The notes under the pieces: generated by a model
Told to the model about the DNA's origin: nothing
What the model saw: only the letters and a program-made list of their open reading frames with translations
Databases searched by the model: none
Made by a program: the position numbers and the translations under genes
Part shown: one piece after another, positions 1-64,000 of the stretch
Layout of the letters: each line of letters opens with the position of its first letter
Numbering within the stretch: position 1 is the stretch's first letter
NCBI GenBank assembly: GCA_013041745.1
Contig: JABDRN010000061.1
Coordinates: 2,975-66,974, forward strand
DNA length: 64,000 nucleotides
From: Gammaproteobacteria bacterium
Lineage (GTDB): Bacteria; Pseudomonadota; Gammaproteobacteria; SZUA-229
Direction of reading: 5' to 3'

Positions 1-410
1 TCCAGTTCATCGATCAGGAAACGGCGCATGGCTTTGTAACCACCTTTTACCCTCGGGTAGATGGTTCCGGTCTGTTCATATATCCATTGCTGCGATATCT
101 TGGAGCGCATACCGCCACGAAAACAGTAGAGTACGCCCTGCGGATGATGCTCGAAGAAGTTCTGCCAGTGCTGTACACGCTGTGATTTGACTTCATCACG
201 TACCAGTTCATGACCTAGTTTTATGGCCTCATCCTGACCGAGGTTTTTGTAGCGGATGCCGATGGCTTCACGTTCCTCGTTATTGATCAGCGGATAATTT
301 TCCGCAGCGGGAAATGATCCCTGGTCAAACTCTACAGGTGCACGGACATCCAGTAATGGAGTATCGTTTAATAGAATAGAGTGGTAATCATCGATTTGCG
401 GTAGTTCCAT
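1..410 (-). CDS. selU: tRNA 2-selenouridine synthase, N-terminal rhodanese part (gene runs off the left window edge)
   Basis: My own translation of the minus strand from ATG at 410-408 gives MELPQIDDYHSILLNDTPLLDVRAPVEFDQGSFPAAENYPLINNEEREAIGIRYK...LYCFRGGMRSKISQQW...GGYKAMRRF. It is collinear with my recollection of the E. coli SelU/YbbB N-terminus, including the CxRGGxRS rhodanese loop. It is absent from the supplied ORF track because it is truncated. Confidence 0.8.
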   Translation of the reverse strand, partial: MELPQIDDYHSILLNDTPLLDVRAPVEFDQGSFPAAENYPLINNEEREAIGIRYKNLGQDEAIKLGHELVRDEVKSQRVQHWQNFFEHHPQGVLYCFRGGMRSKISQQWIYEQTGTIYPRVKGGYKAMRRFLIDEL

Positions 411-466
411 TCGGTTATTTTATAATAATTCAACGCGATTTTGATGATTTATGCTCGAACGAAAGG

Positions 467-2398
467 TCAGAAGTAATACTGGTAGTTGAGGTTTATATCT
501 GAAAAATCTATATCGTTTTCCTGCCACTGATGCTTTGCGAATAATTTGATGGAATGGTTTGTCGATAGTACAAAGTTTTGCGTGTACTGCACCCGCAGGC
601 GATATATGTCGTCCTCGAAATGTTCGCCGCTGAATTCCAGGTGAGTCGTAGTATGCCTGAAATGCGACAGAAAGCCTGTATTAAATCCGATAGCTGGTTC
701 GATCAGGTTTCTTAACTGTTTGTTGATCTCGAGTCGGCCGATCGCCAGCGCGTGAAACTGGTGATTTTTTACTATTTCCCATGTGCCTCCAGCACCACCA
801 CTGAGGTGGTAGACCAGCTGATCTTTATTCGATGTCAGCTGCCTTTCAAAACCGGTGTACACCTTCCATGACAGCGGATCGAAAAAGCTGTTCTTCGGTG
901 TCAATGAGAATATGTCGACGAAATCCAGTTGATATAGACGCAGTCCGACGTTATCTTCTGCGCGCACCTTGATACTGCCGATATTGATCTGTGCCCCCTG
1001 CAGGAAGCCGTCTTTACTATCTTCCAGGTCATGGAACGCCATCTTGAAGCCAAACTCTGCATAATTGTTGTTCAGACGCTGACCCAGGCCTATGCTCGTA
1101 CGTTTACTCTTATGACCTCTCTCCGGCGGCAGTGGTGTCGGTACGGTGTTGCTTATATCGATTTCTACAGGGTAACTATTCAGCTTTTGTAACAATTGAT
1201 GACTACGTTTGGCTGTCGCCGGGTCGCGTGAAGATTCTGTGTTCAGGTAACGCAGGTATTTGTAGGCGAGATCGACAGTCGACTTTTGCTGTTTCGGACT
1301 CAGTCGTACAAAAGCATCTGAGTCTAATGCGCTGATATCTTTAGACAGGTCAAGTACGACCTCGCGCTGCTGATCTGATATGCCCTCAAGTATATACTGT
1401 ATCTCGGTTGCCCTGGCCGGCCGGTAACTGACTGATTCGATGAGTTTTGCATCATCGATGGCCCTGACAGTATCGACCGGTATCGCAGTCACGATGAATT
1501 CATCAGTCAGTTCAACTTCCGGGCGTGCGACCTCTATCAGTTCGAGCAGGCGGTATGAGCAGTTTTCATCAAAAAAGTAATAGTCAAAATTTATCGTCTT
1601 TAGCTCCCATAGATGCTGGATCATTCTCTCGGTTTCTTCAGCAGTCAGGTTTAGTTCGTATTCCCATATATCGCGATGTTCGATGCGGTTGTATTCCTGA
1701 ATCTTTTTAAAGTAGGGTTCAGAAATAAATATTCCCGGATAACCGCCTGCAAGGCCACGATAGGCGTATAGCAAGGAGTTATCGCTGTTGTCTATGTCGG
1801 CACCGAAATTGACCGCGTATGAGAGCCAGTCCGTTTTGCTGTCTTGCGAGTTATCCAGCCGTAACAGGGTGTGCCCGAACATGGATGAGGGGCTGTTGAG
1901 ATGGTATGCCGGAAATACCATGGTGACACTATCGGCCTGTACCATTTGCCGCCATTCAAGATATTCATCACAATGTACAGCAGGGAGCACCATGTTATCG
2001 ATATCGAGTTGCTCAGAAAGCCATCTCGTCCTGGCGACAAACCTGCATTGTGTTTGCTGGTTATGGTCTTCTTTTTCAACAAACAGGTTTTCTATCGTTG
2101 CCAGCAGTTCAGATCTGGGGTTATGACTACCGTCTGATGCGTAAAAAAAACGGTCATCATCTACCTGGCTGACATAACCTGCATATTCCTTGTCGTAGTG
2201 TATCAGGTTCAGCCATTCGACCTTTTCCCACAAGGTATATTCTTCTGCCTTATCAAGAAGTGACTCTCTGGGATCGATAGCACTGCCTGCAAATGTAGTC
2301 ACAGGTAGTAACAAGATGACGCTAAACAGATACTTAAGTATTAGTCGGCAAGGTAGTCGAAAGAGATGAAACATAGAGGATGTTGCTTGAGGTGTCAC
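467..2398 (-). CDS. DUF4105 (Lnb N-terminal periplasmic domain) family protein, exported
   Basis: 643 aa with an N-terminal hydrophobic signal-like segment. The motifs GHTLLRL and YFFDENCSYRLLELIE are typical of DUF4105 as I recall it. Its function is unknown. Confidence 0.55.
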   Translation of the reverse strand: MTPQATSSMFHLFRLPCRLILKYLFSVILLLPVTTFAGSAIDPRESLLDKAEEYTLWEKVEWLNLIHYDKEYAGYVSQVDDDRFFYASDGSHNPRSELLATIENLFVEKEDHNQQTQCRFVARTRWLSEQLDIDNMVLPAVHCDEYLEWRQMVQADSVTMVFPAYHLNSPSSMFGHTLLRLDNSQDSKTDWLSYAVNFGADIDNSDNSLLYAYRGLAGGYPGIFISEPYFKKIQEYNRIEHRDIWEYELNLTAEETERMIQHLWELKTINFDYYFFDENCSYRLLELIEVARPEVELTDEFIVTAIPVDTVRAIDDAKLIESVSYRPARATEIQYILEGISDQQREVVLDLSKDISALDSDAFVRLSPKQQKSTVDLAYKYLRYLNTESSRDPATAKRSHQLLQKLNSYPVEIDISNTVPTPLPPERGHKSKRTSIGLGQRLNNNYAEFGFKMAFHDLEDSKDGFLQGAQINIGSIKVRAEDNVGLRLYQLDFVDIFSLTPKNSFFDPLSWKVYTGFERQLTSNKDQLVYHLSGGAGGTWEIVKNHQFHALAIGRLEINKQLRNLIEPAIGFNTGFLSHFRHTTTHLEFSGEHFEDDIYRLRVQYTQNFVLSTNHSIKLFAKHQWQENDIDFSDINLNYQYYF

Positions 2399-2400
2399 AT

Positions 2401-2450
2401 AAAAAAGCCCTGTACCCGGGATAAATATCCCGAATTGCAGGGCTTTTTTT
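2401..2450 (-). terminator. Rho-independent terminator downstream of the DUF3015 gene
   Basis: The stem gccctg...cagggc is followed by a T-run when read on the minus strand. It lies between the stop at 2465 and the next gene's start at 2398. Confidence 0.6.
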
Positions 2451-2464
2451 AAAGGAAGGACTTG

Positions 2465-2941
2465 TTAAGCGATGTATTTAGCCAGAGTCTCGTCAGCTTT
2501 CATCACTTCTTCAATTGAAGCAATCATCTCATCAGCTGTCACATCTTCATTTGGGAAGATGACTGCAAAGTTTTCATGCATAACTCTTGCGAATGTCGCA
2601 CGGTCCTGCTTTTCTACGCCATAGATCACAGCAACTGTATCCATCGCATCGCCTTCACCGGCAGCAACATCTTCAGAGAATTCGCCCATGATAGAGCTGA
2701 CCATTGATTTACCACCGTAAGTCAATGTACCGGATGTAGAACAGCCATTGGTACCGGTTGTCATACCAAAAGTGTTGTTACCGGATGTACCGTTTGTGAT
2801 CGATGCGATGAAGTGTGCACCAAGGCCAGACTGGCCTTCAAATAACATGTTTCCCCAGCCACAGTTCGGGCCGCCAGGTGCTTCAGCCATCGCCACTGAA
2901 GACGCGCTTAAAAGAGCTATACCTGCGATTATTTTTTTCAT
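2465..2941 (-). CDS. DUF3015 family secreted protein
   Basis: Signal peptide MKKIIAGIALLSASSVAMA followed by PGGPNCGWGNMLFEGQSG, which I recall as the DUF3015 signature. The track start at 2947 is a TTG; the ATG at 2941 has a GGAG about 9 nt upstream. Confidence 0.55.
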   Translation of the reverse strand: MKKIIAGIALLSASSVAMAEAPGGPNCGWGNMLFEGQSGLGAHFIASITNGTSGNNTFGMTTGTNGCSTSGTLTYGGKSMVSSIMGEFSEDVAAGEGDAMDTVAVIYGVEKQDRATFARVMHENFAVIFPNEDVTADEMIASIEEVMKADETLAKYIA

Positions 2942-3241
2942 TCTCAAAACTCCAATTTTATAGATTATCTTTATAAAGAGACAAGATAATAAGCGAAAAA
3001 CGAGGTAGCGTGCAAGAAGAAAAAAGTGGTTTTTTATTTGACTACTATATGCTTGATATTACATACCATTTTTTTTGCGTAGCGCTCAGCTGAAGACTAC
3101 TTATACCGTTTTCTTTACATCCGGAAATAAATATAAGTATATTAATATTTATTAAAATAGAGTTTATAAGGTTAATTGTCCACCATCACATATGATTTTA
3201 TGTTATTTTTCCACTAACATTATCTCAGCTAATTTTCAGCA

Positions 3242-4060
3242 ATGTCTCGATACTGGCTTTTATCTTGTCTGATCTTTTTGTCAGCATGCAGTAACTATCT
3301 TTTTTTACCAAAAAAATCATTCCCGGTAACACCTGATGCAGCACAATTACTATATGAAGACATCTATATAGATTCGACTGACGGACAACAGCTGCATGGC
3401 TGGAAAATATACTCAGAAAAGAAGAAAGCAGGAACGATCCTTTTCTTCCATGGCAATGGTGATAATGTCAGTACCCAGTTACCGAACACTTTCTGGTTGG
3501 CAAAAGAGGGGTATGACCTCTATGTCTTTGACTATCGTGGCTATGGCCTGTCACAGGGTGAAGCAGAACTGGATGCTGTTATCAGCGATATGGAACTGAT
3601 GGTCTCGCATGTCGCCAGTGAGATATCCGATGATGAAAAGTTGATAGTCATGGGGCACAGCCTGGGAGGTGCTATGGCAATCTATTCGGTCGCACACAGT
3701 GCTTACCGCCACAGGATCGAATCGCTGATCACCATAGCTGCGTTCAGTGATTATCACGATATCACCCAGGATGTCCTGGCAAAAAGCTGGCTGTTCTGGC
3801 TATTCCAGTGGCCGCTGTCATACACGGTCGATAATTCATACCGTCCGCTCGATGCTATAGGACTGATTTCACCTATACCTGTTTTGATCATTCATAGTAA
3901 GAACGATGAAATCATCGCAATGTATCATGCAGAGAGGCTGCTCGAAGCAGCGAAAGAACCGAAGTCATTTAAGTTGGTCAACAGTGGCCATAACAATGTA
4001 TTTACCGGTAAGGAAAATCGCCAGGTTTTGCTGGATTACCTTAAGACATTGGAAAATTGA
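3242..4060 (+). CDS. alpha/beta-hydrolase lipoprotein
   Basis: Lipobox LSAC after a signal peptide, an FFHGNGDN oxyanion region and the GHSLGG nucleophile elbow. Confidence 0.75.
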   Translation: MSRYWLLSCLIFLSACSNYLFLPKKSFPVTPDAAQLLYEDIYIDSTDGQQLHGWKIYSEKKKAGTILFFHGNGDNVSTQLPNTFWLAKEGYDLYVFDYRGYGLSQGEAELDAVISDMELMVSHVASEISDDEKLIVMGHSLGGAMAIYSVAHSAYRHRIESLITIAAFSDYHDITQDVLAKSWLFWLFQWPLSYTVDNSYRPLDAIGLISPIPVLIIHSKNDEIIAMYHAERLLEAAKEPKSFKLVNSGHNNVFTGKENRQVLLDYLKTLEN

Positions 4061-4073
4061 TATCTAGGAGCAG

Positions 4074-4541
4074 TTATTCAGTCGCTGCCCTGGTGAATTT
4101 GGCCAGTGCATTACTTACTTTCTGAACTGGTCCTTCACAGCCTTTAGTATTATGCCTCTGCGCCATGTAGGCGGGATCGTTATATGCCAGCCATACCTGT
4201 CCAGCCTCATCTTTATAGGCCAGTGCTTTCTGTGGCAGATCAAGTGCAGCAGTCTGTGAACAGAGCATCAGCGGCGTACCAACTTTTGGGTTGCCAAAGA
4301 TAAGCAGTTCAGTAGGGCGTAGCTGCAGGCCTGCTTTCTCTGCCCCTGCGGTATGGTTGACACGCTTAAAGATAGTCATGCCCTTTTCCTTAAGCACTGT
4401 TTCAAGCTTATCGATTGTCGTGCTAACGCCATGGTTGCTCTTGATACGTATTATCCCGTTCGAGTTATCTGCAAATACCTGGGTGCTCAACAGTATCGAG
4501 ATGACGACTGCCTGGACAGAAATATTCTTTGCTGTGTTCAT
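4074..4541 (-). CDS. DUF302 domain protein, secreted
   Basis: Signal peptide followed by the IFGNPKVGTPLM motif typical of DUF302. Confidence 0.6.
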   Translation of the reverse strand: MNTAKNISVQAVVISILLSTQVFADNSNGIIRIKSNHGVSTTIDKLETVLKEKGMTIFKRVNHTAGAEKAGLQLRPTELLIFGNPKVGTPLMLCSQTAALDLPQKALAYKDEAGQVWLAYNDPAYMAQRHNTKGCEGPVQKVSNALAKFTRAATE

Positions 4542-4574
4542 GGCTGGAATATACCTCGTTTTTATTTTAAGGTT

Positions 4575-4606
4575 AAAAAAGCAGGGCCCTTGCGGGCCCT
4601 TTGAGT
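4575..4606 (-). terminator. Rho-independent terminator after the porin gene
   Basis: Stem agggccc/gggccct at 4583-4600. The A-run on the plus strand (4575-4580) is a T-run downstream on the minus strand. Confidence 0.55.
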
Positions 4607-4661
4607 GTGCCCGGCTAATAATGCAAGGCTGGAGTCATTCTATTATTATTTTTTCATAGTA

Positions 4662-6011
4662 TTAAAAAACATGGGTGACCTGTATAGCAAAGCGGTCATT
4701 AATCCCCTTGACGTTGTTATCGATCGCCGTCGTGTCTGACTTCGCATCACGCATAGAATATTCAACATTCATCCGCGTTTTCTTGTTGAAGTGATATTGT
4801 GCGCCGACAGTAGTGGTATCGAATGTAGACTCGTCCCCAGGTGCTGAAGGAGTGGCTGGACTTGTTGGCGGCTGTTTAAAGTTTTCGTCACGGGTGTAGG
4901 AGTCATAGCGCAGATCAATCTCCCACTTCGTGTTCGGAATATACCAGCCACCTTCTACATAGTAACCCTTCGCTTCAAGGTCATTAAATAAATGCTGGGG
5001 TCGATGCTGGCCCTGGAATATCATGCCTTTACCCTGCATGTATTCTGCGGATGCCCTGAAAGGTCTCTGTAGATATTTAAAGCCGAGGCCTGAACGGGTA
5101 CGGTCCTGCTCCTGCGTCCTGTTCACAGCATTGGTACGTTTACCATCCTGGTGCCATGCGAACATCTTCAGGCCTTCACGACGACCGCCTTTGCCACCGA
5201 AAACATTTTCTGTCGACAGGTAAAGGTAAAGATCCTTGTTGCTATCGTTATCACCATAGTTCAGACCATTGCCGTTACCATACATGATGGCATAGCTGTT
5301 CTCCCATGTGCCAGCTTTAAAGGTATCAAATACCTGTATACCGACATCACGAAATGCACCGACTGAGCGTGAGAACTGGTTCATGTCAGCATCAGGTGTA
5401 GGGCTTGCGGCATTGTTCAAATCAGTTGTGGTTTGAACGCATGGGCCGGCTGATGGAGATGCACCATCACAAGTGCTATTGGGAAATCGTTCAAGCAGCA
5501 ACTGGTTGGTTACCGTGGTGAAATTAATGTAATCGAATACATGGATCGCCTGTAATCCTTCCTCTGCACCTGGTGTCTTAAATAAGCCTGCACGTATACG
5601 AGCACCAGGTATATGGTTGAGTGTAATGCTGGCATCGGTAAGATGTTTGCCATCATCGCCATAGGTGATGCCGTTATTACCGAATTCAGCCAGTATAAAA
5701 TAGTTTACTTTTGAATCCAGTGGAAATCCTGTACCGCGGACACCGATACGTGCACGGTTGACGTTAAATGCACTCTGATCATCCAGGTTGGGTCCGATCA
5801 GCTTGGGCGGATTGTAACCACCGCCAGCATTAGCGTCGCTGTTATCATGTTGATATTGTGCCTGTATGAAGCCCCATACTTTTGCACGGGCCGACTGGCC
5901 TGGTGCTTCAGTGCCCTGCAGCATAAGCCAGTTTGCGGCCTGTACAGTTGAAGCGCTACTCAATAGTGCTGCTCCAATTGCATTCATCAATAATTTATTC
6001 TTGTAATTCAT
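4662..6011 (-). CDS. outer-membrane porin (beta-barrel)
   Basis: Signal peptide ending TVQA, alternating amphipathic strands rich in G/Y/N, and a C-terminal ...IQVTHVF aromatic terminus. Confidence 0.6.
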   Translation of the reverse strand: MNYKNKLLMNAIGAALLSSASTVQAANWLMLQGTEAPGQSARAKVWGFIQAQYQHDNSDANAGGGYNPPKLIGPNLDDQSAFNVNRARIGVRGTGFPLDSKVNYFILAEFGNNGITYGDDGKHLTDASITLNHIPGARIRAGLFKTPGAEEGLQAIHVFDYINFTTVTNQLLLERFPNSTCDGASPSAGPCVQTTTDLNNAASPTPDADMNQFSRSVGAFRDVGIQVFDTFKAGTWENSYAIMYGNGNGLNYGDNDSNKDLYLYLSTENVFGGKGGRREGLKMFAWHQDGKRTNAVNRTQEQDRTRSGLGFKYLQRPFRASAEYMQGKGMIFQGQHRPQHLFNDLEAKGYYVEGGWYIPNTKWEIDLRYDSYTRDENFKQPPTSPATPSAPGDESTFDTTTVGAQYHFNKKTRMNVEYSMRDAKSDTTAIDNNVKGINDRFAIQVTHVF

Positions 6012-6070
6012 TCTTCATCCTCCCGAAAGGAAATTTAATTTTTGTAGGTACGATTTACCAAGGGTAATAT

Positions 6071-6511
6071 TTAAGGTTTTATTAGTTTGAAACCCTGGTT
6101 TTGTAATTCGATAATGCGTACCACTCCGGCAGAAACGGGAACTGCATTACTGTTTAACTCAGGGGCATGACCTAGTTTTTTAGACATGCCTTTAATCGTG
6201 TTCTCACATGCTGAGAACTTGACACCGCTGTCTGTTAAACCCTGGATGCGGCCACTGTTTACGTTTTCCTTGAACATCAGACGCAAGCCAGGGCCAAATG
6301 CCACGATCTCAACATCGACTTTGTCCTGCCCATAAGCTTTGATAAGGTTATTCGCGACGTTTAACACCAGTGTCTGTTTAAAAGGATTGGGGTCGCTAAT
6401 CTGTAGTACGATTCTTTCTTCTGCAAAAGGCTTATCTTCTTCAGCTGCTTGAATCTGATAGCTGGAAATTGCAGCTATCAATAGAAGAAGTACTGATAAT
6501 ATATTTTTCAT
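6071..6511 (-). CDS. periplasmic DsrE/DsrF-like (COG1416-type) protein
   Basis: Signal peptide; VDVEIVAFGPGLRLM...FSACENTIKG...VPVSAGVVRIIELQNQGFKLIKP. The ATG at 6511 has a GGAGA Shine-Dalgarno sequence. The track start at 6523 is also possible. Confidence 0.6.
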   Translation of the reverse strand: MKNILSVLLLLIAAISSYQIQAAEEDKPFAEERIVLQISDPNPFKQTLVLNVANNLIKAYGQDKVDVEIVAFGPGLRLMFKENVNSGRIQGLTDSGVKFSACENTIKGMSKKLGHAPELNSNAVPVSAGVVRIIELQNQGFKLIKP

Positions 6512-6665
6512 TGGTATCTCCAAATTAAAGGTTGTTTTATTTTTTATAAAAAAACATCATGTGTTTCGTTATAACTACTAGACGGCACATTAAGAGTATT
6601 ATTCACTTTGAGTTGTATTGGTGCTATGTATGTAATCTAAATGCGATCATCTATTTATTTGGTGA

Positions 6666-7175
6666 TTATGGTTTTACATATGCATAACCCATCTGCTGCA
6701 GCCTTGCGACCTCTGCGACACCACTTGGTACGATGTCTTTTTTATCGACGTTGTACAGATCAGAATCAACGTTTACTTTTCGGCCACGTACGGTGTTTTC
6801 GCATACATTGAATTCGATGCCCTGGCTTTTGAGACCGTCAATCTTTGCCGTCATGGTTTCATTTGCATTAGCGTTCTTGAATTTTTTTAACTTATCTAAT
6901 GAATCAGGCTCCAGTAATAGCGCAAGCCCATTGCCGTGCAGCACTACTTTCAAGTCCAGATTTTCCGCACCGACGGCATTGATGTGGTTCTGTATGTTTC
7001 GTAATGCGCCAGCCTGTTTCTTAGGGTTGTCATAGTTGATGTGATACACCACCTTTTGTTTACCATAGCGTTCGTTAGCATATGCTGTGGATATCATCAG
7101 CAGACAGATGCTCATCATAAAAGCGGTCAGTATCTTGGTTTTTAATGTGGTCATTTTTTCCTCTTCTGTTTTCAT
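6666..7175 (-). CDS. periplasmic DsrE/DsrF-like (COG1416-type) protein, paralogue of 6071-6511
   Basis: Signal peptide; VVYHINYDNPKK...LDLKVVLHGNGLALLL...FNVCENTVRG...VPSGVAEVARLQQMGYAYVKP. An alternative start lies at 7154. Confidence 0.6.
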   Translation of the reverse strand: MKTEEEKMTTLKTKILTAFMMSICLLMISTAYANERYGKQKVVYHINYDNPKKQAGALRNIQNHINAVGAENLDLKVVLHGNGLALLLEPDSLDKLKKFKNANANETMTAKIDGLKSQGIEFNVCENTVRGRKVNVDSDLYNVDKKDIVPSGVAEVARLQQMGYAYVKP

Positions 7176-7196
7176 GTGGTTTTCCCTTGGTATTGC

Positions 7197-7730
7197 TTAC
7201 TTGAGCTGCAGGGATTTCAGCTTCAACTGGTTGATAAAGGTTTCAAGAATATTTTTTGTGATCATGCCTACCTGGACACCAACGACTTCACCGCTGGGAT
7301 TAAAAAGATAGGTGGTTGGCAGGCCTTGTAATCGTCCAAGGCCTGCTCTCTCGGTTATCCTGGAGTCGCTTAGCAGCACCGGAAAATCGATGAGATATTC
7401 TTCAGCAAAGGCTATTACATCATCTTGATTGGCATAGCCATAACTGGGGAAATCTATGGCTACAGCGACGACGATGGCATCATCATTATTGTGTTCATCA
7501 TGAAAGCTGACAAGTTCGGGCATCTCTTCACGACAGGGCGGGCAGCGGGTGCCCCAGATATTCAGTACCACCCATTTTCCCTGGCCGATATATTCTGAAA
7601 GTTTGTGTTCACTATCATCTATGCTTTTAAGTGATAGATCGAATGATGCATGTACGTTACTACTGGTGACAGACAATAGTGCCGAAATAACTAGACATGA
7701 TCTAATGATGTTGTGAAAATTTAGTGTCAT
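7197..7730 (-). CDS. TlpA-family periplasmic thiol:disulfide oxidoreductase
   Basis: Signal peptide plus a thioredoxin-fold motif, WGTRCPPCREEMPEL. Confidence 0.8.
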   Translation of the reverse strand: MTLNFHNIIRSCLVISALLSVTSSNVHASFDLSLKSIDDSEHKLSEYIGQGKWVVLNIWGTRCPPCREEMPELVSFHDEHNNDDAIVVAVAIDFPSYGYANQDDVIAFAEEYLIDFPVLLSDSRITERAGLGRLQGLPTTYLFNPSGEVVGVQVGMITKNILETFINQLKLKSLQLK

Positions 7731-7763
7731 TTGCTCTCAATTTGATATATTGATAGCTAAAGA

Positions 7764-7789
7764 GACGCATGTACCTGCTGATTTATTCA
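7764..7789 (-). promoter_or_regulatory. candidate ECF-type promoter for the tlpA/DsrE-like operon
   Basis: Read on the minus strand it is TGAAT-N17-CGTC, ending about 35 nt upstream of the tlpA ATG. It mirrors the plus-strand motif at 7802-7826. Confidence 0.35.
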
Positions 7790-7801
7790 CATAAATAAAT
7801 C

Positions 7802-7826
7802 GGAATATTTTTATAAGTGTCGCGTC
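7802..7826 (+). promoter_or_regulatory. candidate autoregulatory ECF-type promoter for the sigma/anti-sigma operon
   Basis: GGAAT-N16-CGTC, ending 27 nt upstream of the ATG at 7853. Confidence 0.35.
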
Positions 7827-7852
7827 TATTAATTAGTTATTGGGAGCTTTGT

Positions 7853-8401
7853 ATGAAAGTTGTTAAAAATCTGGTAGCAGCGATCTCACTAAAATCCGAG
7901 TTTGCTGCACGGCGTAACAAGTTATATAGAATCGCGTATTCCTGGTGCCATGACCCGGCTCTGGCAGATGACCTGGTACAGGAAACGATATACAAGGCAA
8001 TCAAGAACGCTTCTAAGTTGCGCGACGTAAATACCTTAGATAGCTGGATATACCGTATCCTCTATAACAGCTGGCAGGATTATTTACGTGTCAAAGGAAG
8101 GAATGTGGAATTTGTCGAGATGCAGGATGAACATCAGTCGGGGCATTCGGACAACTACCAGCAGTCACAGATAGTCAAGCGGGTGAGGGCATCTGTCGAG
8201 CAGCTGCCATTGGCGTTACGTGAGGTTGTAACACTGGCAGATTTTGCCGGTTTTAGTTACGCACAGATCGCAGAGATTACCGAAGTGCCCATCGGAACCG
8301 TGATGAGCCGCCTCTTCAGGGCGCGCAAGAATCTAAAGCAACAGTTACTGGAGTTTGGTTCAGATGAGATATCTGAATTTAAATTACGGAGGGTAAAATA
8401 A
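7853..8401 (+). CDS. ECF (sigma-70 family) RNA polymerase sigma factor
   Basis: Region 2 is DLVQETIYKAIKN and region 4 is FSYAQIAEITEVPIGTVMSRLFRARKNL. The ATG at 7853 follows GGGAG. The track start at 7817 is a GTG. Confidence 0.85.
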   Translation: MKVVKNLVAAISLKSEFAARRNKLYRIAYSWCHDPALADDLVQETIYKAIKNASKLRDVNTLDSWIYRILYNSWQDYLRVKGRNVEFVEMQDEHQSGHSDNYQQSQIVKRVRASVEQLPLALREVVTLADFAGFSYAQIAEITEVPIGTVMSRLFRARKNLKQQLLEFGSDEISEFKLRRVK

Positions 8402-9135
8402 TGACGATCAAAGATCTCTCTGATGATCACTTGAACCTGTTCATCGACGAAGAACTCGATACAGATGAATTGAATGAGATTCGCCATGCTGTCATGGAAG
8501 ACAAGGAGCTGCGTGAGCGTGTCTGCCAGTTAAAAGCCGTACGTGAGCTGGTCGGCTATGCATACAGTGATGTGCCTGGACCTGATTATGATAGCCCAGA
8601 GGCAAATAAATCTAATTCTTTTTTCGGCAGGGCGATAGCCGCATCAGTGACGCTTGTCATCGGTGTTTTCCTCGGTTGGGAGACATATCATTACAGTCCA
8701 CAATCAACCGACGATATATCGGCTGAAAATACTTTTCAGTATGTAGCGAACCATGTCGCTGTGGATCATACTAATCGTAAGATCATCCTGCACATCGACT
8801 CAGGTGATCTGCAGGTTGTCAATGCAGCGTTGAATGAAGCAGACCACTTGCTTGCAACCTATAAAAAAGCCAACGTACCAATGAAGCTGGATGTGGTCAC
8901 TAATAAAGGCGGCATCAATATGTTGAGACCGGGTGTTTCACCCTATGTCGAACGCATTCAGAAAATGATCCAGGATGAAGATGTCTCCTTCTTTGCCTGC
9001 GAGCGGTCGGTGGCAAAAGCGCATAAGCGGGAAGGGGTCGAAATCAAACTGATACCTGGTGTCGATTCTGATAAATCGGCAAGAGACCTGATACCAGATC
9101 GCCTGGAGAAAGGCTGGGTATATATCAAAGCTTAA
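8401..9135 (+). CDS. single-pass anti-sigma factor with a C-terminal periplasmic DsrE-like domain
   Basis: The start overlaps the sigma stop (TAATG). The N-terminal anti-sigma helix region is DDHLNLFIDEELDTDELNEIRHAVMED and the TM segment is AIAASVTLVIGVFLGW. The C-terminal domain, ILHIDSGD...KLDVVTNKGGINML...FFACERSVAK...GWVYIKA, aligns by eye with the two stand-alone DsrE-like proteins. Confidence 0.6.
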   Translation: MTIKDLSDDHLNLFIDEELDTDELNEIRHAVMEDKELRERVCQLKAVRELVGYAYSDVPGPDYDSPEANKSNSFFGRAIAASVTLVIGVFLGWETYHYSPQSTDDISAENTFQYVANHVAVDHTNRKIILHIDSGDLQVVNAALNEADHLLATYKKANVPMKLDVVTNKGGINMLRPGVSPYVERIQKMIQDEDVSFFACERSVAKAHKREGVEIKLIPGVDSDKSARDLIPDRLEKGWVYIKA

Positions 9136-9142
9136 GTACGCA

Positions 9143-9173
9143 CCGTAGCAGCGGATTATAATCCGCTGCTACG
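9143..9173. terminator. hairpin between convergent genes (bidirectional terminator candidate)
   Basis: 12-bp stem ccgtagcagcgg/ccgctgctacgg with a 7-nt loop. There is no clear T-run. Confidence 0.45.
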
Positions 9174-9187
9174 GCTGAGATATGTGC

Positions 9188-9709
9188 TTATATGCTATCT
9201 GCAAATAAAACAGTATCGATGGTCCATTCGTCTGCACCGGCGTGCAGTACCAGGCATGATGGCCCACCATGGGTACGCACCTTTCCTGACGCTCCAGGAT
9301 TGACTACCCACGGCTTTTCATCCTGATCGATGACTCTGTGATGGGTGTGGCCATAGACGATTATACGGGCTGATGTATGGCTCTCACGGAGTTGTTCATG
9401 AGCAGGATGATTGCCAAAACGGTGGCCGTGCTCGACAACCAGTAGGCCGCCGGGAAGTTCGAGTTCATCGTTCTCTGGCAGAGCGTTTACAACGGCAGAC
9501 TCTTCTGCTTTCCAGAAATCAGAGAAGTCATTGTTGCCGGCGACAGCGACCAGGCTGTCTTTGGGCTTTAGTTGAGATAAGACATGGGCATTGAAGATAT
9601 CACCGGCATGCACGATATGGTCACACTGGTTTACTGTCTCGGCGATCCTGGGGTCGAGAAAGCCATGCGAATCGGAGAGGATGCCTACTTTGACCGAGTT
9701 TTTGCTCAT
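9188..9709 (-). CDS. YfcE/MJ0936-type metallophosphoesterase
   Basis: Motifs ILSDSHG, HAGD, GNND, GH and GHTH occur in the canonical order. Confidence 0.8.
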   Translation of the reverse strand: MSKNSVKVGILSDSHGFLDPRIAETVNQCDHIVHAGDIFNAHVLSQLKPKDSLVAVAGNNDFSDFWKAEESAVVNALPENDELELPGGLLVVEHGHRFGNHPAHEQLRESHTSARIIVYGHTHHRVIDQDEKPWVVNPGASGKVRTHGGPSCLVLHAGADEWTIDTVLFADSI

Positions 9710-9790
9710 GGTTTATGTTCGTTGAAGTAAGGTGCTGGAAGCTATTTCATTGACCGCAGAGGGAACAGATATAAAAGGTATTATATTGCT

Positions 9791-9870
9791 GTCATTGCGC
9801 GCGAAGCGTGGCAATCTCTGGTAACAACGCAGTCGTCTGCACAAGATTGCCACGCTTCGCGCGCAATGAC
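9791..9870. repeat. palindromic intergenic element, copy A (27-nt perfect arms, 26-nt loop)
   Basis: gtcattgcgcgcgaagcgtggcaatct (9791-9817) is the exact reverse complement of agattgccacgcttcgcgcgcaatgac (9844-9870). The left flank tattatattgctgtcattgc recurs at 14839-14857. Confidence 0.85.
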
Positions 9871-9925
9871 GGGAAAAATATTTTTTCTGTGACCTCTGTG
9901 CCTCAGCGTTTATTGCTTTTAAAGT

Positions 9926-10876
9926 CTAGTCGTCTTTGCCTGAGTCCAGGGCAGCCTTGCGGGCTTCTTCCTGTTTTTTCTCGTGTGCTGCGATCTCTGC
10001 CTGTTTTCGGAATTCAAGAACCTCACGGCGTTCTTCGACGCGTTTCTCCCAGGCGCCTTCACGTTCCTTGATGGTCATCTCGCCGAAAAACACCTGTTTC
10101 ATCAGTTTGAAACCAAACTTCATCAGGGCAATGTCATCCTTTTCCAGTGCTGCATACTCATCATCGGTCAGATCGTACATCTTGATAAAGGAATCACTCA
10201 TGACGAAGCGGCGGAAACGGTCGATATCGTAACTCGCCATGAAGAACATCTGTAAACTCATCTCAGAAGGTTTACCGATGGTAGGACCAGTCGATTTCTT
10301 CTTCAGGATGATCTGGTACCATTCGTGGTTCAGGTCGTCATAGATTTCAACGCCCTGTTCTTTACGATATTCACCGATGGTCTGGATGTGGTCTTCATCA
10401 TGGCCTTTACAGTGATCTTCTTTGATGAGCAGGAAGTGACGCTCATCACTTGATTCACTGATCGATTTCATCGACAGCAGGCCAGACGGGTAATAACGGC
10501 AGGCGGTAGGCCGGTCTTCATAAACAGAGCAGCCTTCTTCTTTGACGAACAGGCAGGCACCATCATCATCGGTACGTAACTTCAGGCCTGGTACATTATG
10601 TGAGTCCAGTTCAAATGGTACGGTATGCTCTTTCAGGAACTCGCTGGAGTCCATGCCAAGTGCATTTTTCAAGCGAATGATGTCGTAGGGTGCAAGGGTG
10701 ACGTCTGCGCGTGCGCAGCATCTGTTCCAGCAGGATACACCGCGGTGACAACGGAATTTTAACTCATCATCCAGTTCTAGCCGGGTTGGCATCACAGGGC
10801 TTGAGTGTGGCAGTTCAAACTTAAAAGTGTCATCTTGGCTCATGGTATTACCTGTTTGTTGAATGTGTTCTGTCAT
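9926..10876 (-). CDS. YkgJ-family (CxxCxxCC-type) Cys-cluster protein with a K/E-rich C-terminal tail
   Basis: FRCHRGVSCWNRCC plus CSVYEDRPTACRYYP, typical of the putative Zn/Fe-chelating YkgJ family. An alternative start lies at 10843. Confidence 0.6.
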   Translation of the reverse strand: MTEHIQQTGNTMSQDDTFKFELPHSSPVMPTRLELDDELKFRCHRGVSCWNRCCARADVTLAPYDIIRLKNALGMDSSEFLKEHTVPFELDSHNVPGLKLRTDDDGACLFVKEEGCSVYEDRPTACRYYPSGLLSMKSISESSDERHFLLIKEDHCKGHDEDHIQTIGEYRKEQGVEIYDDLNHEWYQIILKKKSTGPTIGKPSEMSLQMFFMASYDIDRFRRFVMSDSFIKMYDLTDDEYAALEKDDIALMKFGFKLMKQVFFGEMTIKEREGAWEKRVEERREVLEFRKQAEIAAHEKKQEEARKAALDSGKDD

Positions 10877-10937
10877 CTCGAACGTAAGCAGAGATCTTGA
10901 GTGCGGTGAGACAAAGATCCTGCACTATCGTTCAGGA

Positions 10938-10995
10938 TGACATAGTTATTTGTTATAAATTACCGATTAATAACCTATAACAAATAACTATGTCA
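10938..10995. promoter_or_regulatory. 20-nt perfect inverted repeat upstream of the YkgJ-like gene
   Basis: tgacatagttatttgttata (10938-10957) and tataacaaataactatgtca (10976-10995) are exact reverse complements with an 18-nt spacer. Confidence 0.45.
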
Positions 10996-11010
10996 GTTAT
11001 AAATGAAAAA

Positions 11011-11038
11011 AATCCGGGCATCATCAGATGCCCGGATT
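11011..11038 (-). terminator. Rho-independent terminator of aprBA
   Basis: Stem aatccgggcatc/gatgcccggatt. On the minus strand it is followed by a T-run, about 50 nt after the aprA stop. Confidence 0.7.
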
Positions 11039-11089
11039 CCTGTAACTCAACTGTTGAGTAAGTCTTTCCAGGTTGCCCCGGGCTGGGAC

Positions 11090-13075
11090 TTACTTGAACA
11101 GTTTAGACTTGTCAACTAGATCAACGTGTGCACGCTTGAAGCATGTCCACTTCTTAGTTTCTTTGTCATAGATTGAGTTAACGAAGCAGTGCCAGTTTTC
11201 TTCATCGACGAAGTTCTTATCCGTACGATAGTAGAAACCAGGGTAACGAGATTCTTCACGGAACTCGATATGCTTCATGTGAGCTTCAGCTGTCAGGATG
11301 CGGTGGTAGTTTTCCCATGCACGAAGTAATTCGTGAAGGTCTTTCGCACGCATCTTCTCAGCGTCTTCTTTCAGCATGTCCAGCTTCTCACCAGCCACTT
11401 TCATCATTTCTGCGTTAGTGTTGTAGTAAGTAGCTACACCCGCAACGTACTCATCCATGATCTTCTGCAGACGGAACTGCAGCATCTTAGGAGTGATGTA
11501 GTTAGGGTTAACGTCGATCGCTGTAGTGTAGTCTTTGTGCTCGAGGTATGTACGAACAGGACGGTAGATCTCAGCAACCAGATCTTCAACAGAAGTATCA
11601 AGTTCAGGCTGGTAATCAGCGTTGTCCAGAACATACTTAACCATAGATTTAGCAGCAAGACGACCTTCGGCATGTGAACCAGAAGAGAACTTGTGGCCAG
11701 AAGCGCCAACACCGTCACCAGCTGTGAACAGGCCGTTTACAGTGGTCATACCACGGTAGCCCCAGTTCCAGCCTTGTGGCAGGTGATCAGGTACGCCAGC
11801 TTCAGTTTCAGTTGTAGGCGCGCCTACATCATCAGGACCTGAAGTCCAGATGCCGCAACAACCAGAGTGAGAACCCAGCAGGTATGGTTCGGTAGGCATC
11901 AGCTCAGAGTTTTTCTTCTCTGGCTCAACGTTCTCACCAACCCAGATACCACATTGGCCAACACACATGTCAAGGAAATCTTCCCATGCTTCAGCTTCTA
12001 AGTGCTTAACTTCGCGAGGAGACAGAGTTTCGCGCAGGTTGCCCAGTGCAGTTACTGTGTCCATCCAGATAGGTCCGCGACCTTCTTTCATCTCTTTAAG
12101 CATCAGGTGGTTACGCAGACAGGAAGCAGGAACGGCAGCCTGACCATAAGGAGGGTAGTCGTCCAGCATTTCTTTGTTGCGAGTCATGTAAGTTTCGCCG
12201 TATGCGTTAGTAGCCTGTGCTTTAAACAGCAGGAACCATGCGCCAACAGGACCGTAACCGTCTTTGAAACGAGTCGGTACGAAACGATTTTCCATCAGTG
12301 TCAGCTCAGCGCCCGCTTCAGCAGCCATTGAGTAGGTAGAACCTGCGTTCCACACTGGATACCATGCACGACCAGTACCTTCACCAACAGAACGTGGACG
12401 GAAGATGTTCACACAACCACCAGCAGCAAGCAGGATAGCTTTTGCTTTGTAGATTACGATCTTGTCATCACGAGTTGAGAAACCAACGGCACCAGCAATC
12501 TTGCTAGGGTCGTTCTTGTCATTGATAAGTTTAACGATGAAGATACGCTCATCGATACGGTCAACGCCTAAAGCTTTCTTGGCAGCTTCAGCGACGATCC
12601 ATTTGTAAGACTCACCATTGATCATGATCTGCCATTTACCAGAGCGTACAGGCTTACCACCATCTTTCAGTGATGTCATGCCTTTAGAACCGTCGAAACG
12701 CTCGCCGTTCTCGTCTGTTTTCCAGATTGGGAGACCCCATTCTTCGAACAGGTGGACAGACTCATCTACGTGGCGACCAAGGTCGTACGCGAGGTCATCA
12801 CGAGTGATACCCATAAGGTCGTTAGAGACCATACGTGCGTAGTCAGCAGGATCCTGCTCAGGACCAATGTAAGTGTTGATAGCTGAAAGACCTTGAGCAA
12901 CAGCACCAGAACGGTCCATTGCAGCTTTATCAACTAATTTAACAGAAATGTCTTTGCCTGAAGCTTCGATCCAGCGTGGAATTTCGAACGCTGTACCACA
13001 ACAGGCCATACCGCCACCGATAAGAAGAATATCAACTTCTTCTTCGACAACATCAGGATTACCAAATTCGGCCAT
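11090..13075 (-). CDS. aprA: adenylylsulfate (APS) reductase alpha subunit
   Basis: 661 aa with an FAD fold, DILLIGGGMACCGTAFE. Overall length and sequence are characteristic of AprA, and it lies immediately downstream of aprB. Confidence 0.95.
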   Translation of the reverse strand: MAEFGNPDVVEEEVDILLIGGGMACCGTAFEIPRWIEASGKDISVKLVDKAAMDRSGAVAQGLSAINTYIGPEQDPADYARMVSNDLMGITRDDLAYDLGRHVDESVHLFEEWGLPIWKTDENGERFDGSKGMTSLKDGGKPVRSGKWQIMINGESYKWIVAEAAKKALGVDRIDERIFIVKLINDKNDPSKIAGAVGFSTRDDKIVIYKAKAILLAAGGCVNIFRPRSVGEGTGRAWYPVWNAGSTYSMAAEAGAELTLMENRFVPTRFKDGYGPVGAWFLLFKAQATNAYGETYMTRNKEMLDDYPPYGQAAVPASCLRNHLMLKEMKEGRGPIWMDTVTALGNLRETLSPREVKHLEAEAWEDFLDMCVGQCGIWVGENVEPEKKNSELMPTEPYLLGSHSGCCGIWTSGPDDVGAPTTETEAGVPDHLPQGWNWGYRGMTTVNGLFTAGDGVGASGHKFSSGSHAEGRLAAKSMVKYVLDNADYQPELDTSVEDLVAEIYRPVRTYLEHKDYTTAIDVNPNYITPKMLQFRLQKIMDEYVAGVATYYNTNAEMMKVAGEKLDMLKEDAEKMRAKDLHELLRAWENYHRILTAEAHMKHIEFREESRYPGFYYRTDKNFVDEENWHCFVNSIYDKETKKWTCFKRAHVDLVDKSKLFK

Positions 13076-13128
13076 CTTTTTTTCCTCTATTTAAAATCTA
13101 AAATTGTTTAATGATCTTGTTGCAAATA

Positions 13129-13602
13129 TTACTTGCAGATCAGTTCGCTTGGATCACCAGCACGGTAGCCATTCTGTTCCATGTGGTTGAAGAAACCTGG
13201 ATCAGTAATCTTAGCCATATCAGCAGCAGGCTTACCAGCATAAGGATCGATAGAACCTTCAGCAGTAGTACGAATAGGGAATTTGAAACGCTTCATGTTT
13301 CCGTTACGGAACTTGATAGTCCACATGATTGAGTCTGTACCACGCAGAGGCTGTACAGAACCGCCCAAAGGTACAACGTCAGCATAGTGACGAGCTTCAA
13401 TAGCATTTTGAGGACAGATTTTAACGCAAGAATAACATTCCCAGCATTGCTCTGGTTCCTGGTTGTATGACTTCATGGCGTGTCCAGTTTCAGAACCGTC
13501 TTTGTCAAGTTTCATTAGATCGTGTGGGCAGATGTACATGCAAGCTGTACGGTCTTGGCCTTTACATCCATCACACTTTTCAGTACGTACAAAAGTAGGC
13601 AT
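13129..13602 (-). CDS. aprB: adenylylsulfate (APS) reductase beta subunit
   Basis: MPTFVRTEKCDGCKG...CMYICPHDLM...CWECYSCVKICPQNAI. It has two ferredoxin-type clusters plus the AprB C-terminal tail. Confidence 0.95.
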   Translation of the reverse strand: MPTFVRTEKCDGCKGQDRTACMYICPHDLMKLDKDGSETGHAMKSYNQEPEQCWECYSCVKICPQNAIEARHYADVVPLGGSVQPLRGTDSIMWTIKFRNGNMKRFKFPIRTTAEGSIDPYAGKPAADMAKITDPGFFNHMEQNGYRAGDPSELICK

Positions 13603-14162
13603 TATTATTAACTCCTAGAGTTTTAAAGTTTATGCAATTGCAATTGCGATAGTTTTATCGAGAAAGGGGTAAGTGTTACTTCTCTCTCTACTACCTTTTT
13701 TCATCTTTCTGGCTACCATTCGGTAGTCTGTTAGAATCAAAATTTTGTTTCAGCAGCACTAAAAAGCAGCTGCTGAGGTAAATGTCTGGTAAGCACCCAT
13801 TGATAAGATTAATCGTTATCATCAGCCCAAGGCGCTAAACTCGGGCACATATTGTATGCCCAAAGCACCTGTAAAGGCAATTATCCACAACTGAATAGGG
13901 CGCTTAACCGGCGTGCAGGTTAGACCCTTAGGCCTGAAACGCCAAACAATAATACTGAGGTCACGATAAGTTTTTTTTATGATGGATTCGCTTTATTTAT
14001 GTCTAATTGTTTCAATGACTTGGAGTAAGCAGGTGAATATTTTAACTGAGAATCATTATCCTTACGGGAAATGATCTTGTAGCAGCCAAAATAAAGGTAG
14101 AATAAGCATTAATTTAAATACCCCGAATGACCACTCAAACAGAGTAGAAGCAGTTTAATTGT

Positions 14163-14810
14163 ATGTCAGAAACTAACGCCGAGCAGGAAAATGCTCATAT
14201 CAGCCCAACCGAAATCAATCTTCACCAAAAATCACGGTTGCTGGAAATCGCCTTCTCAGATGGCTTTCGATTCAACTTTCCATGTGAATACCTACGCGTG
14301 TTTTCAACAGCCGCTGAGGTCAAAGTCATGGATAAACCGGTTCATGGTAAGCAGATGGTGAATATATCGATGCTTGATCCGCAGGGGTCCTATGCACTGA
14401 AAATCACCTTCGATGACGGCCACGATACGGGTATCTATTCCTGGGGCACCCTGCATGAATTAGGCAAAAACTATGAGAGCAACTGGCAGGGTTACCTGGA
14501 GAACCTGGAAAAGCATGGTCTCAGCCGTGGTGATGCGCGAGTCACAGATAACGAAGGCAAGGTCGTCATCAAACTGCTCTATTTTATCGACCTGGCGAAA
14601 GTTTCCGGCAGGGATGAAGAAGAGGTGGTAGTCCCTGAATCTGTTACCAATGTTGAAACCCTGCTCAACTGGATGAGAAAGCGCGGCGAGCGATGGCAGG
14701 AGCCGTTTTCAGATAATCGTCTGCAGGTCACCGTCAATAAACAGTTTTCTGAACCATATACGCTGATAGAGCATGGTGATGAAGTGGCGTTTGTGCCCAG
14801 GCCAAAATAA
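14163..14810 (+). CDS. DUF971 domain fused to a MoaD/ThiS-like beta-grasp domain (no C-terminal GG)
   Basis: The N-terminal half, LLEIAFSDGFRFNFPCEYLRV...ITFDDGHDTGIYSWGTLHELG, is DUF971. The C-terminal half, IKLLYFIDLAKVSGRDEEEVVVPE...NVETLLNWM...VNKQF...GDEVAFVPRPK, is MoaD-like but ends in PRPK. Confidence 0.6.
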   Translation: MSETNAEQENAHISPTEINLHQKSRLLEIAFSDGFRFNFPCEYLRVFSTAAEVKVMDKPVHGKQMVNISMLDPQGSYALKITFDDGHDTGIYSWGTLHELGKNYESNWQGYLENLEKHGLSRGDARVTDNEGKVVIKLLYFIDLAKVSGRDEEEVVVPESVTNVETLLNWMRKRGERWQEPFSDNRLQVTVNKQFSEPYTLIEHGDEVAFVPRPK

Positions 14811-14849
14811 AAAAGATTGAAACACAGAGAAAATAAGTATTATATTTCT

Positions 14850-14877
14850 GTCATTGCCGCGCTGCGCTCGCAATGAC
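14850..14877. repeat. palindromic intergenic element, copy B (short version of copy A)
   Basis: gtcattgc...gcaatgac arms with a 12-nt loop. The left flank gtattatatttctgtcattgc closely matches copy A. Confidence 0.55.
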
Positions 14878-14955
14878 GATGGATAAAATGCTTGCCTCTG
14901 AGCCATCTGTGTCTCAGTGGTTAGTAATACTTTGTAGTTTTCTTGTATCCTGAAT

Positions 14956-15837
14956 ATGCGTGAAACAGAACTAAAAAAAGAAAATGATTTCTGGAAGGGG
15001 ACATTCAGGGCGATGGCTTGCCCGTGTGATGTCCTCATGGATGTCAACGACAGGTTACAGGCAGAAAAGATAATTCGTGATGTCGCTAATGAAGCCTGGC
15101 GTATCGAAGATAAATTCAGTCGTTATAAGAAAGACAATATTATCTACAGGATAAATAATTCGAATGGTAAATCTGTTGCTATTGATGAAGAAACTGGACG
15201 TTTACTGGAGTTTGCAAATGAGCTGTTCGAAATAAGTGAAGGCCTGTTTGATGTTACCTCTGGTGTGTTGCGGCAGATATGGACGTTTGATGGCAGTGAT
15301 AACCTGCCTGACAAAAAAGATGTAAAAAAAATATTAAAAAAGATCGGTTGGCGAAAGGTCATACTTGATAAGGCTAGCGTTACTTTACCTGAAGGTATGG
15401 AGATCGATCTCGGCGGTATCGGCAAAGAATATGCTGTCGACCGCTGCGTTCAGGTGGCAAGGCAGACAACAGATGAAAGTGTACTGATTAACTTCGGTGG
15501 TGACCTATCTGTAACTACGCCACGTAAAGATAATAAGTTCTGGTCGGTCGGCCGCCTTATCACGGGTTGCGACGAAGCTTATGGTCTGTTCCAGTTATAT
15601 AGCGGTGCTATTGCCACCAGTGGTGATGCACATCGCTACCTATTAAAAGATGGTATTCGTTACAGCCATATTTTAAATCCGGTAACCGGCTGGCCTGTTG
15701 CCGATGCACCGCACACCATAAGCGTAGCCGCACCGACCTGCGTAGAAGCCGGTATGATGTCGACACTTGCCATGTTGCAGGGTGGCAGGGCGGAAGAGTT
15801 CTTGAAGTTGCAGGAAGTTGATTACTGGATTGACTGA
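14956..15837 (+). CDS. apbE: FAD:protein FMN transferase (ApbE family), no signal peptide
   Basis: GGIGKEYAVD, ATSGDAHRY and HILNPVTGWP motifs. The N-terminus MRETELKKENDFWKGTFRAMACPCDV has no hydrophobic signal or lipobox. Confidence 0.85.
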   Translation: MRETELKKENDFWKGTFRAMACPCDVLMDVNDRLQAEKIIRDVANEAWRIEDKFSRYKKDNIIYRINNSNGKSVAIDEETGRLLEFANELFEISEGLFDVTSGVLRQIWTFDGSDNLPDKKDVKKILKKIGWRKVILDKASVTLPEGMEIDLGGIGKEYAVDRCVQVARQTTDESVLINFGGDLSVTTPRKDNKFWSVGRLITGCDEAYGLFQLYSGAIATSGDAHRYLLKDGIRYSHILNPVTGWPVADAPHTISVAAPTCVEAGMMSTLAMLQGGRAEEFLKLQEVDYWID

Positions 15838-15908
15838 AGGCTTGCTGAATCCCGAATACAACGACACCAATTTTCCTTGTTTTACCACCAGTTCACAGGC
15901 ATAAAAAA

Positions 15909-15942
15909 ACGGCGCCACCCATATTGTATCGGGTGGCGCCGT
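15909..15942. terminator. bidirectional Rho-independent terminator between apbE and sat
   Basis: 12-bp GC-rich stem acggcgccaccc/gggtggcgccgt, flanked by A-runs on both sides. Confidence 0.7.
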
Positions 15943-15970
15943 CTCTCATAAAAAAATCAAAAAATGATTT

Positions 15971-17161
15971 TTATTTCAGGCTTGAGTAGTAATCCATCAG
16001 GATCTGCGCGACCTCAGGACGTGAAAACTCCTTAGGTGGGGCGATACCGTTACCTAACATCTCACGAACCTTGGTGCCTGAGAGAAGAACGAAATCTTCT
16101 TTTTCATGATCGGGTGCTTCACACATCATAACAACCTTGTCCAGTTTCTTAGAGTAGGCAGTGTGGTCGGCTCTGAAGATCTCGATGTCGAGGGCATCGG
16201 CTGGCACCTGGTCATCAAATATCGTCTGTGCATCAAACGCACCGTAGTGATCACCGACGCCGGCATGGTCACGACCGATGATGAAGTGAGTTGCGCCCAT
16301 ATTCTGGCGGAAAACGGCGTGTAACACACCTTCACGTGGGCCAGCGTAGAGCATATCGAAACCGTAACCGGTAACCATCGCGCTGTTAGCAGGGAAGTAT
16401 AGCTCAACCATCTTACGGATTGCTGCATCACGAACGGGTGCAGGGATATCGCCTGGTTTAAGCTTGCCTAGCAGCATGTGGATGACAAGGCCGTCACAAC
16501 CTAAGCGCTCCATCGCCATATGACAGAGTTCTTCGTGTGCCAGGTGCATCGGGTTACGAGTCTGGAATGCAACAACTTTTTTCCAGCCGCGCTCTGCGAT
16601 CTCGTTACGGATCTCAACAGCCGTACGGAAGGTATCCGGGAACTCGGTCTGGAAGTAAGAGAAGTTCAGTACCTGGATCGGACCTGACAGACAGACTTTG
16701 CCCTGCTCAACGAAAGCATCAACGCCTGGGTGGTCTTCACCCGCTGCCGGTGCGTAAACTTTTTCGGTGATCAACTTGATATCGTCGTCAGAAAATTCTT
16801 CGACTGCTTCGACATCCATCACTGCGATAACAGGGTGTCCTTCCACATTTGGGTCTTTCAGCGCGATACGGTCACCGGCTTTGATGTTACCGGCATCTTT
16901 TACCAGGTTAAGTACTGGAGTCGGCCAGAACAGGCCTGAAGTGGTTTTCAAATCTGTTGCAACGGACAGTGCATCAGCTTTGTTCATGTAACCAGTCAAC
17001 GGGTTGAAGTAGCCAGCACCCATCATGACCGCGTTTGCAGCTGTAGCCGAACTTACAAGTATAGAAGCCAGGCCTTCAGCTTCTTTTTGTAATGCTTCGT
17101 TTGCAGCAGGATCGTATACGAACAATGGATTTAGTTCGTCTGAACCATGAGGTTTAATCAT
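15971..17161 (-). CDS. sat: sulfate adenylyltransferase (ATP sulfurylase)
   Basis: QTRNPMHLAHEEL and GRDHAGVG motifs in a 396-aa homo-oligomeric-type Sat. Confidence 0.95.
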   Translation of the reverse strand: MIKPHGSDELNPLFVYDPAANEALQKEAEGLASILVSSATAANAVMMGAGYFNPLTGYMNKADALSVATDLKTTSGLFWPTPVLNLVKDAGNIKAGDRIALKDPNVEGHPVIAVMDVEAVEEFSDDDIKLITEKVYAPAAGEDHPGVDAFVEQGKVCLSGPIQVLNFSYFQTEFPDTFRTAVEIRNEIAERGWKKVVAFQTRNPMHLAHEELCHMAMERLGCDGLVIHMLLGKLKPGDIPAPVRDAAIRKMVELYFPANSAMVTGYGFDMLYAGPREGVLHAVFRQNMGATHFIIGRDHAGVGDHYGAFDAQTIFDDQVPADALDIEIFRADHTAYSKKLDKVVMMCEAPDHEKEDFVLLSGTKVREMLGNGIAPPKEFSRPEVAQILMDYYSSLK

Positions 17162-17428
17162 GTATTTTCTCCAGTAGTTATTATCATGCTGACCTCAAGT
17201 AAGCCGTGGTCAGCGCTGTATTAAAAAATCTGTTATTTAGTGGCGTTTCTCGTTAAAAAACTTGAAGAGGATTGTCGCGTTTATGACAACGAATATCAGC
17301 AACCACCAAAATGCGCGCGTATTCTACCTTAAAGTGCAAGGTTTTCGTAGTCGGTCGATAGGGGTAGTTCGCTGGCCGTGATACAGCTCTAGACAGGGTC
17401 TGGCGTATCGTTCGTTGTTTATTATTTG

Positions 17429-17442
17429 TTGATTTATATCAA
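17429..17442. promoter_or_regulatory. perfect FNR/CRP-family box TTGAT-N4-ATCAA
   Basis: ttgatttatatcaa lies in the divergent sat / secreted-repeat-protein intergenic region. It is about 125 nt upstream of the ATG at 17566 and about 270 nt upstream of sat. Confidence 0.4.
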
Positions 17443-17565
17443 TGTGTTAGTAGTGTAATTTTGTAATATTAAGTGTGAGGTCTGTAATATACCGAGAATT
17501 CGCAGTAATATTACCTTGTGGTGAAAACTGCGCTAAATGTGAAGAAATATCCTAAAGGAGGGATA

Positions 17566-17991
17566 ATGATGAAACTTTTGCTTACAGCAGCAACTGCTGC
17601 ACTATTAGTCGTATCAGCATCAGCGAGTGCCTGGGATGACAACAACTGGAATAACGACTGGCGTAACGACTGGCGCAACGACTGGCGTAATGACGCTTAT
17701 GGTTCTGGTTATGGCGACGGTTATGGCGACGCCGAAGGTGATGTCGACGGTAGCTTTAATTTTGGCATGAGCGGTAATGCACGCGGTAGTGGCCGTGGTG
17801 ACGCTCGTAACCGTTATTATGGTAGTGGTAATAACTACTGGGACAATCGCTGGGATAATCGCTGGGACAATCGCTATGATAGCTATAATGGTTACTATCG
17901 CCGTCCATATTATGGTCCTGGCCCTGGTTACTATGCTCCACCAGCTGCACCTGCACCAGCTCCAGCAGCACCCGCAGCTCCAGCCCAGTAA
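17566..17991 (+). CDS. secreted low-complexity W/N/D/R/G/Y-rich protein (candidate sulfur-globule protein)
   Basis: AAAGGAGGG Shine-Dalgarno sequence before the ATG at 17566. Signal peptide MMKLLLTAATAALLVVSASASA, then (DWRN)x3, GYGDGYGD, DGSFNFGMSGNARGSGRGD, (WDNR)x3 and a PAAPAPAPAAPAAPAQ tail. Confidence 0.5.
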   Translation: MMKLLLTAATAALLVVSASASAWDDNNWNNDWRNDWRNDWRNDAYGSGYGDGYGDAEGDVDGSFNFGMSGNARGSGRGDARNRYYGSGNNYWDNRWDNRWDNRYDSYNGYYRRPYYGPGPGYYAPPAAPAPAPAAPAAPAQ

Positions 17992-18020
17992 TTTATTTTA
18001 CTTAACGATAGAGCAAAAAA

Positions 18021-18046
18021 AGCCGGGAAGTCCCGGCTTTTTTTTA
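18021..18046. terminator. bidirectional Rho-independent terminator
   Basis: Stem agccggga/tcccggct, flanked by an A-run and a T-run. It lies between convergent genes. Confidence 0.75.
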
Positions 18047-18062
18047 TGGGTGTATCAGGTGT

Positions 18063-19052
18063 TTAGATCTGATTTAAATATTTCTCGACCACGTTAGCTG
18101 GCAGGGGAATATAACCATCCTTAATAACCACTTCCTGACCCTGTTTTGAAAGAATCAACTTGATGAACTCTTTGTCCAGCGGGGCCAGTTCAGCATTGGG
18201 TTTCTTGTTGACATAGACATAGAGGAAACGAGATAGTGGGTATGAGCCTGAAACTGCATTATCAGCAGTTGCATCGATATACTCACCACCCGGTTTTTTT
18301 GTCAGTGGTACTGCGCGCACGCCCGATGTCTTGTAGCCGATACCAGAATAGCCGATACCATTGATAGAGGTTGAGACGGACTGAACCACTGAGGCAGAGC
18401 CCGGCTGCTCGTTGACGTTGTTCTTGTAGTCACCTTTACACAGGGCTTTCTTTTTGAAGTAACCATAGGTGCCTGATACTGAGTTACGGCCATAGATCTG
18501 GATATCGCGGTTCTTCCAGTTACCTGTTAATCCCAGGTCGCCCCATTTCGTGATGTCTTTATCGCCGCCACACTTCCTGGTGGAAGAGAATACAGCGTCT
18601 ACGTCGGGGATAGTCATGCCTTTGACAGGATTATCTTTGTTTACATAAACAGCTAGAGCGTCTATCGCGACTGGAATAGCTGTTGGTTTGTAGCCATAGC
18701 GATCTTCAAATGCTGCGATCTCTTTCGACTTCATCTTACGGCTCATCGGCCCGAAGTTTGAAGTGGCTTCAGTCAGTGCAGGCGGCGCAGTCGATGAACC
18801 GGCAGCCTGTATCTGAATGTTTACATTAGGGTATGAGCGCTTGAACGCCTCTGCCCATAAAGTCATCAGATTAGCCAGTGTGTCAGAACCGACACTGGAA
18901 AGATTTCCTGATATGCCGCTAACCGCTTTATATTCAGGCACGCCTTCCTCGACAGATACGGCAGATGCAGTGCCTGACGCTAACAGGCCGATGTTTAGAA
19001 TTGCACCAGTCAGGGCTGCATTCATAACGGTTTTGATTTGTTTATGTTTCAT
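18063..19052 (-). CDS. pstS: phosphate ABC transporter substrate-binding protein
   Basis: Signal peptide; [18 protein letters not shown]...[13 protein letters not shown], typical of the PstS family. It is adjacent to phoR and the pst genes. Confidence 0.9.
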
Positions 19053-19108
19053 TATGCTAACTCCAGTTAAAAAGTGAGAATATTTTGCGTAAGAATTGTG
19101 AAGCTCAG

Positions 19109-19137
19109 GTGACAGAGTTGTTACAATATTGTTACAG
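19109..19137 (-). promoter_or_regulatory. Pho box upstream of pstS
   Basis: On the minus strand it reads CTGTAACAATA TTGTAACAACT CTGTCAC. These are three CTGTCAT-like direct repeats in 11-bp phase, about 57-85 nt upstream of the pstS ATG. Confidence 0.65.
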
Positions 19138-19204
19138 GAAAATCACTATTGATTAGCTTTAATATAAATGTGGTCTCCATGTATGAAGCAGAGGCGGGAA
19201 GGCT

Positions 19205-20509
19205 TCAATATTCTTCGTAATTCAGTGGGAACTCGCAACAGAAAGTGCTGCCTTTGCCTGGTTCACTCAATATGTGCAGGCTTGCGTTATGCCGGTCGAG
19301 GACATGTTTGACGATGGCAAGGCCAAGCCCGGTACCTCCCTGTTCTCTGGAGCGCCCTTCATCGACACGATAAAAACGTTCAGTCAGTCTCGGTATGTGC
19401 TCGTAGCCGATGCCGACGCCTTCGTCCTTTACGCCGATGGTAGTTCCGGTATCATGTGAGGTTGCGAATAATGTAATCGTTTCAGCGTCTGGGGTATAGC
19501 GTATCGCATTGGTGAGCAGGTTTGAAAATGCCATACGCAGTTCTTCATAGCTGCCATTCAGATGCGAAGCCAGCTCTTTTCCGGGTACTTCATTCTCTAT
19601 CACCAGTTCGATATGGTGCTGCTCCTGATCGAGAGCGATCGCTTCGTTATAGACATCGTTCAACAAAGTGTGGATATCGATCACATTGCTAAAATCGACC
19701 GCAGCCGCTGACTCCAGTTTTGCCAGGTCTATGAGCTCGGTAATGATCTTGTTCATGCGCACTGTTTGCTGCTGGATCATGTCCAGCGGCACTTTCAGTT
19801 GCTCATCGGCATTGTGCTGCAGAAACTCTATGTATCCTGTCATGACGGTAAGTGGAGTTCGCAACTCGTGTGATGCATTGGAGATAAAGTCGCGTCGCAT
19901 ATCATCAAGCTGGCTAAGTGAAGTGATGTCGCGTGCACTGATCAAATACTGACCATCACCATATGGCGTCATGTTCAGAATAAGCTGTCTCTGGTTCACC
20001 TGAAACTTTAACGGCTTTTGAAAATCTTTTTTCAGAAGATAGTTTACAAACTTTGGCTGCCGGATGAGGTTATCTATGCGCTGACCGACATCCATCCCGG
20101 AATTAAAGTTGAACATCAGGCGTGCAGCAGGATTGAACCACTCGATCTCATTTGATTTGTTTAATACGATGGTAGCATAAGGCAGCGCCCGCGTAGATTT
20201 CTGGAATCGATTGAGGATGGATGTCAATCGTCGGCGTGCTTTGCGCTGGCGCTTGAATAGCTGGTAAAGCTGATAATAGACATCGTCCCAGATGCCGAAT
20301 ACTTCGGGTGTTTTCTTGGATGGATTGACCAGCCATTTGTGCAGCCTGTTGAGGTTGAACAGATGCCATGCCAGATAAACAGCCAGAGCGATGAACAGGA
20401 GCAAAAATACAGATTCAGTGATCATGCCGATCAATAACATGAAAGCGATCCATGTTATTAATAAGACGAGCTCTCGCCTGAGGCTTGGCGTTATCGAGAT
20501 CTTTGCCAT
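19205..20509 (-). CDS. phoR: phosphate regulon sensor histidine kinase
   Basis: Two N-terminal TM segments, a PAS-like segment, the H-box SHELRTPLT and N/G boxes. It lies directly downstream of phoB. Confidence 0.9.
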   Translation of the reverse strand: MAKISITPSLRRELVLLITWIAFMLLIGMITESVFLLLFIALAVYLAWHLFNLNRLHKWLVNPSKKTPEVFGIWDDVYYQLYQLFKRQRKARRRLTSILNRFQKSTRALPYATIVLNKSNEIEWFNPAARLMFNFNSGMDVGQRIDNLIRQPKFVNYLLKKDFQKPLKFQVNQRQLILNMTPYGDGQYLISARDITSLSQLDDMRRDFISNASHELRTPLTVMTGYIEFLQHNADEQLKVPLDMIQQQTVRMNKIITELIDLAKLESAAAVDFSNVIDIHTLLNDVYNEAIALDQEQHHIELVIENEVPGKELASHLNGSYEELRMAFSNLLTNAIRYTPDAETITLFATSHDTGTTIGVKDEGVGIGYEHIPRLTERFYRVDEGRSREQGGTGLGLAIVKHVLDRHNASLHILSEPGKGSTFCCEFPLNYEEY

Positions 20510-20519
20510 CTATTCGTAT

Positions 20520-21206
20520 TCAGTTATGCCGTGAAAAACGATAGCCGCTGCCGTGCACCGTCTGTAACAGTGAGTCCAGCTCAAAGGGAGCAAGCTGTTT
20601 TCGTAAGCGCCTGATATGAACATCGACCGTGCGCTCTTCGACATAGACCTGTGAACCCCAGACCTGGTCGAGCAGTTGCGCGCGTGTGAAGACGCGATCC
20701 GTGTGAGACATGAAATAATGTAACAGGCGAAACTCCGTAGGTGACAGGTCTAACGCTGTGTCAGTGACCCTGACCCGGTGGCTGGCAGGATCGAGATAGA
20801 GCTCACCGATCTGTAACGGTTGTTCGTCTGGCATGGCTCGGCGCAACAATGCCTGGATCCTGGCGTTTAATTCACGTACAGAAAACGGTTTGCTCACATA
20901 GTCGTCGGCACCAACGTCCAGTCCGAGGATCCTGTCTTCTTCTTCTGTTTTTGCTGTCACCATGATCACTGGCAGCATGGAGTGATACTTTCGAATACGA
21001 TGCAGTAGGTCGATGCCGCTATTGTCGGGCAGCATCCAGTCGAGCAGGACCAGATCGATGGCCTTGTGCTCGATTATCTCCCAGCCTTCTTTAACGGTAT
21101 AGGCATGAAACAGGGTGTAACCTTCAGCCGACAATGAGTATTTGAGCATATCCTGTATGCCAGCATCATCTTCGACTACAAGTATATTCGCGTGTTTCAT
21201 AGTCAA
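20520..21206 (-). CDS. phoB: phosphate regulon response regulator
   Basis: Receiver domain (DLVLLDWMLPD) plus an OmpR-type winged helix (RTVDVHIRRLRKQL...VHGSGYRF). Confidence 0.92.
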   Translation of the reverse strand: MTMKHANILVVEDDAGIQDMLKYSLSAEGYTLFHAYTVKEGWEIIEHKAIDLVLLDWMLPDNSGIDLLHRIRKYHSMLPVIMVTAKTEEEDRILGLDVGADDYVSKPFSVRELNARIQALLRRAMPDEQPLQIGELYLDPASHRVRVTDTALDLSPTEFRLLHYFMSHTDRVFTRAQLLDQVWGSQVYVEERTVDVHIRRLRKQLAPFELDSLLQTVHGSGYRFSRHN

Positions 21207-21224
21207 TGCCTATAATGGAAAGGC

Positions 21225-21944
21225 CTAATCTGAGAGTATGTCTTTCTCAACTTCTTCGATATCCAGGTGGCGAATATCTTTACCTTTTACCAGGTAGATA
21301 ATATATTCACTGATATTCTTCGCATGATCACCGATCCGTTCGAGTGAACGTGCTGCCCAGATAACATCAAGAACTTCCGATATCTTCCTTGGGTCCTCCA
21401 TCATGTAAGTGATCAGGGTGCGCATCAATTCCTGGTAGTCATTATCGACGACATCATCGTCACGAACCACCTGTATCGCAGCATCGATATCAAGCCGGGC
21501 ATATGCATCGAGGACATCATGGACCATGCGTTTTACGCCATCGCCAAGGTGACGGAAACCTGCATAGCGGCTATGAAAATTGGTATCGTTCTCGGCCAGG
21601 TTTAAAGCCATCTTGGCAATTTTTTCTGCTTCATCACCGATCCTCTCGAGATCTGTGATGGTCTTGATGACAGTGATTACCATCCTCAGATCACTGGCGG
21701 CAGGCTGACGTCGTGCCAGTATCTGCGTGCAGGCTTCATCGATCTTGACCTCGAGCGTATTTACTTTATGGTCTTTCAGAATAATCTTTTCTGCACCGGG
21801 TGCATTGGTATTGTGTAACGCTTTGATAGCACCATTGATCTGTTGCTCGACCAGGCCACCCATCTTTAACACCTTATTGCGAAGGGATTCCATCTCCTCA
21901 TCGAATTGCTGGGATATATGCTGGCTAGTGCTGTTGTTGTCCAT
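21225..21944 (-). CDS. phoU: phosphate signalling complex protein PhoU
   Basis: Two PhoU repeats with DLERIGDEAEKIA and SLERIGDHAKNI. Confidence 0.92.
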   Translation of the reverse strand: MDNNSTSQHISQQFDEEMESLRNKVLKMGGLVEQQINGAIKALHNTNAPGAEKIILKDHKVNTLEVKIDEACTQILARRQPAASDLRMVITVIKTITDLERIGDEAEKIAKMALNLAENDTNFHSRYAGFRHLGDGVKRMVHDVLDAYARLDIDAAIQVVRDDDVVDNDYQELMRTLITYMMEDPRKISEVLDVIWAARSLERIGDHAKNISEYIIYLVKGKDIRHLDIEEVEKDILSD

Positions 21945-21987
21945 AAAAAAACCTCTTTGCTTAGTTTAGAGTTACTGGTCGGCTCAT

Positions 21988-22818
21988 CTAACCGTAACGC
22001 CCAGTAATATAATCTTCAGTTTGTTTTTTCTCGGGATTAGTGAAGATTTTATTGGTTTCACCAAACTCTATCATTTCACCAAGATACATGAATGCTGTTT
22101 CATCAGAGACACGTGCAGCCTGTTGCATATTATGAGTTACGATGAGGATGGTGTATTGCGATTTTAATTCGTATATCAGTTCTTCGATCTTTAAAGTAGA
22201 TATCGGATCAAGCGCCGAAGCCGGCTCATCCAGTAACAGGATCTCGGGCTCGATGGCTATGGCACGTGCTATCACCAGTCGCTGTTGCTGACCACCGGAC
22301 AGGCCCAGCGCACTTTCATCGAGGCGGTCTTTCACTTCATCCCATAGTGCTGCGCCCTTGAGTGCCCACTCTATTTTTTCTTCCAGGTGGCGGCGTTTGT
22401 TTATGCCCTGTAGGCGTAACCCGTAGGCGACATTCTCGAATATACTCATCGGGAAGGGGTTTGGTTTCTGAAACACCATGCCGACGCGTTGACGCAATGA
22501 TGTTACATCTACATCTGGGGCATAGATGTTGCTGTCATCGAGGATTATTTCACCTTCCACGCGAACACTGTCGACCAGGTCGTTCATGCGGTTAAAACAG
22601 CGTAACAGCGTAGATTTCCCGCAGCCACTCGGACCAATAAATGCCGTGACACGATTTTTCTTCATCTCAAAACTGATATCAGTCAATGCCTGTGCGTCAC
22701 CATAGAACAGGTTCAGTTTGTTAACCTGCATACATATTTCATCTGTGCCGGCAGCTGCAGAAGCAGAAGAACCTTTGAGTACAGATTCATCGATTGTTGT
22801 CGTAATAGTGTCAGTCAT
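21988..22818 (-). CDS. pstB: phosphate ABC transporter ATP-binding protein
   Basis: Walker [10 protein letters not shown], signature LSGGQQQRL, Walker B LLLDEP, and a PstB-type C-terminus ...DYITGRYG. Confidence 0.95.
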
Positions 22819-22846
22819 GATCGTATCTATTTGTTAGTTATCTGTA

Positions 22847-24526
22847 TTAATTATCGAGCGCACGGTATTTCTCACGCAGCCTGTTCCTCAGGTTTATCGC
22901 GGTCAGGTTGAGAGTAACGATAACGACTACCAGCAGGAAAGAGGTTGCATAGACCAGTGGCCGAGCAGCTTCGACATTTGGGCTCTGGAAGCCGACATCA
23001 TAGATGTGGAACCCGAGGTGCATGAATTTACGGTCAAGGTGCAGGAAAGGGAAGTTGCCGTCGAGTGGCAGGCTTGGAGCCAGCTTGACAACACCGACCA
23101 GCATCAATGGCGCGACTTCTCCAGCGGCCCTGGCAACTGCCAGGATTAACCCGGTCATGATGGCTGGGCTGGCCATCGGCAGCACGACCCGCCAGAGAGT
23201 CTCAACCTTGGTCGCGCCAAGGCCGAGGCTGCCTTCGCGTAAACTTCTCGGGATGCGTGACAGACCCTCTTCAGTGGCGACGATGACGACTGGTAATGTC
23301 AGCAGCGCCAGGGTTAACGATGACCACATCAGACCCGGCGTGCCAAATGTTGGCGCCGGCTGTGCTTCAGGGTAAAACAATGCATCGATATTGCCACCGA
23401 GGAAGTATACAAAGAAGCCCAGGCCAAAAACCCCGTATACGATCGAGGGTACACCCGCGAGGTTGTTAACCGCGATACGTATGATGCGTATCAATACGCC
23501 TTGTCTGGCATATTCTCGAAGGTAGACAGCTGCGATAACGCCAAACGGTGTCACCAGGATGGCCATCAGTATTACCATCAGCACGGTACCGAATATCGCC
23601 GGGAAGATACCGCCTTCGGTGTTGGCTTCACGAGGATCCTCTGAAACAAAGCTCCATAATGTGTAAGCATAAAACCCCAGCTTGTTCGGTATCGACATCT
23701 TGTTCGGTTGCCAGGCTTTGACGATCTTTTCCAGCGGAACGGTCACTTCACTGCCATCCATCACCGTGGCACGTATCGAGTCACGGTTGATATCCTGGTA
23801 GAGAACTCTTGTCTCTTTGAGCAGGGCATCGTATTCCAGTTTTAGTTCTTCACGCTTTTCTGCTAACTCCCCGGCGGCTTCATCGCTTAACTCATCATCG
23901 AGCTGCAGACGCTTCTCCCTCAGGCGCAGACGCTCCAGCTTGTAGTTAATCGCACCGATTTCGACCTGCTCCAGGTGCAATATCCTCTCTCTTATATCGA
24001 TGGTCCGGCGCAGCCGCTCACTAAACTCTTGCCATGCCTCCGCACCACTGGCGACCAGCGTGTCGCCTTCGTAGACCGAATTGAGGTAACCGTAAAAGTT
24101 TCCCCATTCGATACGTTCCAGGACCATGATCTCTTCGGGCTGTTCACGTTTTACCAGGTCGATATCATATAACCATCTGAAGTCACTGCCGAGGATGTCG
24201 CGGTTACCGGTCTTCACCAGGTAGCGTTCGATATTACCTTCAGCATCGCCTCCAGTATTGGCTATACCGTGAAGTGATTCAGCGGGTACGATTTCTGATT
24301 CTACGATCTCAGCGATGACGGTTAACGAGTTACTGTCGTTCTCATAATAGAATGCCTCTACATTCGCTGGCCAGAAATGACTCATGCCGCGAAACAGGAT
24401 CAATAACAATAGACCAAATACGGCGACCAGGGCGATAGCGATGGCACCGGCATTCATCCAGATCCAGGGTGTTCCGCTCTTGAACCATGCGGTTGCTTTT
24501 TTGCTGATCCCGGGTTGCTGAATCAT
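22847..24526 (-). CDS. pstA: phosphate ABC transporter permease PstA (long form)
   Basis: 559 aa with an N-terminal TM, a large periplasmic insert and the permease core (EGSLGLGATKVETLWRVVLP). Confidence 0.9.
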   Translation of the reverse strand: MIQQPGISKKATAWFKSGTPWIWMNAGAIAIALVAVFGLLLLILFRGMSHFWPANVEAFYYENDSNSLTVIAEIVESEIVPAESLHGIANTGGDAEGNIERYLVKTGNRDILGSDFRWLYDIDLVKREQPEEIMVLERIEWGNFYGYLNSVYEGDTLVASGAEAWQEFSERLRRTIDIRERILHLEQVEIGAINYKLERLRLREKRLQLDDELSDEAAGELAEKREELKLEYDALLKETRVLYQDINRDSIRATVMDGSEVTVPLEKIVKAWQPNKMSIPNKLGFYAYTLWSFVSEDPREANTEGGIFPAIFGTVLMVILMAILVTPFGVIAAVYLREYARQGVLIRIIRIAVNNLAGVPSIVYGVFGLGFFVYFLGGNIDALFYPEAQPAPTFGTPGLMWSSLTLALLTLPVVIVATEEGLSRIPRSLREGSLGLGATKVETLWRVVLPMASPAIMTGLILAVARAAGEVAPLMLVGVVKLAPSLPLDGNFPFLHLDRKFMHLGFHIYDVGFQSPNVEAARPLVYATSFLLVVVIVTLNLTAINLRNRLREKYRALDN

Positions 24527-26721
24527 AGTCCGCTGTACCTCTGACGTAATCGTTGACGAATTATTTCTGCAAGTGTATTAAATACGAAGGTGAACAGGAA
24601 CAGGATTAACGCAGCCAGGAACAGGACTCGATAGTGGGTACTGAACACTTCTGCTTCCGGAACCTCTACCGCGAGGTTCGCTGCCAGTGTGCGCATGCCC
24701 TGGAATATGCTCATGTCCATCAATGGCGTGTTACCTGTTGCCATCAATACGATCATGGTCTCACCGACGGCGCGGCCAAAGCCCATCATGACCGCTGAGA
24801 ATATGCCGGGACTGGCAGCAGGCAGTACTACGCTTGTCATCGTCTGCCAGCGTGTTGCGCCCAGGGCAAGTGAGCCACGAACCAGGTGCTGTGGCACACT
24901 GAATAAAGCATCTTCTGCGATCGAAAATATGGTCGGGATGACAGCAAAACCCATGATCAGGCCGACAACGAGGGCATTTCTCTGGTCATAGTTCAGGCCC
25001 CATTCGTTACTCATGTAAGTACGCAGGTCACCTTCGAAAAAGATTGACTCTATCGGTGCGCTTAAGGACATGGAAATCCAGATCAAAAGCATCACCACGG
25101 GAATCAACAATGCTGCTTCCCAGCCCTCGAAGATAGATTTATTTGGCATGAATCCCCATAGCCAAGCGCACAGTATAAATCCGACCGGCAACACTAATAA
25201 TAGTGTGAATATACCAGCAAGGTGTGTTTCTACATATGGAGCCAGCCATAATCCAGCAAGGAAACCGAGGATCACAGTCGGCAGGGCTTCCATGATTTCG
25301 ATCGACGGTTTTACTGTCTGGCGCATGCGCGGCGCCATGAACTGTGCGGTAAACATCGCACCTAGAATCGCGATAGGAACAGCGAATAGCATGGCATAGA
25401 ATGCAGCCTTGATGGTGCCGAAAGAAAGAGGCATCAAGCTGTACTTCGGTTCAAACTCATTGGTTGAAGCAGATGATTGCCAGATATAATCAGGCTCGTC
25501 ATATCCCTCGTACCAGATCTTGCCCCATAACACGTCCCAGGAAACCTCAGGATACTCATTATGTACCTCATAAAGCCGTATCTGGTTGTTGCTGTCAGAG
25601 ACTATAAGGTTTTGTGCACGGGCAGACCATGCCATCTGATCGACTAGTGTGTCAGCAGTATTGATGCTTGCCAGGGTTCTTTGAGAGGTTGAATAATATA
25701 TCGTGATATCGCCTTGCGTGTCGGCAACGGCAAAACCTTTTCTCTGCTGCTCGGTGGCGATGCTGGTGACCGCTTCAGAATTCTTATGAAAATTTCGAAT
25801 GTAGGTTAATTCTCTACCGCCATCTTTTCGAACCGACATCCACTGCTGTACCTCGCCGTTGGCCATGCCGACCATCAATGAAGAGCCACCGAGCAGGAGC
25901 TTCAAGCGGGTGATCTCATGCTCGAAGTGATATTCAGTCCTGTTGTTTTCGAAGCCTTCATCATCCAGTGAAAAGTCTTCCAGTTTGCCGCCAGCAATAG
26001 CGGCATACAGATGGTCCAGTCCGGGTGTCAGTACGATCGAAGATATCTCATGCTCGAAAGCCTGTTCAGACCTCGATTCAAGTTCGATAGTGATGTCTTC
26101 GCTGATAAAAGACTGCTCACGAAGGTAACGGGTAAAGACCAGTCGGTTATCACTTGTTGTGGCGGCAATGCCTACGATGTCATCGCTGAGCTGGATAGCG
26201 ATATTTGTAAGCGCTTCCCCGGACTCATCGAGTGTCAGCAGGTCTTTGCCCAGTGGGTATTCCAGTCTCGGTGTCAGGGTGCGGATATCGTCAGGATAGC
26301 TTAGATCGAACTTATAGCGTATCGCCATTACAGAACCGTCGGTGAGACCGAGTACCACGAGGTCCAGGTTGGCGGCAACACTGCTTATCGGCGCAGGCAG
26401 ATCGAAATCTTCATCGAGAATAATACTCGCTGTAGCCGTATCGAAAAAGATCGCATGACCTTTGTCGGTGAAGCGGACGCCGATAGTTCCCTGTTCTTCC
26501 AGGCCGAGATGCAGTGTTTTGCCTTCAGCAGGGGCGCTGTATGTCGTACTCTCATGTATCTCGGCCGAGCCGAACATCGGTACTACAACATACAATAAGT
26601 AGAAGAAAATCAGAAGGATGGCAACGATTACACTGATTCCACCCGAGGCTACAAAGTACCTTGCCAGGCGATCTTTCAGGGCTCGCTGGTTGTACCGTTT
26701 CTGTAATGACTGATCTTTCAT
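24523..26721 (-). CDS. pstC: phosphate ABC transporter permease PstC (long form)
   Basis: 732 aa with a large periplasmic N-terminal region followed by the permease core (RGSLALGATRWQTMTSVVLP). There is a 4-nt overlap with pstA. Confidence 0.9.
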   Translation of the reverse strand: MKDQSLQKRYNQRALKDRLARYFVASGGISVIVAILLIFFYLLYVVVPMFGSAEIHESTTYSAPAEGKTLHLGLEEQGTIGVRFTDKGHAIFFDTATASIILDEDFDLPAPISSVAANLDLVVLGLTDGSVMAIRYKFDLSYPDDIRTLTPRLEYPLGKDLLTLDESGEALTNIAIQLSDDIVGIAATTSDNRLVFTRYLREQSFISEDITIELESRSEQAFEHEISSIVLTPGLDHLYAAIAGGKLEDFSLDDEGFENNRTEYHFEHEITRLKLLLGGSSLMVGMANGEVQQWMSVRKDGGRELTYIRNFHKNSEAVTSIATEQQRKGFAVADTQGDITIYYSTSQRTLASINTADTLVDQMAWSARAQNLIVSDSNNQIRLYEVHNEYPEVSWDVLWGKIWYEGYDEPDYIWQSSASTNEFEPKYSLMPLSFGTIKAAFYAMLFAVPIAILGAMFTAQFMAPRMRQTVKPSIEIMEALPTVILGFLAGLWLAPYVETHLAGIFTLLLVLPVGFILCAWLWGFMPNKSIFEGWEAALLIPVVMLLIWISMSLSAPIESIFFEGDLRTYMSNEWGLNYDQRNALVVGLIMGFAVIPTIFSIAEDALFSVPQHLVRGSLALGATRWQTMTSVVLPAASPGIFSAVMMGFGRAVGETMIVLMATGNTPLMDMSIFQGMRTLAANLAVEVPEAEVFSTHYRVLFLAALILFLFTFVFNTLAEIIRQRLRQRYSGL

Positions 26722-26743
26722 CCGCGAAGTTTAGCGCTGAATT

Positions 26744-26771
26744 GTTACAGAGATATTACAGGATATGACAA
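26744..26771 (-). promoter_or_regulatory. Pho box upstream of pstC
   Basis: On the minus strand it reads TTGTCATATC CTGTAATATCT CTGTAAC, three phased half-sites. It is very close (23-50 nt) to the annotated pstC ATG. Confidence 0.5.
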
Positions 26772-27026
26772 TTTGATGAACATTACTGAATATTCAGGCT
26801 GCTTGTCTGGCTTGGTCATCAGTCATGAAATCAGGTCGATCTGCATTATCCGCGGTTTACAGGTGATGCAGAAGTGCTCTGTCATAAGATTTGCAAGTTG
26901 ACCCAGGTCAAAGGCGTGAATTATGACAGCTGTTATCTTGAAGTGTCTGGTTCTTATAAGTAGAAGCTTATGATATCAAAAATGGACGAGTGGCCGGATT
27001 ATCAACTAGTTAGGGAGGGGGTAGTT

Positions 27027-27275
27027 ATGTCTGTAGATGACCAGTTTAAATTGAAGGATAAATCTAACGTTGAGTTACATGACTGGATAGCCATGCAGGA
27101 GCCGGGAACCGCTGAATATAGTGCCGGTATCGAGGAATCGATGAGGAGAGTGGCTGCCATGGAAGAAGTGATGGAAAAAAATGAAGCGCCAATCTGGAGA
27201 CGTGAGTCGATTGCTATGGCCCTGTCACTACTGGCGATAGCCTTGACTATCATCATTATCGTGGTTATGTATTGA
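27027..27275 (+). CDS. small tail-anchored membrane protein, function unknown
   Basis: The ATG at 27027 follows GGGAGGGGG. The protein is 82 aa with a single C-terminal TM segment (IAMALSLLAIALTIIIIVVMY). Confidence 0.4.
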   Translation: MSVDDQFKLKDKSNVELHDWIAMQEPGTAEYSAGIEESMRRVAAMEEVMEKNEAPIWRRESIAMALSLLAIALTIIIIVVMY

Positions 27276-27466
27276 TAAGCCTATCGAGGTATGTTTTTGA
27301 AAACCAGAAATTTATTTCATACTAAAAATATTGATAGGCTCAAATATAATACTGCTCCACTTTAATGTGCGCTGATTGTTACAATAAACGATGTAATGCT
27401 CAACCAGAACTGGCTGTATACTCTTGCTCAGCTGAAGCAGCCTGATAATAACAATAATTAATAGAA

Positions 27467-28627
27467 GTGAAATACATGCCGGGTGAGATCGAAGTCAGTA
27501 CAGTTATCGGTGATATCTATGAAGCATCATATCAGCCAACATTCTGGCCAAATGCGCTTGAAAGTATCGCGAGGTTTACACACTCTTCTTCAGCTGCATT
27601 AATGTATCAGGATAATGAACTGGATAGTGCTGGTGATGCATACACCTATAATATCAGTGCTGAAATCTCTGCTAAACACAAAGCCTATGGTGCAGATCCC
27701 AATTTCCAGATCATGTCAAACAGCGTACCTCTGGGCAAAGCTGCAGCGATCGACCACATCATTAGAGACAGAAAGGAACTAGAGTCACTCTATGGTGTGG
27801 AATTTAATCAGCTTCTCGCAGAAGCGGATATGTATTACCTGGGCGGGGCACTACTGTTTATGGATGATGTTCATGTCGCAGCGATCGGCTTGCAGCGCAA
27901 AAAATCGATGGGAGGCTGGACAGCTCCGCAGATCGAAAAACTGGATGTTCTGATACCGCACCTGCAGCGAGCGATAAATATACAGAAGGAATTCACGCGA
28001 TTATATATCAGTGAGAAGGCGTTTCATAAAGGACTCGATAAGTTAATAACGGGGATGGTCCTGTTCGATAAGGCATTGAAGCCAATCTATATCAATCCTG
28101 TCGCCAGATCTATTCTTGATTACCATCCGGCGATAAGCATGACAAACGATATGATATGTACTAACTCGAAACAGCAGACGATGAAAATTCATGATGCTCT
28201 GCTAATGGCTGTTTCACCTGAGCAGTCTTTGCGTGATTCTGTACAGCCAAATTTCTCTATCGGATTGAAACATCCTGACTACCAATCCCCTTTACCTGTG
28301 CTCATTTCACATACTCAGGGTATATTAGATGGCTTTGTGTCAGATGGTCATCATGCGCATGCGGTAATGTGTTTTAGTGACCCTGAGAAAACACTGCCGA
28401 TCGTTGCAGAAGAACTGGCGGGTGTGTATAGGCTTACCCCTGCTGAAGCACAGGTGGCTGTATCGATTGCCCACGGGATTTCACCCAGTGATATAGCAAG
28501 CTGTAATGAGGTCGCCGTAAGTACGGTTCGCAGTCAGCTCAAGGCTGTGTTTTCGAAGGTCGGTGTTAAATCACAGTCAGAGCTTACAAAAGTGATATTG
28601 TCTGGTCCGTTCGTGAAAGATATATGA
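27467..28627 (+). CDS. LuxR-family transcriptional regulator with an N-terminal sensor region
   Basis: C-terminal HTH LTPAEAQVAVSIAHGISPSDIASCNEVAVSTVRSQLKAVFSKVGVKSQSEL. The start is uncertain (GTG at 27467 or ATG at 27476). Confidence 0.75.
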   Translation: MKYMPGEIEVSTVIGDIYEASYQPTFWPNALESIARFTHSSSAALMYQDNELDSAGDAYTYNISAEISAKHKAYGADPNFQIMSNSVPLGKAAAIDHIIRDRKELESLYGVEFNQLLAEADMYYLGGALLFMDDVHVAAIGLQRKKSMGGWTAPQIEKLDVLIPHLQRAINIQKEFTRLYISEKAFHKGLDKLITGMVLFDKALKPIYINPVARSILDYHPAISMTNDMICTNSKQQTMKIHDALLMAVSPEQSLRDSVQPNFSIGLKHPDYQSPLPVLISHTQGILDGFVSDGHHAHAVMCFSDPEKTLPIVAEELAGVYRLTPAEAQVAVSIAHGISPSDIASCNEVAVSTVRSQLKAVFSKVGVKSQSELTKVILSGPFVKDI

Positions 28628-28724
28628 TGGCTGGTATGCTGATGATAAATATCTGCCAGCCGTTACATCTATCTGCTTGGATTTGTTGATTGTGTTGCAC
28701 CATGATAGGTCTATTCTAGAGATA

Positions 28725-28952
28725 TTAGTTTTCTTCATACCCAGGTACAGATGATTCAGCCTGTTTTCGATTGTTTCTCTGTTCTTCCATCGATGTCATT
28801 ATTGATGCTTCGACTAAGGCAAAACTAAGTTCCAGTATAGCGATCACTTCAGGTGTTTTATAATTTCTATCCTGATCCTGTTGCTGTAACCCTTCGAGGA
28901 CTTTTGCTTTATCCTGCTGTACGGTTTCAAGTAGCTCATTCAAAATGTTCAT
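28725..28952 (-). CDS. small hypothetical protein
   Basis: The only support is a 75-aa ORF in an otherwise empty gap, predicted to be helical. I recognise no family. Confidence 0.25.
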   Translation of the reverse strand: MNILNELLETVQQDKAKVLEGLQQQDQDRNYKTPEVIAILELSFALVEASIMTSMEEQRNNRKQAESSVPGYEEN

Positions 28953-29075
28953 AATTACGACTCGCTAAGCAATCTATAGCAATAACATTGATGTAATAAC
29001 TGTAATGTTGCAACCTCTAAATAGAGTATAAGCTGTAGAGTGAAAACTCCTGGCCGGAAAGGCATCGTTCTGTGA

Positions 29076-29108
29076 TTGTAACAATAACGTCTTAACTCTG
29101 TAGTAATA
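29076..29108 (+). promoter_or_regulatory. possible Pho box upstream of the porin gene
   Basis: TTGTAACAATA and CTGTAGTAATA lie 22 bp apart (two helical turns), 58-90 nt upstream of the ATG at 29166. They share the TGTAACAA core with the pstS box. Confidence 0.3.
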
Positions 29109-29165
29109 CGTTAACAATCCATAACTAAGCTCCCTTGCGTTAATTTTTCAAACGGGAGTTTATAA

Positions 29166-30308
29166 ATGCAATTAACCATAAACAAGATTGTTAAAGCTGC
29201 TGTAATCACAGCATTGGCCTCACCTTTATCAGCAGTTGCAGGTGGGATCACTTATAAAGATGGTGATGATTATTTAAAAGTCGGCGGTCGTATCCAGCTT
29301 CAGTACAACCAGGTTAAACCTGATGGAGGCGACACGACTGATGAGATATTCTTCAGGAGATTAAGGCCATACATCGAGGGCAGCACACATAAAGACTGGA
29401 AAGCCAAGATCCAGTGGGACATGGGCAAAGCTGAAGGGGAAAATGAGATCGCGGTCAAAGATGCCTATTTTCAGTACAAAGGAATGTCGAACGCAAAGCT
29501 GACTATCGGTAATGCTAACTTCCCTTTTTCACGTGAGTTTTTAACCTCGTCTAAATATCAGCAATTAGTCGAGCGTACATTTGTCGGTGACCATAATTAC
29601 GGAACTCCAGACCGTAATGTGGGTATCCATATGACTGGTAATACAGAGAGTAAAAAAGTCACCTGGGGTGCCTCAGGCACGGTCGCTTCGATAGATCCCG
29701 ATAACAAGAAGCTGGATTTTGATACACCGGTCAACAGAAATGATGATTTTAATGATGGTTTCATGGTCGGTGGCCGTGTTGATTTTCACCCCTTTGGTAA
29801 ATTGAAGTTTTCCCAGGGCGACTTCTCAGGCAAGACCAGGGCCACTATCGGTGTTGCTGCGTTCAGTTGGGGTAACGACGGCGACAACAATACCTATGCG
29901 CCTGGAGACAGTAAGGCGGATGTCGATTCTGTAACAGGCGTCGAAGTCAGTGGTGCGTTCCGCTCTTCTGGATTCTCGGTTGACGCCCAATATAATACCT
30001 TCGATGCAGACACTGTACTGGCAGGCATCACAGACGGTATCTACAAGAATGGTACGACGACACTGACCAATGCAGCAATCGAAGGTGGTTATATGATCAA
30101 TAATACCATCGAGGTCGTTGCTGGTTACCAGACCCAGGATGCCGATGGCTACACGACAGCCTGGAACCGCACATCAGTCGGCGCCAACTGGTTTATCAAC
30201 AAGCATGACACCAAGGTACAGCTGACCTACAGGATGGGTGAAAATCTAAATGGAGTCGAAAATGCTGATGAGGATGAAGTCTTCCTGCAGACACAGTTCG
30301 TCTTCTAA
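29166..30308 (+). CDS. phosphate-selective porin O/P-like outer-membrane protein
   Basis: Signal peptide; YLKVGGRIQLQYNQ resembles the OprO/OprP N-terminal strand. Beta-barrel periodicity and a C-terminal ...LQTQFVF. Confidence 0.6.
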   Translation: MQLTINKIVKAAVITALASPLSAVAGGITYKDGDDYLKVGGRIQLQYNQVKPDGGDTTDEIFFRRLRPYIEGSTHKDWKAKIQWDMGKAEGENEIAVKDAYFQYKGMSNAKLTIGNANFPFSREFLTSSKYQQLVERTFVGDHNYGTPDRNVGIHMTGNTESKKVTWGASGTVASIDPDNKKLDFDTPVNRNDDFNDGFMVGGRVDFHPFGKLKFSQGDFSGKTRATIGVAAFSWGNDGDNNTYAPGDSKADVDSVTGVEVSGAFRSSGFSVDAQYNTFDADTVLAGITDGIYKNGTTTLTNAAIEGGYMINNTIEVVAGYQTQDADGYTTAWNRTSVGANWFINKHDTKVQLTYRMGENLNGVENADEDEVFLQTQFVF

Positions 30309-30369
30309 GACATGTCATAGCTGACAGAAAGGACTCCTGCTTGCCATGGAAGGCTTTTTTAATAATGGG

Positions 30370-30402
30370 GTCATCGCTAGAAAAGGCGATGATCTCTTTT
30401 TT
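30370..30402 (+). terminator. Rho-independent terminator after the porin gene
   Basis: Stem tcatcgc/gcgatga followed by ctcttttttg. Confidence 0.55.
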
Positions 30403-30490
30403 GTTTTCTGATATTCATTGTGTTTGATAGAGGGTTTTTATATAGTGGTCTGAAGGTATATCAATCGATGTATCGATAATGAGGTGCACT

Positions 30491-30877
30491 ATGAAATATC
30501 TGCCTGGTTTTTTAACGATGATGTTGCTAATGGTTTCGGCTTCGGCGAATGCCTGGTGGGATGCTGACTACAGCAGAAATAGCGGCAATAATAACTGGCA
30601 GAACAATCGTCATTATGATGGCCGCCATGATGGCTCTGTAGACACCTCGCGTGATGGTTCACTTCAGGGGAATGTCGAATTCACTATGGAACTGCGTGGT
30701 GATGCTGATGGCTATGTCCAGGGCAACCTGCGTAACGATTCAGAAAGTATCTATTTCGACCGCTATTACAACAATTATGACGGATCAAGTTATGGTGGTG
30801 TGTACCGTGACCGACGCCGGCCAAACAATGCGCCCTACAACAGGCCTGGTTATGGTCGCCCATATACAGGCTGGTAA
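30491..30877 (+). CDS. second secreted low-complexity N/D/R/Y/G/W-rich protein (candidate sulfur-globule protein paralogue)
   Basis: GAGGTG Shine-Dalgarno sequence before the ATG at 30491. Signal peptide MKYLPGFLTMMLLMVSASANA, then WWDADYSRNSGNNNWQNNRHYDGRHDG, DGSLQGNVEFTMELRGDADG and a Y/G/R/P-rich tail ...RPGYGRPYTGW. Confidence 0.45.
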   Translation: MKYLPGFLTMMLLMVSASANAWWDADYSRNSGNNNWQNNRHYDGRHDGSVDTSRDGSLQGNVEFTMELRGDADGYVQGNLRNDSESIYFDRYYNNYDGSSYGGVYRDRRRPNNAPYNRPGYGRPYTGW

Positions 30878-30933
30878 AGCTAATATATCAATCCTGGCAG
30901 ATCGCATTACAGCCTGATGTTAGCTGAAACTGT

Positions 30934-31551
30934 CTATTGATTATCGCTGCCCCATATCTCCTGCAAACGTTGATCACGTCCGCATGCGAAGCGGTAATAT
31001 TGATAGCGTAAGGGATTCTTCTGATAATAATCCTGATGGTAATCTTCTGCTGGATAAAAAGTACTGGCTGGTAGAATTTCAGTGGCGATCTCGTCCTTGA
31101 ACGGTTTGTTACTGTTTAGCTCCTGCAGTGATCTTTCGATCTCAGCCTGCTGCTTCTCATCGAGATAATAGATGCCCGAGCGGTACTGGGAACCGGCATC
31201 ACAGAACTGGCGGTCGACAGCAACCGGGTCGATATTTTTCCAGAAGACATCCAGCAGTTCCGAATAGGTGATTTTCCCCGGGTCATATATGATCTCTATG
31301 GCTTCGGTATGGCCGGTGCTGCCAGCGGAAACTTCTTTATAAGTCGGGTTTTTTTTATGTCCCGCAGTATAGCCTGAGGTCGTTGAGATAACGCCGTCAA
31401 GTTTGTCGAACGGTGGCTCCATGCACCAGAAACAACCACCTGCAAAAATTGCGCTCTCAGTTTTTTGTGGCTTAGACGTTATTGCTCCCTGTTCAGATGC
31501 GAAAACGTGCGTTGTGAACAGGCTAAGTAAAAACAGTGTGACTAGTTTCAT
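30934..31551 (-). CDS. msrA: peptide-methionine (S)-S-oxide reductase, exported form
   Basis: Signal peptide followed by the GGCFWCME active-site motif. Confidence 0.9.
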   Translation of the reverse strand: MKLVTLFLLSLFTTHVFASEQGAITSKPQKTESAIFAGGCFWCMEPPFDKLDGVISTTSGYTAGHKKNPTYKEVSAGSTGHTEAIEIIYDPGKITYSELLDVFWKNIDPVAVDRQFCDAGSQYRSGIYYLDEKQQAEIERSLQELNSNKPFKDEIATEILPASTFYPAEDYHQDYYQKNPLRYQYYRFACGRDQRLQEIWGSDNQ

Positions 31552-31683
31552 CGTCGCTCCAACAGAGAAAGTTGAAACTATGACTATAAAATCTGCCGTA
31601 AGTTTCTACCGTACTTAAAAACATAGGATCTTCTGGCAGAGGCCCTTTGTCATGGATGCTGAGAAGGATTAATGTTCCTCGTA

Positions 31684-32361
31684 TTAGAACATGAAACCGA
31701 AGGTGAAACGGTAGGTAGTGAAGTCCGGGGTATTGCTGTTACCGAAATCGATATAGTTTTTACCGACGTCACCTTTCATGTAGAGCTTGCGGTTGAAATC
31801 GTAACGTAATCCAAGGGCGGCGCCATAGTTGATCTCGGTCGAGGTGTATGTCTGTGCGACGGGCCCGCAGACATAGCCCCAGTAAGGATACCACCAGCAG
31901 CCTGTACCGACGTTACCGGTAAAGATCCCCGAGTCGATATAGGTGGAGCCTACAGTGGCGGTGATGAAAGGGGTAAAGGGTGTGCTCAGCAGGTTATACG
32001 TGAAACCGAGGTTGAGTGAGCTGGTGTATAGCGACTGAGTGCTCTTCACTGGTGATTCAGCCGGGTCTTCAGGGATGACCGTACTGGTATAGTTTGCGCT
32101 GCTCGAGGCAAATTCCATACTGAGCTCGATATGAGCATTTATATTGTAACCAAAACCAAAAGCCAGACTTGAACGTTTGTTGATATCGGCTTCGGCACCG
32201 TTATCAAACTGCAGCACTTTGGAGTTGGTTAATTTTGGCGCCAGGTAGAATTCCCACTTTTCAACACGGGAGTCATTGAACGCAGCCTGTGCATTGATAC
32301 TGACTAAAGATAACAGGAGAAAGATTAATCTAACAGGTTTAGTGCTTGCATTATTTTGCAT
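31684..32361 (-). CDS. small outer-membrane beta-barrel protein
   Basis: Signal peptide, alternating strands and a C-terminal ...YRFTFGFMF. Confidence 0.6.
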   Translation of the reverse strand: MQNNASTKPVRLIFLLLSLVSINAQAAFNDSRVEKWEFYLAPKLTNSKVLQFDNGAEADINKRSSLAFGFGYNINAHIELSMEFASSSANYTSTVIPEDPAESPVKSTQSLYTSSLNLGFTYNLLSTPFTPFITATVGSTYIDSGIFTGNVGTGCWWYPYWGYVCGPVAQTYTSTEINYGAALGLRYDFNRKLYMKGDVGKNYIDFGNSNTPDFTTYRFTFGFMF

Positions 32362-32450
32362 GATATAGCGTGCTGCCTGGTTCCGGCTGATTTATGGTTT
32401 AGCTGATTCTATCAGTTAACAGTCGATACATGAAGTATGTATGCACACAT

Positions 32451-32480
32451 AAAAAAACCGCCGAAAGCGGTTTTTTTTAA
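32451..32480. terminator. bidirectional Rho-independent terminator
   Basis: aaaaaaaccgccgaaagcggtttttttt, downstream of the dksA-like gene. Confidence 0.7.
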
Positions 32481-32504
32481 ATCGTTATGTGGCGGCTGAA
32501 ACGG

Positions 32505-32831
32505 TCACTCAGCACAGTTTACACAGGTGGTGACATAAGGCAGCGCTGCCAGCCTTTTTTCCGGAATCTTTTCTCCGCATTTTGTACATATGCCGTAGTC
32601 GCCATTCTTGATACGGACGAGGGCGGCATCGATCAACTGCACGGTATGTTGAGCTTCGTTATCGATCGCTGATAATACATCGTCATTTTCACGTTGTGTT
32701 ACCTGTTCGGCGAAGTCTTTTTCGACAGGTTCACTTTTGTGATGGACATCCTTTTCTATAGCATCGATCCTTTGAGTCAGCTCTTCGCGGAGCGTTTCGA
32801 GTTGCTGGGCTATTGCTTGGTATGATGTCAT
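32505..32831 (-). CDS. DksA/TraR-family C4 zinc-finger protein
   Basis: The C-terminal CTKCGEKIPEKRLAALPYVTTCVNCAE motif follows a coiled-coil region. Confidence 0.75.
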   Translation of the reverse strand: MTSYQAIAQQLETLREELTQRIDAIEKDVHHKSEPVEKDFAEQVTQRENDDVLSAIDNEAQHTVQLIDAALVRIKNGDYGICTKCGEKIPEKRLAALPYVTTCVNCAE

Positions 32832-32834
32832 GTT

Positions 32835-33071
32835 CTATTTCCTCAACATGCTGTAGATAAGGTCTTTGAGGTGCAGGCGTTCTTTTTTTATGCTATCGAG
32901 GTAATCATCATTGACGACTTCGATACCTTGCTCGGCGCGAAAGATTGACTTGTCGATACCTTCATATTCATTGGCAAGGCGACGAAAATGTGAATTATTC
33001 ATCTTGAGATCATGGATAGCGTCTTTGTATTCGGCAAACTCTTCTATCAGCGGGTGATGTGAAATCGGCAT
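32835..33071 (-). CDS. DUF465 (YdcH-like) protein
   Basis: 78 aa; HPLIEEFAEYKDAIHDLKMNNSHFRRLANEYEGIDKSIFRAE matches my recollection of the DUF465 pattern. Confidence 0.65.
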   Translation of the reverse strand: MPISHHPLIEEFAEYKDAIHDLKMNNSHFRRLANEYEGIDKSIFRAEQGIEVVNDDYLDSIKKERLHLKDLIYSMLRK

Positions 33072-33175
33072 ATGAGACTCTCTCTGTTTAACATCGTATC
33101 AGTTAACATCAGTTAGCAGGATACTGCCTTGATCAGCATCAAATTATGTTTCGACTTGCTTCTATGGTTGCTTTA

Positions 33176-34837
<1,662 letters not shown>

Positions 34838-34910
34838 TTAAGGCTATATTAGCTGATTAGATATGTTTGAACTGTTGTAGATGTTGGTATTTAAGGCAAA
34901 CTATTTCACT

Positions 34911-34978
34911 GTCATCTCGAGCAAAGGGACAGATTTTATATGCTGGAGGGGAGGCCCTCTGCTTCTGCTCGAGATGAC
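34911..34978. repeat. palindromic intergenic element, copy C
   Basis: 13-nt perfect arms gtcatctcgagca / tgctcgagatgac. It lies just downstream of the last gene of the Mrp/complex-I-like operon. Confidence 0.6.
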
Positions 34979-35027
34979 AAGCAGTTTTTACAATTAGTTA
35001 TTCACTATTAACTACTCTCACTGCTAC

Positions 35028-35474
35028 TCAGTTGTCCATCAGCACACGCTCATCATATTCTGTTTCGAAGAATAGCTTGTGTTTTGCTTCCTCTTTGGCA
35101 AGGCCTTCTAACACTTCTTTGAGGTGGCTTTCCGGTACTTTAGCGGCCATGTCAGAGTAGAGCTTATGGGCAGCACGTTCTTTTTTCATGGCGATGATCA
35201 GTGCGTCCTGGTAGGTGATGTTATCGCTTGCCTCGACTTCCACCAGATAGTCCGAGATCTTCAGGTCCAGTACTTCCTGCTCGGGTGAGAGTTCGTGCTC
35301 GCCGGCCTTGACGTCGATCAGGATTTTCTTATGGCGTTTTTCTTCTTTAGAAAAATCCAGCAGTATCTTTTTCATGCCGGCTGTCTCGGCGCGTTGTGCA
35401 ACGTCTTCGTAAAAATCAGCTGCCTGTTGTTCCTGATCTATCGCGTAGTCCAGTATTTCATCAACGGTATTCAT
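35028..35474 (-). CDS. rubrerythrin/ferritin-like diiron four-helix-bundle protein
   Basis: Two ExxH motifs (EEKRH, EEAKH) with paired upstream Glu residues. There is no rubredoxin domain. It lies 31 nt downstream of the preceding gene. Confidence 0.6.
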   Translation of the reverse strand: MNTVDEILDYAIDQEQQAADFYEDVAQRAETAGMKKILLDFSKEEKRHKKILIDVKAGEHELSPEQEVLDLKISDYLVEVEASDNITYQDALIIAMKKERAAHKLYSDMAAKVPESHLKEVLEGLAKEEAKHKLFFETEYDERVLMDN

Positions 35475-35505
35475 AGTACTTCACCTGTGCTCAATCAATC
35501 TGTTG

Positions 35506-37299
35506 CTATTTCTCTTCATATGCCGCGGGATTCAGATAACGGTCGATACCGCGTGCCGCATGGTGGCCATCTTCGATGGCGCTGATCGCATCAGCCGTGC
35601 TGTTGGCAAAATCACCGCCGACAAACACCTTTTCCAGCGTCGTGTGCTGGTATTCGCCCGGGGTAAATTTCCCCCATTCGATGGCAAATTCCTCATGCAT
35701 CTCTTTTGAGATGTAATCGAGATTACTGCCCTGACCGATCGCTGATATTATGCTGTCATATGTATCCGTGTGCATACGATCTTCCTGCAGCACCGGCCGC
35801 GGTCTGCCGCCTTTGGGGTCATCGACCATCTCGGCTTCTCCCCAGCGGATAGCGACCTGTTGCTCGCTGTCCGCACTCACTATCTCGACCGGTATCGCCT
35901 GCTGTACGATGCGGCAGCCTTCTTCCTGTGATTCATGGATCTCTTCTTCATCGGCCGGCATCTCACTGATGCGGCGGCGATACAGTATAGTGACTTCTGC
36001 ATCGAAACGACGTGATACACGTGCGGCATCCATGGCGACGTTACCACCGCCGATGACGGCTACTTTTTTACCTATGCCCGGGTCACGGCCATTAGCGACA
36101 TCAGCGAGTACCTGCAGACCGGATAAGACGCGTGGATGGTCTTCACCGTGAATGCGCATACTCGATGGCACCGATAGACCAGTAGACATGAATACCGCAT
36201 CATAGTTCTCCAGCAGCTGTTCAAATTTTATATCCTTGCCGATAGCGGTATTGTATTTGATTTCGACACCAAGTGAGACGATATAGTCGATATCCTTGTC
36301 CAGGTCGTTATCGGGCAGGCGATAACTCGGTACGCCATAGCGCAACATGCCGCCGGCAGATTCCTGTGCTTCGAATACGGTGACAGCATAACCTTTCTTA
36401 CGCAGGTAGTAGGCGGCACTCATGCCGCCGGGACCGGCACCGATGACAGCGATCTTTTTACCGTTTTCCGTTATCGTGTCAGCGAGGATACGCTGGTAGT
36501 CACTGGCGTCCACCTGGTCGACGATGAGACGTTTCAGCCAGCGAATGGCGACCGGCTCACCGAGTATGCCGACCGGGCATACCGATTCGCAGCGGCGAGT
36601 ACAGATCCGCCCGCAGGTCGCCGGGAAGGGGTTGGTGCGGTACATCAGCTGCAGGCCTTTTTCGTAGTTGCCGTCACGGATGCTGTGAATATAATCCGGT
36701 ACATCCATATGTGCCGGACAGGTAGCGACACAGATGCCGCATTCGACACAGCGGTCGGCTTCCTTTTTGGCCTGTTCTTCGCTGTAGCCTTTGACGACTT
36801 CTTCGAATGAGCTCACGCTTTCATTAGCAGGCAGCATCTCCATCTCGATGCGTTTGGGCGGATACAGGTGATAACCTTCAGCACGGCGATAACCATTTTC
36901 ATTGTCCTGCCAGGGTTTATCATCAACGCCGGCGGTGAAATGAAATACGGTCGGGTCTTCACTGATCCAGGCGTATTCGTTGCTCATGCGCAGTGAGGCA
37001 GCGGTACAGATGTCGACACATAATCCACACCAGCAGCAGCGGCCATAATCAAAACGCGGGCGCAGTCCGCTGTCGCCTTCACGACCCAGGTATTCTTCGA
37101 CCGCCACCATGTCGATGGCGTGGTTCTGGCAGATCTCGTGACAGCTGCCGCAGCCGACGCAGGTATCGGCGATGTTGATATGAAAACCGCGGTAAGCCGG
37201 TGCGCCAGGACGATCGATCGTTGGCCTTATCGAGGTGTATGGTTTTTCGAAGGCACGCTGCCAGACGAAGAAAGGTGAGAGCAGGTCTTTCAGGTTCAT
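35506..37299 (-). CDS. fusion of a NuoI/MbxN-like 2x[4Fe-4S] ferredoxin domain and a GltD/SudA-type NAD(P)H-dependent FAD oxidoreductase
   Basis: Residues about 40-115 carry CVGCGSCHEIC and CCWCGLCVDIC (NuoI-type). They are followed by RCVECGICVATCP...CGRICTRRCESVCP, IAVIGAGPGGMSAA (FAD) and VAVIGGGNVAMDAA (NADPH), as in glutamate synthase small-subunit-like proteins. Confidence 0.8.
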   Translation of the reverse strand: MNLKDLLSPFFVWQRAFEKPYTSIRPTIDRPGAPAYRGFHINIADTCVGCGSCHEICQNHAIDMVAVEEYLGREGDSGLRPRFDYGRCCWCGLCVDICTAASLRMSNEYAWISEDPTVFHFTAGVDDKPWQDNENGYRRAEGYHLYPPKRIEMEMLPANESVSSFEEVVKGYSEEQAKKEADRCVECGICVATCPAHMDVPDYIHSIRDGNYEKGLQLMYRTNPFPATCGRICTRRCESVCPVGILGEPVAIRWLKRLIVDQVDASDYQRILADTITENGKKIAVIGAGPGGMSAAYYLRKKGYAVTVFEAQESAGGMLRYGVPSYRLPDNDLDKDIDYIVSLGVEIKYNTAIGKDIKFEQLLENYDAVFMSTGLSVPSSMRIHGEDHPRVLSGLQVLADVANGRDPGIGKKVAVIGGGNVAMDAARVSRRFDAEVTILYRRRISEMPADEEEIHESQEEGCRIVQQAIPVEIVSADSEQQVAIRWGEAEMVDDPKGGRPRPVLQEDRMHTDTYDSIISAIGQGSNLDYISKEMHEEFAIEWGKFTPGEYQHTTLEKVFVGGDFANSTADAISAIEDGHHAARGIDRYLNPAAYEEK

Positions 37300-37313
37300 G
37301 ATATTTTCTCCGT

Positions 37314-38513
37314 CTACCTCTCGATCTCTGGCGGGTAAGTATGCAGCGATACCATCATGCCTGCGATATCAGCGATATTGTTGCCGACTGCGAGGCGCTC
37401 CATCACGGCGATGGCATGCGTATAACTCGGTCCGCGTACATGCACACGACGTACGAGTTCCGAACCATCGGTGACCATATAGTAACCATATTCACCACGG
37501 GTACACTCGGCTTTGACATAAGTTTCACCGGCAGGTACTTTCCAGTGTAATACATTGGGCATATCGGCCTGGAAGGCGCCATCCATCGGCATACGGTCTA
37601 GGCACTGGCGAATCAGGCTGATGCATTGCCTTGTTTCCTGTAGACGCAGGTAGGCACGTTCATAAGCATCTGAATCTGTACCGGTGACGATATCGAAGTC
37701 CAGTTGATCGTAGGCCAGATAAGGTTCATCTTTACGCAGGTCGCGTTTGACGCCACAGGCGCGTGCGTTAGGGCCGACGATACCGTAGGGATCGATCATT
37801 TCAGGCGGGATAATGGCGAGGCCTTTCGAGCGTGCTTTGAAAACGGTATTGTTAAACATCACACGTTCGATCTGATCGAGCAGTTTCTCAGCACCGTCCA
37901 TGATCTCTCGGGCACGACCCTCGAAACCATCGGGCAGGCCGGCACGTACGCCGCCGGGTACTATGTACATGTGGTAGATGCGGGCACCGGTCATTTCTTC
38001 GAACAGGTCGAGTACGTAGTCGCGATAGGCCAGTGTCCAGTTAGCGACGGTGTACTGGCCGAAGGCGCCGCCCTGGCCGCCGATCCACATCAGGAAACTG
38101 GCGAGGCGCATCATCTCGAGGTTCATGGTGCGCAGCCAGGTGGCACGCTCTGGTATCTCGATACCGCTGATTTCTTCTACCGCATGCGAGTACAGATATT
38201 CGTTGAATGTCGGTTCGGGTACCGCGATACGGCACACCACGGTAAAGTTCTGGATGAAGCTGCGGCGTTCCATCAGTTTTTCGAAACCGCGGTGCAGGTA
38301 GCCGACATGGGTCTTGCAGTCGATGATGGTGTCGCCGTCGAGCGTCAGCTCCAGTGACATGTTGCCGGTGATGCCCGGGTGCTGCGGTCCCTGCCACAGT
38401 TTGACGTATTTTCCTGAAGCCAGGTCGACAGGTTCGGGCTGGGCAAAATCCAGCGAGGCGGAGTGACCTGTTGAAATGGGGCTGCTGGTGGTACGGCCAA
38501 ATGGCAGTTTCAT
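37314..38513 (-). CDS. NuoD / group-4 hydrogenase large-subunit homologue lacking NiFe ligands
   Basis: GPQHPG..., HVGYLHRGFEKL, RIYHMYIVPGGVR and VHVRGPSY are NuoD/MbhL-like blocks. The N-terminal site reads VVCRIAVPE and the C-terminus reads HTYPPEIER instead of the Cys motifs. Confidence 0.8.
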   Translation of the reverse strand: MKLPFGRTTSSPISTGHSASLDFAQPEPVDLASGKYVKLWQGPQHPGITGNMSLELTLDGDTIIDCKTHVGYLHRGFEKLMERRSFIQNFTVVCRIAVPEPTFNEYLYSHAVEEISGIEIPERATWLRTMNLEMMRLASFLMWIGGQGGAFGQYTVANWTLAYRDYVLDLFEEMTGARIYHMYIVPGGVRAGLPDGFEGRAREIMDGAEKLLDQIERVMFNNTVFKARSKGLAIIPPEMIDPYGIVGPNARACGVKRDLRKDEPYLAYDQLDFDIVTGTDSDAYERAYLRLQETRQCISLIRQCLDRMPMDGAFQADMPNVLHWKVPAGETYVKAECTRGEYGYYMVTDGSELVRRVHVRGPSYTHAIAVMERLAVGNNIADIAGMMVSLHTYPPEIER

Positions 38514-39052
38514 TTCTCGTCCCCCCCGCGGTTTGGATACAGCTCTACTTTCATGTGGTCACGCGGCTCTTCGCTGTGCCGGCCTTCACGGTGGCCGAAA
38601 CGTTGCTCGCTGAATTCCTTGGTATCGAACTCGCGGCGCATCGGCGGTATATCGTCCCAGCCTTCCAGGCAGAAGTCTTCCTCGAGACGCGGACTGCCGG
38701 GGAAATTGATGCCGTACATCTCACGCAGTTCACGCTGGTAGGTCCATGCCTGTGCCCACAGCGTATGGATGGAGACCATGTCTTCATTCTCGCGGCTGAT
38801 ATCGACATGTACGCCCAGCGAGAGTTTTTTATCGTAGTTGTGCAGCATGTAGACCAGGGTGAAGATGCCGTCTTCGATATAGTCGATGCAGGTCATGAAA
38901 TTGAGGTGCGTGTAACCTTCACGGTCGCGCAGTTCACGGATCAGTGTCTCGGCGCTGTCTTTTTTGACCCTGAACGTCGTCAGCGCAGGTTTGCGCACGG
39001 TGATGTCATCGACACCAAAGTCACGCTGCAGTCTTTCCATCAAATCATTCAT
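38510..39052 (-). CDS. NuoC (30 kDa subunit)-like protein
   Basis: 180 aa; ...TCIDYIEDG...VYMLHN...IHTLWAQAWTYQRELREMYGINFPGSP is typical of the NuoC/MbhK family. There is a 4-nt overlap with the NuoD-like gene. Confidence 0.8.
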   Translation of the reverse strand: MNDLMERLQRDFGVDDITVRKPALTTFRVKKDSAETLIRELRDREGYTHLNFMTCIDYIEDGIFTLVYMLHNYDKKLSLGVHVDISRENEDMVSIHTLWAQAWTYQRELREMYGINFPGSPRLEEDFCLEGWDDIPPMRREFDTKEFSEQRFGHREGRHSEEPRDHMKVELYPNRGGDEK

Positions 39053-39098
39053 AGTTTCACTTATCGATTACCTGTTGCCCATTAGCAGCCAAATTCTG

Positions 39099-39731
39099 TT
39101 ACCAGTTATAGTCGGGCATATCCCAGTTCTTGATGACCTTCTTCTGGTTGGCCTTGTACCAGTCAAAGTTTTCTACATAACGGTTGGCGCCATCACATTC
39201 ACCCGCCTTGATCTTCTTCTGCAATGCCATGATGCTTGCAACCAGTGCTTCCGGGCGAGGCATACAACCAGTTGCGTAAAGATCGACCGGGATATACTGG
39301 TCGAACTGGTTGATGGTGTTGTAGCTGTCGAAATACATGCCGCCATTGATCGGGCAGATGCCGAGGCAGATGACGAACTTGGGTCCCTGCATCTGTTCAT
39401 AGCTACGGATGATGCGCTTCAGGGTTTTTACCGAGGCATAGCCGCCGATAATGAATACCGATGACTGTCTCGGGGTCGGCCGTCCGGCAACGCCGAAACG
39501 GTTGGCATCGAAGCGGGCCGTCATCAGTGGTCGCAGTTCGATGGCGCCGCAGCCGGTACCGAAGGCAAGGATCCATAAGGAATTGGCTCTTGCCCAGTTC
39601 GCAAAATCTTCTACCGCTTTAATAGGGTAAGGTTCATAGGCTCTTGGGCGAGCATTACTGAACAGCAACTGTTCCTCTTCCGTTAGACCAGAATTTTCCA
39701 GTGTGTCATCAGTGTTGAGACTATTTTTCAT
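39099..39731 (-). CDS. NuoB / hydrogenase small-subunit-like [4Fe-4S] protein
   Basis: SLWILAFGTGCGAIE, PRQSSVFIIGG, FVICLGICPINGGMY and VDLYATGCMPRPEAL are NuoB-family blocks. Confidence 0.85.
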   Translation of the reverse strand: MKNSLNTDDTLENSGLTEEEQLLFSNARPRAYEPYPIKAVEDFANWARANSLWILAFGTGCGAIELRPLMTARFDANRFGVAGRPTPRQSSVFIIGGYASVKTLKRIIRSYEQMQGPKFVICLGICPINGGMYFDSYNTINQFDQYIPVDLYATGCMPRPEALVASIMALQKKIKAGECDGANRYVENFDWYKANQKKVIKNWDMPDYNW

Positions 39732-39743
39732 ATTCAGTCCTCG

Positions 39744-40682
39744 TTAAGCAGTCAGCAGCATCTGTGCGTATATTATCGACATCACCCCGATAAGGGTCGG
39801 GATTTTAAAGAAGAAGCGAATCGCCTGATCGACCCTGAAGCGCGGGAAGGCAACACCGACGATGATCGCGACCATATAGATCAGGAAGGTTTTTATCATC
39901 AGTTCGCCCCAGCCGGTGGCTCCGCCGAAGAACAAGTTCATAAACAGTATCAGCTTGGTAGCACCGAACAGCGCACGGTTGGTCTGCAGTAGTGATAGAT
40001 AGGCGCTGTGGAATTCTGTCGGTGGACCGATAGGGATCTCCTGCGGCGCCAGGAAAATATCAAACGGTGAATAGCCAGTCATGCCGAGTAATGCCAGCAT
40101 CGCGGCCAGCGTGGCCACCCAGTTGGTGATCACTGTCCAGTTCTGCCAGCCACCTTGCTGGGCAGCGACGATCTCGGTGAGCGACAGAGTGTCGTACTGG
40201 ATGACGATGGAGATTACCGCCAGTGCAAACGGTACTTCATAGGCGGTCATCTGCGACAGGCCGCGGGCGATACCGATGGCGCTATAGGGGTGTCCGCTTT
40301 CACCGGCGCCCAGCGCCATACCCAGCTGGCCGAAAAACATGAAATAGATCACCAGGAACAGGTCACCGGCGGTGCTGAAATTGGAGAACATCTCATTGCC
40401 GTAGATAACCGGTATGAAAGCCAGTGTACCTATGCCGCCGGCGATACGAAAAACCGGGCCGAGGTAGAACATGATGCCGTGGCTGATAGCGGTACGTTTG
40501 AAGAAGTTCTTCAGAATATTAATGAACGGCTGTGAGTAGGGGATGCCGATACGGCCCTGGACCTTGGCGATGATACGCTCGATCAATGCCCCGACGAAAA
40601 GCCCGTAGATGGTTACTATCAATAAAGTAAGAGAAAAATAGCCGGCTTTGGACAGCCATTCGTTCATGCTATCGAAGATCAC
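39744..40682 (-). CDS. NuoH / MbhM-like membrane subunit
   Basis: 312 aa, polytopic; ERIIAKVQGRIGIPY and SPFDIFLAPQEI correspond to conserved NuoH loops. Confidence 0.8.
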   Translation of the reverse strand: MIFDSMNEWLSKAGYFSLTLLIVTIYGLFVGALIERIIAKVQGRIGIPYSQPFINILKNFFKRTAISHGIMFYLGPVFRIAGGIGTLAFIPVIYGNEMFSNFSTAGDLFLVIYFMFFGQLGMALGAGESGHPYSAIGIARGLSQMTAYEVPFALAVISIVIQYDTLSLTEIVAAQQGGWQNWTVITNWVATLAAMLALLGMTGYSPFDIFLAPQEIPIGPPTEFHSAYLSLLQTNRALFGATKLILFMNLFFGGATGWGELMIKTFLIYMVAIIVGVAFPRFRVDQAIRFFFKIPTLIGVMSIIYAQMLLTA

Positions 40683-43600
40683 AGCGCGAGTCCTCCATTT
40701 AACAGGAACATGGCAACAAAATACATGACAACGAATAGTGCATAGGTTTGACCGTTACCGTTATAGAAAATGCGCAGTGAAGAAGCCGTCGTGTGGCTCC
40801 ATTCGACTATAGTGTTCCAGAATGCGGTCGCCCTCGGTCTGACCAGGAAGCCGATAGCGCGGTCGTAATGCGCAAAAAAGTTATAGGCATAATGCGTTTC
40901 TTCAGGACGGCGTGGACGTTCAGCCGCGAACACGATATTGAACTGTTCGACTTTCTGGATCTTCAAGGTCAGTGAGATCAGCAGCAGCAGTATCAGCGGC
41001 ACCATCCAGACACCGCCGACCACGCCCATGATCATCGGTGCATTCCAGTAGCCGAAGTTTGTCACCATGGCGGTACCTTCCCACACCAGGGTATTAGCGA
41101 TCCACGGATCGATGGCGGCTGACAGCGGATCAAGCAGCAGTTTCGGATAGGCCGAGACCACCATGATGCAGGCGATCATCACACCCTGCGGGATTAGCAG
41201 GATGGCCGGGGCCTCGCGTAACTCGTGATGTTCGAGTTTGCGCTGACCGAGGAATACCGTCTGCAACAGGCGGAACATATAGAGGAATGCGATCGCGCTG
41301 GAGAAGAACGCCAGTGCCGCGATCCAGTACCAGCCCTTGTCCATCAGCGCGTTGAACATCATCCACTTACCGCCATAACCGGTCAGTGGTGGTACCCCGG
41401 ACATGGCGATGATCGCGATCATGGTAAAGGTGAAAGTGAAAGGCATGTTCTTGATCAGGCCGCCCATCTTATACATCAGGCGCTGGTTGGTGCGCAGGAT
41501 GATGCCAGCGGCCGATAGCAGCAAGATACCTTTGAACAGGAAGTGGTTGACCGTCATATACATCGCAGAGACCCAGCCGAGGTGGCTCATCAGTGCGACG
41601 CCGGTGACGATATAACCCAGCTGTCCCATGCTGGAGTAGGCGAGCAGGCGTTTCAGATCTTCCTGGAACACGGCCATCAGTGCACCGAAGGTGGCGGTGA
41701 GGATGCCTATCCAGCCGAGCACATAGGCCGGATCGAGGCCGATATCAGAACGTACACCGAGCTGGGCGGCGATGATGACCAGGCCGAAGACGCCAGCCTT
41801 GCTGACCACTGAAGAAAGCAGCGCGGTAAAGTCATCATCCGCTTCAGCATAGGCATCGGGCAACCAGATGTGAAAACCGAAGCCGCCCATCTTGATGATG
41901 AAACCAGCGGCCAGCAGGCTGAATATCATGGTCATCGACTCACCGCTATTACCAAGGCTGGATAGCAGCAGGCTGCCGGTCGCACCGTATGCGACGGCAA
42001 AGCCTGCGAAGATGAGATAGGCTGAACCGAGTGAGAACAGCAGGTAGCTCAGTGCTGGTTTCGCACCATCACGCCCGAGTGTAATCAGTAGATAAGAGCT
42101 CAGTGTCATCAGTTCCCAGCTGAAGAAAAATTCCAGCGAAGATTGCGCACGCAGCAGGGTCGCCAGTGACAGTAGCAGTACGGCGAGCAGCGGGTAGAAA
42201 CCTTTACGGTCATCTTTGCGGTACAGCGCCGCGATACTGACCAGCAGTCCGCCGCCGATCAGAAGGTAACTGAACAGACTGTTGATGCCGTCGAGGTCTT
42301 TTGTCAGCAGATAGCCGCCGATTGCTACCGCAACCAGCATCGGCAGGTTCTTGTAGCGACCGTGCACACCATCGATCAGCCAGAGTGCAAAGCCGGCGAC
42401 CAGCGGCAGATATAATTCGGGACTGGCGACCTGCATGACTGCTGCCATGACGTAACTGGTGGCAAACAATAAAAGTACTGCGATGGCGACCGGTAGCGGC
42501 TGCCAGAAACTAACGGGTATCTCGGCCTGCTCATCATCAGCTACTGATTGCTGTGCATAGCTGAACCAGCGGAACAGGTAAGCTGCCTCCAGTAATGAAC
42601 CGAGCAGGATAAGGCTGATCCAGCCAAACATATCGTTGCTGGCAAGCAGCATTACCAGCTCCCATTTCGCCCAGAAACCGGGAAATGGCGGCAAGCCGAC
42701 AAGTGCTGTCATCATGATGCCGAGCAGCAATAACATGCCACGGCGCTTGCTGATAACCGACCAGCCACGGATACTGCTGCTTTTGACCAGTCCTGCCAGC
42801 CAGAACAGCCCGGCCTTGGCGAACAGGTGATTAACAAAAAGGCCACCGACGATGAGATACATCTGGGACTGTATGTCTACTTGTGAATCGAGTTGTGCCA
42901 GTAATGCCATCGCCAGTGTCAGCAGCCCAATCTGGCCAATGGATGAATAACCCAGCAGGCGCTTTGTATTGTCCTGTTTCAGACCGATGATGTTGGAAAA
43001 CAGGAAAGTGAGGCCGCCGATGAACGCGATGCTATGCAGGAAATCACCCGCCAGAGGTAACAGTTTATAGACGGCAAAGAACATGCCTGCCGAAACGCCG
43101 ACCGAGATCAGCGAGGCGATACCCGTAGACGCCGTTTCGTAGACATCAAGCCCCCAGCCATTGGCAGGGTAAGGTTTAAGCTCGATGAGCAGGCCGGTGA
43201 GCACGAAAAGTGTTGCGATAAAGCCGATCGGACCGCTGATCAGTTCCTGGTTGGCGATGATGTCATCGATGTTTAATGTACCTGTCTGGTAGTAGATGAA
43301 TATGGTGCCGAGCAGGAAGAATGCGGATGCGATCGAGGTCGCGACGATGTATTTGAAACCTGCGGCCAGTACACTGCCGGAACGCTCCATGCCGATCAGC
43401 GCATAGGTTGCTATCGAAGTGATCTCGATAAAGATAAACAGGTTGAACAGGTCGCGGGTCATCACCATGCCATTGATGCCCATCACCAGTATCAGGTAGA
43501 GCAGCAGGGCAGAAGCGTGTTCTTTTAATCGAGGCAGGTAATGCCATGCACCCAGCAGAGCTGCGGTATTGACCGCGAGTACGATACCGCCTTCGAGCAG

Positions 43601-43855
43601 GCCGAAGCGCAAGTTGATAGAAAACGGCGGCTTGATGCCCGCGGTCTCGATATCGATAGCAGTTGCACCATTGATGATTCCAAACAGGTTGAAGCCGGCG
43701 ATCCCTACCATACAGGCCAGGGCCAGCAGGAACACCAGGATTGCAGAACCGCGATGTGCCCGGTCGAATAATGGGATCAGGAAGCCTGCACCCAGTGCCA
43801 GTACATAGATGCCTAAAGGATGCAGCAGTAGGTCTGTTATGGTCGCTGTTACCAT
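40679..43855 (-). CDS. fused tandem MrpD/NuoL-N-like antiporter subunits
   Basis: About 1058 aa with two successive proton-antiporter modules, roughly residues 1-480 and 490-1000. The ATG at 43855 overlaps the MrpC stop (ATGGTAA). The track start at 43870 is a GTG. Confidence 0.8.
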   Translation of the reverse strand: MVTATITDLLLHPLGIYVLALGAGFLIPLFDRAHRGSAILVFLLALACMVGIAGFNLFGIINGATAIDIETAGIKPPFSINLRFGLLEGGIVLAVNTAALLGAWHYLPRLKEHASALLLYLILVMGINGMVMTRDLFNLFIFIEITSIATYALIGMERSGSVLAAGFKYIVATSIASAFFLLGTIFIYYQTGTLNIDDIIANQELISGPIGFIATLFVLTGLLIELKPYPANGWGLDVYETASTGIASLISVGVSAGMFFAVYKLLPLAGDFLHSIAFIGGLTFLFSNIIGLKQDNTKRLLGYSSIGQIGLLTLAMALLAQLDSQVDIQSQMYLIVGGLFVNHLFAKAGLFWLAGLVKSSSIRGWSVISKRRGMLLLLGIMMTALVGLPPFPGFWAKWELVMLLASNDMFGWISLILLGSLLEAAYLFRWFSYAQQSVADDEQAEIPVSFWQPLPVAIAVLLLFATSYVMAAVMQVASPELYLPLVAGFALWLIDGVHGRYKNLPMLVAVAIGGYLLTKDLDGINSLFSYLLIGGGLLVSIAALYRKDDRKGFYPLLAVLLLSLATLLRAQSSLEFFFSWELMTLSSYLLITLGRDGAKPALSYLLFSLGSAYLIFAGFAVAYGATGSLLLSSLGNSGESMTMIFSLLAAGFIIKMGGFGFHIWLPDAYAEADDDFTALLSSVVSKAGVFGLVIIAAQLGVRSDIGLDPAYVLGWIGILTATFGALMAVFQEDLKRLLAYSSMGQLGYIVTGVALMSHLGWVSAMYMTVNHFLFKGILLLSAAGIILRTNQRLMYKMGGLIKNMPFTFTFTMIAIIAMSGVPPLTGYGGKWMMFNALMDKGWYWIAALAFFSSAIAFLYMFRLLQTVFLGQRKLEHHELREAPAILLIPQGVMIACIMVVSAYPKLLLDPLSAAIDPWIANTLVWEGTAMVTNFGYWNAPMIMGVVGGVWMVPLILLLLISLTLKIQKVEQFNIVFAAERPRRPEETHYAYNFFAHYDRAIGFLVRPRATAFWNTIVEWSHTTASSLRIFYNGNGQTYALFVVMYFVAMFLLNGGLAL

Positions 43856-44229
43856 TTCGACTCCGTGCACTCATCGATATTCAGCGTGTTACGTGCTTTA
43901 AATATACGCACCGCAAACGCTAGCATGACTGCGGTTACACCGAGACCGATGACGATTGCGGTGAGTACCAGCGCGGAAGGCACCGGGTCGACAACCCTGT
44001 TAACGGCATCGGCGATCGGCACCGCATCATTGATGATCGGAGCTGTACCGCCGGTGACATAGCCGATAGAGACCATGACCATGTGGATGCCGGTATCCAT
44101 CAATGAAAAACCGATGATCATACGGATTATGTTGCGCTGCGTCAGCATGCCCCACATGCCGATCAAAATCAGGCCAAGGCCGCTGCACAGCACGATGAGT
44201 GATATCGGGATGTCAGTGAGCATGTTCAT
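43849..44229 (-). CDS. MrpC/MnhC (NuoK-like) subunit
   Basis: 126 aa with three TM segments; GMLTQRNIIRMIIGFSLMDTG is typical of MnhC. Confidence 0.8.
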   Translation of the reverse strand: MNMLTDIPISLIVLCSGLGLILIGMWGMLTQRNIIRMIIGFSLMDTGIHMVMVSIGYVTGGTAPIINDAVPIADAVNRVVDPVPSALVLTAIVIGLGVTAVMLAFAVRIFKARNTLNIDECTESKW

Positions 44230-44969
44230 ACCGGGCCGGTGTCCTCCTTGCGGAAACGGTCGAGTACCGCACTGAGTTCAAATCCTACCTTGAGGCCGAC
44301 GAAGAGGTAGATCAATGGTATCGCTCCGGCACTGAACAGGCTGCCGTAAGTGCCGAGGTCCATGATACGGTTGTCGAGGAAACCGCCCGCGAGAAAGACA
44401 CCGAGTACGCCGACGACGACATAGCTGAAACCGGACATGGATTCGGTGATGGCGATCATCAGGCGACTGATATGTGATTCAGGCAGTGCGAGCAGCAGGA
44501 ACATGGTGCCGGAAGCGATGATCGCACCGCCCTGAAAACCACCGCCGGGTGACAGGTGGCCGTTCATGAATACGTATACACCGAACAGGACTACCATCGG
44601 CAGCAGCAGTTCGGTCGCTGTTTCGACGATCTCGCTGGCGGGTTTGTGTACGCCCGCTGTCTCTTCTGCACGGTCTCCCTGTTCCAGGCCTTTGTCATCA
44701 TCCTGGTTGCGTCGGGTGCGGCGTAGCAGCAAGCCGACACCGGCAGCTGAGATGAATAGTACGGTCACCTCACCCAGTGTATCCAGACCACGGTAGGTGA
44801 CGACGACCGCGGTGACCAGGTTGGGCGCACCCAGTTCCTGCGGACCTTTGTCAGCATAGTAGTGGCCGAGCTTGGACAGCGTCGTGTTCTCGGTATAGTT
44901 GGCGACGAGGTTGAAAAAGATCATCGCCATAAGAGCCAGCATTGCAAAAATGAAGATCCGTTTGATCAT
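44226..44969 (-). CDS. MrpB/MnhB-domain membrane subunit
   Basis: NLVTAVVVTYRGLDTLGEVTVLF is the MnhB motif. It is followed by a charged loop and extra TM segments. Confidence 0.7.
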   Translation of the reverse strand: MIKRIFIFAMLALMAMIFFNLVANYTENTTLSKLGHYYADKGPQELGAPNLVTAVVVTYRGLDTLGEVTVLFISAAGVGLLLRRTRRNQDDDKGLEQGDRAEETAGVHKPASEIVETATELLLPMVVLFGVYVFMNGHLSPGGGFQGGAIIASGTMFLLLALPESHISRLMIAITESMSGFSYVVVGVLGVFLAGGFLDNRIMDLGTYGSLFSAGAIPLIYLFVGLKVGFELSAVLDRFRKEDTGPV

Positions 44970-45349
44970 TTTGCCGGTACCCCGTTGCTTTCTTCTGCCG
45001 TATCCTTATCGGTTTCATTCTCCTCGGCTCTGCCAAGCTGATCGATGACCGTAGTTTCGGTTTCAAAAATGCCGATAGAGTGTGCTGCGCGTGCCAGTGC
45101 ATGTGAGGACACCGGATTGGTCAGCATGACGAAGAATATCAGGATGATCAGTTTCAAGGTCCAGGCCGGGTGTAGAAAAGCCAGTCCGATAAGGACCATG
45201 ATAGTTCCCAGCGTCGTCGCTTTGGTACCGGTCTGGATTCGGTTATAGGTATCTGGCATACGCAATACACCGAGCCCGGCCGAGAACAGGAACAGAGAGC
45301 CGATGATGAGAAAAAGGTTGCCGATGATTTCGCTGAGAAGATGGGTCAT
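44966..45349 (-). CDS. MrpG/MnhG subunit
   Basis: IGSLFLFSAGLGVLRMPDTYNRIQTGTKATTLG is the MnhG signature. Confidence 0.8.
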   Translation of the reverse strand: MTHLLSEIIGNLFLIIGSLFLFSAGLGVLRMPDTYNRIQTGTKATTLGTIMVLIGLAFLHPAWTLKLIILIFFVMLTNPVSSHALARAAHSIGIFETETTVIDQLGRAEENETDKDTAEESNGVPAK

Positions 45350-45612
45350 TCGTCATCCTCGCTTTCAAGCTTTTGCGTCTTGCGGATGGCGTAGAGAAAA
45401 ATCATGGTGGTGAGACCAGAACCGATAGACGCCTCGGTCATCGCCACATCAGGTGCCGCCAGCACGACATAGACCACGGATGCGAACAGGCTGGCGAGAC
45501 CGGCACTGACCACTGCGCTGACCATATTATTCAGCATCACGGCGAGCAGTCCACTGATGAGGATGCCTGCGCAAAGCACGACAGTAAGTAATGTGATGAC
45601 GAGTGATGACAT
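45346..45612 (-). CDS. MbhD-like (DUF4040) small membrane subunit
   Basis: 88 aa counted from the ATG at 45612. The track's longer start at 45696 would overlap mrpF by 77 nt. It has three TM segments with APDVAMTEASIGSGLTT. Confidence 0.55.
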   Translation of the reverse strand: MSSLVITLLTVVLCAGILISGLLAVMLNNMVSAVVSAGLASLFASVVYVVLAAPDVAMTEASIGSGLTTMIFLYAIRKTQKLESEDDE

Positions 45613-45619
45613 GAGCAGA

Positions 45620-45895
45620 TCAGATTCCTTTTTCCAGGTAACGGGCGACAGCGAGTACTCCGAGAAAACTGAGCAAACCGTAAACCAGCGCGACATCGAG
45701 GTAGATGAAGCGCTCAGCCTGGTGTGCCAGCAGTGCTATCAACGCGATCGTAACGATGGTCAACAGGTCGATCGCAACCACCCGGTCAACGGTATCGGGG
45801 CCGATCACCAGGCGAACGATACCGAACACGATGCTGAAAAATATCAGCACGGAAGAGATGATTATGGTTATTTCTGTCATTCCAAAATCAGTCAT
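45620..45895 (-). CDS. MrpF/MnhF subunit
   Basis: 91 aa; RLVIGPDTVDRVVAIDLL...YLDVALVYGLLSFLGVLAVARYLE. Confidence 0.75.
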   Translation of the reverse strand: MTDFGMTEITIIISSVLIFFSIVFGIVRLVIGPDTVDRVVAIDLLTIVTIALIALLAHQAERFIYLDVALVYGLLSFLGVLAVARYLEKGI

Positions 45896-45912
45896 CGCTG
45901 CTCATTCCCAGG

Positions 45913-46422
45913 TTATCCATATATCACCTTGAGGATTTTTTCGAAACGAGCGGAGATGGCCTCGGTTGCGGCAACCGGGTCAGTCGCAGCTATGTTTATC
46001 CAGTGGATGAACAGCGAGTCATCTTTGATATCAACGACCAGCGTGCCCGGTGTCAAGGTAATACTGTTGGCCAGAGCCAAGCGGCCCATAGGTGATTTAA
46101 GCTCGGTCTTGATCTCGACGATTCCCGGCCTGATATCGATGCGTGGTGAGAACACCAGACGCATGACGTTAAGATTAGCCTTTATCAGTTCGATGAAGAA
46201 TACAGCGAGGTACACCAGGTAATGATAGATAACGGTCGGTGACCAGCGGATCACACGGTACACCCTGGCGAAGGTGGAAAATGCCAGCGCGATAACAGCG
46301 CTGACTACGACACCTGTTATCACGGTATCTGAAGCTAGCGAGCCATTGGCTATCAGCCAGATGAGCAGCAGCGTCAACCAGAGGTTGATGAACTGTAATG
46401 GAATGTTCTTGGTACCCGGCAT
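45913..46422 (-). CDS. MrpE/MnhE subunit
   Basis: 169 aa; ELIKANLNVMRLVFSPRIDIRPGIV...LANSITLTPGTLVVD is typical of MnhE. Confidence 0.75.
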   Translation of the reverse strand: MPGTKNIPLQFINLWLTLLLIWLIANGSLASDTVITGVVVSAVIALAFSTFARVYRVIRWSPTVIYHYLVYLAVFFIELIKANLNVMRLVFSPRIDIRPGIVEIKTELKSPMGRLALANSITLTPGTLVVDIKDDSLFIHWINIAATDPVAATEAISARFEKILKVIYG

Positions 46423-46519
46423 TATTAGCTCGTCTATCCCCGATAATATAAGAAGTCCGTATTAAGCGAATTTTTGTACTGTTTGCAGCTAAATCTTATA
46501 GATGATTGCAAAGATGTTA

Positions 46520-46533
46520 TTGACCTGAATCAA
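46520..46533. promoter_or_regulatory. near-consensus FNR-type box (TTGAC-N4-ATCAA) upstream of the Mrp/complex-I-like operon
   Basis: ttgacctgaatcaa has one mismatch to TTGAT-N4-ATCAA. A TATAAG -10-like hexamer on the minus strand (46500-46495) would place the site centre near -40. Confidence 0.3.
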
Positions 46534-46823
46534 TTCACCCGTTGCCGCTGCGGTCAATTTCATAACAGACTGTATTAAATAGTACAGAAAATGCACCACG
46601 ATCAGTCACAGTGACCCTGTTTAGTGCGAAAATCATTCATTCTTCAGGCATTAAATGTACTTTGTTTAAACAGTTCAATTGTCGTGCCAGCTTTGCATCA
46701 TAACAGCTTCTGCTGCTTTCGCTGTTAAAAAATATAGCTAATTAACATGTGGCTTAATCTTTGCTTGAATGTAATATACAGAGGAAAAGATTCCTGAAAA
46801 CCATCACCAAGAGAAACTGAACT

Positions 46824-48275
46824 ATGGAAAAGGCAGATATCGGGCTTATCGGACTTGCAGTAATGGGGCAAAACCTTGTGCTGAATATGGCAGACCACGG
46901 CTATCGCGTGGCTGTATTCAACCGCACCACCAGCAAGGTCGACGAATTCATCGAGGGCCCGGCAAAAGGTACAAGCATTATTGGTACGCACAGCATGGAA
47001 GAACTTGTGGCATCACTGGCTACACCACGTAAAGTCATGCTGATGGTAAAGGCGGGTGAGGTCGTCGACCGTTTCATCGATATGCTGCTGCCATTACTGG
47101 AGCCGGGCGATGTTATTATCGATGGCGGCAATTCTCATTATCCTGATTCGACGCGACGTACCACCTACCTGAGGGAGAAAGGCCTGCGTTTTATCGGAAC
47201 CGGGGTTTCCGGTGGTGAAGAAGGTGCGCGTCATGGGCCATCCATCATGCCCGGCGGTGATGCTGATGCCTGGCCGCTGGTAAAAGATATCTTCCAGGCG
47301 GTATCAGCAAAAGTTGATGGCGAACCGTGCTGCCAGTGGGTAGGGCAGGATGGTGCCGGGCATTTCGTGAAGATGGTGCATAACGGTATCGAATATGGCG
47401 ATATGCAGCTCATCTGCGAAGCCTATTCATTGATGGAGAATGCGCTCGGCATGAGCTGTGATGAGATGCATGAAGTATTCAAAGAGTGGAATAGCGGCGT
47501 CCTCGACTCATACCTGATCGATATCACCAAAGATATCCTCGCCATGAAAGATGAAGACGGCGAACCGCTGGTCGATAAGATACTCGATACAGCCGGCCAG
47601 AAAGGTACCGGCAAATGGACCGGTATCAGCGCGCTCGATCTCGGTGTACCGCTGACGCTGATCGGCGAATCGGTGTTTGCACGAGTGCTGTCATCACTAA
47701 AAGATGAGCGTGTTCGTGCTTCTGCAATACTTGGCCCACGACCTGATATCTCTTTCAGCGGCAGCCGTGATGAGATCATAGAGGCGCTTCGTGATGCGCT
47801 GTATGCATCCAAGATCATCTCCTATGCACAGGGCTTTATGCTGATGCGAGAAGCTGCTAAGGAGATGGCCTGGGATCTGAATTACGGTGAGATCGCACTG
47901 ATGTGGCGCGGTGGCTGTATCATACGCAGCACCTTCCTCGGCAATATAAAAGATGCCTATGAGAAGGACCCTGGGCTGGAAAACCTGGCGCTGGACTCCT
48001 TCTTCAGCGAAGCGCTTAAATCTGCAGAAGCGGGCTGGCGAAAAGCCGTGGTGCTGGCGGTAGAGAACGGTATTCCGGCACCGGCATTTTCATCGGCATT
48101 ATCCTATTTCGATGGCTACCGCAGTGAGCGCCTGCCGGCGAACCTGTTACAGGCACAGCGCGACTACTTCGGTGCGCATACATACGAGCGTCTGGATGCA
48201 GCGCGAGGCGAGTTCTTCCACACAGACTGGACCGGCCATGGCGGCAAAGTTGCTTCGACGACTTATGAGGTGTAA
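46824..48275 (+). CDS. gnd: 6-phosphogluconate dehydrogenase (decarboxylating)
   Basis: [22 protein letters not shown], the full-length 483 aa and many conserved Gnd blocks (e.g. [14 protein letters not shown]). Confidence 0.95.
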
Positions 48276-48365
48276 TCAGGTTAAGGCGCGCTATCAGCAA
48301 AGGCAGGAAATCTACCTACCGAAAGTCAGCATACAGACTGCTGCTTTTATATGGCAGGAGAATAA

Positions 48366-48391
48366 AAGGCTCACATTTCGCTGTGAGCCTT
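48366..48391. terminator. hairpin terminator between gnd and the DsrC/TusE-like gene
   Basis: 10-bp stem aaggctcaca/tgtgagcctt with a 6-nt loop. Confidence 0.55.
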
Positions 48392-48404
48392 CTATAAAGT
48401 TGGT

Positions 48405-48734
48405 TTACGCACCTCTACAGTGGCAGTTCGGTAACCCGGCTATCTTACACGCCAGTTTGCATCCACCTTTACCAAACAGGCCTTCCAGGTGTTGTCTAGT
48501 GCATGGTGCCGTAGGATTGATTTCTTTGCTAAGCTTTTTAATGATGACTCTTGGGTCAGGGGCCATATCATATTCGGCCTGATAGTCTCTTAAAAAGTCA
48601 ATAACGAGCCAATGACAATCCGTTAACTCCAGTCCATGCTCTGCTGCCATATCTATAGCAAATTCTTTGCTCCAAGCATCAAAATTAGCCAGGTAACCAT
48701 CGTTGTTATACTCTAAATTCACATTTTGTAACAT
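48405..48734 (-). CDS. DsrC/TusE-family protein with an atypical Cys-rich C-terminus
   Basis: LELTDCHWLVIDFLRDYQAEY...LFGKGGCKLACKIAGLP follows the DsrC/TusE fold pattern, but the end reads NCHCRGA. The ATG at 48734 has a GGAG 5 nt upstream. The track start at 48749 is also possible. Confidence 0.7.
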   Translation of the reverse strand: MLQNVNLEYNNDGYLANFDAWSKEFAIDMAAEHGLELTDCHWLVIDFLRDYQAEYDMAPDPRVIIKKLSKEINPTAPCTRQHLEGLFGKGGCKLACKIAGLPNCHCRGA

Positions 48735-48807
48735 TTCTCCAGCCTCCATAATTTAATTTATTACTTCACCCGCAATACTATACTAATTAATAGATATTAA
48801 ATATTAC

Positions 48808-48821
48808 TTGATAATTATCAA
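48808..48821. promoter_or_regulatory. perfect FNR/CRP-family box TTGAT-N4-ATCAA upstream of the DsrC/TusE-like gene
   Basis: ttgataattatcaa. A TATAGT -10-like hexamer on the minus strand (48782-48777) places the box centre roughly 42-45 nt upstream of a plausible start site. Confidence 0.4.
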
Positions 48822-49095
48822 CAAAGGCTAAGAAACATCATAAAAACTTTAAATATGAAAGATGATTTCATAAGTTAAATTAATGACTTGTATATAATCA
48901 ATTAGAAAAATATAAGAAAATATTAATATACTGTTAAAGTGCATTAATATTTAAATATTAATAACATATAACTGATATCTGAGTGTTTGCTAGAGGTGAA
49001 AAAACCATTATCCTGCATAATTGACAGCATCTTCTGATACTTTGGCAGCTATCCTGACACACCCTGTGTTGCTGTCTTCGGGTTAATAACAGGAT

Positions 49096-51237
49096 TTAGA
49101 TATTTACTCTGGCGAGGTGGAAATGACCATCAGCTCTTCGTCTCTGCTCATAGAGTTTAAGTAGCTCAGCGAGAGGCATCGGCTTAGCATAATAATAGCC
49201 CTGAAAAACATCGCAATCGTGTTCGCACAGGAAATCAATCTGGTCAGCGTGCTCGACTCCCTCAGCGACGACCCCGATGTTCATGCCATGTGCCATGGCA
49301 ATAATCGCCCGGGTGATCGATGTATCTTCACTGCTCTGTGGTAATCCTGAGATAAAGCTTCTGTCGATTTTAAGCTTATTGATTGGGAAACTTTTCAGGT
49401 AGCTCATCGAGGAGAAGCCGGTGCCGAAATCATCGATAGCAACAAGTATGCCCATAGCTCTAAGCTTATTGACCTTGTCTATAACCAGGGAGCTGTCATC
49501 CATGAGTATGCTTTCTGTTAGTTCAAATTCGAGCAGCCCAGCCTGTGTCTTGAAAGTGTCTAAGGCATTGCGAACGGTATCGATGAAGGCATTATCTCGA
49601 ATCTGGATGCCCGAGATATTGATAGCGATACTGACGTCTGTTATGCCGGCTTTTACCAGCCGGTTACAATCTTCACAGGCAGTATTGATCAGCCATTGAC
49701 CTAAAGACGGGATCAGCCCCGTCTCCTCCGCGATCGGTATGAACTCGCCTGGTGAGATCATACCTTTTTCAGGGTGGTGCCAGCGCATCAGGGCTTCGAT
49801 GCCGCACAGTGTTTCGTCATGAGAGTCGACCTGTGGCTGGTAATACAGCTCCAACTGCCCTTTATCTATGGCATGGCGCAGATCGCTCTCTAACTGAAAC
49901 TTTCGGCTGTGCTCGTCATTCATCTTTTTGTTGAAATACTGGTAGTTATTCTTGCCGCGCAGTTTTGCTTCATACATCGCCATATCAGCGTTGACCAGGA
50001 GGTCATTTGATACGGTCGCGTCTTCCGGGCAGATACTTATACCGATGCTTACGCCGATGAAAAAATTATTGCCTTCGAAAACAAAAGGGTTTGATAGTGC
50101 ATCGATACACTTCTCTGAGACGATGGAGATATCATCTACATGGTTTATATTCTCTACGATGATGGCGAACTCATCGCCACCAATACGGCAGATATAGTCA
50201 TTCTTGCGGAGTACATTGGACAGCCTCGATGAAGCCTGTTTTAACAGCATGTCACCGGTTTTATGCCCGAGTGTGTCGTTGACGATCTTGAAGTTGTCCA
50301 GGTCGAGGAATAGCAGCGCCATCACCTGTTTCGTGGTAATCGCATGCTCGACGGTGCGTTCCAGGTGCTCATGAAAAAAATGGCGATTGGGTAAGTCAGT
50401 GATGACATCGTAGTAGGCCAGTTTATCCAGGTGCTCTTCAGCCCGGTATCGTTCTGAGAGTTCATGGGCAAGCTTCTCGTCATTCACCTGGATGTGTGAC
50501 AGCATCTCATTGAAGCCGCGTGAGAGGATGCCGATCTCATCATCTGTGGTGTGCTCGACTCGGACGCTATAATCATTTTTCTGGATGACGGTGTCCATCA
50601 GGCCTGACAGGTTCTGCAGCGGAGCGGTGATGCTCTTTCGCAGTTTCAGCAGCAGCAGTGAAGCCAGGCTAAGGCCGATCAATGCTACGATAGTGGTATA
50701 GATAAGATAATTGATGATATTGCTGTACATGCCTGAGATGTCTGCTTCGATGAACAGGTTGCCAATGATGTCACCTTCGAAGCTGATCTCCTGGTTGATA
50801 TGTATCTTGTTGCTGAGCAAGCTGTCGTCTTTGTGTTGATGTATCTCTGTCTCTATATCATCATGATCATTCTCTGACATATGCAGGTCACTGATGTTAT
50901 TTTTGATGCCTTGCCTGATGTAACTTGCAAGTACACCTCCCTGGGCGTCATAGATAGCTGCTATATGCACCTGTGGAGAGGAGATGAAAGCTTGCAGGAT
51001 ATCTTCAGCGCCTTTCTCGTCTTTAAACACCAGGGCTGCGGTAGTATTGCTGGCCACCATCTTCGCCTGGACGTTGAGTGATTCCATGATGAAGTCGCGT
51101 TTTGTGAGGTACTCGCCGAACACGGCCATGATCACGGCGAATGACAATGCCGTGGTGGTGACCGCCAGGTTGATGACAAGGAACTTGTTCTGTATAGACA
51201 GGTTACTGAGGAATTTTCTTATCGCCACAACAGGCAT
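49096..51237 (-). CDS. membrane sensor diguanylate cyclase/phosphodiesterase (periplasmic domain-HAMP-GGDEF-EAL)
   Basis: Two TM segments flank a periplasmic region of about 150 aa. HAMP domain, then RIGGDEFAI (GGDEF), and EALMRW plus DDFGTGFSS (EAL). Confidence 0.9.
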   Translation of the reverse strand: MPVVAIRKFLSNLSIQNKFLVINLAVTTTALSFAVIMAVFGEYLTKRDFIMESLNVQAKMVASNTTAALVFKDEKGAEDILQAFISSPQVHIAAIYDAQGGVLASYIRQGIKNNISDLHMSENDHDDIETEIHQHKDDSLLSNKIHINQEISFEGDIIGNLFIEADISGMYSNIINYLIYTTIVALIGLSLASLLLLKLRKSITAPLQNLSGLMDTVIQKNDYSVRVEHTTDDEIGILSRGFNEMLSHIQVNDEKLAHELSERYRAEEHLDKLAYYDVITDLPNRHFFHEHLERTVEHAITTKQVMALLFLDLDNFKIVNDTLGHKTGDMLLKQASSRLSNVLRKNDYICRIGGDEFAIIVENINHVDDISIVSEKCIDALSNPFVFEGNNFFIGVSIGISICPEDATVSNDLLVNADMAMYEAKLRGKNNYQYFNKKMNDEHSRKFQLESDLRHAIDKGQLELYYQPQVDSHDETLCGIEALMRWHHPEKGMISPGEFIPIAEETGLIPSLGQWLINTACEDCNRLVKAGITDVSIAINISGIQIRDNAFIDTVRNALDTFKTQAGLLEFELTESILMDDSSLVIDKVNKLRAMGILVAIDDFGTGFSSMSYLKSFPINKLKIDRSFISGLPQSSEDTSITRAIIAMAHGMNIGVVAEGVEHADQIDFLCEHDCDVFQGYYYAKPMPLAELLKLYEQRRRADGHFHLARVNI

Positions 51238-51240
51238 GAG

Positions 51241-51771
51241 CTAATTTACCTCTCTGGCGAGCCGGAGTAGTTTTGCGCTTATCTCAAGATCTGAAGCCAG
51301 CGCCATGGTATGGTTTACGTCGAAAGCGATCTTGTCATCATTGATGCTCAGACCGATCATGACGCCGAACTCGGTCACATTCCTGGCATCAGAAACCGTC
51401 AGTACATGTGTACCATCTATCTTTTTAAGGGCGCGCTCGAAAAGATATCGCTCAGGCGGGATGATGTTCAAAAAAGCGATATGACAGCTCCTCACCTCAT
51501 CTATTTTCTGGGTGCGTATCACTCTGATGGTTCGGCCGTTGCTTATCTTGCCATCGATCTTATCGATATTTTTCCCAAATGGATCTTTACCGAATATACA
51601 GATCTTAAGCTCATCTGACTTATCGGGCCATTGAGTGAACTTGGCAAAATTATAGATAAAACCGGCCTTGATGGTGTATTCGGAAACGTTATCAGCGACC
51701 GCGACAACAGGCATCTGTGCCACCAGAATGGCATAGAGCAGTAGCAGGTTTTTGATCGTTTTCATATGCAA
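51241..51771 (-). CDS. YfiR-like (DUF4154) periplasmic protein
   Basis: Signal peptide followed by YTIKAGFIYNFAKFTQWPD, the DUF4154 signature as I recall it. Confidence 0.7.
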   Translation of the reverse strand: MHMKTIKNLLLLYAILVAQMPVVAVADNVSEYTIKAGFIYNFAKFTQWPDKSDELKICIFGKDPFGKNIDKIDGKISNGRTIRVIRTQKIDEVRSCHIAFLNIIPPERYLFERALKKIDGTHVLTVSDARNVTEFGVMIGLSINDDKIAFDVNHTMALASDLEISAKLLRLAREVN

Positions 51772-51795
51772 GACGGTATTACCTTGAGCGGCGCT

Positions 51796-53826
51796 CTAAA
51801 ACGTGTAGCTAGCTTTGATTCTAAAATTTCGACCATCCTGAACGATGCTGCTCTGAACATGTTCGACAGATACAGGGTCGGCATACTGTTTATCGAACAG
51901 GTTGTATATGCTCGCAGACAGCTCCAGTCGCTCATATATCTTCTGGCTGGACAGGGTCAGGTTGGTTATGCTGTAACCGCCGGTGCTGCCACCGTTAGGC
52001 GTCGTACGCGAGCTCATGTACTGAAACTCGATACCGGCATCGGCGTTCTGCCTGAATACAGGAGCGCTCATGTTGAACTTGAACATGTGTTCTGGCGAAT
52101 TGGTCAGACGCACACCGGTCGATTTGTCTTCGGTATCGACGAAACTGTAACTGCTGCGTAATTGCAGGCCGTTGTCATCGATATACTCGGCTTCCAGGTC
52201 TGTACCCTGTGCTGTTACGTCGTCAAGGTTGTTAAAAAACAGATCGCCCGTGCCAGGGTCCTCGAACAGGCCGATAAGGTTTGTCGTCTTATTCGAATAA
52301 AATGAGGCAGCTAACCTGAAATTATTATTCAGGTAGTGTTCGATACCTATTTCGAACGTCTCAACTTCTTCAGGCTCCAGTTCGGTATTCGGCAGATAGC
52401 CCAGGGTCTCCGGGTAGAACAGCTCATAAGCATTTGGGTTGCGGTAGGAAGTACCATAGATGAATTTTAGTGTGGTTTCAGGCTGCATGGCATATATCAG
52501 GGCGAGCCGAGGACTGGCGATACTCTTTTTTATATTAGATGTATTAGTGCCATAGATGTTTCTGTCATATCGGATGCCTGCATTCAGGATGAGCTGTTGC
52601 GACAGTTTTATCTCATCCTGCAGGTACAGACCATACCTCTCGCCAGAGCGCATGTCATCGAGATAGCTGGCGAACGGGTCAACATCATAGTTTGCCTGCT
52701 GCTGTGTTCCGTTATTCTGCAGCTCTGTGCCAAGTATGATGCGATGGTTGTCGAAATGGGTGCTCTGGTAGCGGAGCTCGGCATTCCACCATTCGCCGAG
52801 GGATTCATCTCTGTTCACGGTGAGCGGCGGATAGTCATAGATATAGTCCCCTATGTATTCGAATCTGCCTAACGAAATGCTGCCAAATACCTGCGATCTA
52901 CTATCGATAGCGCTATCATAAGTCAATGTCGCCATACCGAGAGTGTCTGTCGTCTCACTGGGTGGCATGTTGAATTCCTGTTCATAAGAGGCGGTAGGTA
53001 TGCCTTTCGTGCGATTGTTGTAGGCGGCTTCAAACCCCCAGCTTTCATATTTCAGTTTGAGGAAGAGGTTCTGGGATTCATGGTAATCACGCCCGACCGC
53101 AACGCCGTTATTCGTTGCGGGGTCGTCAAACTCGGGGAAGTAGAGGTCAGCGCCATCGCTCTTGTAAGCTGAGGCTGAGAAAAGCGCATCGATACCACTG
53201 TCGAAGCTGCTGCCGGCACTCACCCGGGCCCTGCGGCTATTCTCGCTGGCATAATCAGCCGAGACCTGGACGCCATCGATCGCATCGCCACTCTTGGTGA
53301 TGACGTTGATGACGCCAAACACCGCGTTGGCGCCATAGATGGCAGAGCCGGGACCAGCGGAAAACTCGACACGTTCGATAAGGTCGACATTGATGATGCT
53401 GTCGTAATCGATGCCGAAGCTGTCGTAGATGTTGTCATTGACCCGCTGGCCATCGAGCAGCATCAATATTCGAGTACTGTAATCACCCGGCAGGCCAAAT
53501 CCGCGTACGCCGAGATAGCTGTAATTGCGGTCATAGGTGGTATATAGACCTGGAATACTGTTAAGGATATCCTTCACAGTCCTGTAGCCGAACTGCCTGA
53601 TTGCATCCGAGGTGATGACAGTCACTCTGGAAGGCGCTTCACTGGTCTTCTGGTTAAATTTAGAGGCTGTAAAAACCTCGGTGTTGAGTAATTGCTCTAA
53701 TGAAATTTCTGTTATGTCACCGGCTTCTATGTTCACCTGGCCAGCGTTATACTCATGTGCGAAAATCTTACTGGCACAAGTCATTGCCAGGACTGTTAAA
53801 AATATACTGCGTGAGAAAACTGTCAT
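51796..53826 (-). CDS. TonB-dependent outer-membrane receptor
   Basis: Signal peptide, plug domain (VTVITSDAIRQFGYRTVKDILNSIPGL), a long barrel and a C-terminal ...NFRIKASYTF. Confidence 0.85.
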   Translation of the reverse strand: MTVFSRSIFLTVLAMTCASKIFAHEYNAGQVNIEAGDITEISLEQLLNTEVFTASKFNQKTSEAPSRVTVITSDAIRQFGYRTVKDILNSIPGLYTTYDRNYSYLGVRGFGLPGDYSTRILMLLDGQRVNDNIYDSFGIDYDSIINVDLIERVEFSAGPGSAIYGANAVFGVINVITKSGDAIDGVQVSADYASENSRRARVSAGSSFDSGIDALFSASAYKSDGADLYFPEFDDPATNNGVAVGRDYHESQNLFLKLKYESWGFEAAYNNRTKGIPTASYEQEFNMPPSETTDTLGMATLTYDSAIDSRSQVFGSISLGRFEYIGDYIYDYPPLTVNRDESLGEWWNAELRYQSTHFDNHRIILGTELQNNGTQQQANYDVDPFASYLDDMRSGERYGLYLQDEIKLSQQLILNAGIRYDRNIYGTNTSNIKKSIASPRLALIYAMQPETTLKFIYGTSYRNPNAYELFYPETLGYLPNTELEPEEVETFEIGIEHYLNNNFRLAASFYSNKTTNLIGLFEDPGTGDLFFNNLDDVTAQGTDLEAEYIDDNGLQLRSSYSFVDTEDKSTGVRLTNSPEHMFKFNMSAPVFRQNADAGIEFQYMSSRTTPNGGSTGGYSITNLTLSSQKIYERLELSASIYNLFDKQYADPVSVEHVQSSIVQDGRNFRIKASYTF

Positions 53827-54190
53827 ATCAATTATTGCCTGGCAGCATCGTTACCGCCCCTTTGTATGTGCAACTTATAAATAACCCGATTCATGAAATA
53901 GAGATTTAAAAACTGAAGGTTCGCTTCAGTATTTATAGACCATGATCATGCATAAAGCAGGCATTAGAAGACTAAAGGTAATTATTACTATATCAATGAC
54001 TTATTTGTCAGTAAGTCGACAGTTCATGTCGCAGATACAACTTAGGAAGAGGTTTACAGTGTAGAGATTATTTCACTATTTATGCGACCAGTTTATATTT
54101 ATCATTGATCGATTATCCGGCTGTGGCTTGTCGGCAACTGAAAGGCAGCAGGTACGAGGTCAGGAATAACGCGTTGAAGTTATTAAGCGA

Positions 54191-54221
54191 TAAAAAAGGC
54201 CGCTGAATTCAGCGGCCTTTT
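54191..54221. terminator. Rho-independent terminator downstream of the GS-III gene
   Basis: aaaaaaggccgctgaattcagcggccttttt is a perfect 10-bp stem with flanking A and T runs. Confidence 0.7.
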
Positions 54222-54240
54222 TAGCTGTTTACATACTGAT

Positions 54241-54339
54241 GTGTCATCTCGACAGGGCAGAGTCCGTCGACTAGATGGACAAGAGCTCTGCTTATCCGCT
54301 CCCTGCGTTATCCTGCCACCGCATCCTGCCTGAGATGAC
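54241..54339. repeat. palindromic intergenic element, copy D
   Basis: tgtcatctc (54241-54249) and gagatgaca (54331-54339) are reverse complements. The left end tgtcatctcgacagggcagag resembles the left end of copy C, tgtcatctcgagcaaagggacag. Confidence 0.5.
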
Positions 54340-54346
54340 AGGGGTT

Positions 54347-56533
54347 TTATTTAATAAACAGCATCTCCTGGTATTTAGGAAGAGGCCATAGCTCATCTGA
54401 TACTTCTGCTTCCAGGGTATCGGCATGGGCGCGTACTTCATCCATCAGGCCACGGATATCGTTTGCACAGAACTGCATATGTTCCTCAGTCGATGCAAAG
54501 TCTTCTTTTTCCAGGGCTTCACAGAGTTTATCGACTGCCGACATCATCGCATTGACCTCAGCAGCAACTGTTTCTGCGGTTGAGTTATCAAGATCGATCT
54601 TGAGCTTGGCCATACGTTTGCCGGTCTTTGCCAGACCTGAGAGGTAGCTCATCGCTGCCGGGTATATAGAAGTCTTAGCCATGTCGATAACGAGCTTGGC
54701 TTCGACTTCTATCGACAGTACATATTGCTCGGCATAAACTTCGAAACGGCTCTCCAGTTCGACTGGTGACAGCACGCCGGTATCAGCGAACAGTTTCTTT
54801 ACAGATTCTTCGCGCAGCGCCGGCAGGGCGTCAGCCGTGGTCGGGATGTTCTTCAGGCCACGTTCTTTAACCGCCATCTCGTGCCAGTCGGTAGAATAAC
54901 CGTCACCACCGAAAACGGCATTACCATGCTCGCTCATCAGTTCTTTGAGTACGGTAACCACAGCAGCGGCTTTATCAGCACCACCGTTTAATTCAGACTC
55001 CAGTTTGCCGGCGATCCAGTTCAGTGAATCCGCCAGCATAGTGTTCATGGCAACGAGAGGCCCTGAGACAGACTGTGCTGAACCGACTGCACGGAACTCG
55101 AAGCGGTTGCCGGTGAAGGCGAACGGTGAAGTCCTGTTACGGTCACCCGGATCACGCTCGAATTTGAGGATCTGGTCAAGTCCAAGATCCATCTCGCCAC
55201 CATGTTCATGTGTCGTCACTTTGCCATCTTTGATATCCTGGAAAACCTTTTCCAGCTGGTCGCCAAGATAAACGGAGAGGATAGCCGGAGGTGCTTCGTT
55301 TGCGCCCAGGCGGTGGTCGTTTCCGGCAGAGGCGATGACCGCACGCAGTAAGGGGCCATATTTATGAACACCGCGGATAACCGCGCCGCAGAACAGCAGG
55401 AAGTTCAGGTTCTCATGCGGTGTGCTGCCCGGATCCAGCAGGTTACCCTGGGTGGCATTACCGACAGACCAGTTGACGTGTTTACCTGAGCCATTGATGC
55501 CGGCAAATGGTTTTTCATGCAGCAGACAGACGAAGCCGTGTTTCTTCGCGGTGCTCTTCAGCAGCGTCATCATCAGCTGCTGATGGTCGGCAGCAACGTT
55601 GGCAGCCTCGAAGTAAGGTGCGATCTCGAACTGGCCGGGAGCAACCTCATTGTGATGTGTCTTGGCAGGGATGCCCAGGCGATAGAGTTTGTCCTCAAAG
55701 TCCTGCATGAAGACCTGAACGCGAGCCGGGATAGCACCGAAGTAGTGATCATCGAACTCCTGGCCTTTGGCTGAGGGCGCACCGAACAGGGTACGGCCAG
55801 CTAACAGCAGGTCAGGCCGTGTATTGGCGAAGGCGGCATCGACCAGGAAGTATTCCTGCTCAGCACCACAGCTTGAGTTCAGCGGTGCAATCTCGGTCTC
55901 GCCCATCAGCGAGAGTACTTTCTGTGCCGCTTTGTTCATCGCGTCGTTAGAGCGTAACAGCGGAATCTTTTTATCCAGTGCTTCACCGGTCCAGGACATG
56001 AATACACAAGGGATCATCAGGGTAGCGCCATTATCTGTCTCCATGACATAGGCCGGGCTGGTCGGGTCCCATGCGGTATAACCGCGCGCTGCGTTGGTCA
56101 TACGGATACTGCCGTTAGGAAAAGAAGAACCATCAGGTTCGCCCTTGATCAACAGGCTGCCGGTAAATTCGGTGATCGCATTGCCATCAGAGGTGGTAAT
56201 AATGAAACCATCATGTTTCTCTGCGGTGACATTGGTCATCGGATAGAAGATATGAGAGAAGAATTTGCAGCCTTTGGAAACAGCCCATTCTTTCATTGCC
56301 GCAGCAACGACGTCAGCGGTAGCAGCATCCAGCGGTTCGCCGGTCTGTACTGTTTTCTTGACCGCCTTGAATGCATTTTTTGACAGCGCCCATTCCATGC
56401 GCGCGAGATTGAAAACGTCGTCCGCCCAGATCTTTCCTAACCTGTCGGTCATCGTCACTTTCATCGGCTCACGGGTTGTTATTTGAGATATCGCTTGTAA
56501 GCGAGATGTGTTACTCATTTTCTTCTTCCTCAA
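54347..56533 (-). CDS. glnN: type III glutamine synthetase
   Basis: 728 aa, the GS-III size class. NGSGKHVNWS and the surrounding catalytic blocks are present. Confidence 0.88.
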   Translation of the reverse strand: MRKKKMSNTSRLQAISQITTREPMKVTMTDRLGKIWADDVFNLARMEWALSKNAFKAVKKTVQTGEPLDAATADVVAAAMKEWAVSKGCKFFSHIFYPMTNVTAEKHDGFIITTSDGNAITEFTGSLLIKGEPDGSSFPNGSIRMTNAARGYTAWDPTSPAYVMETDNGATLMIPCVFMSWTGEALDKKIPLLRSNDAMNKAAQKVLSLMGETEIAPLNSSCGAEQEYFLVDAAFANTRPDLLLAGRTLFGAPSAKGQEFDDHYFGAIPARVQVFMQDFEDKLYRLGIPAKTHHNEVAPGQFEIAPYFEAANVAADHQQLMMTLLKSTAKKHGFVCLLHEKPFAGINGSGKHVNWSVGNATQGNLLDPGSTPHENLNFLLFCGAVIRGVHKYGPLLRAVIASAGNDHRLGANEAPPAILSVYLGDQLEKVFQDIKDGKVTTHEHGGEMDLGLDQILKFERDPGDRNRTSPFAFTGNRFEFRAVGSAQSVSGPLVAMNTMLADSLNWIAGKLESELNGGADKAAAVVTVLKELMSEHGNAVFGGDGYSTDWHEMAVKERGLKNIPTTADALPALREESVKKLFADTGVLSPVELESRFEVYAEQYVLSIEVEAKLVIDMAKTSIYPAAMSYLSGLAKTGKRMAKLKIDLDNSTAETVAAEVNAMMSAVDKLCEALEKEDFASTEEHMQFCANDIRGLMDEVRAHADTLEAEVSDELWPLPKYQEMLFIK

Positions 56534-56966
56534 CTAAGGTTTGTTAAATTAATTTCTCGAAATGTGATCATTAAGCTACTGCCATTTTTCTCTATCGACA
56601 GGTGGTTTTAAGGAATCACTTTCCTGGCTGACATAACATCGTCTTTAAACTGGATGACGTATTGAAGGTGTTTAAGCAACTATCATACCAACATGCAAAA
56701 TGCATGAAGATTGTCGTGAAATCGGTTAAAAACACTATCATATGGCGACCAATTTTTACTGGCTTCAAGAGTGTGGATGTGTATTGGTGTAATAATATTG
56801 TATTTGTGAGCCATTATGGTGCGCAGCGGTCGATACTGGTGCGTTATTCGTAGAGAGTGATGTGAGTCAACAGTATATTTAAAAACTTTTTTCCTTAGCA
56901 ATTCTTTTCTGATATAAGTAAGTGGCATCAAGAAATGTTGATACTTCTTTCACGCTGGGCCTTTCG

Positions 56967-58397
56967 ATGGACAAAAACACACTGGATACATATCAAAAGG
57001 CGCAGGCCTTCAACATGGACAAGGCGCCATACGGAACGATTGCAGAGATCGGCGCTGGTCAGGAGACCTCACGGTGGTTCTTCAAGGTAGGCGGTGCGGC
57101 TGCCTCCATAGCCAAGACCATGTCGGCTTACGATATGAAGTTCAGCGACTCGATCTATGGGCCCTGCAAGCGATATGTCAGTCGTGAACGTCTACAGGCT
57201 ATGCTGGATAAGGAATACAAGCTGGTCATCGATCGGCTCGATTCAGTGCGTGGCTCAGAATGCACTTTCTTCGCCTTTGCCAATACGGTCTCGACATACA
57301 GCTACACACAGAATAGAGCCGGTAATGGCTGGTTAGGCATCCGCTTTCAGACGCATCCGCAGGAGCCAGCGTCACAGATCGATCTGCACGTGGTGTTGAA
57401 AGGCAGCTCGAATACGCAGGACCAGGATGCCCTCGGTATCCTCGGGGTTAACCTGATCTATGGTGCGCATTACTTTTACGATGATCCGATCACCCTGCTT
57501 ACGTCGCTGATGGATGACCTCAGTTGCGAGTCGCTGGAGATCGATATGATCGACTTCGAAGGTCCTGCCTTTGCCTCGGTCGACAATCGCCTAATGGCGC
57601 TGTACCTTGTCAAATACGGTCTGACGCATGCTGCGATGTTCAATGCCAGCGGTAAACTGGTGCAGCCTTCTGATGCTCTATACAAGCAGTCGGTATTGAT
57701 AGAGCGCAGCGTGTTCCGTCCACCGACGAAACTGACCATGAATATAATGGATAGTGCCTACCAGGCCTTCATCGAGGAACCGGATGTCGATCCCGATTCG
57801 GTGGTGGCACTGAGTGAGATGACGCTGCATAACCTGCGAGATCGCGATGGTGACTGCCTCGATTCAGATGTCGATATAGAGGACTTCCTGCAGCGTGCGG
57901 AGATACTGTGCGCCCTGGGCAAGAACGTTATGATCTCGAATTACGGAGAGTTCTACAAACTGGCGCAGTATCTGTACAGCCAGACAAACAAGCCGATCGC
58001 CATCGCGCTGGGTATACCGAACCTGCTCAATATCTTTACTGAACGTTATTATGACAACCTGGATGGAGGCATTCTCGAGGCCTTCGGCCGCTTGTTCAGA
58101 AATGATATGCGACTGTTCGTCTGTCCGCAGATCGATCCAGTTAGTGGAGAACTTGTTACAGTAAAGAATGTACAGATCGAAAACCATCTGCGCCACCTGT
58201 ACCGTCACCTTATGGAAAATGATTACATGCGGCCGCTGGATACCATCGAACATGATCACCTGTTGATAAAACCACGGGATGTCCTGAGCAAGATTCGAGA
58301 CAATGATCCGTCATGGACAGCGATGGTGCCAGACCAGGTGGCAGCTATAATCAGCGAACGAGGCCTGTTTAAAAAATCAGCATGTTTGTCAGAGTAA
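56967..58397 (+). CDS. conserved hypothetical protein (about 476 aa)
   Basis: Long ORF with clean coding periodicity and no TM segment or signal peptide. The start is uncertain (GTG at 56922 or ATG at 56967). The last ~35 aa (LSKIRDNDPSWTAMVPDQVAAIISERGLF) resemble the C-terminal helix of NadD-type nucleotidyltransferases, from memory only. Confidence 0.45.
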   Translation: MDKNTLDTYQKAQAFNMDKAPYGTIAEIGAGQETSRWFFKVGGAAASIAKTMSAYDMKFSDSIYGPCKRYVSRERLQAMLDKEYKLVIDRLDSVRGSECTFFAFANTVSTYSYTQNRAGNGWLGIRFQTHPQEPASQIDLHVVLKGSSNTQDQDALGILGVNLIYGAHYFYDDPITLLTSLMDDLSCESLEIDMIDFEGPAFASVDNRLMALYLVKYGLTHAAMFNASGKLVQPSDALYKQSVLIERSVFRPPTKLTMNIMDSAYQAFIEEPDVDPDSVVALSEMTLHNLRDRDGDCLDSDVDIEDFLQRAEILCALGKNVMISNYGEFYKLAQYLYSQTNKPIAIALGIPNLLNIFTERYYDNLDGGILEAFGRLFRNDMRLFVCPQIDPVSGELVTVKNVQIENHLRHLYRHLMENDYMRPLDTIEHDHLLIKPRDVLSKIRDNDPSWTAMVPDQVAAIISERGLFKKSACLSE

Positions 58398-58561
58398 AGT
58401 TTGAACTAATGAGCTAGTCCAGGTGTACCTCATTGTCAGGCCGCTTATGCATGATCAGGAGTAAGAAACGACCTTAGTATTCTTTCAGTGAGTCCTGAAG
58501 CGACCTATGTTATTTGCTCGATTAAGCCTCCATCCTGATTATATGGTGTCATCGGACAGTT

Positions 58562-59089
58562 TTAAAACTCACTCTCATCTTGCAAGCGACGAGCATCTGC
58601 ATAGTTTAGCGGTACTGTGATACCAACGTCTTCATCGGCCAGCACCATAAAGAAACTGATCCAGTTCTCATCATTGAAGGTTTGGATTATCTTTTCTCGA
58701 CATGATAGCTTGTGTTCGATAACTTCGCGTTGCAGCCTGAATATCTCATTCTGCATCTGTATCAGTCGAGACGAAGAAACCGTCGGTGACAGCGCGGCCT
58801 GTTTCATCTCGATACGCTTCTCAGCGATCCTATGCATCGCGCTAAGCATCGGCGCTCTGTTTGTCTTGCGCCACTGCTCAAGGTCATCGACCTGTTCTTG
58901 TCTGAGGCCGATAAAATCCCTGTTATCGATGATGATAGGTAGCAGGTTAGGCAGAAAATTAATTTTATCCAGCTTTTTTATAGCGTGATCCAGATCATGG
59001 CGTTTCTGTTCCACGGTCGGTTCAGCATTTACTGGCTGTGTTATAAATAAGACACTGATAGTAAGTAGTATTAGTATGCGCACACTCAT
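58562..59089 (-). CDS. exported helical protein, function unknown
   Basis: Signal peptide MSVRILILLTISVLFITQPVNA, followed by charged helical sequence. Confidence 0.4.
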   Translation of the reverse strand: MSVRILILLTISVLFITQPVNAEPTVEQKRHDLDHAIKKLDKINFLPNLLPIIIDNRDFIGLRQEQVDDLEQWRKTNRAPMLSAMHRIAEKRIEMKQAALSPTVSSSRLIQMQNEIFRLQREVIEHKLSCREKIIQTFNDENWISFFMVLADEDVGITVPLNYADARRLQDESEF

Positions 59090-59529
59090 GTCGTTACCTC
59101 TATATGACTTTTAGTTATTTTTGTAATAGATATTTTTGTAACATTTAGAAATACACTGATGTATTAGGTGTAGCTGAGCTATATGAAGCATTTTTCATGC
59201 CAATTATATTAGAGTATTATAACATGCTGATATAACAGGTTAATGAATTTTTATGCCGTTAGCCTAACTAGAACTGAACTACTTTTTTGCACCAACCTGG
59301 TACCAAAAGTTCAGGTTTTGCTATGCATCAGTGCGTGAATCCATGGCCTCTGAATTGTTCAACAACCAATAAAAACGGCTAAGCCGCAGGTTGGAAGTAT
59401 TCTTGCAGAGATGAATAGTGAATTGATGATTGCCTCACATTTTCATACTTTGAAGCCGATGAATGCAGCCGCTGATCTGTTTTTACTCAGCTGGATTAAT
59501 CACAGGCTGTGGGTGATATTGTGTTTTGA

Positions 59530-60354
59530 TTATTCGCTGTCTTTCAGGCAGTTTTCTTCGCTTGGATCGTTGCTGCTCAATTCAACGCGAACTTCCATAT
59601 CAGTCAAAATATCTCCGGCGCCGAACTGGTGAAATATTGAGACATCAGATGCGTCTCGACCATAGGCAATAGCGACGCGTCTGCCTTGAACTTCATCCTG
59701 CGTAGGGTCAAAGGTATACCAGCGGCCACCGACATAAGCTTCGAACCATGCATGAAGATCCATTGGTTGCAGGCCGTAGAGATAGCCGACGACCAGCCTG
59801 GCCGGGATGCTGATGCTTCTGCATAGCGCTATTCCCAGGTGGGCCAGATCACGGCAGACACCTTCGCCTCGAGCATGTACTTCTTCGGCAGTTATAGGAT
59901 AATTGCTCGAACCTGGTGCATAACGTATCGATTTATTGATCCATCGGTCGATACGTTCGACCTGGTCATAGCCGAGCAGGCTGTCTGATACGATGTCGGC
60001 TGCCAGGAAACCCAGCCTGTCTGACTCGCAATATCGGCTTGGTAGCAGAAACACCAGTACTGATTCAGGAAGGTTCTGCACTTCGACGAAGTAAGCCCCG
60101 CGGTCTACATCGACCTGTTCCGAGGTCATCACCTCGGCCGATGTCTGTATGGAGAAATTCCCGACCGGTGCTACCAGGCGCTGACAGAGGTTGCCATAGA
60201 TATCCGTGTACTCCACGACAGGAACGTAGGGAGTCAGGGTGTAAGACTCCTTGGCAACCCATTGCTGGGCACCGCTACGCGGTCGGAGCATCAGCACCAG
60301 CGGGGTCAGTGCCTGCATTTGAAATTCGAGCTTACAGGTCGCTTTTATCCACAT
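59530..60354 (-). CDS. transglutaminase-like cysteine protease family protein
   Basis: An N-terminal Bact_transglu_N-like region followed by a catalytic core, [11 protein letters not shown]...[20 protein letters not shown]. Confidence 0.8.
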
Positions 60355-60646
60355 ATGAAATCAATCATATCCTTTGTATCTGTACTGTTGCAATACTTGC
60401 TTCAATAAAAGCCGGGTTATGTTTCTTTTTAGGTCAGTGCATTAAGTATTTGCATTATGTTGGTGCATACATGTTTTATAAAGTGCATATTGCGGCTTCG
60501 TTTAATACTGTTAGTGTAATGAGAATAAGGCTTTTGATAAAAATTTAGTTATGGAATAGAACTGGAACGTTTATTGCAGTGATATCGATGAACTGTTAGT
60601 GAGTCAGATAAATGGCGATTCAGATAAATGTTTTTCGGGGCAATCC

Positions 60647-63600
60647 ATGGCTATTCGTGTAGCAATAAATCATAAAACAGAATACCACTACGACAGGTTA
60701 GTCAACCTGTCTCCACATATCGTTCGTTTACGTCCGGCAGTGCATACCCGTACACCTATCCATAGTTACTCGTTGAAGGTTGAACCAAAAGAACATTTCA
60801 TCAATTGGCAGCAGGATCCGTACGGTAACTTTTTAGCGCGTCTGGCATTCCCGGAAAAGACCAGGAAGCTCTCGGTCGAAGTCGACCTTGTAGCCGAGAT
60901 GGTGGTGATCAATCCTTTTGACTTCTTTCTCGATGAGAGTGCTGATCATTATCCATTCGTCTATGATAAACAGCTCATGGGCCAGCTGGCACCATACCGG
61001 GTGATCAATGCCAATGGGCCGCTACTGCAAAAATGGGTCGCTGGCGTTGATCGTTCACGCAAGATGACCAATGACTTCCTGGTCGAGCTGAACCAGAAGC
61101 TGCAACAGGATATCGCCTATAACATCCGTATGGAACCGGGTGTACAAAAATGCGATGAGACGTTAACTCTAAAGCGTGGTTCGTGCCGTGACACGGCCTG
61201 GCTGCTGGTTCAGATCCTGCGCCATCTCGGTCTTGCATCACGCTTCGTGTCCGGTTACCTGATACAACTCAAAGCCGATGAAAAATCACTGGATGGTCCA
61301 TCGGGTACTGAAAAAGATTTCACCGATCTGCACGCCTGGACTGAAGTCTACCTGCCGGGTGCCGGCTGGGTCGGCCTTGATCCGACCTCGGGATTGTTCG
61401 CCGGCGAAGGCCATATACCGCTGGCATGTACACCGAATCCTATAACTGCCGCGCCCATAACCGGCGCCAGTGACAAGGCAGAGGTCAAGTTTTATTTCCA
61501 TAACGAAGTCAGCCGTATCCATGAAGATCCGAGGGTCACGCTGCCATACACCGAGCAGCAGTGGGGTGAGATAAACGCACTCGGTGAAAGGGTCGATGAA
61601 GAACTGGTAAAAAACGATGTTCGCCTGACCATGGGTGGTGAACCGACATTCGTCTCTATCGATGATATGGAGAGTGTGGAATGGAATACCGGCGCTCTCG
61701 GTGATCATAAACGTCAGCTTGCGGGTGACTTGCTGTTACGACTGAAGCAGCGTTTTGCACCAGGGGCGGCGCTGCATTTTGGCCAGGGTAAATGGTATCC
61801 GGGTGAAGTCTTGCCGCGCTGGGCGCTGGGTTGTTTCTGGCGGGCCGACAATGAGCCGGTATGGCACGATCCGAAGCTGATAGCGGATGATTCTGATATC
61901 AGTGGACCCGATGATAAGTTCAATGCAGCAGACGCCAGGCAGTTCATGCAGGGCCTGTGCCGTTATCTGAATATCGATGATGAGATCGTCCAGACCGCTT
62001 TCGAGGATGTCTATTATTATCTGTGGAAAGAAGGTACATTGCCTAACAATGTCGATGTCTTCGATAATAAACTGGAAGAAGAGGTCGAACGTGCCCGCGT
62101 ACGCCGCCTGTTTGAGAAAGGTATCGATGAGATTGCAGGTTTTGCATTGCCGCTTAAGTGGGACAGTATTGCTGAGCGGCCTGGCTGGACATCCAGTAAA
62201 TGGGCGTTCAGACGCGGCAAGATGTTCCTGCTGCCGGGCGACTCACCCATGGGCTATCGCTTACCGCTGGATTCTCTGCCGTGGGTAGAGAAGAAAAAAC
62301 GCTCAGACGATCCTGCACGCTGTACCTTTGAACCGCGACCGGAGCTGGGCGATATCTATGGTGAGGTTGCGCGTCGATATGCGCGGGCAGAAAAAAAGCC
62401 GGTACACCCGGAAGGATTCAATGAGCAGCATCTCGATGAGGATGATGAGGGATATACAGAACTGATACATACCGCGATATGTGTCGAGCCGCGTGATGGT
62501 CATCTGTACGTATTCCTGCCCCCGCTAACGCACCTGGAGCATTATCTCGACCTGGTACACTCGATCGAAAAGACCGCGGCTGACCTAAACATGCCAGTAC
62601 GCATGGAAGGTTATGAACCGCCGCATGACCATCGCCTGAAACGTTTTGCGGTTACCCCGGACCCCGGTGTTATTGAGGTGAATATTCATCCCGCGCACAG
62701 TTGGAATGAGCTGTTGACGAATACCCGGGCAGTTTATGAAGAAGCCCGGCTGGCCCGGCTGGCAACTGAAAAATTTATGCTTGATGGACGCCACACCGGT
62801 ACCGGCGGCGGTAACCATGTCACTATCGGCGGTGCTACACCCGCGGACAGTCCCATGCTGCGTCGTCCGGACGTGTTGCAGAGCCTGGTGACTTACTGGC
62901 AGCACCATCCAGGTCTGTCATATCTTTTTTCAGGGTTGTTTATCGGCCCTACCAGCCAGGCGCCACGCGTTGATGAAGCGCGTGATGACAGCCTGTATGA
63001 ACTGGAGATCGCCTTCCAGCAGATGCCGCAAGGCGAGACGCCATCACCGTGGATCGTGGATCGCCTGCTGCGCAACCTGCTGGTCGATGTCAGCGGTAAT
63101 ACTCACCGTTCGGAATTTTGTATCGATAAACTATACTCGCCGGACAGTGTCAGCGGCCGTCTTGGCCTGGTTGAATTTCGCGCCTTCGAGATGCCGCCGC
63201 ATGTGCAGATGAGCATGGTGCAGATGCTGTTGTTGCGCTCGCTTATCGCGAAATTCTGGAAACAGCCCTACCGTAAAAAACCGGTGCACTGGGGCACCGA
63301 ACTGCATGACCGCTTCATGCTGCCGCATTACGTGTGGCAGGATATCCGTGATGTCGTGTGTGATCTTCAGTCCTCAGGTATCCCGCTGAAACTTGAGTGG
63401 CTGGCGCCGTTTCAGGAATTTCGTTTTCCTCACATCGGGGATATCACGCATGACGATATCCACCTAGAGATACGTACCGCTGTCGAACCCTGGCATGTGC
63501 TAGGTGAGGAAGTGACGGCGCAGGGCACCTCCCGTTTTGTCGACTCGGCAGTCGAACGCCTGCAGGTGAAGGTCAGTGGTGTTACCGATGAACGTCATGT

Positions 63601-63973
63601 CGTGGTATGTAATGGCCGACGAGTACCATTACGTCCTACCGGTCGTCGAGGAGAGTTTGTCGCTGCCGTGCGTTTCAAAGCCTGGCAACCGCCATCAGGC
63701 CTGCATCCTATGATGGCTGTGCATACGCCACTGGTTTTCGATATCCTCGATACCTGGAACCATCGTTCCATTGGCGGTTGTACCTATTATGCCGGGCATC
63801 CCGGTGGTCGTCATGAAGAAACGTTTCCGGTGAATGCCAACGAAGCCGAATCTCGCCGCATCGCACGCTTTAAAGATATCGGGCATACGGCGGGCAAGTT
63901 TGAAGTACCGCGAGAAGAAACCAGTCGTGACTATCCGTATACGCTTGACCTGCGAAAGCAGTCACCCTGTTAG
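60647..63973 (+). CDS. large transglutaminase-family protein with a DUF2126-type C-terminal region
   Basis: MAIRVAINHKTEYHYDRLV..., core GSCRDTAWLL...DLHAWTEVYLPGAGWVGLDPTSG, then about 800 aa of the conserved DUF2126-like region. The ATG at 60647 is preferred over the GTG at 60599. Confidence 0.85.
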   Translation: MAIRVAINHKTEYHYDRLVNLSPHIVRLRPAVHTRTPIHSYSLKVEPKEHFINWQQDPYGNFLARLAFPEKTRKLSVEVDLVAEMVVINPFDFFLDESADHYPFVYDKQLMGQLAPYRVINANGPLLQKWVAGVDRSRKMTNDFLVELNQKLQQDIAYNIRMEPGVQKCDETLTLKRGSCRDTAWLLVQILRHLGLASRFVSGYLIQLKADEKSLDGPSGTEKDFTDLHAWTEVYLPGAGWVGLDPTSGLFAGEGHIPLACTPNPITAAPITGASDKAEVKFYFHNEVSRIHEDPRVTLPYTEQQWGEINALGERVDEELVKNDVRLTMGGEPTFVSIDDMESVEWNTGALGDHKRQLAGDLLLRLKQRFAPGAALHFGQGKWYPGEVLPRWALGCFWRADNEPVWHDPKLIADDSDISGPDDKFNAADARQFMQGLCRYLNIDDEIVQTAFEDVYYYLWKEGTLPNNVDVFDNKLEEEVERARVRRLFEKGIDEIAGFALPLKWDSIAERPGWTSSKWAFRRGKMFLLPGDSPMGYRLPLDSLPWVEKKKRSDDPARCTFEPRPELGDIYGEVARRYARAEKKPVHPEGFNEQHLDEDDEGYTELIHTAICVEPRDGHLYVFLPPLTHLEHYLDLVHSIEKTAADLNMPVRMEGYEPPHDHRLKRFAVTPDPGVIEVNIHPAHSWNELLTNTRAVYEEARLARLATEKFMLDGRHTGTGGGNHVTIGGATPADSPMLRRPDVLQSLVTYWQHHPGLSYLFSGLFIGPTSQAPRVDEARDDSLYELEIAFQQMPQGETPSPWIVDRLLRNLLVDVSGNTHRSEFCIDKLYSPDSVSGRLGLVEFRAFEMPPHVQMSMVQMLLLRSLIAKFWKQPYRKKPVHWGTELHDRFMLPHYVWQDIRDVVCDLQSSGIPLKLEWLAPFQEFRFPHIGDITHDDIHLEIRTAVEPWHVLGEEVTAQGTSRFVDSAVERLQVKVSGVTDERHVVVCNGRRVPLRPTGRRGEFVAAVRFKAWQPPSGLHPMMAVHTPLVFDILDTWNHRSIGGCTYYAGHPGGRHEETFPVNANEAESRRIARFKDIGHTAGKFEVPREETSRDYPYTLDLRKQSPC

Positions 63974-64000
63974 TTTAATACTTGCCTGTCTGGCAGAGCA

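Follow-up and report, generated by a model that had tools for sequence, protein, structure and literature searches.

The ECF sigma/anti-sigma pairs RseA/sigma-E of E. coli and MucA/AlgU of P. aeruginosa are the nearest solved relatives of both partners of the locus described here. In these systems the gene of the ECF sigma factor is followed by the gene of a single-pass anti-sigma factor and transcribed from an autoregulated promoter, and the anti-sigma factor combines a zinc-free cytoplasmic class-I domain with a periplasmic C-terminal domain that gates the release of the sigma factor. The present locus has the same gene order, and the remaining features are predicted for it. Unlike in RseA and MucA, the periplasmic domain, which contains an invariant Cys, is predicted to adopt an unrelated alpha/beta fold of the DsrE-like type, and a gene for an RseB/MucB-like partner is not present. 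Furthermore, the predicted promoter (GGAATA...CGTCT) differs, and the putative regulon consists of a Cys-carrier and a porin instead of envelope-folding factors.

To our knowledge, the ECF26 factors RpoE1/RpoE4 represent the only experimentally described ECF system answering to an inorganic sulfur compound. In Sinorhizobium meliloti they respond to sulfite, control adjacent periplasmic sulfur-oxidation genes (sorT) and are autoregulated and co-transcribed with the anti-sigma gene, the ECF26 anti-sigma factors carrying COG5662-type and not DsrE domains (PMC3511301). In contrast to the system proposed here, the ECF26 signal seems to be intracellular, and the genes controlled encode a sulfite dehydrogenase together with the electron carriers serving it. 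A control of sigma release by the cysteine chemistry of the anti-sigma factor, together with a thiol-redox regulon, resembles RsrA/sigma-R. However, RsrA is a soluble protein of the cytoplasm whose sensing site is the H-x3-C-x2-C zinc motif of the anti-sigma domain itself, whereas the candidate sensing Cys of the present protein is located in a separate periplasmic domain and only Cys42 (103/141 family members) is left of the zinc motif. CstR, SqrR, BigR and FisR are cytoplasmic one-component repressors or activators in which sulfane sulfur on Cys controls sulfur-handling genes; the proposed logic would be the same, but the protein described here is transmembrane, has an unrelated fold and would sense in the periplasm.

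The sigma factor and its anti-sigma partner

The locus was analysed within a window comprising a 64,000-nucleotide stretch of the contig JABDRN010000061.1 of a sulfur-oxidising bacterium (Table 1). A preliminary description of this DNA had proposed five open reading frames encoding an ECF sigma/anti-sigma pair, a TlpA-like protein and two DsrE-like proteins. Their positions were borne out, the sole correction being the start of the sigma gene: the mechanical ORF call begins at GTG 7817, while the sigma proteins of relatives comprise 182 aa. Since the conserved promoter (7802-7826) overlaps this GTG, the true start is almost certainly ATG 7853.

Table 1. Position, strand and basis of assignment of the features of the locus within the window.
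Feature	Position	Strand	Basis
DUF302 gene	4074-4541		
Terminator-like hairpin and T-run after the porin gene	4583..4600	-	sequence
OprO/OprP-family outer-membrane porin (anion-selective type)	4662..6011	-	Pfam Porin_O_P, E=1.3e-12
DsrE-B, secreted DsrE-like protein, 150 aa	6071..6523; probable start ATG 6511 (MKNILSV...)	-	orthologue alignments
Predicted ECF-type promoter of dsrEB-porin, TGAATA-N15-CGTC	6581..6605	-	motif search
DsrE-A, secreted DsrE-like protein, 169 aa, signal peptide	6666..7175	-	Pfam DsrE
TlpA/ResA-like secreted thiol:disulfide oxidoreductase, CPPC motif	7197..7730	-	Pfam
Predicted tlpA-dsrEA promoter of ECF type, TGAATA-N16-CGTC followed by T	7764..7789	-	motif search
Predicted sigma/anti-sigma operon promoter of ECF type, GGAATA-N15-CGTC followed by T	7802..7826	+	motif search
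ECF sigma factor, 182 aa	7853..8401	+	Pfam, TIGR02937, length of relatives
Single-pass anti-sigma factor, 244 aa	8401..9135	+	start overlaps sigma stop by 1 nt
Predicted cytoplasmic anti-sigma domain, residues 1-55, three helices	8401..8565	+	model, family profile
Predicted transmembrane helix, residues 74-97	8620..8691	+	model, conservation
Predicted periplasmic DsrE-like domain, residues 126-244, MTH1491/COG1416 type	8776..9132	+	profile, model, Foldseek
Codon of invariant Cys200, within FACERS	8998-9000	+	alignment

The sigma protein contains only the sigma-2 and sigma-4 domains (Pfam Sigma70_r2, E=3.5e-14; r4_2, E=2.5e-16), which fits ECF (group 4) sigma factors, and reaches 84 bits against the TIGR02937 sigma70-ECF cut-off of 42.9. 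The nearest solved structures are SigH, AlgU and RpoE, and no NCBIfam equivalog scored at or above its cut-off. DsrE is not mentioned in the main text of the ECF reclassification paper.

The assignment of the following gene product as an anti-sigma factor, already made in the preliminary description, is supported by gene order and domain structure. Its start overlaps the sigma stop by 1 nt in the window, and a sigma gene lies immediately 5' of the anti-sigma gene in 59/59 loci, that is, in all those with sufficient flanking sequence. The whole window protein gave no match in Pfam or NCBIfam (zf-HC2 E=0.22, not significant), whereas among 141 family members zf-HC2 was matched by 31 (best E=6.6e-6) and RseA_N by six. 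Weak matches of the family profile in the PDB were found with the N-domains of MucA (6IN7, E=0.014) and RseA (8Z6G, E=0.022). The AlphaFold model (overall pLDDT 87.7) agrees with the previously noted anti-sigma helix region and single TM segment, placing three helices at residues 8-15, 21-33 and 35-55 (pLDDT 83-97) and one transmembrane helix at residues 74-97, in which Ala81, Gly88, Gly92 and Trp93 are nearly invariant. Asp16 is invariant among relatives within an LNxFxDxEL motif, a type of motif typical of class-I anti-sigma domains. Residues 1-55 are thus predicted to form a class-I-like domain that would hold the sigma factor. Membership of the zinc-binding anti-sigma (ZAS) proteins was ruled out by the lack of the H-x3-C-x2-C motif in this domain: the corresponding RERVCQLK contains the single Cys42, with no His at the fourth position ahead of it in the window protein and no second Cys.

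The periplasmic DsrE-like domain and its relatives

The preliminary description had proposed a DsrE-like sensor domain from four motifs matched by eye with the two neighbouring secreted proteins (ILHIDSGD/VVYHINYD, KLDVVTNKGG/LKVVLHGNG, FFACERS/FNVCENT/FSACENT and GWVYIKA/GYAYVKP). All four were recovered by BLASTP, and the HMM and structure comparisons confirmed the proposal. The family profile matched MTH1491 (1L1S) with E=2e-20 over residues 124-240 and ST0148 (2PD2) with E=1.4e-10. The domain was modelled with a pLDDT above 94 throughout, and Foldseek gave TM scores of 0.88 to 1L1S, 0.85 to 2PD2 and 0.64 to chain 2HY5_A, the DsrE subunit of DsrEFH. On the strength of the model, the sensor domain has a DsrE-like alpha/beta fold, presumably of the MTH1491/COG1416 branch and not of DsrE/TusD proper. 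The Pfam DsrE family (PF02635) remained below threshold for the window protein and was matched by 41/141 relatives at E<0.01.

The match covers MTH1491 and ST0148 from end to end; the Cys residues are aligned (ACERS versus ACSNT), and a C-terminal GW.YI motif is shared. Both are stand-alone soluble archaeal proteins, whereas the domain described here is exported and located behind an anti-sigma domain and a TM helix. The DsrEFH and TusBCD complexes share the superfamily fold; unlike the present protein they are cytoplasmic heterohexamers relaying persulfide to DsrC or TusE, and no sequence similarity to them was detectable in the search of the family profile against the PDB.

Cys200 is the sole periplasmic Cys of the anti-sigma factor and is conserved without exception (141/141) in a diverse set of relatives with identities as low as 27%; His131 (132/141) and Asn168 (133/141) are conserved alongside it. 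The Cys retained in all three proteins according to the preliminary description is likewise invariant in DsrE-B (56/56, SACENT) and DsrE-A (24/24, NVCENT), in each of which it is the single Cys and the only one of its module. In DsrE the reactive Cys marks the transition from a beta-strand to a helix. In the model, Cys200 occupies such a junction between strand 195-199 and helix 201-211.

Comparison of the sensor domain with orthologue alignments (hhalign) yielded E=3e-28 for DsrE-B and E=2e-15 for DsrE-A; pairwise BLASTP matches were weak (E=1e-4 and E=0.8, respectively). The likeness to DsrE-like proteins at the profile and structure level is far above chance, and judged from these alignments the domain and the secreted DsrE-B, its closest relative, are paralogues.

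The anti-sigma family comprises 785 clusters at 50% identity and occurs in at least 218 species genomes. The hosts are mostly sulfur-oxidising Gamma- and Betaproteobacteria, including Thiotrichales, Thiohalobacter, Thiogranum, Thioalkalispiraceae, Sulfuricella, Sulfuriferula and Sulfurimicrobium; for some others, among them MAGs of Lysobacteraceae and Rhodocyclaceae, sulfur oxidation is not obvious. In the window, AprBA and Sat are encoded 2-8 kb from the module. In one further locus (L075) the module is surrounded by genes encoding a YeeE/YedE Sulf_transp transporter, a thioredoxin-like protein, a second DsrE-B, a SoxB-like protein and SoxA, and in another (L064) a redoxin gene is located nearby. 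Conserved metal-resistance genes were not detected beside the module in the compared loci. Family members are named hypothetical in NCBI and UniProt and DsrE/DsrF family in JGI. Neither a description of the family nor a precedent for an anti-sigma factor with a DsrE-like sensor was found in the searchable literature, in agreement with the preliminary description.

Predicted promoters and regulon genes

A motif search that allowed spacers of 14-17 nt and ended at CGTC revealed putative promoters with the consensus (G/T)GAATA-N15/16-CGTCT, or in its fuller form (G/T)GAATA[A/T][A/T]-N13/14-CGTCT. Only spacers of 15 or 16 nt were found, without conservation of their sequence, and the T following CGTC is conserved though it lies outside the search pattern. 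With an AAC/AAT-type -35 and a CGT-type -10 element the motif fits the ECF autoregulatory type, and its position ahead of the sigma operon implies that the operon is autoregulated. The window contains four strict matches, compared with 1.1 expected from shuffling, and three of these belong to the locus and are correctly oriented. In 82 loci (812 kb), 147 of 172 matches are located no more than 200 nt upstream of sigma, dsrEB, tlpA or dsrEA; the porin gene, the DUF302 gene and flanking genes are not preceded by the motif. Related loci carried a match at most 200 nt ahead of the sigma gene in 73/80 cases, ahead of dsrEB in 46/56 and ahead of tlpA in 23 of the 33 cases in which this gene occurs.

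In the window the promoters of tlpA-dsrEA and of the sigma operon stand back to back, and that of dsrEB-porin occupies the intergenic region separating dsrEA from dsrEB. The hairpin downstream of the porin gene is the probable end of the dsrEB-porin unit. The DUF302 gene, preceded by the motif in 0/19 loci, therefore probably forms a separate unit.

DsrE-A matches Pfam DsrE with 43.3 bits (cut-off 22.7). The tlpA product was assigned to AhpC-TSA (E=8e-19) and also to Redoxin, its scores for the NCBIfam ResA, StoA and TlpA families being under the cut-offs. The porin gene lies downstream of dsrEB in the same direction, and both occur together in 43/59 loci; among the 30 most divergent loci adjacent dsrEB-porin genes are missing in 15, for example in Thiohalobacter thiocyanaticus. 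The tlpA gene was present in 21/59 loci, the most divergent ones all lacking it (0/30). The sigma factor is thus predicted to drive its own operon, dsrEB-porin and, in this clade, tlpA-dsrEA. The suggestion that the regulon comprises the adjacent genes agrees with the predicted promoters at sigma, tlpA and dsrEB. Its composition has to be revised in so far as the ancient conserved regulon seems to be dsrEB and the OprO/P-type porin gene, tlpA and dsrEA being apparent additions confined to the clade of the window.

Proposed mechanism and alternative explanations

Taken together, the interpretation given in the preliminary description is supported, and we infer that the signal at Cys200 is sulfane sulfur or the thiol redox state. 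DsrE-family proteins bind and transfer sulfane sulfur on a conserved Cys. We lean, if only slightly, towards an ECF sigma/single-pass anti-sigma switch in which Cys200 reads periplasmic reactive sulfur and which controls the carriers and the porin. The DsrE-like domain would expose Cys200 to the periplasm while the anti-sigma domain retains the sigma factor in the cytoplasm. Reactive sulfur could modify Cys200 to a persulfide, polysulfide or thiosulfonate adduct as in DsrE-family carriers, and the modified or destabilised domain would lead to removal of the anti-sigma factor, by analogy with RseA and MucA most likely through site-1 and then site-2 intramembrane proteolysis. In the TM helix, the conserved Gly88 and Gly92, both helix-breaking residues, and an Ala-Ala pair would fit such a cleavage. 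The freed sigma factor would then induce periplasmic Cys-carriers and an anion channel of the outer membrane, which handle or import the sulfur compound, and the TlpA-like reductase may reset oxidised carrier and sensor thiols, resulting in negative feedback.

This explanation is supported by the architecture and fold, the invariance of Cys200, the paralogy with DsrE-B, the constant pairing with a sigma gene and the distribution of the promoter motif, while host taxonomy and gene context (AprBA, Sat and L075) tie the switch to sulfur oxidation; the PF02635 score of the window protein and the limited number of PF02635 matches among relatives, the incomplete occurrence of dsrEB-porin and the hosts without obvious sulfur oxidation speak against it. 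If true, the sensing of periplasmic reactive sulfur by a sigma/anti-sigma switch would be an undescribed mode outside the cytoplasm. Only tentatively, and with some doubt, do we propose that the family is the first periplasmic sensor of polysulfide- or thiosulfate-derived sulfane sulfur, in which persulfidation or thiosulfonation of a single Cys on a DsrE-fold domain gates proteolytic sigma release, and that the sensor arose when the gene of the carrier under its control was duplicated. The OprO/P-type anion porin and the secreted DsrE-like Cys-carrier would then represent a hitherto unrecognised route by which reduced sulfur anions pass the outer membrane and are handed on in the periplasm.

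As obligate oligomerisation is the rule among DsrE-family proteins, the sensor domain might, instead of reading a small molecule itself, hetero-oligomerise with the secreted DsrE-B, the loading or abundance of which would set anti-sigma stability in a loop resembling the CpxP-CpxA or RseB-RseA feedback. DsrEFH, TusBCD and related proteins are indeed built of paralogous subunits, and DsrE-B is both the closest relative of the sensor and the most conserved regulon member. This scenario seems unlikely, however, considering that adjacent dsrEB is missing in half of the divergent loci and that a purely structural contact would not demand strict invariance of Cys200. A generic envelope thiol/disulfide or oxidative-stress sensor, in which any periplasmic oxidant converts Cys200 to a sulfenate or mixed disulfide and the regulon repairs thiols, with no specificity for sulfur compounds, appears improbable: the distribution is strongly skewed to sulfur oxidisers, an anion-type porin is not obviously a repair function, and tlpA is absent from the most divergent loci, the conserved core being dsrEB-porin. 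What such a sensor would explain is that the regulon includes a TlpA/ResA-like reductase in this clade, as well as the redoxin and thioredoxin-like protein near the module in L064 and L075, and the one reactive Cys per module.

Sulfur transfer is only putative for the MTH1491/COG1416 branch, the porin family is known for phosphate/polyphosphate selectivity, and His131 and Asn168 together with Cys200 would suit a metal or anion site. The domain could accordingly bind a non-sulfur ligand (a metal or metalloid, selenium, or an anion entering via the OprO/P-type porin) or act as a protease-shielding plug with the signal sensed elsewhere; taxonomy and gene context, which point to sulfur oxidation, and the lack of conserved metal-resistance genes beside the module render this quite improbable. 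It is hardly conceivable that the protein is no anti-sigma factor at all and is instead a membrane-anchored DsrE-like carrier sharing an operon with an otherwise regulated ECF sigma factor. Although the window protein lacks a significant anti-sigma Pfam match and the MucA and RseA matches are weak, such a carrier would leave unexplained the sigma gene directly upstream in all 59 loci with its start/stop overlap, the zf-HC2 and RseA_N matches among relatives, the confidently modelled three-helix cytoplasmic domain and the invariant Asp16 in its class-I-typical motif.

Gene organisation and identity of the anti-sigma factor

The ORF scan of the window recovered the same gene layout as the preliminary description. 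The genes for a TlpA/ResA-like protein (tlpA), two secreted DsrE-like proteins (dsrEA and dsrEB) and a porin are located on the minus strand, divergent from the sigma/anti-sigma pair (see table). The sigma-like ORF encodes an ECF sigma factor according to the NCBIfam model TIGR02937 (84 bits, cut-off 42.9), and no NCBIfam equivalog exceeded its cut-off for this protein. Based on the position of the predicted promoter, the gene almost certainly starts at ATG 7853 (182 aa, like its relatives) and not at GTG 7817. For the product of the adjoining anti-sigma gene no domain was detected in either the Pfam or the NCBIfam library.

Features of the window and of related sequences (window positions unless stated otherwise)
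Feature	Position	Strand	Basis or remark
DUF302 ORF (155 aa)	4074-4541	-	Pfam/NCBIfam
Terminator-like hairpin	4600-4583	-	after porin gene
OprO/OprP-family porin ORF (449 aa)	4662-6011	-	Pfam/NCBIfam
dsrEB ORF (150 aa), weaker DsrE-like	6071-6523	-	Pfam 18.8 bits, under cut-off
Predicted promoter of dsrEB-porin, in dsrEA-dsrEB gap	6605-6581	-	motif scan
dsrEA ORF (169 aa), DsrE family	6666-7175	-	Pfam 43.3 bits, over cut-off
tlpA ORF (177 aa), TlpA/ResA-like redoxin with CPPC motif	7197-7730	-	Pfam/NCBIfam
Predicted promoter of tlpA-dsrEA, TGAATA-N16-CGTCT	7789-7764	-	motif scan
Predicted promoter of sigma operon, GGAATA-N15-CGTCT	7802-7826	+	motif scan
Sigma-like ORF	7817-8401	+	ORF scan; Pfam Sigma70_r2 and r4_2
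Anti-sigma ORF (244 aa)	8401-9135	+	ORF scan; start shares one base with sigma stop codon
CxxCxxCC (YkgJ-type) Fe-S protein	9926-10876		
AprBA	11090-13602		near module
ATP sulfurylase	15971-17161		near module
PhoR-type histidine kinase, PBP-like (PstS-type) binding-protein gene beside it	18063-20509		
Anti-sigma factor, helices	residues 8-15, 21-33, 35-55		AlphaFold model
Anti-sigma factor, transmembrane helix	residues 74-97		AlphaFold model
Anti-sigma factor, linker	residues 102-120		AlphaFold model, low confidence
Anti-sigma factor, alpha/beta domain	residues 126-243		AlphaFold model, pLDDT > 94
L075 (related locus), parts of cluster	L075 1512-3292 and 6775-11278		

The previous proposal of an anti-sigma factor is supported by gene context and by the N-terminal domain. 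An ECF sigma gene was found immediately upstream in 59/59 related loci, namely those whose upstream sequence extends over 3.2 kb or more. A family profile built from 141 representatives, which share 27-50% identity with the window protein, gave weak matches to MucA (E=0.014) and RseA (E=0.022) in their N-terminal domains. Pfam detected zf-HC2 in 31 (best E=6.6e-6) and RseA_N in six of these 141 members. Their N-terminal domain furthermore contains the motif LNxFxDxELD with an invariant Asp16; motifs of this kind are typical of class-I anti-sigma domains. Since the zinc motif H-x3-C-x2-C is absent from the family, leaving Cys42 alone (103/141 members), a zinc-binding (ZAS-type) redox sensor is ruled out. 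The pair belongs to the ECF sigma/class-I anti-sigma kind, with the same way of working as RseA/MucA-type systems and different from ZAS-type sensors. From the anti-sigma domain and the Lys and Arg residues ahead of the transmembrane helix we infer a cytoplasmic N-terminus and a periplasmic DsrE-like domain. The protein is predicted to tether its ECF sigma factor to the membrane.

The periplasmic DsrE-like domain and its cysteine

In pairwise BLASTP the anti-sigma factor matched the neighbouring DsrE-B at a marginal E=1e-4 and DsrE-A at E=0.8, and the two neighbours matched each other at E=1e-18. The four motif pairs aligned by eye in the preliminary description were all reproduced in these comparisons, though only at marginal E-values, and it took family profiles to resolve the relationship. 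A word-indexed search returned 423 homologues of the anti-sigma factor, all of ~244 aa, and an exhaustive search 785 clusters (50% identity) at E 1e-3 or better. Nearly all of these clusters are 230-260 aa in length and align from residue ~5 to 243 of the window protein; the three-part architecture of anti-sigma domain, transmembrane helix and periplasmic domain is therefore the norm of a large family. A genome scan using a 12-sequence alignment as query detected relatives in at least 218 species genomes.

The family profile matched the PDB entries 1L1S (MTH1491; E=2e-20) over the full length of the domain (profile positions 124-240 aligned with chain positions 5-112) and 2PD2 (ST0148; E=1.4e-10), with the Cys and the C-terminal GW.YI motif aligned in both. 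An AlphaFold model from the alignment of the 141 sequences reached a mean pLDDT of 87.7, after an earlier model from a shallow alignment (40 sequences, >=67% identity) had been discarded (pLDDT 58.8). According to Foldseek, the modelled sensor domain resembles 1L1S (target-normalised TM 0.88, rmsd 2.5 Å) and 2PD2 (TM 0.85), the DsrE of DsrEFH being more distant (TM 0.64). Profile-profile comparison related the sensor family to the orthologue alignments of DsrE-B (99.8% probability, E=3e-28) and DsrE-A (98.5% probability, E=2e-15). These results confirm the formerly assumed DsrE-like fold of the sensor domain and assign it to the MTH1491/COG1416 branch, with the neighbouring DsrE-B as nearest relative.

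Cys200 (codon 8998-9000, within FACERS) is present in 141/141 representatives and is in every one of them the sole Cys of the periplasmic part. DsrE-B (56/56) and DsrE-A (24/24), which both start with a signal-peptide-like sequence, likewise have one invariant Cys and none other in the mature protein, so that the cysteine noticed earlier in all three proteins is indeed retained. The periplasmic domain is a single-Cys DsrE-like module and a paralogue of the putative carrier DsrE-B under its predicted control. In the model Cys200 follows the strand 195-199 and opens the helix 201-211, presumably the same place between strand and helix as that of the reactive Cys of DsrE and TusD. His131 (132/141) and Asn168 (133/141) are likewise conserved and each end a strand neighbouring that of Cys200, which suggests that the C-terminal edge of the sheet forms a pocket.

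Within the clade of the window, the juxtamembrane periplasmic linker SAENTFQYVANHV (residues 101-125; window 8701-8775) is nearly invariant. It is of low confidence in the model and showed no conservation across the 141 members of the wider family; it could represent a clade-specific protease or partner site.

Predicted promoters and conservation of the module

Two back-to-back predicted ECF-type promoter sites were detected in the 122-bp tlpA-sigma intergenic region, and a third motif site precedes the probable start of dsrEB (ATG 6511) by ~70 nt. Predicted promoters of the sigma factor precede its own operon, dsrEB-porin and tlpA-dsrEA. The strict motif scan of both strands of the 64-kb window gave four hits only, compared with 1.1 expected from shuffles. 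Among 82 non-redundant related loci (812 kb), 147 of 172 hits share the orientation of a gene that follows within 200 nt, which is sigma (73 of the 80 loci having the gene), dsrEB (46/56), tlpA (23/33) or dsrEA (5/24), and none lies within this distance upstream of the anti-sigma, porin, DUF302 and two flanking genes. The spacers of the assigned sites are 15 or 16 nt long, though 14-17 were allowed, and are not conserved in sequence; a T after CGTC, which is outside the search pattern, is common to these sites. These properties are characteristic of an ECF promoter, and the distribution of the motif supports a sigma factor that regulates itself and acts directly on tlpA-dsrEA and dsrEB-porin, in line with the regulon of divergent tlpA and DsrE-like genes suggested in the preliminary description.

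The remaining hit in the window (14441-14415, minus strand, GGAATA-N17-CGTC) was rejected as a promoter, as it is located inside a coding region, antisense in a GBBH-like_N/ThiS-fusion gene (ORF 14163-14810), and its 17-nt spacer sets it apart from every assigned site. It recurs at the same offset in the related locus L013 (11981-12007), as coding conservation predicts. Given the atypical spacer, it probably reflects conservation of the coding sequence; the hit points toward aprBA, ~0.8 kb off, and may be linked to its expression.

Gene counts in the 59 loci with sufficient upstream flank, and in the 30 most divergent of them, were 44 and 15 for dsrEB, 43 and 15 for the porin, 21 and 0 for tlpA, 18 and 2 for dsrEA, and 19 and 0 for DUF302. 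The ancestral module therefore consists of the sigma factor, the DsrE-type anti-sigma factor, DsrE-B and the porin, and TlpA and DsrE-A are additions in the clade of the window, each with its own promoter copy. The clade-specific DUF302 gene was rejected as a regulon member; it lacks the motif in 19 loci, and because of the terminator-like hairpin between it and the porin gene it is probably a separate unit. Its secreted product, encoded just past the porin terminator in 19 loci of the clade, gave its best NCBIfam match (3.5e-33, under cut-off) to a CrcB fluoride-channel model, in the part where this model covers a DUF302 fusion.

In some genomes, such as Thiohalobacter thiocyanaticus (L055), the sigma/anti-sigma pair occurs without adjacent targets. 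No substitute divergent target was found in L055, where the neighbours of the pair are a PilT-like gene and groEL. Upstream of its sigma gene a well-formed divergent motif copy (5196-5221, minus strand) faces the 3' end of the PilT-like gene, with no dsrEB or other recognisable ORF after it; similar sites occur in L051, L054, L060 and L069. Such a site may be a relic or the promoter of a small gene or RNA that is not annotated. In two further loci on MAG contigs (L015 and L040) tlpA appears as two adjacent partial ORF matches ~-1000 to -1250 from the anti-sigma start, suggesting a frameshift, a pseudogene or an assembly error.

Putative sulfur sensing and relation to known systems

The named relatives from the genome scan are, with few exceptions, overwhelmingly sulfur oxidisers (Thiotrichales, Thiohalobacter, Thiogranum, Thiohalomonadaceae, Thioalkalispiraceae, Sulfuricella, Sulfuriferula, Sulfurimicrobium, Gallionellaceae, Woeseiaceae). 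Since AprBA and ATP sulfurylase are encoded near the module, the host of the window is a sulfur oxidiser via the reverse APS reductase/Sat route. In an Oceanospirillales MAG of an independent lineage (L075) the module is located within a sox-like cluster. Past its porin gene come genes for a thioredoxin-like protein and a YeeE/YedE Sulf_transp transporter; the opposite flank encodes SoxA and a SoxB-like protein in addition to a solute-binding protein and a second paralogue of DsrE-B. Taxonomy and gene context support a sulfur-compound signal, short of proof.

We regard it as somewhat probable that the system as a whole senses sulfur at Cys200, releases the sigma factor and induces the porin and the Cys-carriers. 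Modification of Cys200 by reactive sulfur would turn the sensor domain into a substrate of site-1 followed by site-2 proteolysis; the conserved Gly88, Gly92 and Ala80-Ala81 pair of the transmembrane helix are reminiscent of RseP substrates. The freed sigma factor would then induce the anion-type porin and the Cys-carriers, and the TlpA-like reductase may reset the thiols, a role similar to that attributed to SoxS and SoxW for SoxYZ. That DsrE-B, as closest relative of the sensor domain, instead titrates the anti-sigma factor by hetero-oligomerisation seems rather unlikely. Generic thiol or oxidative-stress sensing, to be weighed against the sulfur-oxidising relatives, is improbable, and a sensor domain which binds a non-sulfur ligand or is purely structural slightly more so. 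It is very hard to believe, with a sigma gene preceding it in every locus considered, that the protein is not an anti-sigma factor at all.

Substrate sensing outside the cytoplasm is poorly understood in chemolithotrophic sulfur oxidisers. To our knowledge, the known persulfide sensors are cytoplasmic, and ECF26, with a different anti-sigma factor, is the sole sulfur-responsive ECF system to have been characterised. As a functional analogue, the sulfite-responsive ECF26 of S. meliloti comes nearest to the putative sulfur-sensing pair, but differs in its COG5662-type, not DsrE-type, anti-sigma factors (PMC3511301). In agreement with the preliminary description, which knew of no described anti-sigma factor of this kind, full-text literature searches for DsrE linked to an anti-sigma factor returned no paper, only DsRed noise, STAS/RsbR and unrelated ECF systems. 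DsrE is absent from the main texts of the papers on ECF reclassification and on class-I anti-sigma co-evolution and from that of a 2021 review; a one-line mention may stand in the supplementary group descriptions of the ECF classification. None of the names of family members in NCBI, UniProt or JGI is that of an anti-sigma factor: NCBI and UniProt use "hypothetical protein" or "uncharacterized protein" (e.g. WP_125180964.1), JGI "intracellular sulfur oxidation DsrE/DsrF family protein". The widespread family offers a compact workable unit with a single-candidate-Cys sensor, a well-defined predicted promoter and a two-gene core regulon. It would also be a first entry point to the function of the MTH1491/COG1416 branch of the DsrE fold, which has had a solved structure since 2002 but no assigned function. 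The porin and the periplasmic Cys-carrier could form a missing step in sulfur-compound uptake, and the promoter and sigma factor are possible parts for reactive-sulfur biosensors.

Follow-up and report, generated by a model that had tools for sequence, protein, structure and literature searches.

P. furiosus MBS (formerly Mbx; 6U8Y) takes electrons from free ferredoxin. Its proximal [4Fe-4S] cluster is held by only three cysteines of MbsJ (C28, C93 and C123), and the open iron of the cluster is the proposed catalytic site (PMC7684303). In Thermotoga and proteobacteria, an 'mbx-like' layout with a gltD-type subunit replacing NuoI and a terminal rubrerythrin was described by Degli Esposti in 2015 (PMC4758237), and an MBX complex was later named in T. 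maritima, an organism with no quinones and no cytochromes, in which mbxA was up 4.4-fold with S0 (PMC9431562). The mbx-like and T. maritima reports drew only on qRT-PCR and the comparison of genomes. The electron transfer proposed in 2015 was from ferredoxin to NAD(P)+ and that in 2022 from ferredoxin to sulfur; NADPH as the donor to sulfur appears in neither. A putative Mrp-Mbx complex was also named in the Riftia symbiont Candidatus Endoriftia persephone, where it was co-expressed with the rTCA cycle, Hyd1e/3b hydrogenases and the V-ATPase, and not with the aerobic chain; no function or direction was assigned to it in that paper (PMC11636981). No biochemical study of an MBS-type complex with an NADPH module was found in the literature.

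The window, that is, the whole 64-kb stretch of DNA that was analysed, contains a 13-gene operon that codes for a complete Mrp module, a double antiporter in one polypeptide, NuoH/B/C/D-like subunits, a NuoI-flavoprotein fusion and a diiron protein. The genes aprA (11090-13075) and sat (15971-17161) were located in the window, in line with the sulfur-oxidizer setting with sat and aprBA that had been proposed from the sequence alone; because both are carried, the host organism was regarded as a sulfur oxidizer. Like Endoriftia, it is a sulfur-oxidizing gammaproteobacterium with an Mrp-Mbx complex, the likeness of the two complexes being one of annotation only (PMC11636981). On the strength of its gene content, ligand patterns, family placement, conservation and genomic linkage, the product was assigned to the MBS/Mbx group as a bacterial member and was proposed, with a probability of about one half, to act as a reversible NADPH:sulfane-sulfur oxidoreductase that translocates ions and would probably respire stored sulfur with glycogen-derived NADPH under anoxia.

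Layout and distribution of the operon

By an ORF check of the window, all 13 minus-strand ORFs from 46422 to 35028 were confirmed (13/13), and in a profile search 13/13 products matched the expected Pfam families, each with a score above the gathering score of its family. Both the 13 tightly joined genes of the sequence-only reading and the family it had predicted for each product were thus borne out. The junctions comprise five 4-nt overlaps and one overlap of 7 or 22 nt, with remaining gaps of 7 to 46 nt. The next gene downstream is pgm on the same strand, 214 nt away, and the next upstream is the divergent gnd, at 401 nt. Among 80 loci surveyed from other genomes, the gene order was kept in all full-length ones; because the order repeats in this way, the layout is not due to chance.

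The same operon was found in at least 590 matching stretches of species-representative genomes, with hosts in Gammaproteobacteria, Spirochaetes, Cloacimonadota, Calditrichia and Bacteroidota. The 2015 mbx-like operons share with it the Mrp module, the NuoH/B/C/D homologues and a gltD-related flavoprotein in place of NuoI, and they often end with a rubrerythrin, as the window operon does (PMC4758237). The novelty that had been implied for the architecture therefore did not stand: complexes of this type occur widely and had been reported from genome data in 2015, and the window is a further gammaproteobacterial instance, distinguished from the 2015 descriptions by its gnd and pgm neighbours. What is new here is the position of the operon beside NADPH-producing gnd/zwf (and pgm) in sulfur-oxidizing Gammaproteobacteria, with an FNR-type box upstream.

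The order MbsA-B-C-D-E-G-H-H'-M-J-K-L-N of P. furiosus MBS was found to be colinear with the window operon, which substantiated the parallel drawn earlier with Pyrococcus mbx. In all full-length loci the operon is opened by mrpE, here encoding a MrpE/MbsA-like protein of 169 aa (45913..46422, minus strand; Pfam MNHE, 133.7 bits), followed by a MrpF/MbsB-like protein of 91 aa (45620..45895, minus; MrpF_PhaF, 66.5 bits) and a MbhD/MbsD-like protein (45346..45612, minus; MbhD, 66.2 bits). The longest ORF of the MbhD-like gene is 45346-45696, in which Pfam MbhD spans residues 44-108; its true start is likely the ATG at 45612, 7 nt past the MrpF stop codon, which gives ~88 aa. Next come a MrpG/MbsC-like protein of 127 aa (44966..45349, minus; PhaG_MnhG_YufB, 90.4 bits), a MbhE+MnhB/MbsE-like protein of 247 aa (44226..44969, minus; MbhE, 41.3 bits, and MnhB, 79.3 bits) and a MrpC/NuoK-like/MbsG-like protein of 126 aa (43849..44229, minus; Oxidored_q2, 85.3 bits). 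The order of MrpG and MbhD is swapped in comparison with both MBS and the operons of Spirochaetes, Cloacimonadota and Bacteroidales. The window differs from MBS also in its extra diiron protein gene and in its host, a mesophilic bacterium.

Unlike in MBS, MbsH and MbsH' form one protein of 1063 aa (40679..43870, minus; alternative ATG start at 43855), with two Proton_antipo_M stretches in one ORF. Its N-terminal half resembled 6u8y_H (186 bits) and its C-terminal half 6u8y_X (211 bits). Residues E128, K217, K248 and K399 of MbsH' are kept as E586, K660, K691 and K835, but the MBS charge-axis residue H336 of MbsH' is replaced by Met, and K250 of MbsH, of the same axis, is probably replaced by Ala.

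Catalytic core and electron acceptor

For the five large core subunits and the NuoI-like domain, P. furiosus MBS (6U8Y) was the top solved relative by wide margins, in agreement with the earlier description of the operon as an Mrp plus NuoHBCDI-like relative of the group-4 hydrogenases. The MbsM/NuoH-like membrane anchor (312 aa; 39744..40682, minus; NADHdh, 164.5 bits) matched 6u8y_M best, with 154.6 bits as against 60 bits for NdhA, and the MBS charge-axis residues E193 and E104 of MbsM are replaced in it by Ser and Phe; together with those in the antiporter subunit, these replacements count against the proposed oxidoreductase. The MbsJ/NuoB-like subunit (210 aa; 39099..39731, minus; Oxidored_q6), predicted to carry the proximal [4Fe-4S] cluster, matched 6u8y_J best (212.6 bits, compared with 133 for NdhK and 87 for MbhJ). 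It is followed by a MbsK/NuoC-like subunit of 180 aa (38510..39052, minus; Complex1_30kDa, 85.4 bits) and a MbsL/NuoD-like subunit of 399 aa (37314..38513, minus; Complex1_49kDa), of which the top match was 6u8y_L at 317.6 bits, with Nqo4 at 228, MbhL at 148 and HycE at 98.

In the NuoB-like alignment, C61, C126 and C156, the equivalents of the MbsJ cluster ligands C28, C93 and C123, were invariant in all 73 sequences. The position of MbsJ C25 was occupied by Gly in 73/73, with a loop length equal to that of MbsJ, and the tandem-Cys, four-ligand N2 pattern of NuoB was absent. Because only three cysteine ligands are present, one iron of the proximal cluster would be free for the binding and cleavage of a sulfane S–S bond. 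The complex resembles MBS in its three-cysteine cluster, in its Mrp-type Na+/H+ module and in having neither a functional NiFe site nor quinone ligands.

No complete NiFe motif was found in the NuoD-like alignment. The earlier statement that NiFe ligands are absent was correct except that one vestigial motif cysteine, C94, is invariant; C337 is mostly conserved. In contrast, the MBS cysteines C85 and C385 of MbsL are replaced by Ala and Tyr in the window. The presence of C94 and C337, unlike in MbsL, may indicate a different chemistry of the site. In a neighbour-joining tree with unlabelled cluster representatives, the NuoD-like subunit grouped with PfMbsL, beside the true hydrogenases and far from Nqo4, so that it lies inside neither the Nuo nor the hydrogenase clade, either of which would have spoken against the earlier placement. 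An R-I-[C/A]-V-P-E-P loop is common to the NuoD-like subunit and PfMbsL.

The acceptor had been left as sulfane sulfur or quinone. A non-canonical complex I, in which the GltD-type module replaces NuoEFG and quinone is reduced in the chamber, would fit the chamber architecture shared with complex I and the label of NADH-quinone oxidoreductase given to the subunits by automatic annotation. Gammaproteobacteria also have quinones. The chamber opening of MBS, moreover, is wide enough for hydrophobic substrates (PMC7684303). However, the equivalents of H38 and Y87 of Nqo4 in the NuoD-like subunit are invariant T49 and V98, which disfavours quinone as the acceptor; the N2 pattern is missing, every subunit is far nearer MBS than Nuo or NDH-1, and many hosts of the family, such as T. 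maritima (PMC9431562), are reported or expected to be without quinones. A quinone-reducing role was thus considered very unlikely. The sulfane half of the earlier alternative is favoured, because the catalytic MBS cluster with its three cysteines is retained without exception. With complex I (Nuo) and cyanobacterial NDH-1 the complex shares homologous NuoB/C/D/I, the NuoH anchor and antiporter-like subunits, and, as predicted here, the principle of redox-driven ion translocation; it differs in its Mrp-type membrane arm, in the absence of NuoEFG, of the N2 ligand pattern and of quinone ligands, and in much lower similarity scores.

Flavoprotein module and direction of electron flow

The ferredoxin-entry subunit had been read as covalently fused to a pyridine-nucleotide flavoprotein, and this was upheld: a MbsN/NuoI-like 2x[4Fe-4S] domain and an NfnB/GltD-type module form one protein of 597 aa (35506..37299, minus; Fer4 x2, Fer4_20, Pyr_redox_2), encoded by a single ORF in 77/78 loci and covered end to end by NCBIfam NF010590. 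In MBS, MbsN carries no such flavoprotein. Residues 6-110 matched 6u8y_N, and residues 160-590 matched NfnB, StnC and SudA at 270-297 bits, compared with 184 bits for GltD. The NfnB/SudA/StnC family also gave the best fold matches. The structure model of the fusion was poor (pLDDT 58.5). The module is predicted to contain 2x[4Fe-4S], FAD and an NADPH site. The fusion has 17 invariant Cys, sufficient for four clusters; the FAD motif GxGPGG was present in 77/77 sequences, and the basic NADP-type signature GGGNVAMD...LYRRR was conserved in 72-74 of 75. The nearest solved relatives of the module, NfnB, SudA and StnC, bind NADPH. NfnB is the NADPH-binding subunit of NADH-dependent ferredoxin:NADP+ oxidoreductase, and SudA is known as 'sulfide dehydrogenase'. 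These proteins and GltD share with the module the two-[4Fe-4S] Fer4_20 domain and the FAD and NADPH Rossmann domains, but in the window there is no NfnA or GltB partner gene, and the module sits behind the NuoI/MbsN ferredoxin domain, tied to a membrane complex. Since the flavoprotein is closest to the electron-bifurcating NfnB modules, simple NADPH dehydrogenase chemistry is an assumption of the scheme below.

In the proposed scheme, a hydride would pass from NADPH to FAD, and electrons would then run via the two [4Fe-4S] clusters of the Fer4_20 domain and the two of the MbsN-like domain to the proximal [4Fe-4S] cluster of the MbsJ-like subunit. There polysulfide or persulfide would be reduced in a chamber built by the MbsL-, MbsJ- and MbsM-like subunits, and the redox chemistry at this site would drive H+/Na+ movement via the fused MbsH-MbsH' and the Mrp module.

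An Rnf-like function, in which reduced ferredoxin would hand electrons to NAD(P)+ at the GltD-type module with concomitant ion pumping, goes back to the first Mbx hypothesis, which Degli Esposti took up in 2015 for this exact architecture (PMC4758237). It agrees with the closeness of the flavoprotein to NfnB-type ferredoxin-linked modules; run backwards, such a complex would supply reduced ferredoxin to the rTCA cycle, with which the Endoriftia complex is co-expressed (PMC11636981). However, this hypothesis dates from before P. furiosus Mbx was reassigned, in 2018-2020, as a sulfane reductase (PMC7684303), and no ferredoxin gene was found in or beside the operon in the surveyed loci. Electrons exchanged only between ferredoxin and FAD would also never reach the proximal cluster and the chamber, through which the membrane arm is coupled to redox chemistry. 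The strict conservation of the three-cysteine cluster and of the MbsL/MbsM chamber subunits speaks against such a bypass. This function was judged quite unlikely.

As for the NADPH:sulfane-sulfur reaction, the potentials of NADPH (~-320 mV) and S0/H2S (~-270 mV) are close, so the reaction would be near equilibrium and reversible. As calculated from standard potentials, the yield from NADPH to S0 is similar to the only ~12 kJ per 2 electrons on which MBH runs (PMC8165549). With NADPH as the donor the driving force would be low, and the net gain in pumped ions may be slight.

The main role could be the reverse one that had been suggested earlier, in which ion-motive force would let sulfide or polysulfide, oxidized at the three-cysteine cluster, reduce NADP+ against the potential gradient. 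If so, an autotroph would gain NADPH for CO2 fixation, bypassing the quinone pool and complex I. The near-equilibrium couple makes it thermodynamically reasonable, complex-I-type machines are reversible, the host carries aprA and sat, and the cofactor content and ligand patterns suit both directions equally. The genomic linkage, however, suits NADPH consumption better than production. In the window and in 11 of the 17 full-length gammaproteobacterial loci, the operon is flanked by gnd (6-phosphogluconate dehydrogenase) and/or zwf, in three layouts; in the window, gnd (46824..48275, plus strand; 6PGD, 445 bits) is the divergent neighbour. Phosphoglucomutase (pgm; 33176..34813, minus; PGM_PMM I-III and the PGM1 C-terminal domain) lies downstream in five loci, L001, L002, L006, L008 and L021 (4/17 full-length loci and the shorter L002). 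In the fermenter loci none of gnd, zwf and pgm flanked the operon. The linkage is correlative, and a general NADPH-balancing role would also fit. Two further observations speak against a mainly reverse role: the complex often occurs in fermenters that are not autotrophic (Spirochaetes, Cloacimonadota, Bacteroidales and, as described in PMC4758237 for the fusion, Thermotoga), and the Riftia symbiont co-expresses its Mrp-Mbx complex with hydrogenases and the rTCA cycle rather than with sulfide-oxidation genes and the CBB cycle (PMC11636981).

The region upstream of the operon points in the same direction, as a candidate FNR-type box suggests induction at low oxygen. This FNR/CRP-family box, TTGATTCAGGTCAA (46520..46533, minus), found as an exact consensus match only, lies ~104 nt upstream of the mrpE start codon. 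In the window the consensus gave 7 strand-matches at 4 sites, compared with 0.32 expected. A box at the same position was found in L001, L006, L021 and L018, and a Crp/Fnr regulator gene adjoins the Bacteroidales operon. A sigma-54-like -24/-12 element, TGGCACGACAATTG (46676..46689, minus), oriented toward the operon, was not significant in the window alone (match in 42/100 shuffles); the same element recurs in L001, L006 and L021, at -262 to -277.

Taken with these points, the reverse reaction was considered unlikely as the main role. The likeliest physiological direction in this sulfur-oxidizing gammaproteobacterium would be from NADPH to sulfane sulfur at anoxia or low oxygen, with NADPH drawn from glycogen via pgm, zwf and gnd and stored sulfur respired. 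An autotrophic Beggiatoa is reported to respire stored sulfur at the expense of stored carbon, without an assigned enzyme (PMC3253548).

The terminal diiron protein

The last gene encodes a ferritin-fold diiron protein of 148 aa (35028..35474, minus; Rubrerythrin, 50.1 bits). It had been called 'rubrerythrin-like', but neither a rubredoxin domain nor any Cys is present in the sequence. The predicted ligands E15, E45, H48, E99, E129 and H132 were invariant in 39/39 rubrerythrin-like sequences. The gene closes the operon in every complete gammaproteobacterial locus and was missing only in short or incomplete ones; outside Gammaproteobacteria it is weak or absent, and most Spirochaete, Cloacimonadota and Bacteroidales operons, otherwise identical, lack it.

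The invariant ligands, the constant terminal position and a methionine sulfoxide reductase gene near the operon in the window (30934-31551) would be consistent with an NADPH-dependent removal of oxygen or peroxide, in which the Fe-S chain would deliver electrons to the diiron protein as terminal reductase, whether or not this is coupled to ion movement. Such a function was regarded as extremely unlikely: the otherwise identical operons do without the gene, the protein has no rubredoxin domain for electron receipt, and a 12-subunit ion pump would be superfluous for peroxide removal. In an NADPH:sulfane-sulfur oxidoreductase, the diiron protein might instead shield the exposed cluster from O2 or H2O2.

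Gene content and relatives of the operon

The thirteen minus-strand open reading frames that the sequence-only reading had described from window position 46422 to 35028 were confirmed at these coordinates, and every one of the 13 products matched the expected Pfam family above the gathering score. In gene order, the families are MNHE, MrpF_PhaF, MbhD, PhaG_MnhG, MbhE plus MnhB, Oxidored_q2, Proton_antipo_M (two stretches within a single product of 1063 aa), NADHdh, Oxidored_q6, Complex1_30kDa, Complex1_49kDa, Fer4 (twice) with Fer4_20 and Pyr_redox_2 in a product of 597 aa, and Rubrerythrin. When the start of the MbhD-like gene was set to the ATG at 45612 and not to that of the longest ORF, the genes were found to overlap by 4 nt or, at one junction, by 7 or 22 nt, or to be separated by 7–46 nt. 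When the operon was scanned, promoter-like sites were less numerous than in shuffles, and the internal terminator-like sites were weak.

The Pfam order corresponds to an Mrp module (MbsA-G) followed by H/H', MbsM and MbsJ-K-L-N, and is colinear with the operon of MBS (formerly Mbx), the membrane-bound sulfane sulfur reductase of Pyrococcus furiosus (subunit list in PMC7684303). Three differences were observed. H and H' are separate subunits in MBS but are fused into one protein in the window; the order of the D and C subunit genes is swapped; and MBS has a stand-alone MbsN with free ferredoxin as the donor, whereas the MbsN-like domain of the window is the N-terminus of a flavoprotein fusion (35506–37299, minus strand).

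For all core subunits, the best relative among solved structures was P. furiosus MBS (6U8Y). The NuoD-like protein scored 317.6 bits against MbsL, compared with 228 for Nqo4, 148 for MbhL and 98 for HycE, and the NuoB-like protein scored 212.6 bits against MbsJ, compared with 133 for NdhK and 87 for MbhJ. The NuoH-like protein matched MbsM with 154.6 bits (second-ranked relative, 60 bits), and the N-terminal 110 residues of the fusion matched MbsN with 63 bits. The N- and C-halves of the double antiporter matched MbsH with 186 bits and MbsH' with 211 bits, respectively, against 146 bits for MbhH scored with the whole protein.

A neighbour-joining tree was built from the NuoD-like protein, its relatives from other loci, ∼135 cluster representatives, PfMbsL (the L subunit of MBS) and Thermus thermophilus Nqo4. 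The window protein fell within a bacterial clade adjoining PfMbsL, with which it has the loop R-I-[C/A]-V-P-E-P in common. This clade and PfMbsL adjoined the true group-4 hydrogenases with complete CxxC...CxxC motifs, and NuoD sequences with the His...Asp-Tyr signature were distant from them. In the branching test set beforehand, the homologues were thus located outside Nuo and outside the hydrogenase clade with intact ligands. The operon combines group-4-hydrogenase-like subunits without NiFe ligands with Mrp antiporter-like subunits, the combination covered by the umbrella term Ehr (energy-converting hydrogenase-related complexes); assignment of the complex to the MBS/Mbx type, and to Ehr in this broad sense, is solid. 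A true group 4 [NiFe]-hydrogenase (Mbh, Ech, Hyc/Hyf or Coo) was ruled out by the missing L1 (RxCGxC) and L2 (DPCxxC) motifs, and canonical complex I by the ligand patterns and similarity scores.

By Pfam, none of the operon genes encodes NuoE, NuoF or NuoG of the NADH-oxidising N-module of complex I. At L006 and one other gammaproteobacterial locus (L numbers denote homologous loci in other genomes), a 594-aa fused NuoE/NuoF-like protein with 2Fe-2S_thioredx, Complex1_51K and NADH_4Fe-4S domains (L006:15681-17465) is encoded beside the operon, immediately downstream of pgm. The G+C content of the operon in the window was 53–55% (36000–46000) versus about 43–50% across most of the window, and the AT skew of the antiporter genes was strongly positive; the codon content of membrane proteins or horizontal acquisition may account for both.

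Catalytic site and flavoprotein module

It was reported that the proximal [4Fe-4S] cluster of MBS is bound only by MbsJ C28, C93 and C123, that C25 is too distant to bind because the MbsJ loop is shorter by three residues than that of MBH, and that cleavage of the S-S bond is proposed to occur at the open iron (PMC7684303). The equivalents of these three ligands in the NuoB-like protein, C61, C126 and C156, were invariant in the window protein and its 72 relatives (73/73). The position of C25 was Gly in all 73 sequences, and the alignment with MbsJ was gap-free across the loop. By these alignments, the proximal cluster of the NuoB-like protein is predicted to be held by three cysteines on the shortened MbsJ loop. 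Cys122 was rejected as a fourth ligand, as it occurs in only six of the 73. The first NuoB motif of the window protein contains a single Cys and lacks the tandem cysteines of a four-ligand N2 cluster.

In the NuoD-like proteins, the quinone-headgroup ligands H38 and Y87 of Nqo4 are replaced by T49 and V98, which were invariant (81/81). Quinone reduction by the complex seems improbable, being at odds with this ligand pattern and also with the existence of quinone-free hosts. Thermotoga maritima, whose 13-subunit MBX is induced 4.4-fold by S0, has neither quinones nor cytochromes (PMC9431562).

At the former L1/L2 positions of the NuoD-like protein, only the first L1 cysteine, C94, was kept, and the others were Ala97, Leu390 and Tyr393. 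C94 was invariant in the 81 sequences and is Leu in MbsL. Cys337, within E-C-T-R-G-E, was Cys in 62 relatives and Ser in 18; both cysteines would map to motifs lining the former NiFe pocket. MbsL C85 and C385 were described as vestigial and non-catalytic (PMC7684303). The former position is Ala in the window protein (Ala in 45 and Cys in 36 sequences) and the latter is Tyr (78 of 81). Among the charge-axis residues named for MBS, the majority were conserved (MbsH' E128, K217, K248 and K399; MbsH E138 and E219; MbsM E203, E211 and D196), but several were not (MbsM E193 and E104, MbsH' H336 and probably MbsH K250).

The fusion of a NuoI-like with a GltD-like protein, noticed in the sequence-only reading, proved to be a single ORF in 77 of 78 loci. 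Its Pfam domains include Fer4_20 (100.4 bits) and Pyr_redox_2 (92.5 bits). Residues ∼160–590 scored 270–297 bits against NfnB-type subunits (StnC, 8oh5; NfnABC; T. maritima NfnB, 4ylf; P. furiosus NfnI/SudA, 5jca), and lower against GltD (184 bits) and DPD (111 bits). NCBIfam NF010590 ('putative oxidoreductase') matched the fusion end to end with 681 bits, under its cut-off of 946. AlphaFold prediction from the single sequence gave a pLDDT of only 33.6; a 39-sequence alignment gave a mediocre model (pLDDT 58.5, pTM 0.44), whose fold matches ranked NfnB > GltD > DPD, as did the sequences.

Across 78 fusions, 17 cysteines were invariant, a number sufficient for four clusters, two each in the MbsN-like and Fer4_20 parts; eight of the invariant cysteines belong to the two [4Fe-4S] sites of the Fer4_20 domain. 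The FAD motif GxGPGG and a second Rossmann motif, GGGNVAMD...(I/V)LYRRR, were also conserved. Because beta-2 is followed by the basic YRR(R) and not by an acidic residue, general Rossmann-fold rules favor NADPH over NADH, and the donor of the complex is likely to be NADPH. No NfnA or GltB partner gene was found in the operon or in the conserved flanks of the loci. Electron flow from ferredoxin to NAD(P)+ was proposed by Degli Esposti (2015) (PMC4758237), but such a ferredoxin:NAD(P)+ oxidoreductase is unlikely here, as this route would skip the strictly conserved catalytic cluster.

Genomic context and proposed reaction

When one genome of each species was scanned for relatives of the NuoD-like protein, close relatives were found to be encoded in at least 590 stretches. 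The carriers are mesophilic bacteria and include sulfur-oxidising symbionts and bacteria of sediments, as well as Spirochaetes, Cloacimonadota and Bacteroidota. The closest relative among the matches listed was 97% identical and gammaproteobacterial. The best 80 of these at least 590 loci came from Gammaproteobacteria (Thiotrichales, Chromatiaceae, Thiogranum, Thiosymbion, Thioalkalivibrio and Methylococcales MAGs), Spirochaetes, Cloacimonadota and Calditrichia, and the whole operon was present in the same order in all of those 80 with sufficient flank. A second large subclade comprised Bacteroidota and Ignavibacteria-like genomes.

The system is not a new kind, and the novelty implied by the sequence-only reading must be lowered: the architecture is already known from genomics, and the window provides a new member. 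In the Riftia symbiont, a 'putative Mrp-Mbx complex', its function and direction given as unknown, was expressed together with the rTCA cycle, hydrogenases and V-type ATPases, and not with the CBB cycle, bc1, cbb3 oxidase or F1-ATPase (PMC11636981). The supplements of that paper contain no annotation of subunits, and the complex is not mentioned in the Thiosymbion paper. Neither biochemical nor structural work on the GltD-fused type was found in the literature, where it could be missed because most subscription journals lay outside the scope of the search.

The sulfur-oxidiser context stands, because the window carries aprA (11090–13075) and sat (15971–17161); a CxxCxxCC-domain gene lies at 9926–10876. 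The operon is flanked by gnd (6-phosphogluconate dehydrogenase), divergent and upstream, and by pgm (phosphoglucomutase), which follows on the operon strand 214 nt downstream, a layout also found at L001, L006, L008 and L021. At L015, L016, L017 and L020, gnd-zwf is directly upstream on the same strand; at L019 and L022, zwf-gnd is convergent and downstream; and at L011, gnd is farther downstream. Altogether, gnd and/or zwf, which encode both dehydrogenases that generate NADPH in the oxidative pentose phosphate pathway, were near the operon in 11 of 17 full-length gammaproteobacterial loci, in addition to the window, and in no fermenter locus. At the Spirochaete and Cloacimonadota loci of the fermenter lineages, the recurrent neighbours were small regulators, not pentose-phosphate genes (for example L052:3459-3818, L058:1400-1861 and L069:1654-2286): the fusion gene is followed directly by one of ArsR type, one of TetR type lies upstream, and a CBS-domain protein is also encoded.

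An FNR/CRP-type box, TTGATTCAGGTCAA, which matches the consensus exactly, was found at 46520–46533, ∼104 nt upstream of the first operon gene, and equivalent boxes were found at −101 to −128 in L001, L006 and L021 as well as in L018, which is more distant, against a background density of 0.011 per kb. Exact boxes (TTGAT-N4-RTCAA) occupy four sites in the window, with 7 strand-matches versus 0.32 expected. The others are at 17429–17442 (∼270 nt upstream of sat), 33129–33142 (upstream of a DUF465 gene) and 48808–48821 (downstream of gnd), and the motif matches suggest a common low-oxygen or cAMP-type regulon. A sigma-54-like −24/−12 element, TGGCACGACAATTG, at 46676–46689 (minus strand) points at the operon; it was not significant within the window alone, and is kept about 265–277 nt upstream of mrpE in L001, L006 and L021. 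The pentose-phosphate linkage and the FNR-type box, both correlative, point to NADPH consumption at low oxygen.

We infer sulfane sulfur as the acceptor, together with the direction and ion coupling of the complex. NADPH as the hydride source would reduce FAD, the two Fer4_20 clusters would carry the electrons onward, and after the two MbsN clusters the three-cysteine proximal cluster would receive them and transfer them to sulfane sulfur, in the form of polysulfide or persulfide. The fused MbsH-H' subunit and the Mrp module would be powered by the redox reactions in the chamber of MbsL/J/M. From standard potentials of about −320 and about −270 mV, the transfer from NADPH to S0 was calculated to yield roughly 10 kJ per 2 electrons, and the yield is higher at physiological ratios. 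It was reported that MBH operates on 12 kJ per 2 electrons (PMC8165549); since the two values are comparable, forward pumping would be feasible and reversal easy.

An autotrophic Beggiatoa was reported to respire its stored sulfur by drawing on stored carbon, a process for which the enzyme was left unassigned (PMC3253548). The operon complex is a good candidate for this enzyme. With a probability of roughly 0.3, sulfur-storing chemolithoautotrophs outlive anoxia by using the complex reversibly to pass electrons from glycogen via NADPH to stored sulfane sulfur, with formation of an ion gradient. Glycogen would supply NADPH by way of pgm, zwf and gnd, the fused flavoprotein would pass electrons to the three-cysteine Fe-S site, and the Mrp-type arm would build the gradient while sulfane sulfur is reduced. 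Because the couple is near equilibrium, the complex could reverse in sulfide and make NADPH directly from it. That such transfer from sulfide to NADP+ is the main role fits the thermodynamics, but we consider it rather doubtful given its poor fit to the gnd/zwf linkage and to the occurrence of the complex in fermenters.

To our knowledge, sulfur reduction at a bare iron-sulfur cluster has been characterised in no enzyme other than MBS. This enzyme has so far been an archaeal, hyperthermophile and ferredoxin-driven system, and the window variant has a built-in NADPH module in place of ferredoxin. If the complex acts as an energy-conserving NADPH:sulfane-sulfur oxidoreductase, this would account for the respiration of internal sulfur by sulfur-storing bacteria under anoxia, the energy gain from sulfur in many fermenters and the tie of the NADPH pool to sulfur chemistry, and the complex I superfamily would gain a new input module. 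If the reversible reading is true, a quinone-independent NADPH/sulfur energy converter would be present across many bacterial phyla. What this analysis newly provides is the gnd/zwf/pgm linkage and the FNR-type box, from which concrete predictions follow for a widespread system.

The variable last gene and other features of the window

The last operon gene encodes a 148-aa diiron protein (Pfam Rubrerythrin, 50.1 bits) without any cysteine and with no C-terminal rubredoxin-like FeCys4 domain. E15, E45, H48, E99, E129 and H132, which correspond to a four-helix diiron site (E, ExxH, E, ExxH), were invariant in 39 of 39 sequences. Matches in the PDB were weak and limited to ferritin-like diiron proteins. 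The gene was present in every complete gammaproteobacterial locus, missing just from short or truncated ones, and was weak or absent in most non-gammaproteobacterial loci. A role in peroxide or oxygen reduction with the diiron protein at its centre is therefore very unlikely, the gene being absent from most operons.

On a Bacteroidales groundwater contig (L081:1045-1734 and L081:13286-14263), the operon was otherwise identical to that of the window, with a DHO_dh-family (PyrD/PreA-like) gene overlapping the end of the fusion gene in the place of the diiron gene, and a divergent Crp/Fnr-family regulator gene upstream. The presence of the DHO_dh-family gene in the Bacteroidota subclade indicates that the last operon gene is lineage-variable.

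Elsewhere in the window, a pstS-phoR-pst transporter cluster was observed (18063–26721), whose PstC/PstA-like permeases (732 and 559 aa) are unusually long. There are also two large conserved proteins, one of 728 aa (54347–56533) with only a weak glutamine-synthetase-like core, and one of 1124 aa (60599–63973) with transglutaminase-like and DUF2126 'putative amidoligase' matches.

What the first reader, a model, noticed from the sequence alone, without database searches (positions are those of the whole stretch)
35506..37299. NuoI/MbxN-type 2x[4Fe-4S] domain fused in frame to a GltD/SudA-type NAD(P)H:FAD oxidoreductase
Seen in sequence: a single 597-aa ORF carries two ferredoxin motifs in a NuoI-like N-terminal region of about 120 aa (CVGCGSCHEIC, CCWCGLCVDIC). 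Downstream come the two-cluster Fer4_20-like region (RCVECGICVATCP, CGRICTRRCESVCP) and the two Rossmann motifs (GAGPGG, GGGNVAMDAA) of glutamate-synthase small-subunit-like enzymes.

In known Mbh/Mbx/complex I systems the NuoI-like subunit is a stand-alone connector. The fusion hard-wires a pyridine-nucleotide site to the membrane-arm iron-sulfur chain. It would functionally replace the NuoEFG module or soluble ferredoxin.
Basis: partly seen in the sequence, partly recalled or inferred. Interest (0 to 1): 0.8.

Follow-up and report, generated by a model that had tools for sequence, protein, structure and literature searches.

The report
NAD(P)H flavoprotein fused to Mbx connector
The fused gene is real, but it is the usual last subunit of bacterial Mbx/MBS-type membrane complexes (Thermotoga maritima has the same one) and was noted in print in 2015, so this is a new member of a known, biochemically untested kind.

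Summary
Residues 1-112 are a NuoI/MbsN-type 2x[4Fe-4S] domain. A conserved linker follows, then an NfnB/GltD-type 2x[4Fe-4S] plus FAD plus NAD(P)H module. It is not a frameshift artefact. More than 120 near-identical clusters and a second clade about 40% identical, from independent assemblies, keep the same frame, the same linker length and all 16 cluster cysteines.

It is the last catalytic gene of a 13-gene Mrp-plus-NuoH/B/C/D operon that ends with a rubrerythrin-like gene. The NuoB- and NuoD-like subunits resemble Pyrococcus MBS (sulfane reductase) more than complex I or hydrogenase.

The same fusion closes the published 13-subunit MBX operon of Thermotoga maritima. It also occurs in other Thermotogae, Myxococcota, Spirochaetes, Hydrothermae/WOR-3 and Fusobacteriota. 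NCBIfam has a full-length model for it (PRK13984), and Degli Esposti (2015) described gltD-type Mbx-like operons ending in rubrerythrin. So the novelty premise fails, while the functional idea of a hard-wired NAD(P)H port is reasonable.

One new point: this gammaproteobacterial clade, in a sulfur oxidiser with aprA and sat, has a changed acceptor pocket. Its substrate and direction of electron flow are unknown.

The parts
45913..46422 (-). MnhE/MrpE-like subunit, first gene of the operon
   Evidence: Pfam MNHE 5.4e-39
45620..45895 (-). MrpF/PhaF-like small membrane subunit (91 aa)
   Evidence: Hydrophobic 91-aa ORF at the position where T. maritima has MrpF_PhaF. Not scanned against Pfam here.
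45346..45696 (-). MbhD-like subunit. The true start is probably near 45612, because the listed ORF overlaps MrpF by 77 nt.
   Evidence: Pfam MbhD 2.9e-18; overlap computed
44966..45349 (-). MnhG/MrpG-like subunit
   Evidence: Pfam PhaG_MnhG_YufB 9e-26
44226..44969 (-). MbhE plus MnhB-like subunit
   Evidence: Pfam MnhB 3.7e-22 and MbhE 1.6e-10
43849..44229 (-). NuoK/MrpC-like subunit
   Evidence: Pfam Oxidored_q2 2.5e-24
40679..43870 (-). Two antiporter-like (MrpD/NuoN-M, MbsH-H'-like) modules fused into one 1063-aa protein. T. maritima has them as separate genes of 466 and 626 aa.
   Evidence: Pfam Proton_antipo_M with 2 stretches, 6.8e-88; NCBIfam hits in both halves; T. maritima comparison
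39744..40682 (-). NuoH/MbsM-like membrane anchor
   Evidence: Pfam NADHdh 4.7e-48
39099..39731 (-). NuoB/MbsJ-like subunit carrying the proximal [4Fe-4S] cluster. It has Cys61, Cys126 and Cys156, which match MbsJ C28, C93 and C123. The MbsJ C25 position is Gly.
   Evidence: Best PDB match 6u8y_J at 212.6 bits, against 133 bits for NdhK; motif alignment
38510..39052 (-). NuoC/MbsK-like subunit
   Evidence: Pfam Complex1_30kDa 6.2e-24
37314..38513 (-). NuoD/MbsL-like subunit. All four NiFe cysteines are absent and the Nqo4 His38/Tyr87 positions are Thr/Val.
   Evidence: Best PDB match 6u8y_L at 317.6 bits, against Nqo4 228 and MbhL 148; motif alignment
36964..37299 (-). Fusion ORF, residues 1-112: NuoI/MbsN-type domain with two CxxCxxCxxxC motifs (C47/50/53/57 and C88/91/94/98)
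   Evidence: all eight Cys invariant in 88 sequences
36805..36963 (-). Fusion ORF, residues 113-165: linker. Confidence in the model is low for residues 110-135. Length is conserved and several residues are invariant or nearly so (R150, F165, P116, G136, L145, M153, S164).
36505..36804 (-). Fusion ORF, residues 166-265: Fer4_20 domain with two further [4Fe-4S] motifs (C184/187/190/194 and C229/233/237/241)
   Evidence: Pfam Fer4_20 6.7e-29; Cys invariant
35506..36504 (-). Fusion ORF, residues 266-597 plus stop codon: FAD and NAD(P)H Rossmann domains (GAGPGG 287-292, GGGNVAMD 417-424, LYRRR 439-443)
   Evidence: Pfam Pyr_redox_2 4.2e-26; PDB sequence matches to NfnB-type chains around 1e-82; Foldseek 5jca_L TM-score 0.87 on the target, rmsd 2.5 A
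35028..35474 (-). Rubrerythrin-like di-iron protein of 148 aa, with no Cys and no rubredoxin domain. It has two ExxH motifs (45-48 and 129-132) and lies 31 nt downstream of the fusion.
   Evidence: Pfam Rubrerythrin 4.9e-13; motifs; syntenic in gammaproteobacterial and two Myxococcota loci; fused to the C-terminus of the flavoprotein in about 750-aa homologues carrying PF02915

Best explanation
The ORF is the peripheral-arm terminal subunit of a bacterial Mbx/MBS-type, Mrp-derived ion-translocating oxidoreductase. Its N-terminal 112 residues take the place of MbsN/NuoI. [quoted passage not shown] In archaeal MBS this subunit accepts electrons from ferredoxin. Here the polypeptide continues into an NfnB/GltD-type module. 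The proposed electron path is NAD(P)H, then FAD, then two [4Fe-4S] clusters (Fer4_20), then two [4Fe-4S] clusters (NuoI-like), then the three-Cys proximal [4Fe-4S] cluster of the NuoB-like subunit, and finally an acceptor in the NuoB/NuoD/NuoH pocket. Turnover would be coupled to H+/Na+ movement through the Mrp-like arm. The rubrerythrin-like partner probably protects this exposed flavin and iron-sulfur module from O2 or H2O2. What is shown: the domain content, the conserved ligands, the conserved operon context across phyla, the MBS-type rather than complex-I-type or hydrogenase-type NuoB and NuoD, and the NfnB-like fold. What is inferred: that the protein docks, that the clusters lie within tunnelling distance, that NADPH is preferred (LYRRR motif), and what the acceptor is. 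The most likely acceptor is a sulfane or polysulfide species, by homology to MBS and because the host is a sulfur oxidiser. Because NAD(P)H and polysulfide have similar potentials, the reaction would be near equilibrium and easily reversible.
For: Domain architecture and a full-length match to NF010590/PRK13984. The N-terminal part is closest to MbsN, including the NuoI-specific leader. The C-terminal part matches NfnB/NfnI-L by sequence and by fold (AF2 pLDDT 84, pTM 0.81; Foldseek TM-score 0.87). All 16 cluster Cys are invariant in 88 sequences from two clades. No other NuoI-like gene is in the operon, whose genes overlap or are closely spaced. The whole operon is syntenic in 8 Gammaproteobacteria loci and 3 Myxococcota loci and in T. 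maritima and Thermotoga sp. RQ2. NuoB- and NuoD-like subunits score far higher against MbsJ and MbsL than against complex I or MBH, and the three MbsJ ligand Cys are conserved. MBS chemistry and cluster ligands come from PMC7684303 and PMC8165549. T. maritima mbx is induced by S0 (PMC9431562). A published reading treats the gltD-like subunit as the NAD(P) site (PMC4758237). aprA and sat in the window mark a sulfur-oxidising host.
Against: No member of this fused family has been characterised biochemically in the literature I could search. The T. maritima papers still assume ferredoxin as donor. The gammaproteobacterial clade has lost MbsL C85 and C385 and MbsJ C25, and two relatives have a complex-I-like tandem CC, so the acceptor may not be the MBS substrate. 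The quinone-site residues are also missing. The driving force from NAD(P)H to polysulfide is small (about 60 mV, from textbook potentials), which fits poorly with two pump modules working in the forward direction. Inter-domain geometry and docking were not measured. The model has low confidence in residues 18-27 and 110-135.
Confidence: 0.7

Rival explanations
1. Same complex, opposite physiological direction. The membrane arm uses the proton or sodium gradient to push electrons from a weak donor at the NuoB/NuoD pocket (sulfide, polysulfide, or a quinol) up to NADP+. The fusion subunit would then be the NADP+-reducing exit. This would give a sulfur-oxidising autotroph NADPH by reverse electron flow. 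A variant is Degli Esposti's scheme, in which ferredoxin is the donor and NAD(P)+ the acceptor.
For: The host carries aprA and sat, which mark a sulfur oxidiser. The LYRRR motif is shared with the NfnB-like domain of chain 9bov_A, whose homologues in classical NfnAB are reported to bind NADPH (recollection). Near-equal potentials make the reaction reversible (inference). The 2015 paper calls the gltD-like subunit 'the reduction site for NAD(P)+'. The clade has a remodelled acceptor pocket.
Against: No experimental data exist. The same fusion occurs in fermentative, sulfur-reducing Thermotogae, where mbx is induced by S0 and electron disposal is the need. A ferredoxin donor would need a docking site that the fused module probably covers (inference).
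Confidence: 0.18
2. The protein is a soluble enzyme in its own right, for example an NAD(P)H-dependent peroxide or oxygen reductase working with the adjacent rubrerythrin-like protein. Its N-terminal domain would be a generic ferredoxin domain, and it would not be a subunit of the membrane complex.
For: A rubrerythrin domain is fused to the C-terminus of the flavoprotein in homologues of about 750 aa. Many GltD-like proteins carry unrelated N-terminal ferredoxin domains, such as AegA and YgfT.
Against: The N-terminal part matches NuoI/MbsN through the family-specific leader that precedes the clusters, not only the Cys motifs. The operon would otherwise lack any NuoI/MbsN subunit. The position directly after NuoD is conserved in at least three phyla at 35-55% identity. 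T. maritima has the fusion but no rubrerythrin gene next to it.
Confidence: 0.07
3. The NfnB-like flavin bifurcates electrons. NADPH would reduce FAD, one electron would enter the iron-sulfur chain to the membrane arm and the other would go to a second acceptor.
For: The closest solved relatives are subunits of bifurcating enzymes: NfnI, NfnAB, NfnABC and StnABC.
Against: The operon has no NfnA/PyrK-like [2Fe-2S]/FAD partner or other second branch. GltD and DPD share the same fold and do not bifurcate. Both Fer4_20 clusters have four Cys ligands.
Confidence: 0.04
4. Assembly or frameshift artefact that joins two separate genes.
For: None found.
Against: The same frame, length and linker appear in hundreds of independent assemblies and in finished genomes of cultured species.
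Confidence: 0.01

Closest known systems
Thermotoga maritima 13-subunit MBX (mbxA and following genes; last gene P0313, 615 aa) and its Thermotogae orthologues
   Same: Same gene content overall: MnhE, MrpF, MnhG and MbhD, MbhE/MnhB, NuoK-like, antiporter-like modules, NuoH, NuoB, NuoC, NuoD, then the NuoI-GltD fusion. All 16 Cys are conserved and the linker length is conserved.
   Different: Identity is about 42-44%. The window fuses the two antiporter-like genes into one 1063-aa protein, swaps the order of MbhD and MnhG, and adds a rubrerythrin-like gene. It has lost the MbsJ C25 and MbsL C85/C385 equivalents and the His at the Nqo4-H38 position. It has LYRRR where Thermotogae have (S/C)LE(T/N) in the nucleotide-binding domain.
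Pyrococcus furiosus MBS (membrane-bound sulfane reductase, PDB 6U8Y)
   Same: The NuoD-, NuoB- and NuoI-like parts each have their best solved match in MbsL, MbsJ and MbsN. The three Cys ligands of the catalytic proximal cluster are conserved, the quinone-site residues are absent, and an Mrp-type membrane arm with two antiporter-like modules is present.
   Different: MbsN is a stand-alone 208-aa protein that takes electrons from ferredoxin. Here it is extended by a 480-aa NAD(P)H flavoprotein. The vestigial NiFe cysteines of MbsL are absent.
NfnB / NfnI-L / SudA / GltD small-subunit family
   Same: Fer4_20 with two 4-Cys motifs and the FAD and NAD(P)H Rossmann domains. Sequence E-values are around 1e-80 and the fold TM-score is 0.87.
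   Different: There is no NfnA/SudB or GltB partner gene. The protein carries an N-terminal NuoI-type domain and is encoded inside a membrane-complex operon.
Respiratory complex I (NuoA-N) with the NuoEFG N-module
   Same: The logic is the same: a pyridine-nucleotide flavoprotein feeds an iron-sulfur wire through NuoI and NuoB to a pocket at the NuoB/D/H interface, coupled to antiporter-like pumps.
   Different: The input module is unrelated (FAD with an NfnB fold, rather than FMN-containing NuoF with NuoE and NuoG). The quinone-binding His and Tyr are missing. The membrane arm is Mrp-type (MnhE/F/G/B) rather than NuoA/J/L/M/N.
NCBIfam NF010590 (PRK13984) 'putative oxidoreductase'
   Same: End-to-end alignment, residues 2-590 on model positions 7-607 of 611, E = 1e-204.
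   Different: The score of 681 bits is below the curated equivalog cut-off of 946, so the window protein is a divergent relative of the sequences that model was built on.

Membership tests
Bacterial Mbx-like operon with a gltD-type terminal subunit (Degli Esposti 2015; T. maritima MBX) | Complete Mrp-like module followed by NuoH, NuoB, NuoC and NuoD homologues in one operon | tested here: met
   Pfam and NCBIfam assignments for every gene. Same content as T. maritima loci L081/L082.
Bacterial Mbx-like operon with a gltD-type terminal subunit (Degli Esposti 2015; T. maritima MBX) | A gltD-related flavoprotein at the NuoI position, directly after NuoD | tested here: met
   The fusion ORF starts 14 nt after NuoD. 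Orthologous arrangement in gammaproteobacterial, Myxococcota and Thermotoga loci. Published description.
Bacterial Mbx-like operon with a gltD-type terminal subunit (Degli Esposti 2015; T. maritima MBX) | Operon often ends with rubrerythrin | tested here: met
   Rubrerythrin-like ORF at 35028-35474, syntenic in relatives.
Bacterial Mbx-like operon with a gltD-type terminal subunit (Degli Esposti 2015; T. maritima MBX) | NuoD homologue keeps vestigial NiFe-ligand cysteines | tested here: not met
   RIAVPEP and HTYPPEIER in the window, against RICVPEP and xCxPxIDR in T. maritima, Myxococcota and MbsL.
NCBIfam NF010590 / PRK13984 putative oxidoreductase (equivalog) | Whole-protein score at or above the curated cut-off of 946 bits | tested here: not met
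   681.2 bits, with full-length alignment 2-590 on 7-607 of 611.
MBS (membrane-bound sulfane reductase, P. furiosus type) | Proximal [4Fe-4S] cluster held by three Cys (MbsJ C28, C93, C123), leaving one free iron | tested here: inconclusive
   The three Cys are conserved and no tandem CC is present in the window protein. Extra Cys122 and Cys179 exist, two close relatives have CC, and coordination cannot be proven from sequence.
MBS (membrane-bound sulfane reductase, P. furiosus type) | Absence of the Nqo4 His38/Tyr87 quinone-site residues | tested here: met
   Thr and Val occupy those positions. The criterion comes from PMC7684303.
MBS (membrane-bound sulfane reductase, P. furiosus type) | Stand-alone MbsN that accepts electrons from ferredoxin | tested here: not met
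   The MbsN-like domain is fused to a 480-aa flavoprotein.
MBS (membrane-bound sulfane reductase, P. furiosus type) | Polysulfide or DMTS reductase activity coupled to ion translocation | not testable with these tools
   Needs biochemistry.
Respiratory complex I (NADH:quinone oxidoreductase) | NuoE/F/G N-module, quinone-site His and Tyr in NuoD, tandem Cys in NuoB | tested here: not met
   No NuoEFG in the operon. His38 is Thr, Tyr87 is Val, and NuoB has a single Cys in GTGCG.
Group 4 membrane-bound [NiFe] hydrogenase (Mbh/Ech) | Four NiFe-ligand cysteines in the large subunit | tested here: not met
   Both Cys positions retained in MbsL are Ala and Tyr here, and the other two are absent as in MbsL. 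The MbhL match is the weakest of the three reference complexes (148 bits).
NfnB / GltD / SudA small-subunit family | Fer4_20 with two [4Fe-4S] motifs plus FAD and NAD(P)H dinucleotide folds | tested here: met
   Pfam above cut-offs, PDB sequence matches, fold match, invariant Cys.
NfnB / GltD / SudA small-subunit family | A partner subunit (NfnA/SudB or GltB) encoded alongside | tested here: not met
   None among the annotated genes from 24.5 to 48.3 kb.
NuoI / MbsN subunit family | Two CxxCxxCxxxC motifs preceded by the family-specific N-terminal segment (…KP.T…YRGxH) | tested here: met
   Alignment to 6u8y_N runs from residue 6. NuoI models match 5-115 but below their full-length cut-offs (TIGR01971 69 against 113 bits).

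The most novel reading that the evidence does not exclude
The gammaproteobacterial clade is a functionally distinct offshoot of bacterial Mbx. It has lost the MBS-type vestigial cysteines, carries an NADPH-type LYRRR motif, sits in an aprA/sat sulfur oxidiser, and has close relatives that acquired a complex-I-like tandem Cys. It could be a gradient-driven NADP+ reductase that draws electrons from reduced sulfur or a quinol. That would be an unrecognised route to NADPH by reverse electron flow in chemolithotrophs, and possibly an evolutionary intermediate between MBS and complex I with an alternative N-module.
Probability: 0.15. Interest if true: 0.7.

Novelty: new member of a known kind. Interest (0 to 1): 0.33.

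Why it matters
Bacterial Mbx/MBS-type complexes are usually drawn with ferredoxin as the donor, by analogy with Pyrococcus. The conserved fusion argues that in bacteria they are wired to NAD(P)(H) instead. If so, energy and redox budgets proposed for Thermotoga and Mesotoga would need revising. It would also mean that a complex-I-like machine gained a pyridine-nucleotide port independently of NuoEFG. The fusion itself is not new, so this window mainly extends the family to uncultured sulfur-oxidising Gammaproteobacteria and shows that their acceptor pocket has diverged. The open question, which needs experiment, is what any member of this family reduces or oxidises.

Tried and rejected
1. Frameshift or assembly artefact: rejected on cross-assembly conservation. 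Reads were not available.
Only a fold comparison was possible.
3. Promoter and terminator scans at both operon ends: hits were no more frequent than in shuffled sequence, so they are uninformative.
4. Literature: nine searches found one paper that describes the gltD-type Mbx-like operon. PMC118040 (Andersson & Roger 2002, on GltD fusions) is not held. Schut et al. 2013 and Marreiros et al. 2013, which I recall as discussing bacterial Mbx/Ehr complexes, could not be consulted, so that recollection is unverified.
5. Complex I and hydrogenase identities for the NuoB/NuoD pair: rejected.
6. The genome-contig scan finds only loci that share six short peptide patterns with the query, so it under-samples distant fusions. 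This was compensated by the exhaustive HMMER search with the N-terminal domain and a second homologue search seeded with the Thermosipho protein.
Full report
OBSERVATION. The window has a single 597-aa ORF at 35506-37299 on the minus strand. Pfam places a 2x[4Fe-4S] domain at 46-99, Fer4_20 at 163-265 and Pyr_redox_2 at 282-578.

The N-terminal part is specifically NuoI-like, not a generic ferredoxin domain. NCBIfam NuoI models align from residue 5. The best solved relative is MbsN of the Pyrococcus furiosus MBS complex (6u8y_N, E = 1.6e-17). That alignment starts at residue 6 and covers the family-typical leader...KP.T...P...AP.YRGFH, ahead of the first cluster motif. The C-terminal 440 residues match NfnB-type chains at E values near 1e-82 to 1e-85.

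An AlphaFold2 model built on an 88-sequence alignment is confident overall (mean pLDDT 84.3, pTM 0.81). Confidence is low in residues 18-27 and 110-135. The model superposes on NfnI-L (5jca_L) with a TM-score of 0.87 relative to the target and an rmsd of 2.5 A.

IS THE FUSION REAL? Reads were not available, so I used independent assemblies instead. A homologue search returned 120 listed clusters at 78-94% identity, all about 600 aa with 99-100% query coverage, from NCBI, JGI, ENA and Logan. Those that carry a name are Gammaproteobacteria MAGs. tblastn with the 40-residue junction alone finds it in frame at 80-92% identity in eight genome loci. In alignment A1 all 16 cluster cysteines are invariant, and several linker residues are invariant or nearly so: R150, F165, P116, G136, L145, M153 and S164. 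The spacing from Cys98 to Cys184 is exactly 87 residues in every gammaproteobacterial sequence and 86-96 in a second clade only about 40% identical. A frameshift artefact is excluded for practical purposes.

CONTEXT. The ORF is the twelfth gene of a tightly packed minus-strand operon, with several 4-nt overlaps and gaps of 46 nt or less. The order is MnhE, an MrpF-like ORF, MbhD-like, MnhG, MbhE/MnhB, NuoK-like, one 1063-aa protein holding two antiporter-like modules, NuoH, NuoB, NuoC, NuoD, the fusion, and a 148-aa rubrerythrin-like protein. No separate NuoI-like gene is present.

The NuoD-like protein scores 318 bits against MbsL, 228 against Nqo4 of Thermus complex I and 148 against MbhL. 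The NuoB-like protein scores 213 bits against MbsJ and 133 against the best complex-I/NDH relative. The complex is therefore of the MBS/Mbx type.

In MBS the distal and medial clusters sit in MbsN. The proximal cluster in MbsJ is held by only three cysteines (C28, C93, C123), and its free iron is proposed to reduce polysulfide. MbsL C85 and C385 are vestiges of the NiFe site and are dispensable. Nqo4 His38 and Tyr87 are absent (PMC7684303 and PMC8165549). In the window the three MbsJ ligand cysteines are conserved (Cys61, 126, 156). The C25 position is Gly, the quinone-site positions are Thr and Val, and both vestigial MbsL cysteines are gone, replaced by Ala and Tyr.

HOW WIDESPREAD IS IT, AND IS IT KNOWN? 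Four lines of evidence say it is known.

(1) NCBIfam has a 611-position equivalog model, NF010590/PRK13984 'putative oxidoreductase'. It aligns with this protein end to end (E = 1e-204, 681 bits), below its cut-off of 946.

(2) An exhaustive HMMER search of 1.84 billion representatives with residues 1-165 alone found 958 proteins at E of 0.001 or better. Among the best 150, sixteen representatives (clustered at 50% identity) are 560-765 aa long and match from their own N-termini. Reading their sequences shows that twelve are true NuoI-GltD fusions. Named members come from Spirochaetaceae, Thermosipho melanesiensis and Candidatus Hydrothermae/WOR-3.

(3) A search seeded with the Thermosipho protein shows the fusion in cultured Thermotoga maritima MSB8, Thermosipho, Fervidobacterium, Petrotoga, Mesotoga and Tepiditoga, in Haliovirga abyssi and in an Anaerolineales MAG. 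Versions of about 750 aa, one of them named as Spirochaetales, carry an added C-terminal extension; seven of them, none carrying a taxon name, have a Pfam rubrerythrin (PF02915) hit there. In T. maritima and Thermotoga sp. RQ2 the 615-aa fusion is the last gene of MnhE-MrpF-MnhG-MbhD-MbhE/MnhB-NuoK-antiporter-antiporter-NuoH-NuoB-NuoC-NuoD. That is the '13-subunit MBX' reported to be induced by elemental sulfur (PMC9431562).

[quoted passage not shown] That matches the window's gene order.

In the fetched reference genomes the complete operon is syntenic in eight Gammaproteobacteria loci and, at 35-55% identity, in three Myxococcota loci.

MECHANISM. The best-supported reading is that the N-terminal domain docks where MbsN/NuoI docks, and that the fused NfnB/GltD-type module replaces soluble ferredoxin as the redox partner. 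This gives a wire from NAD(P)H through FAD, four [4Fe-4S] clusters in this polypeptide and the proximal cluster in the NuoB-like subunit, ending in a pocket formed with the NuoD- and NuoH-like subunits. Turnover would be coupled to ion movement in the Mrp-like arm.

The shown steps are domain identity, ligand conservation, operon conservation and the MBS-type partners. The inferred steps are docking, distances, nucleotide preference, acceptor and direction.

The nucleotide-binding domain reads LYRRR in the gammaproteobacterial clade, as in the NfnB-like domain of chain 9bov_A. Thermotogae-type proteins read (S/C)LE(T/N) there. From what I recall of NfnB and GltD, the Arg pair binds the 2'-phosphate, so NADPH may be preferred here and NADH in Thermotogae. 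This is an inference.

The rubrerythrin-like protein has two ExxH motifs and no Cys. It is sometimes fused to the flavoprotein, which argues for a direct functional link. The most plausible role is protection of the exposed flavin and iron-sulfur module against O2 or H2O2.

From textbook potentials (NAD(P)H about -320 mV, polysulfide/sulfide about -260 mV), NAD(P)H-driven sulfane reduction yields roughly 10-12 kJ per electron pair. That is similar to the 12 kJ quoted for MBH. The reaction would be near equilibrium and reversible. The window's organism carries aprA (TIGR02061, 915 bits, above cut-off) and sat, which marks a sulfur-oxidising gammaproteobacterium, and one relative is labelled Thiotrichaceae. 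Reverse operation, with gradient-driven NADP+ reduction, is therefore a serious rival.

WHAT IS DIFFERENT IN THIS WINDOW. The family splits into two pocket types. T. maritima and Myxococcota keep MbsJ C25 and C28, MbsL C85 and C385, and a His at the Nqo4-H38 position. The window's clade has lost all of these except the C28 equivalent. Two close relatives (L001, L002) read GTGCCS, the tandem-Cys signature of complex I NuoB. The window also fuses the two antiporter-like genes and swaps the order of MbhD and MnhG relative to Thermotoga. The acceptor of this clade therefore cannot be taken over from P. furiosus MBS.

VERDICT. The feature is a new, divergent member of a known and widely distributed kind of operon that has not been characterised biochemically. 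Interest is moderate to low for the fusion itself. The residual value is that the literature on Thermotoga and Mesotoga still assumes a ferredoxin donor, and that the gammaproteobacterial pocket variant is undescribed in what I could search.

Noticed in passing
L038:8729-11755 (+), Dehalococcoidales MAG CAYUWM010000026.1; likely also L014, L016, L042, L043, L056: A separate way of wiring a GltD-like module into a complex-I-type enzyme. One 1008-aa ORF holds NuoH (29-331), Fer4_20 (421-501), Pyr_redox_2 (516-814) and a C-terminal 2x[4Fe-4S] domain (897-948). It sits in a canonical nuoB-C-D-[this ORF]-J-K-L-M-N operon. The five other loci also show NuoH about 1.05 kb upstream of the GltD-like match.
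   Followed up: partly
L075:3899-12264 (Deltaproteobacteria MAG DAOVGN010000095.1); similar layout in L036: A nuo-like cluster in which a 654-aa GltD-like ORF (6282-8246) and an 859-aa ORF (8248-10827) lie between NuoCD and NuoH, where NuoE/F/G normally sit. A separate NuoI follows. These ORFs were not scanned for domains.
   Followed up: no
Proteins P0134, P0365, P0366, P0375, P0384, P0395, P0396 (about 750-770 aa): Triple fusion of a NuoI-like domain, a GltD-like module and a rubrerythrin domain (PF02915). None of these seven clusters carries a taxon name; a 748-aa relative without a PF02915 hit (P0368) is named Spirochaetales. This ties the window's downstream rubrerythrin-like gene to the flavoprotein.
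   Followed up: partly
Proteins P0266 (668 aa) and P0237 (564 aa): Other fusions of the same NuoI-like domain. P0266 joins NuoI-like, NuoB-like and NuoD-like parts in one chain. P0237 joins a NuoI-like domain to extra ferredoxin motifs and what looks by eye like an FrhB/F420-dehydrogenase-beta-like C-terminus.
   Followed up: no
L001 and L002, NuoB-like genes near 7615-8270: Close gammaproteobacterial relatives read GTGCCS where the window has GTGCG. This tandem Cys matches the cluster-N2 signature of complex I and stands in an otherwise MBS-type subunit.
   Followed up: partly
window 11090-13075 (-) and 15971-17161 (-): aprA (TIGR02061, 915 bits) and sat (TIGR00339, 388 bits), both above their cut-offs. 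They mark the APS pathway of a sulfur-oxidising gammaproteobacterium. A 316-aa ORF at 9926-10876 next to aprA has no NCBIfam hit.
   Followed up: partly
window 18063-26721 (-): Phosphate regulon block: pstS, phoR, phoB, phoU, pstB, pstA and a 732-aa PstC-like permease. The N-terminal part of that permease (residues about 220-390) gives weak WD40/beta-propeller hits. That is an unusual addition to a Pst permease.
   Followed up: no
window 40679-43870 (-): The two antiporter-like subunits (MbsH/H' equivalents) are fused into one 1063-aa protein. In T. maritima they are separate genes of 466 and 626 aa.
   Followed up: partly
window 45346-45895 (-): The MbhD-like ORF as listed overlaps the MrpF-like ORF by 77 nt, so its real start is probably an internal Met near 45612. 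The order of MbhD and MnhG is inverted relative to T. maritima and Myxococcota.
   Followed up: partly
window 54347-56533 (-), 56922-58397 (+), 59530-63973: A type III glutamine synthetase, a 491-aa ORF with no Pfam hit, and a transglutaminase-like gene next to a DUF2126 (putative amidoligase) gene.
   Followed up: no
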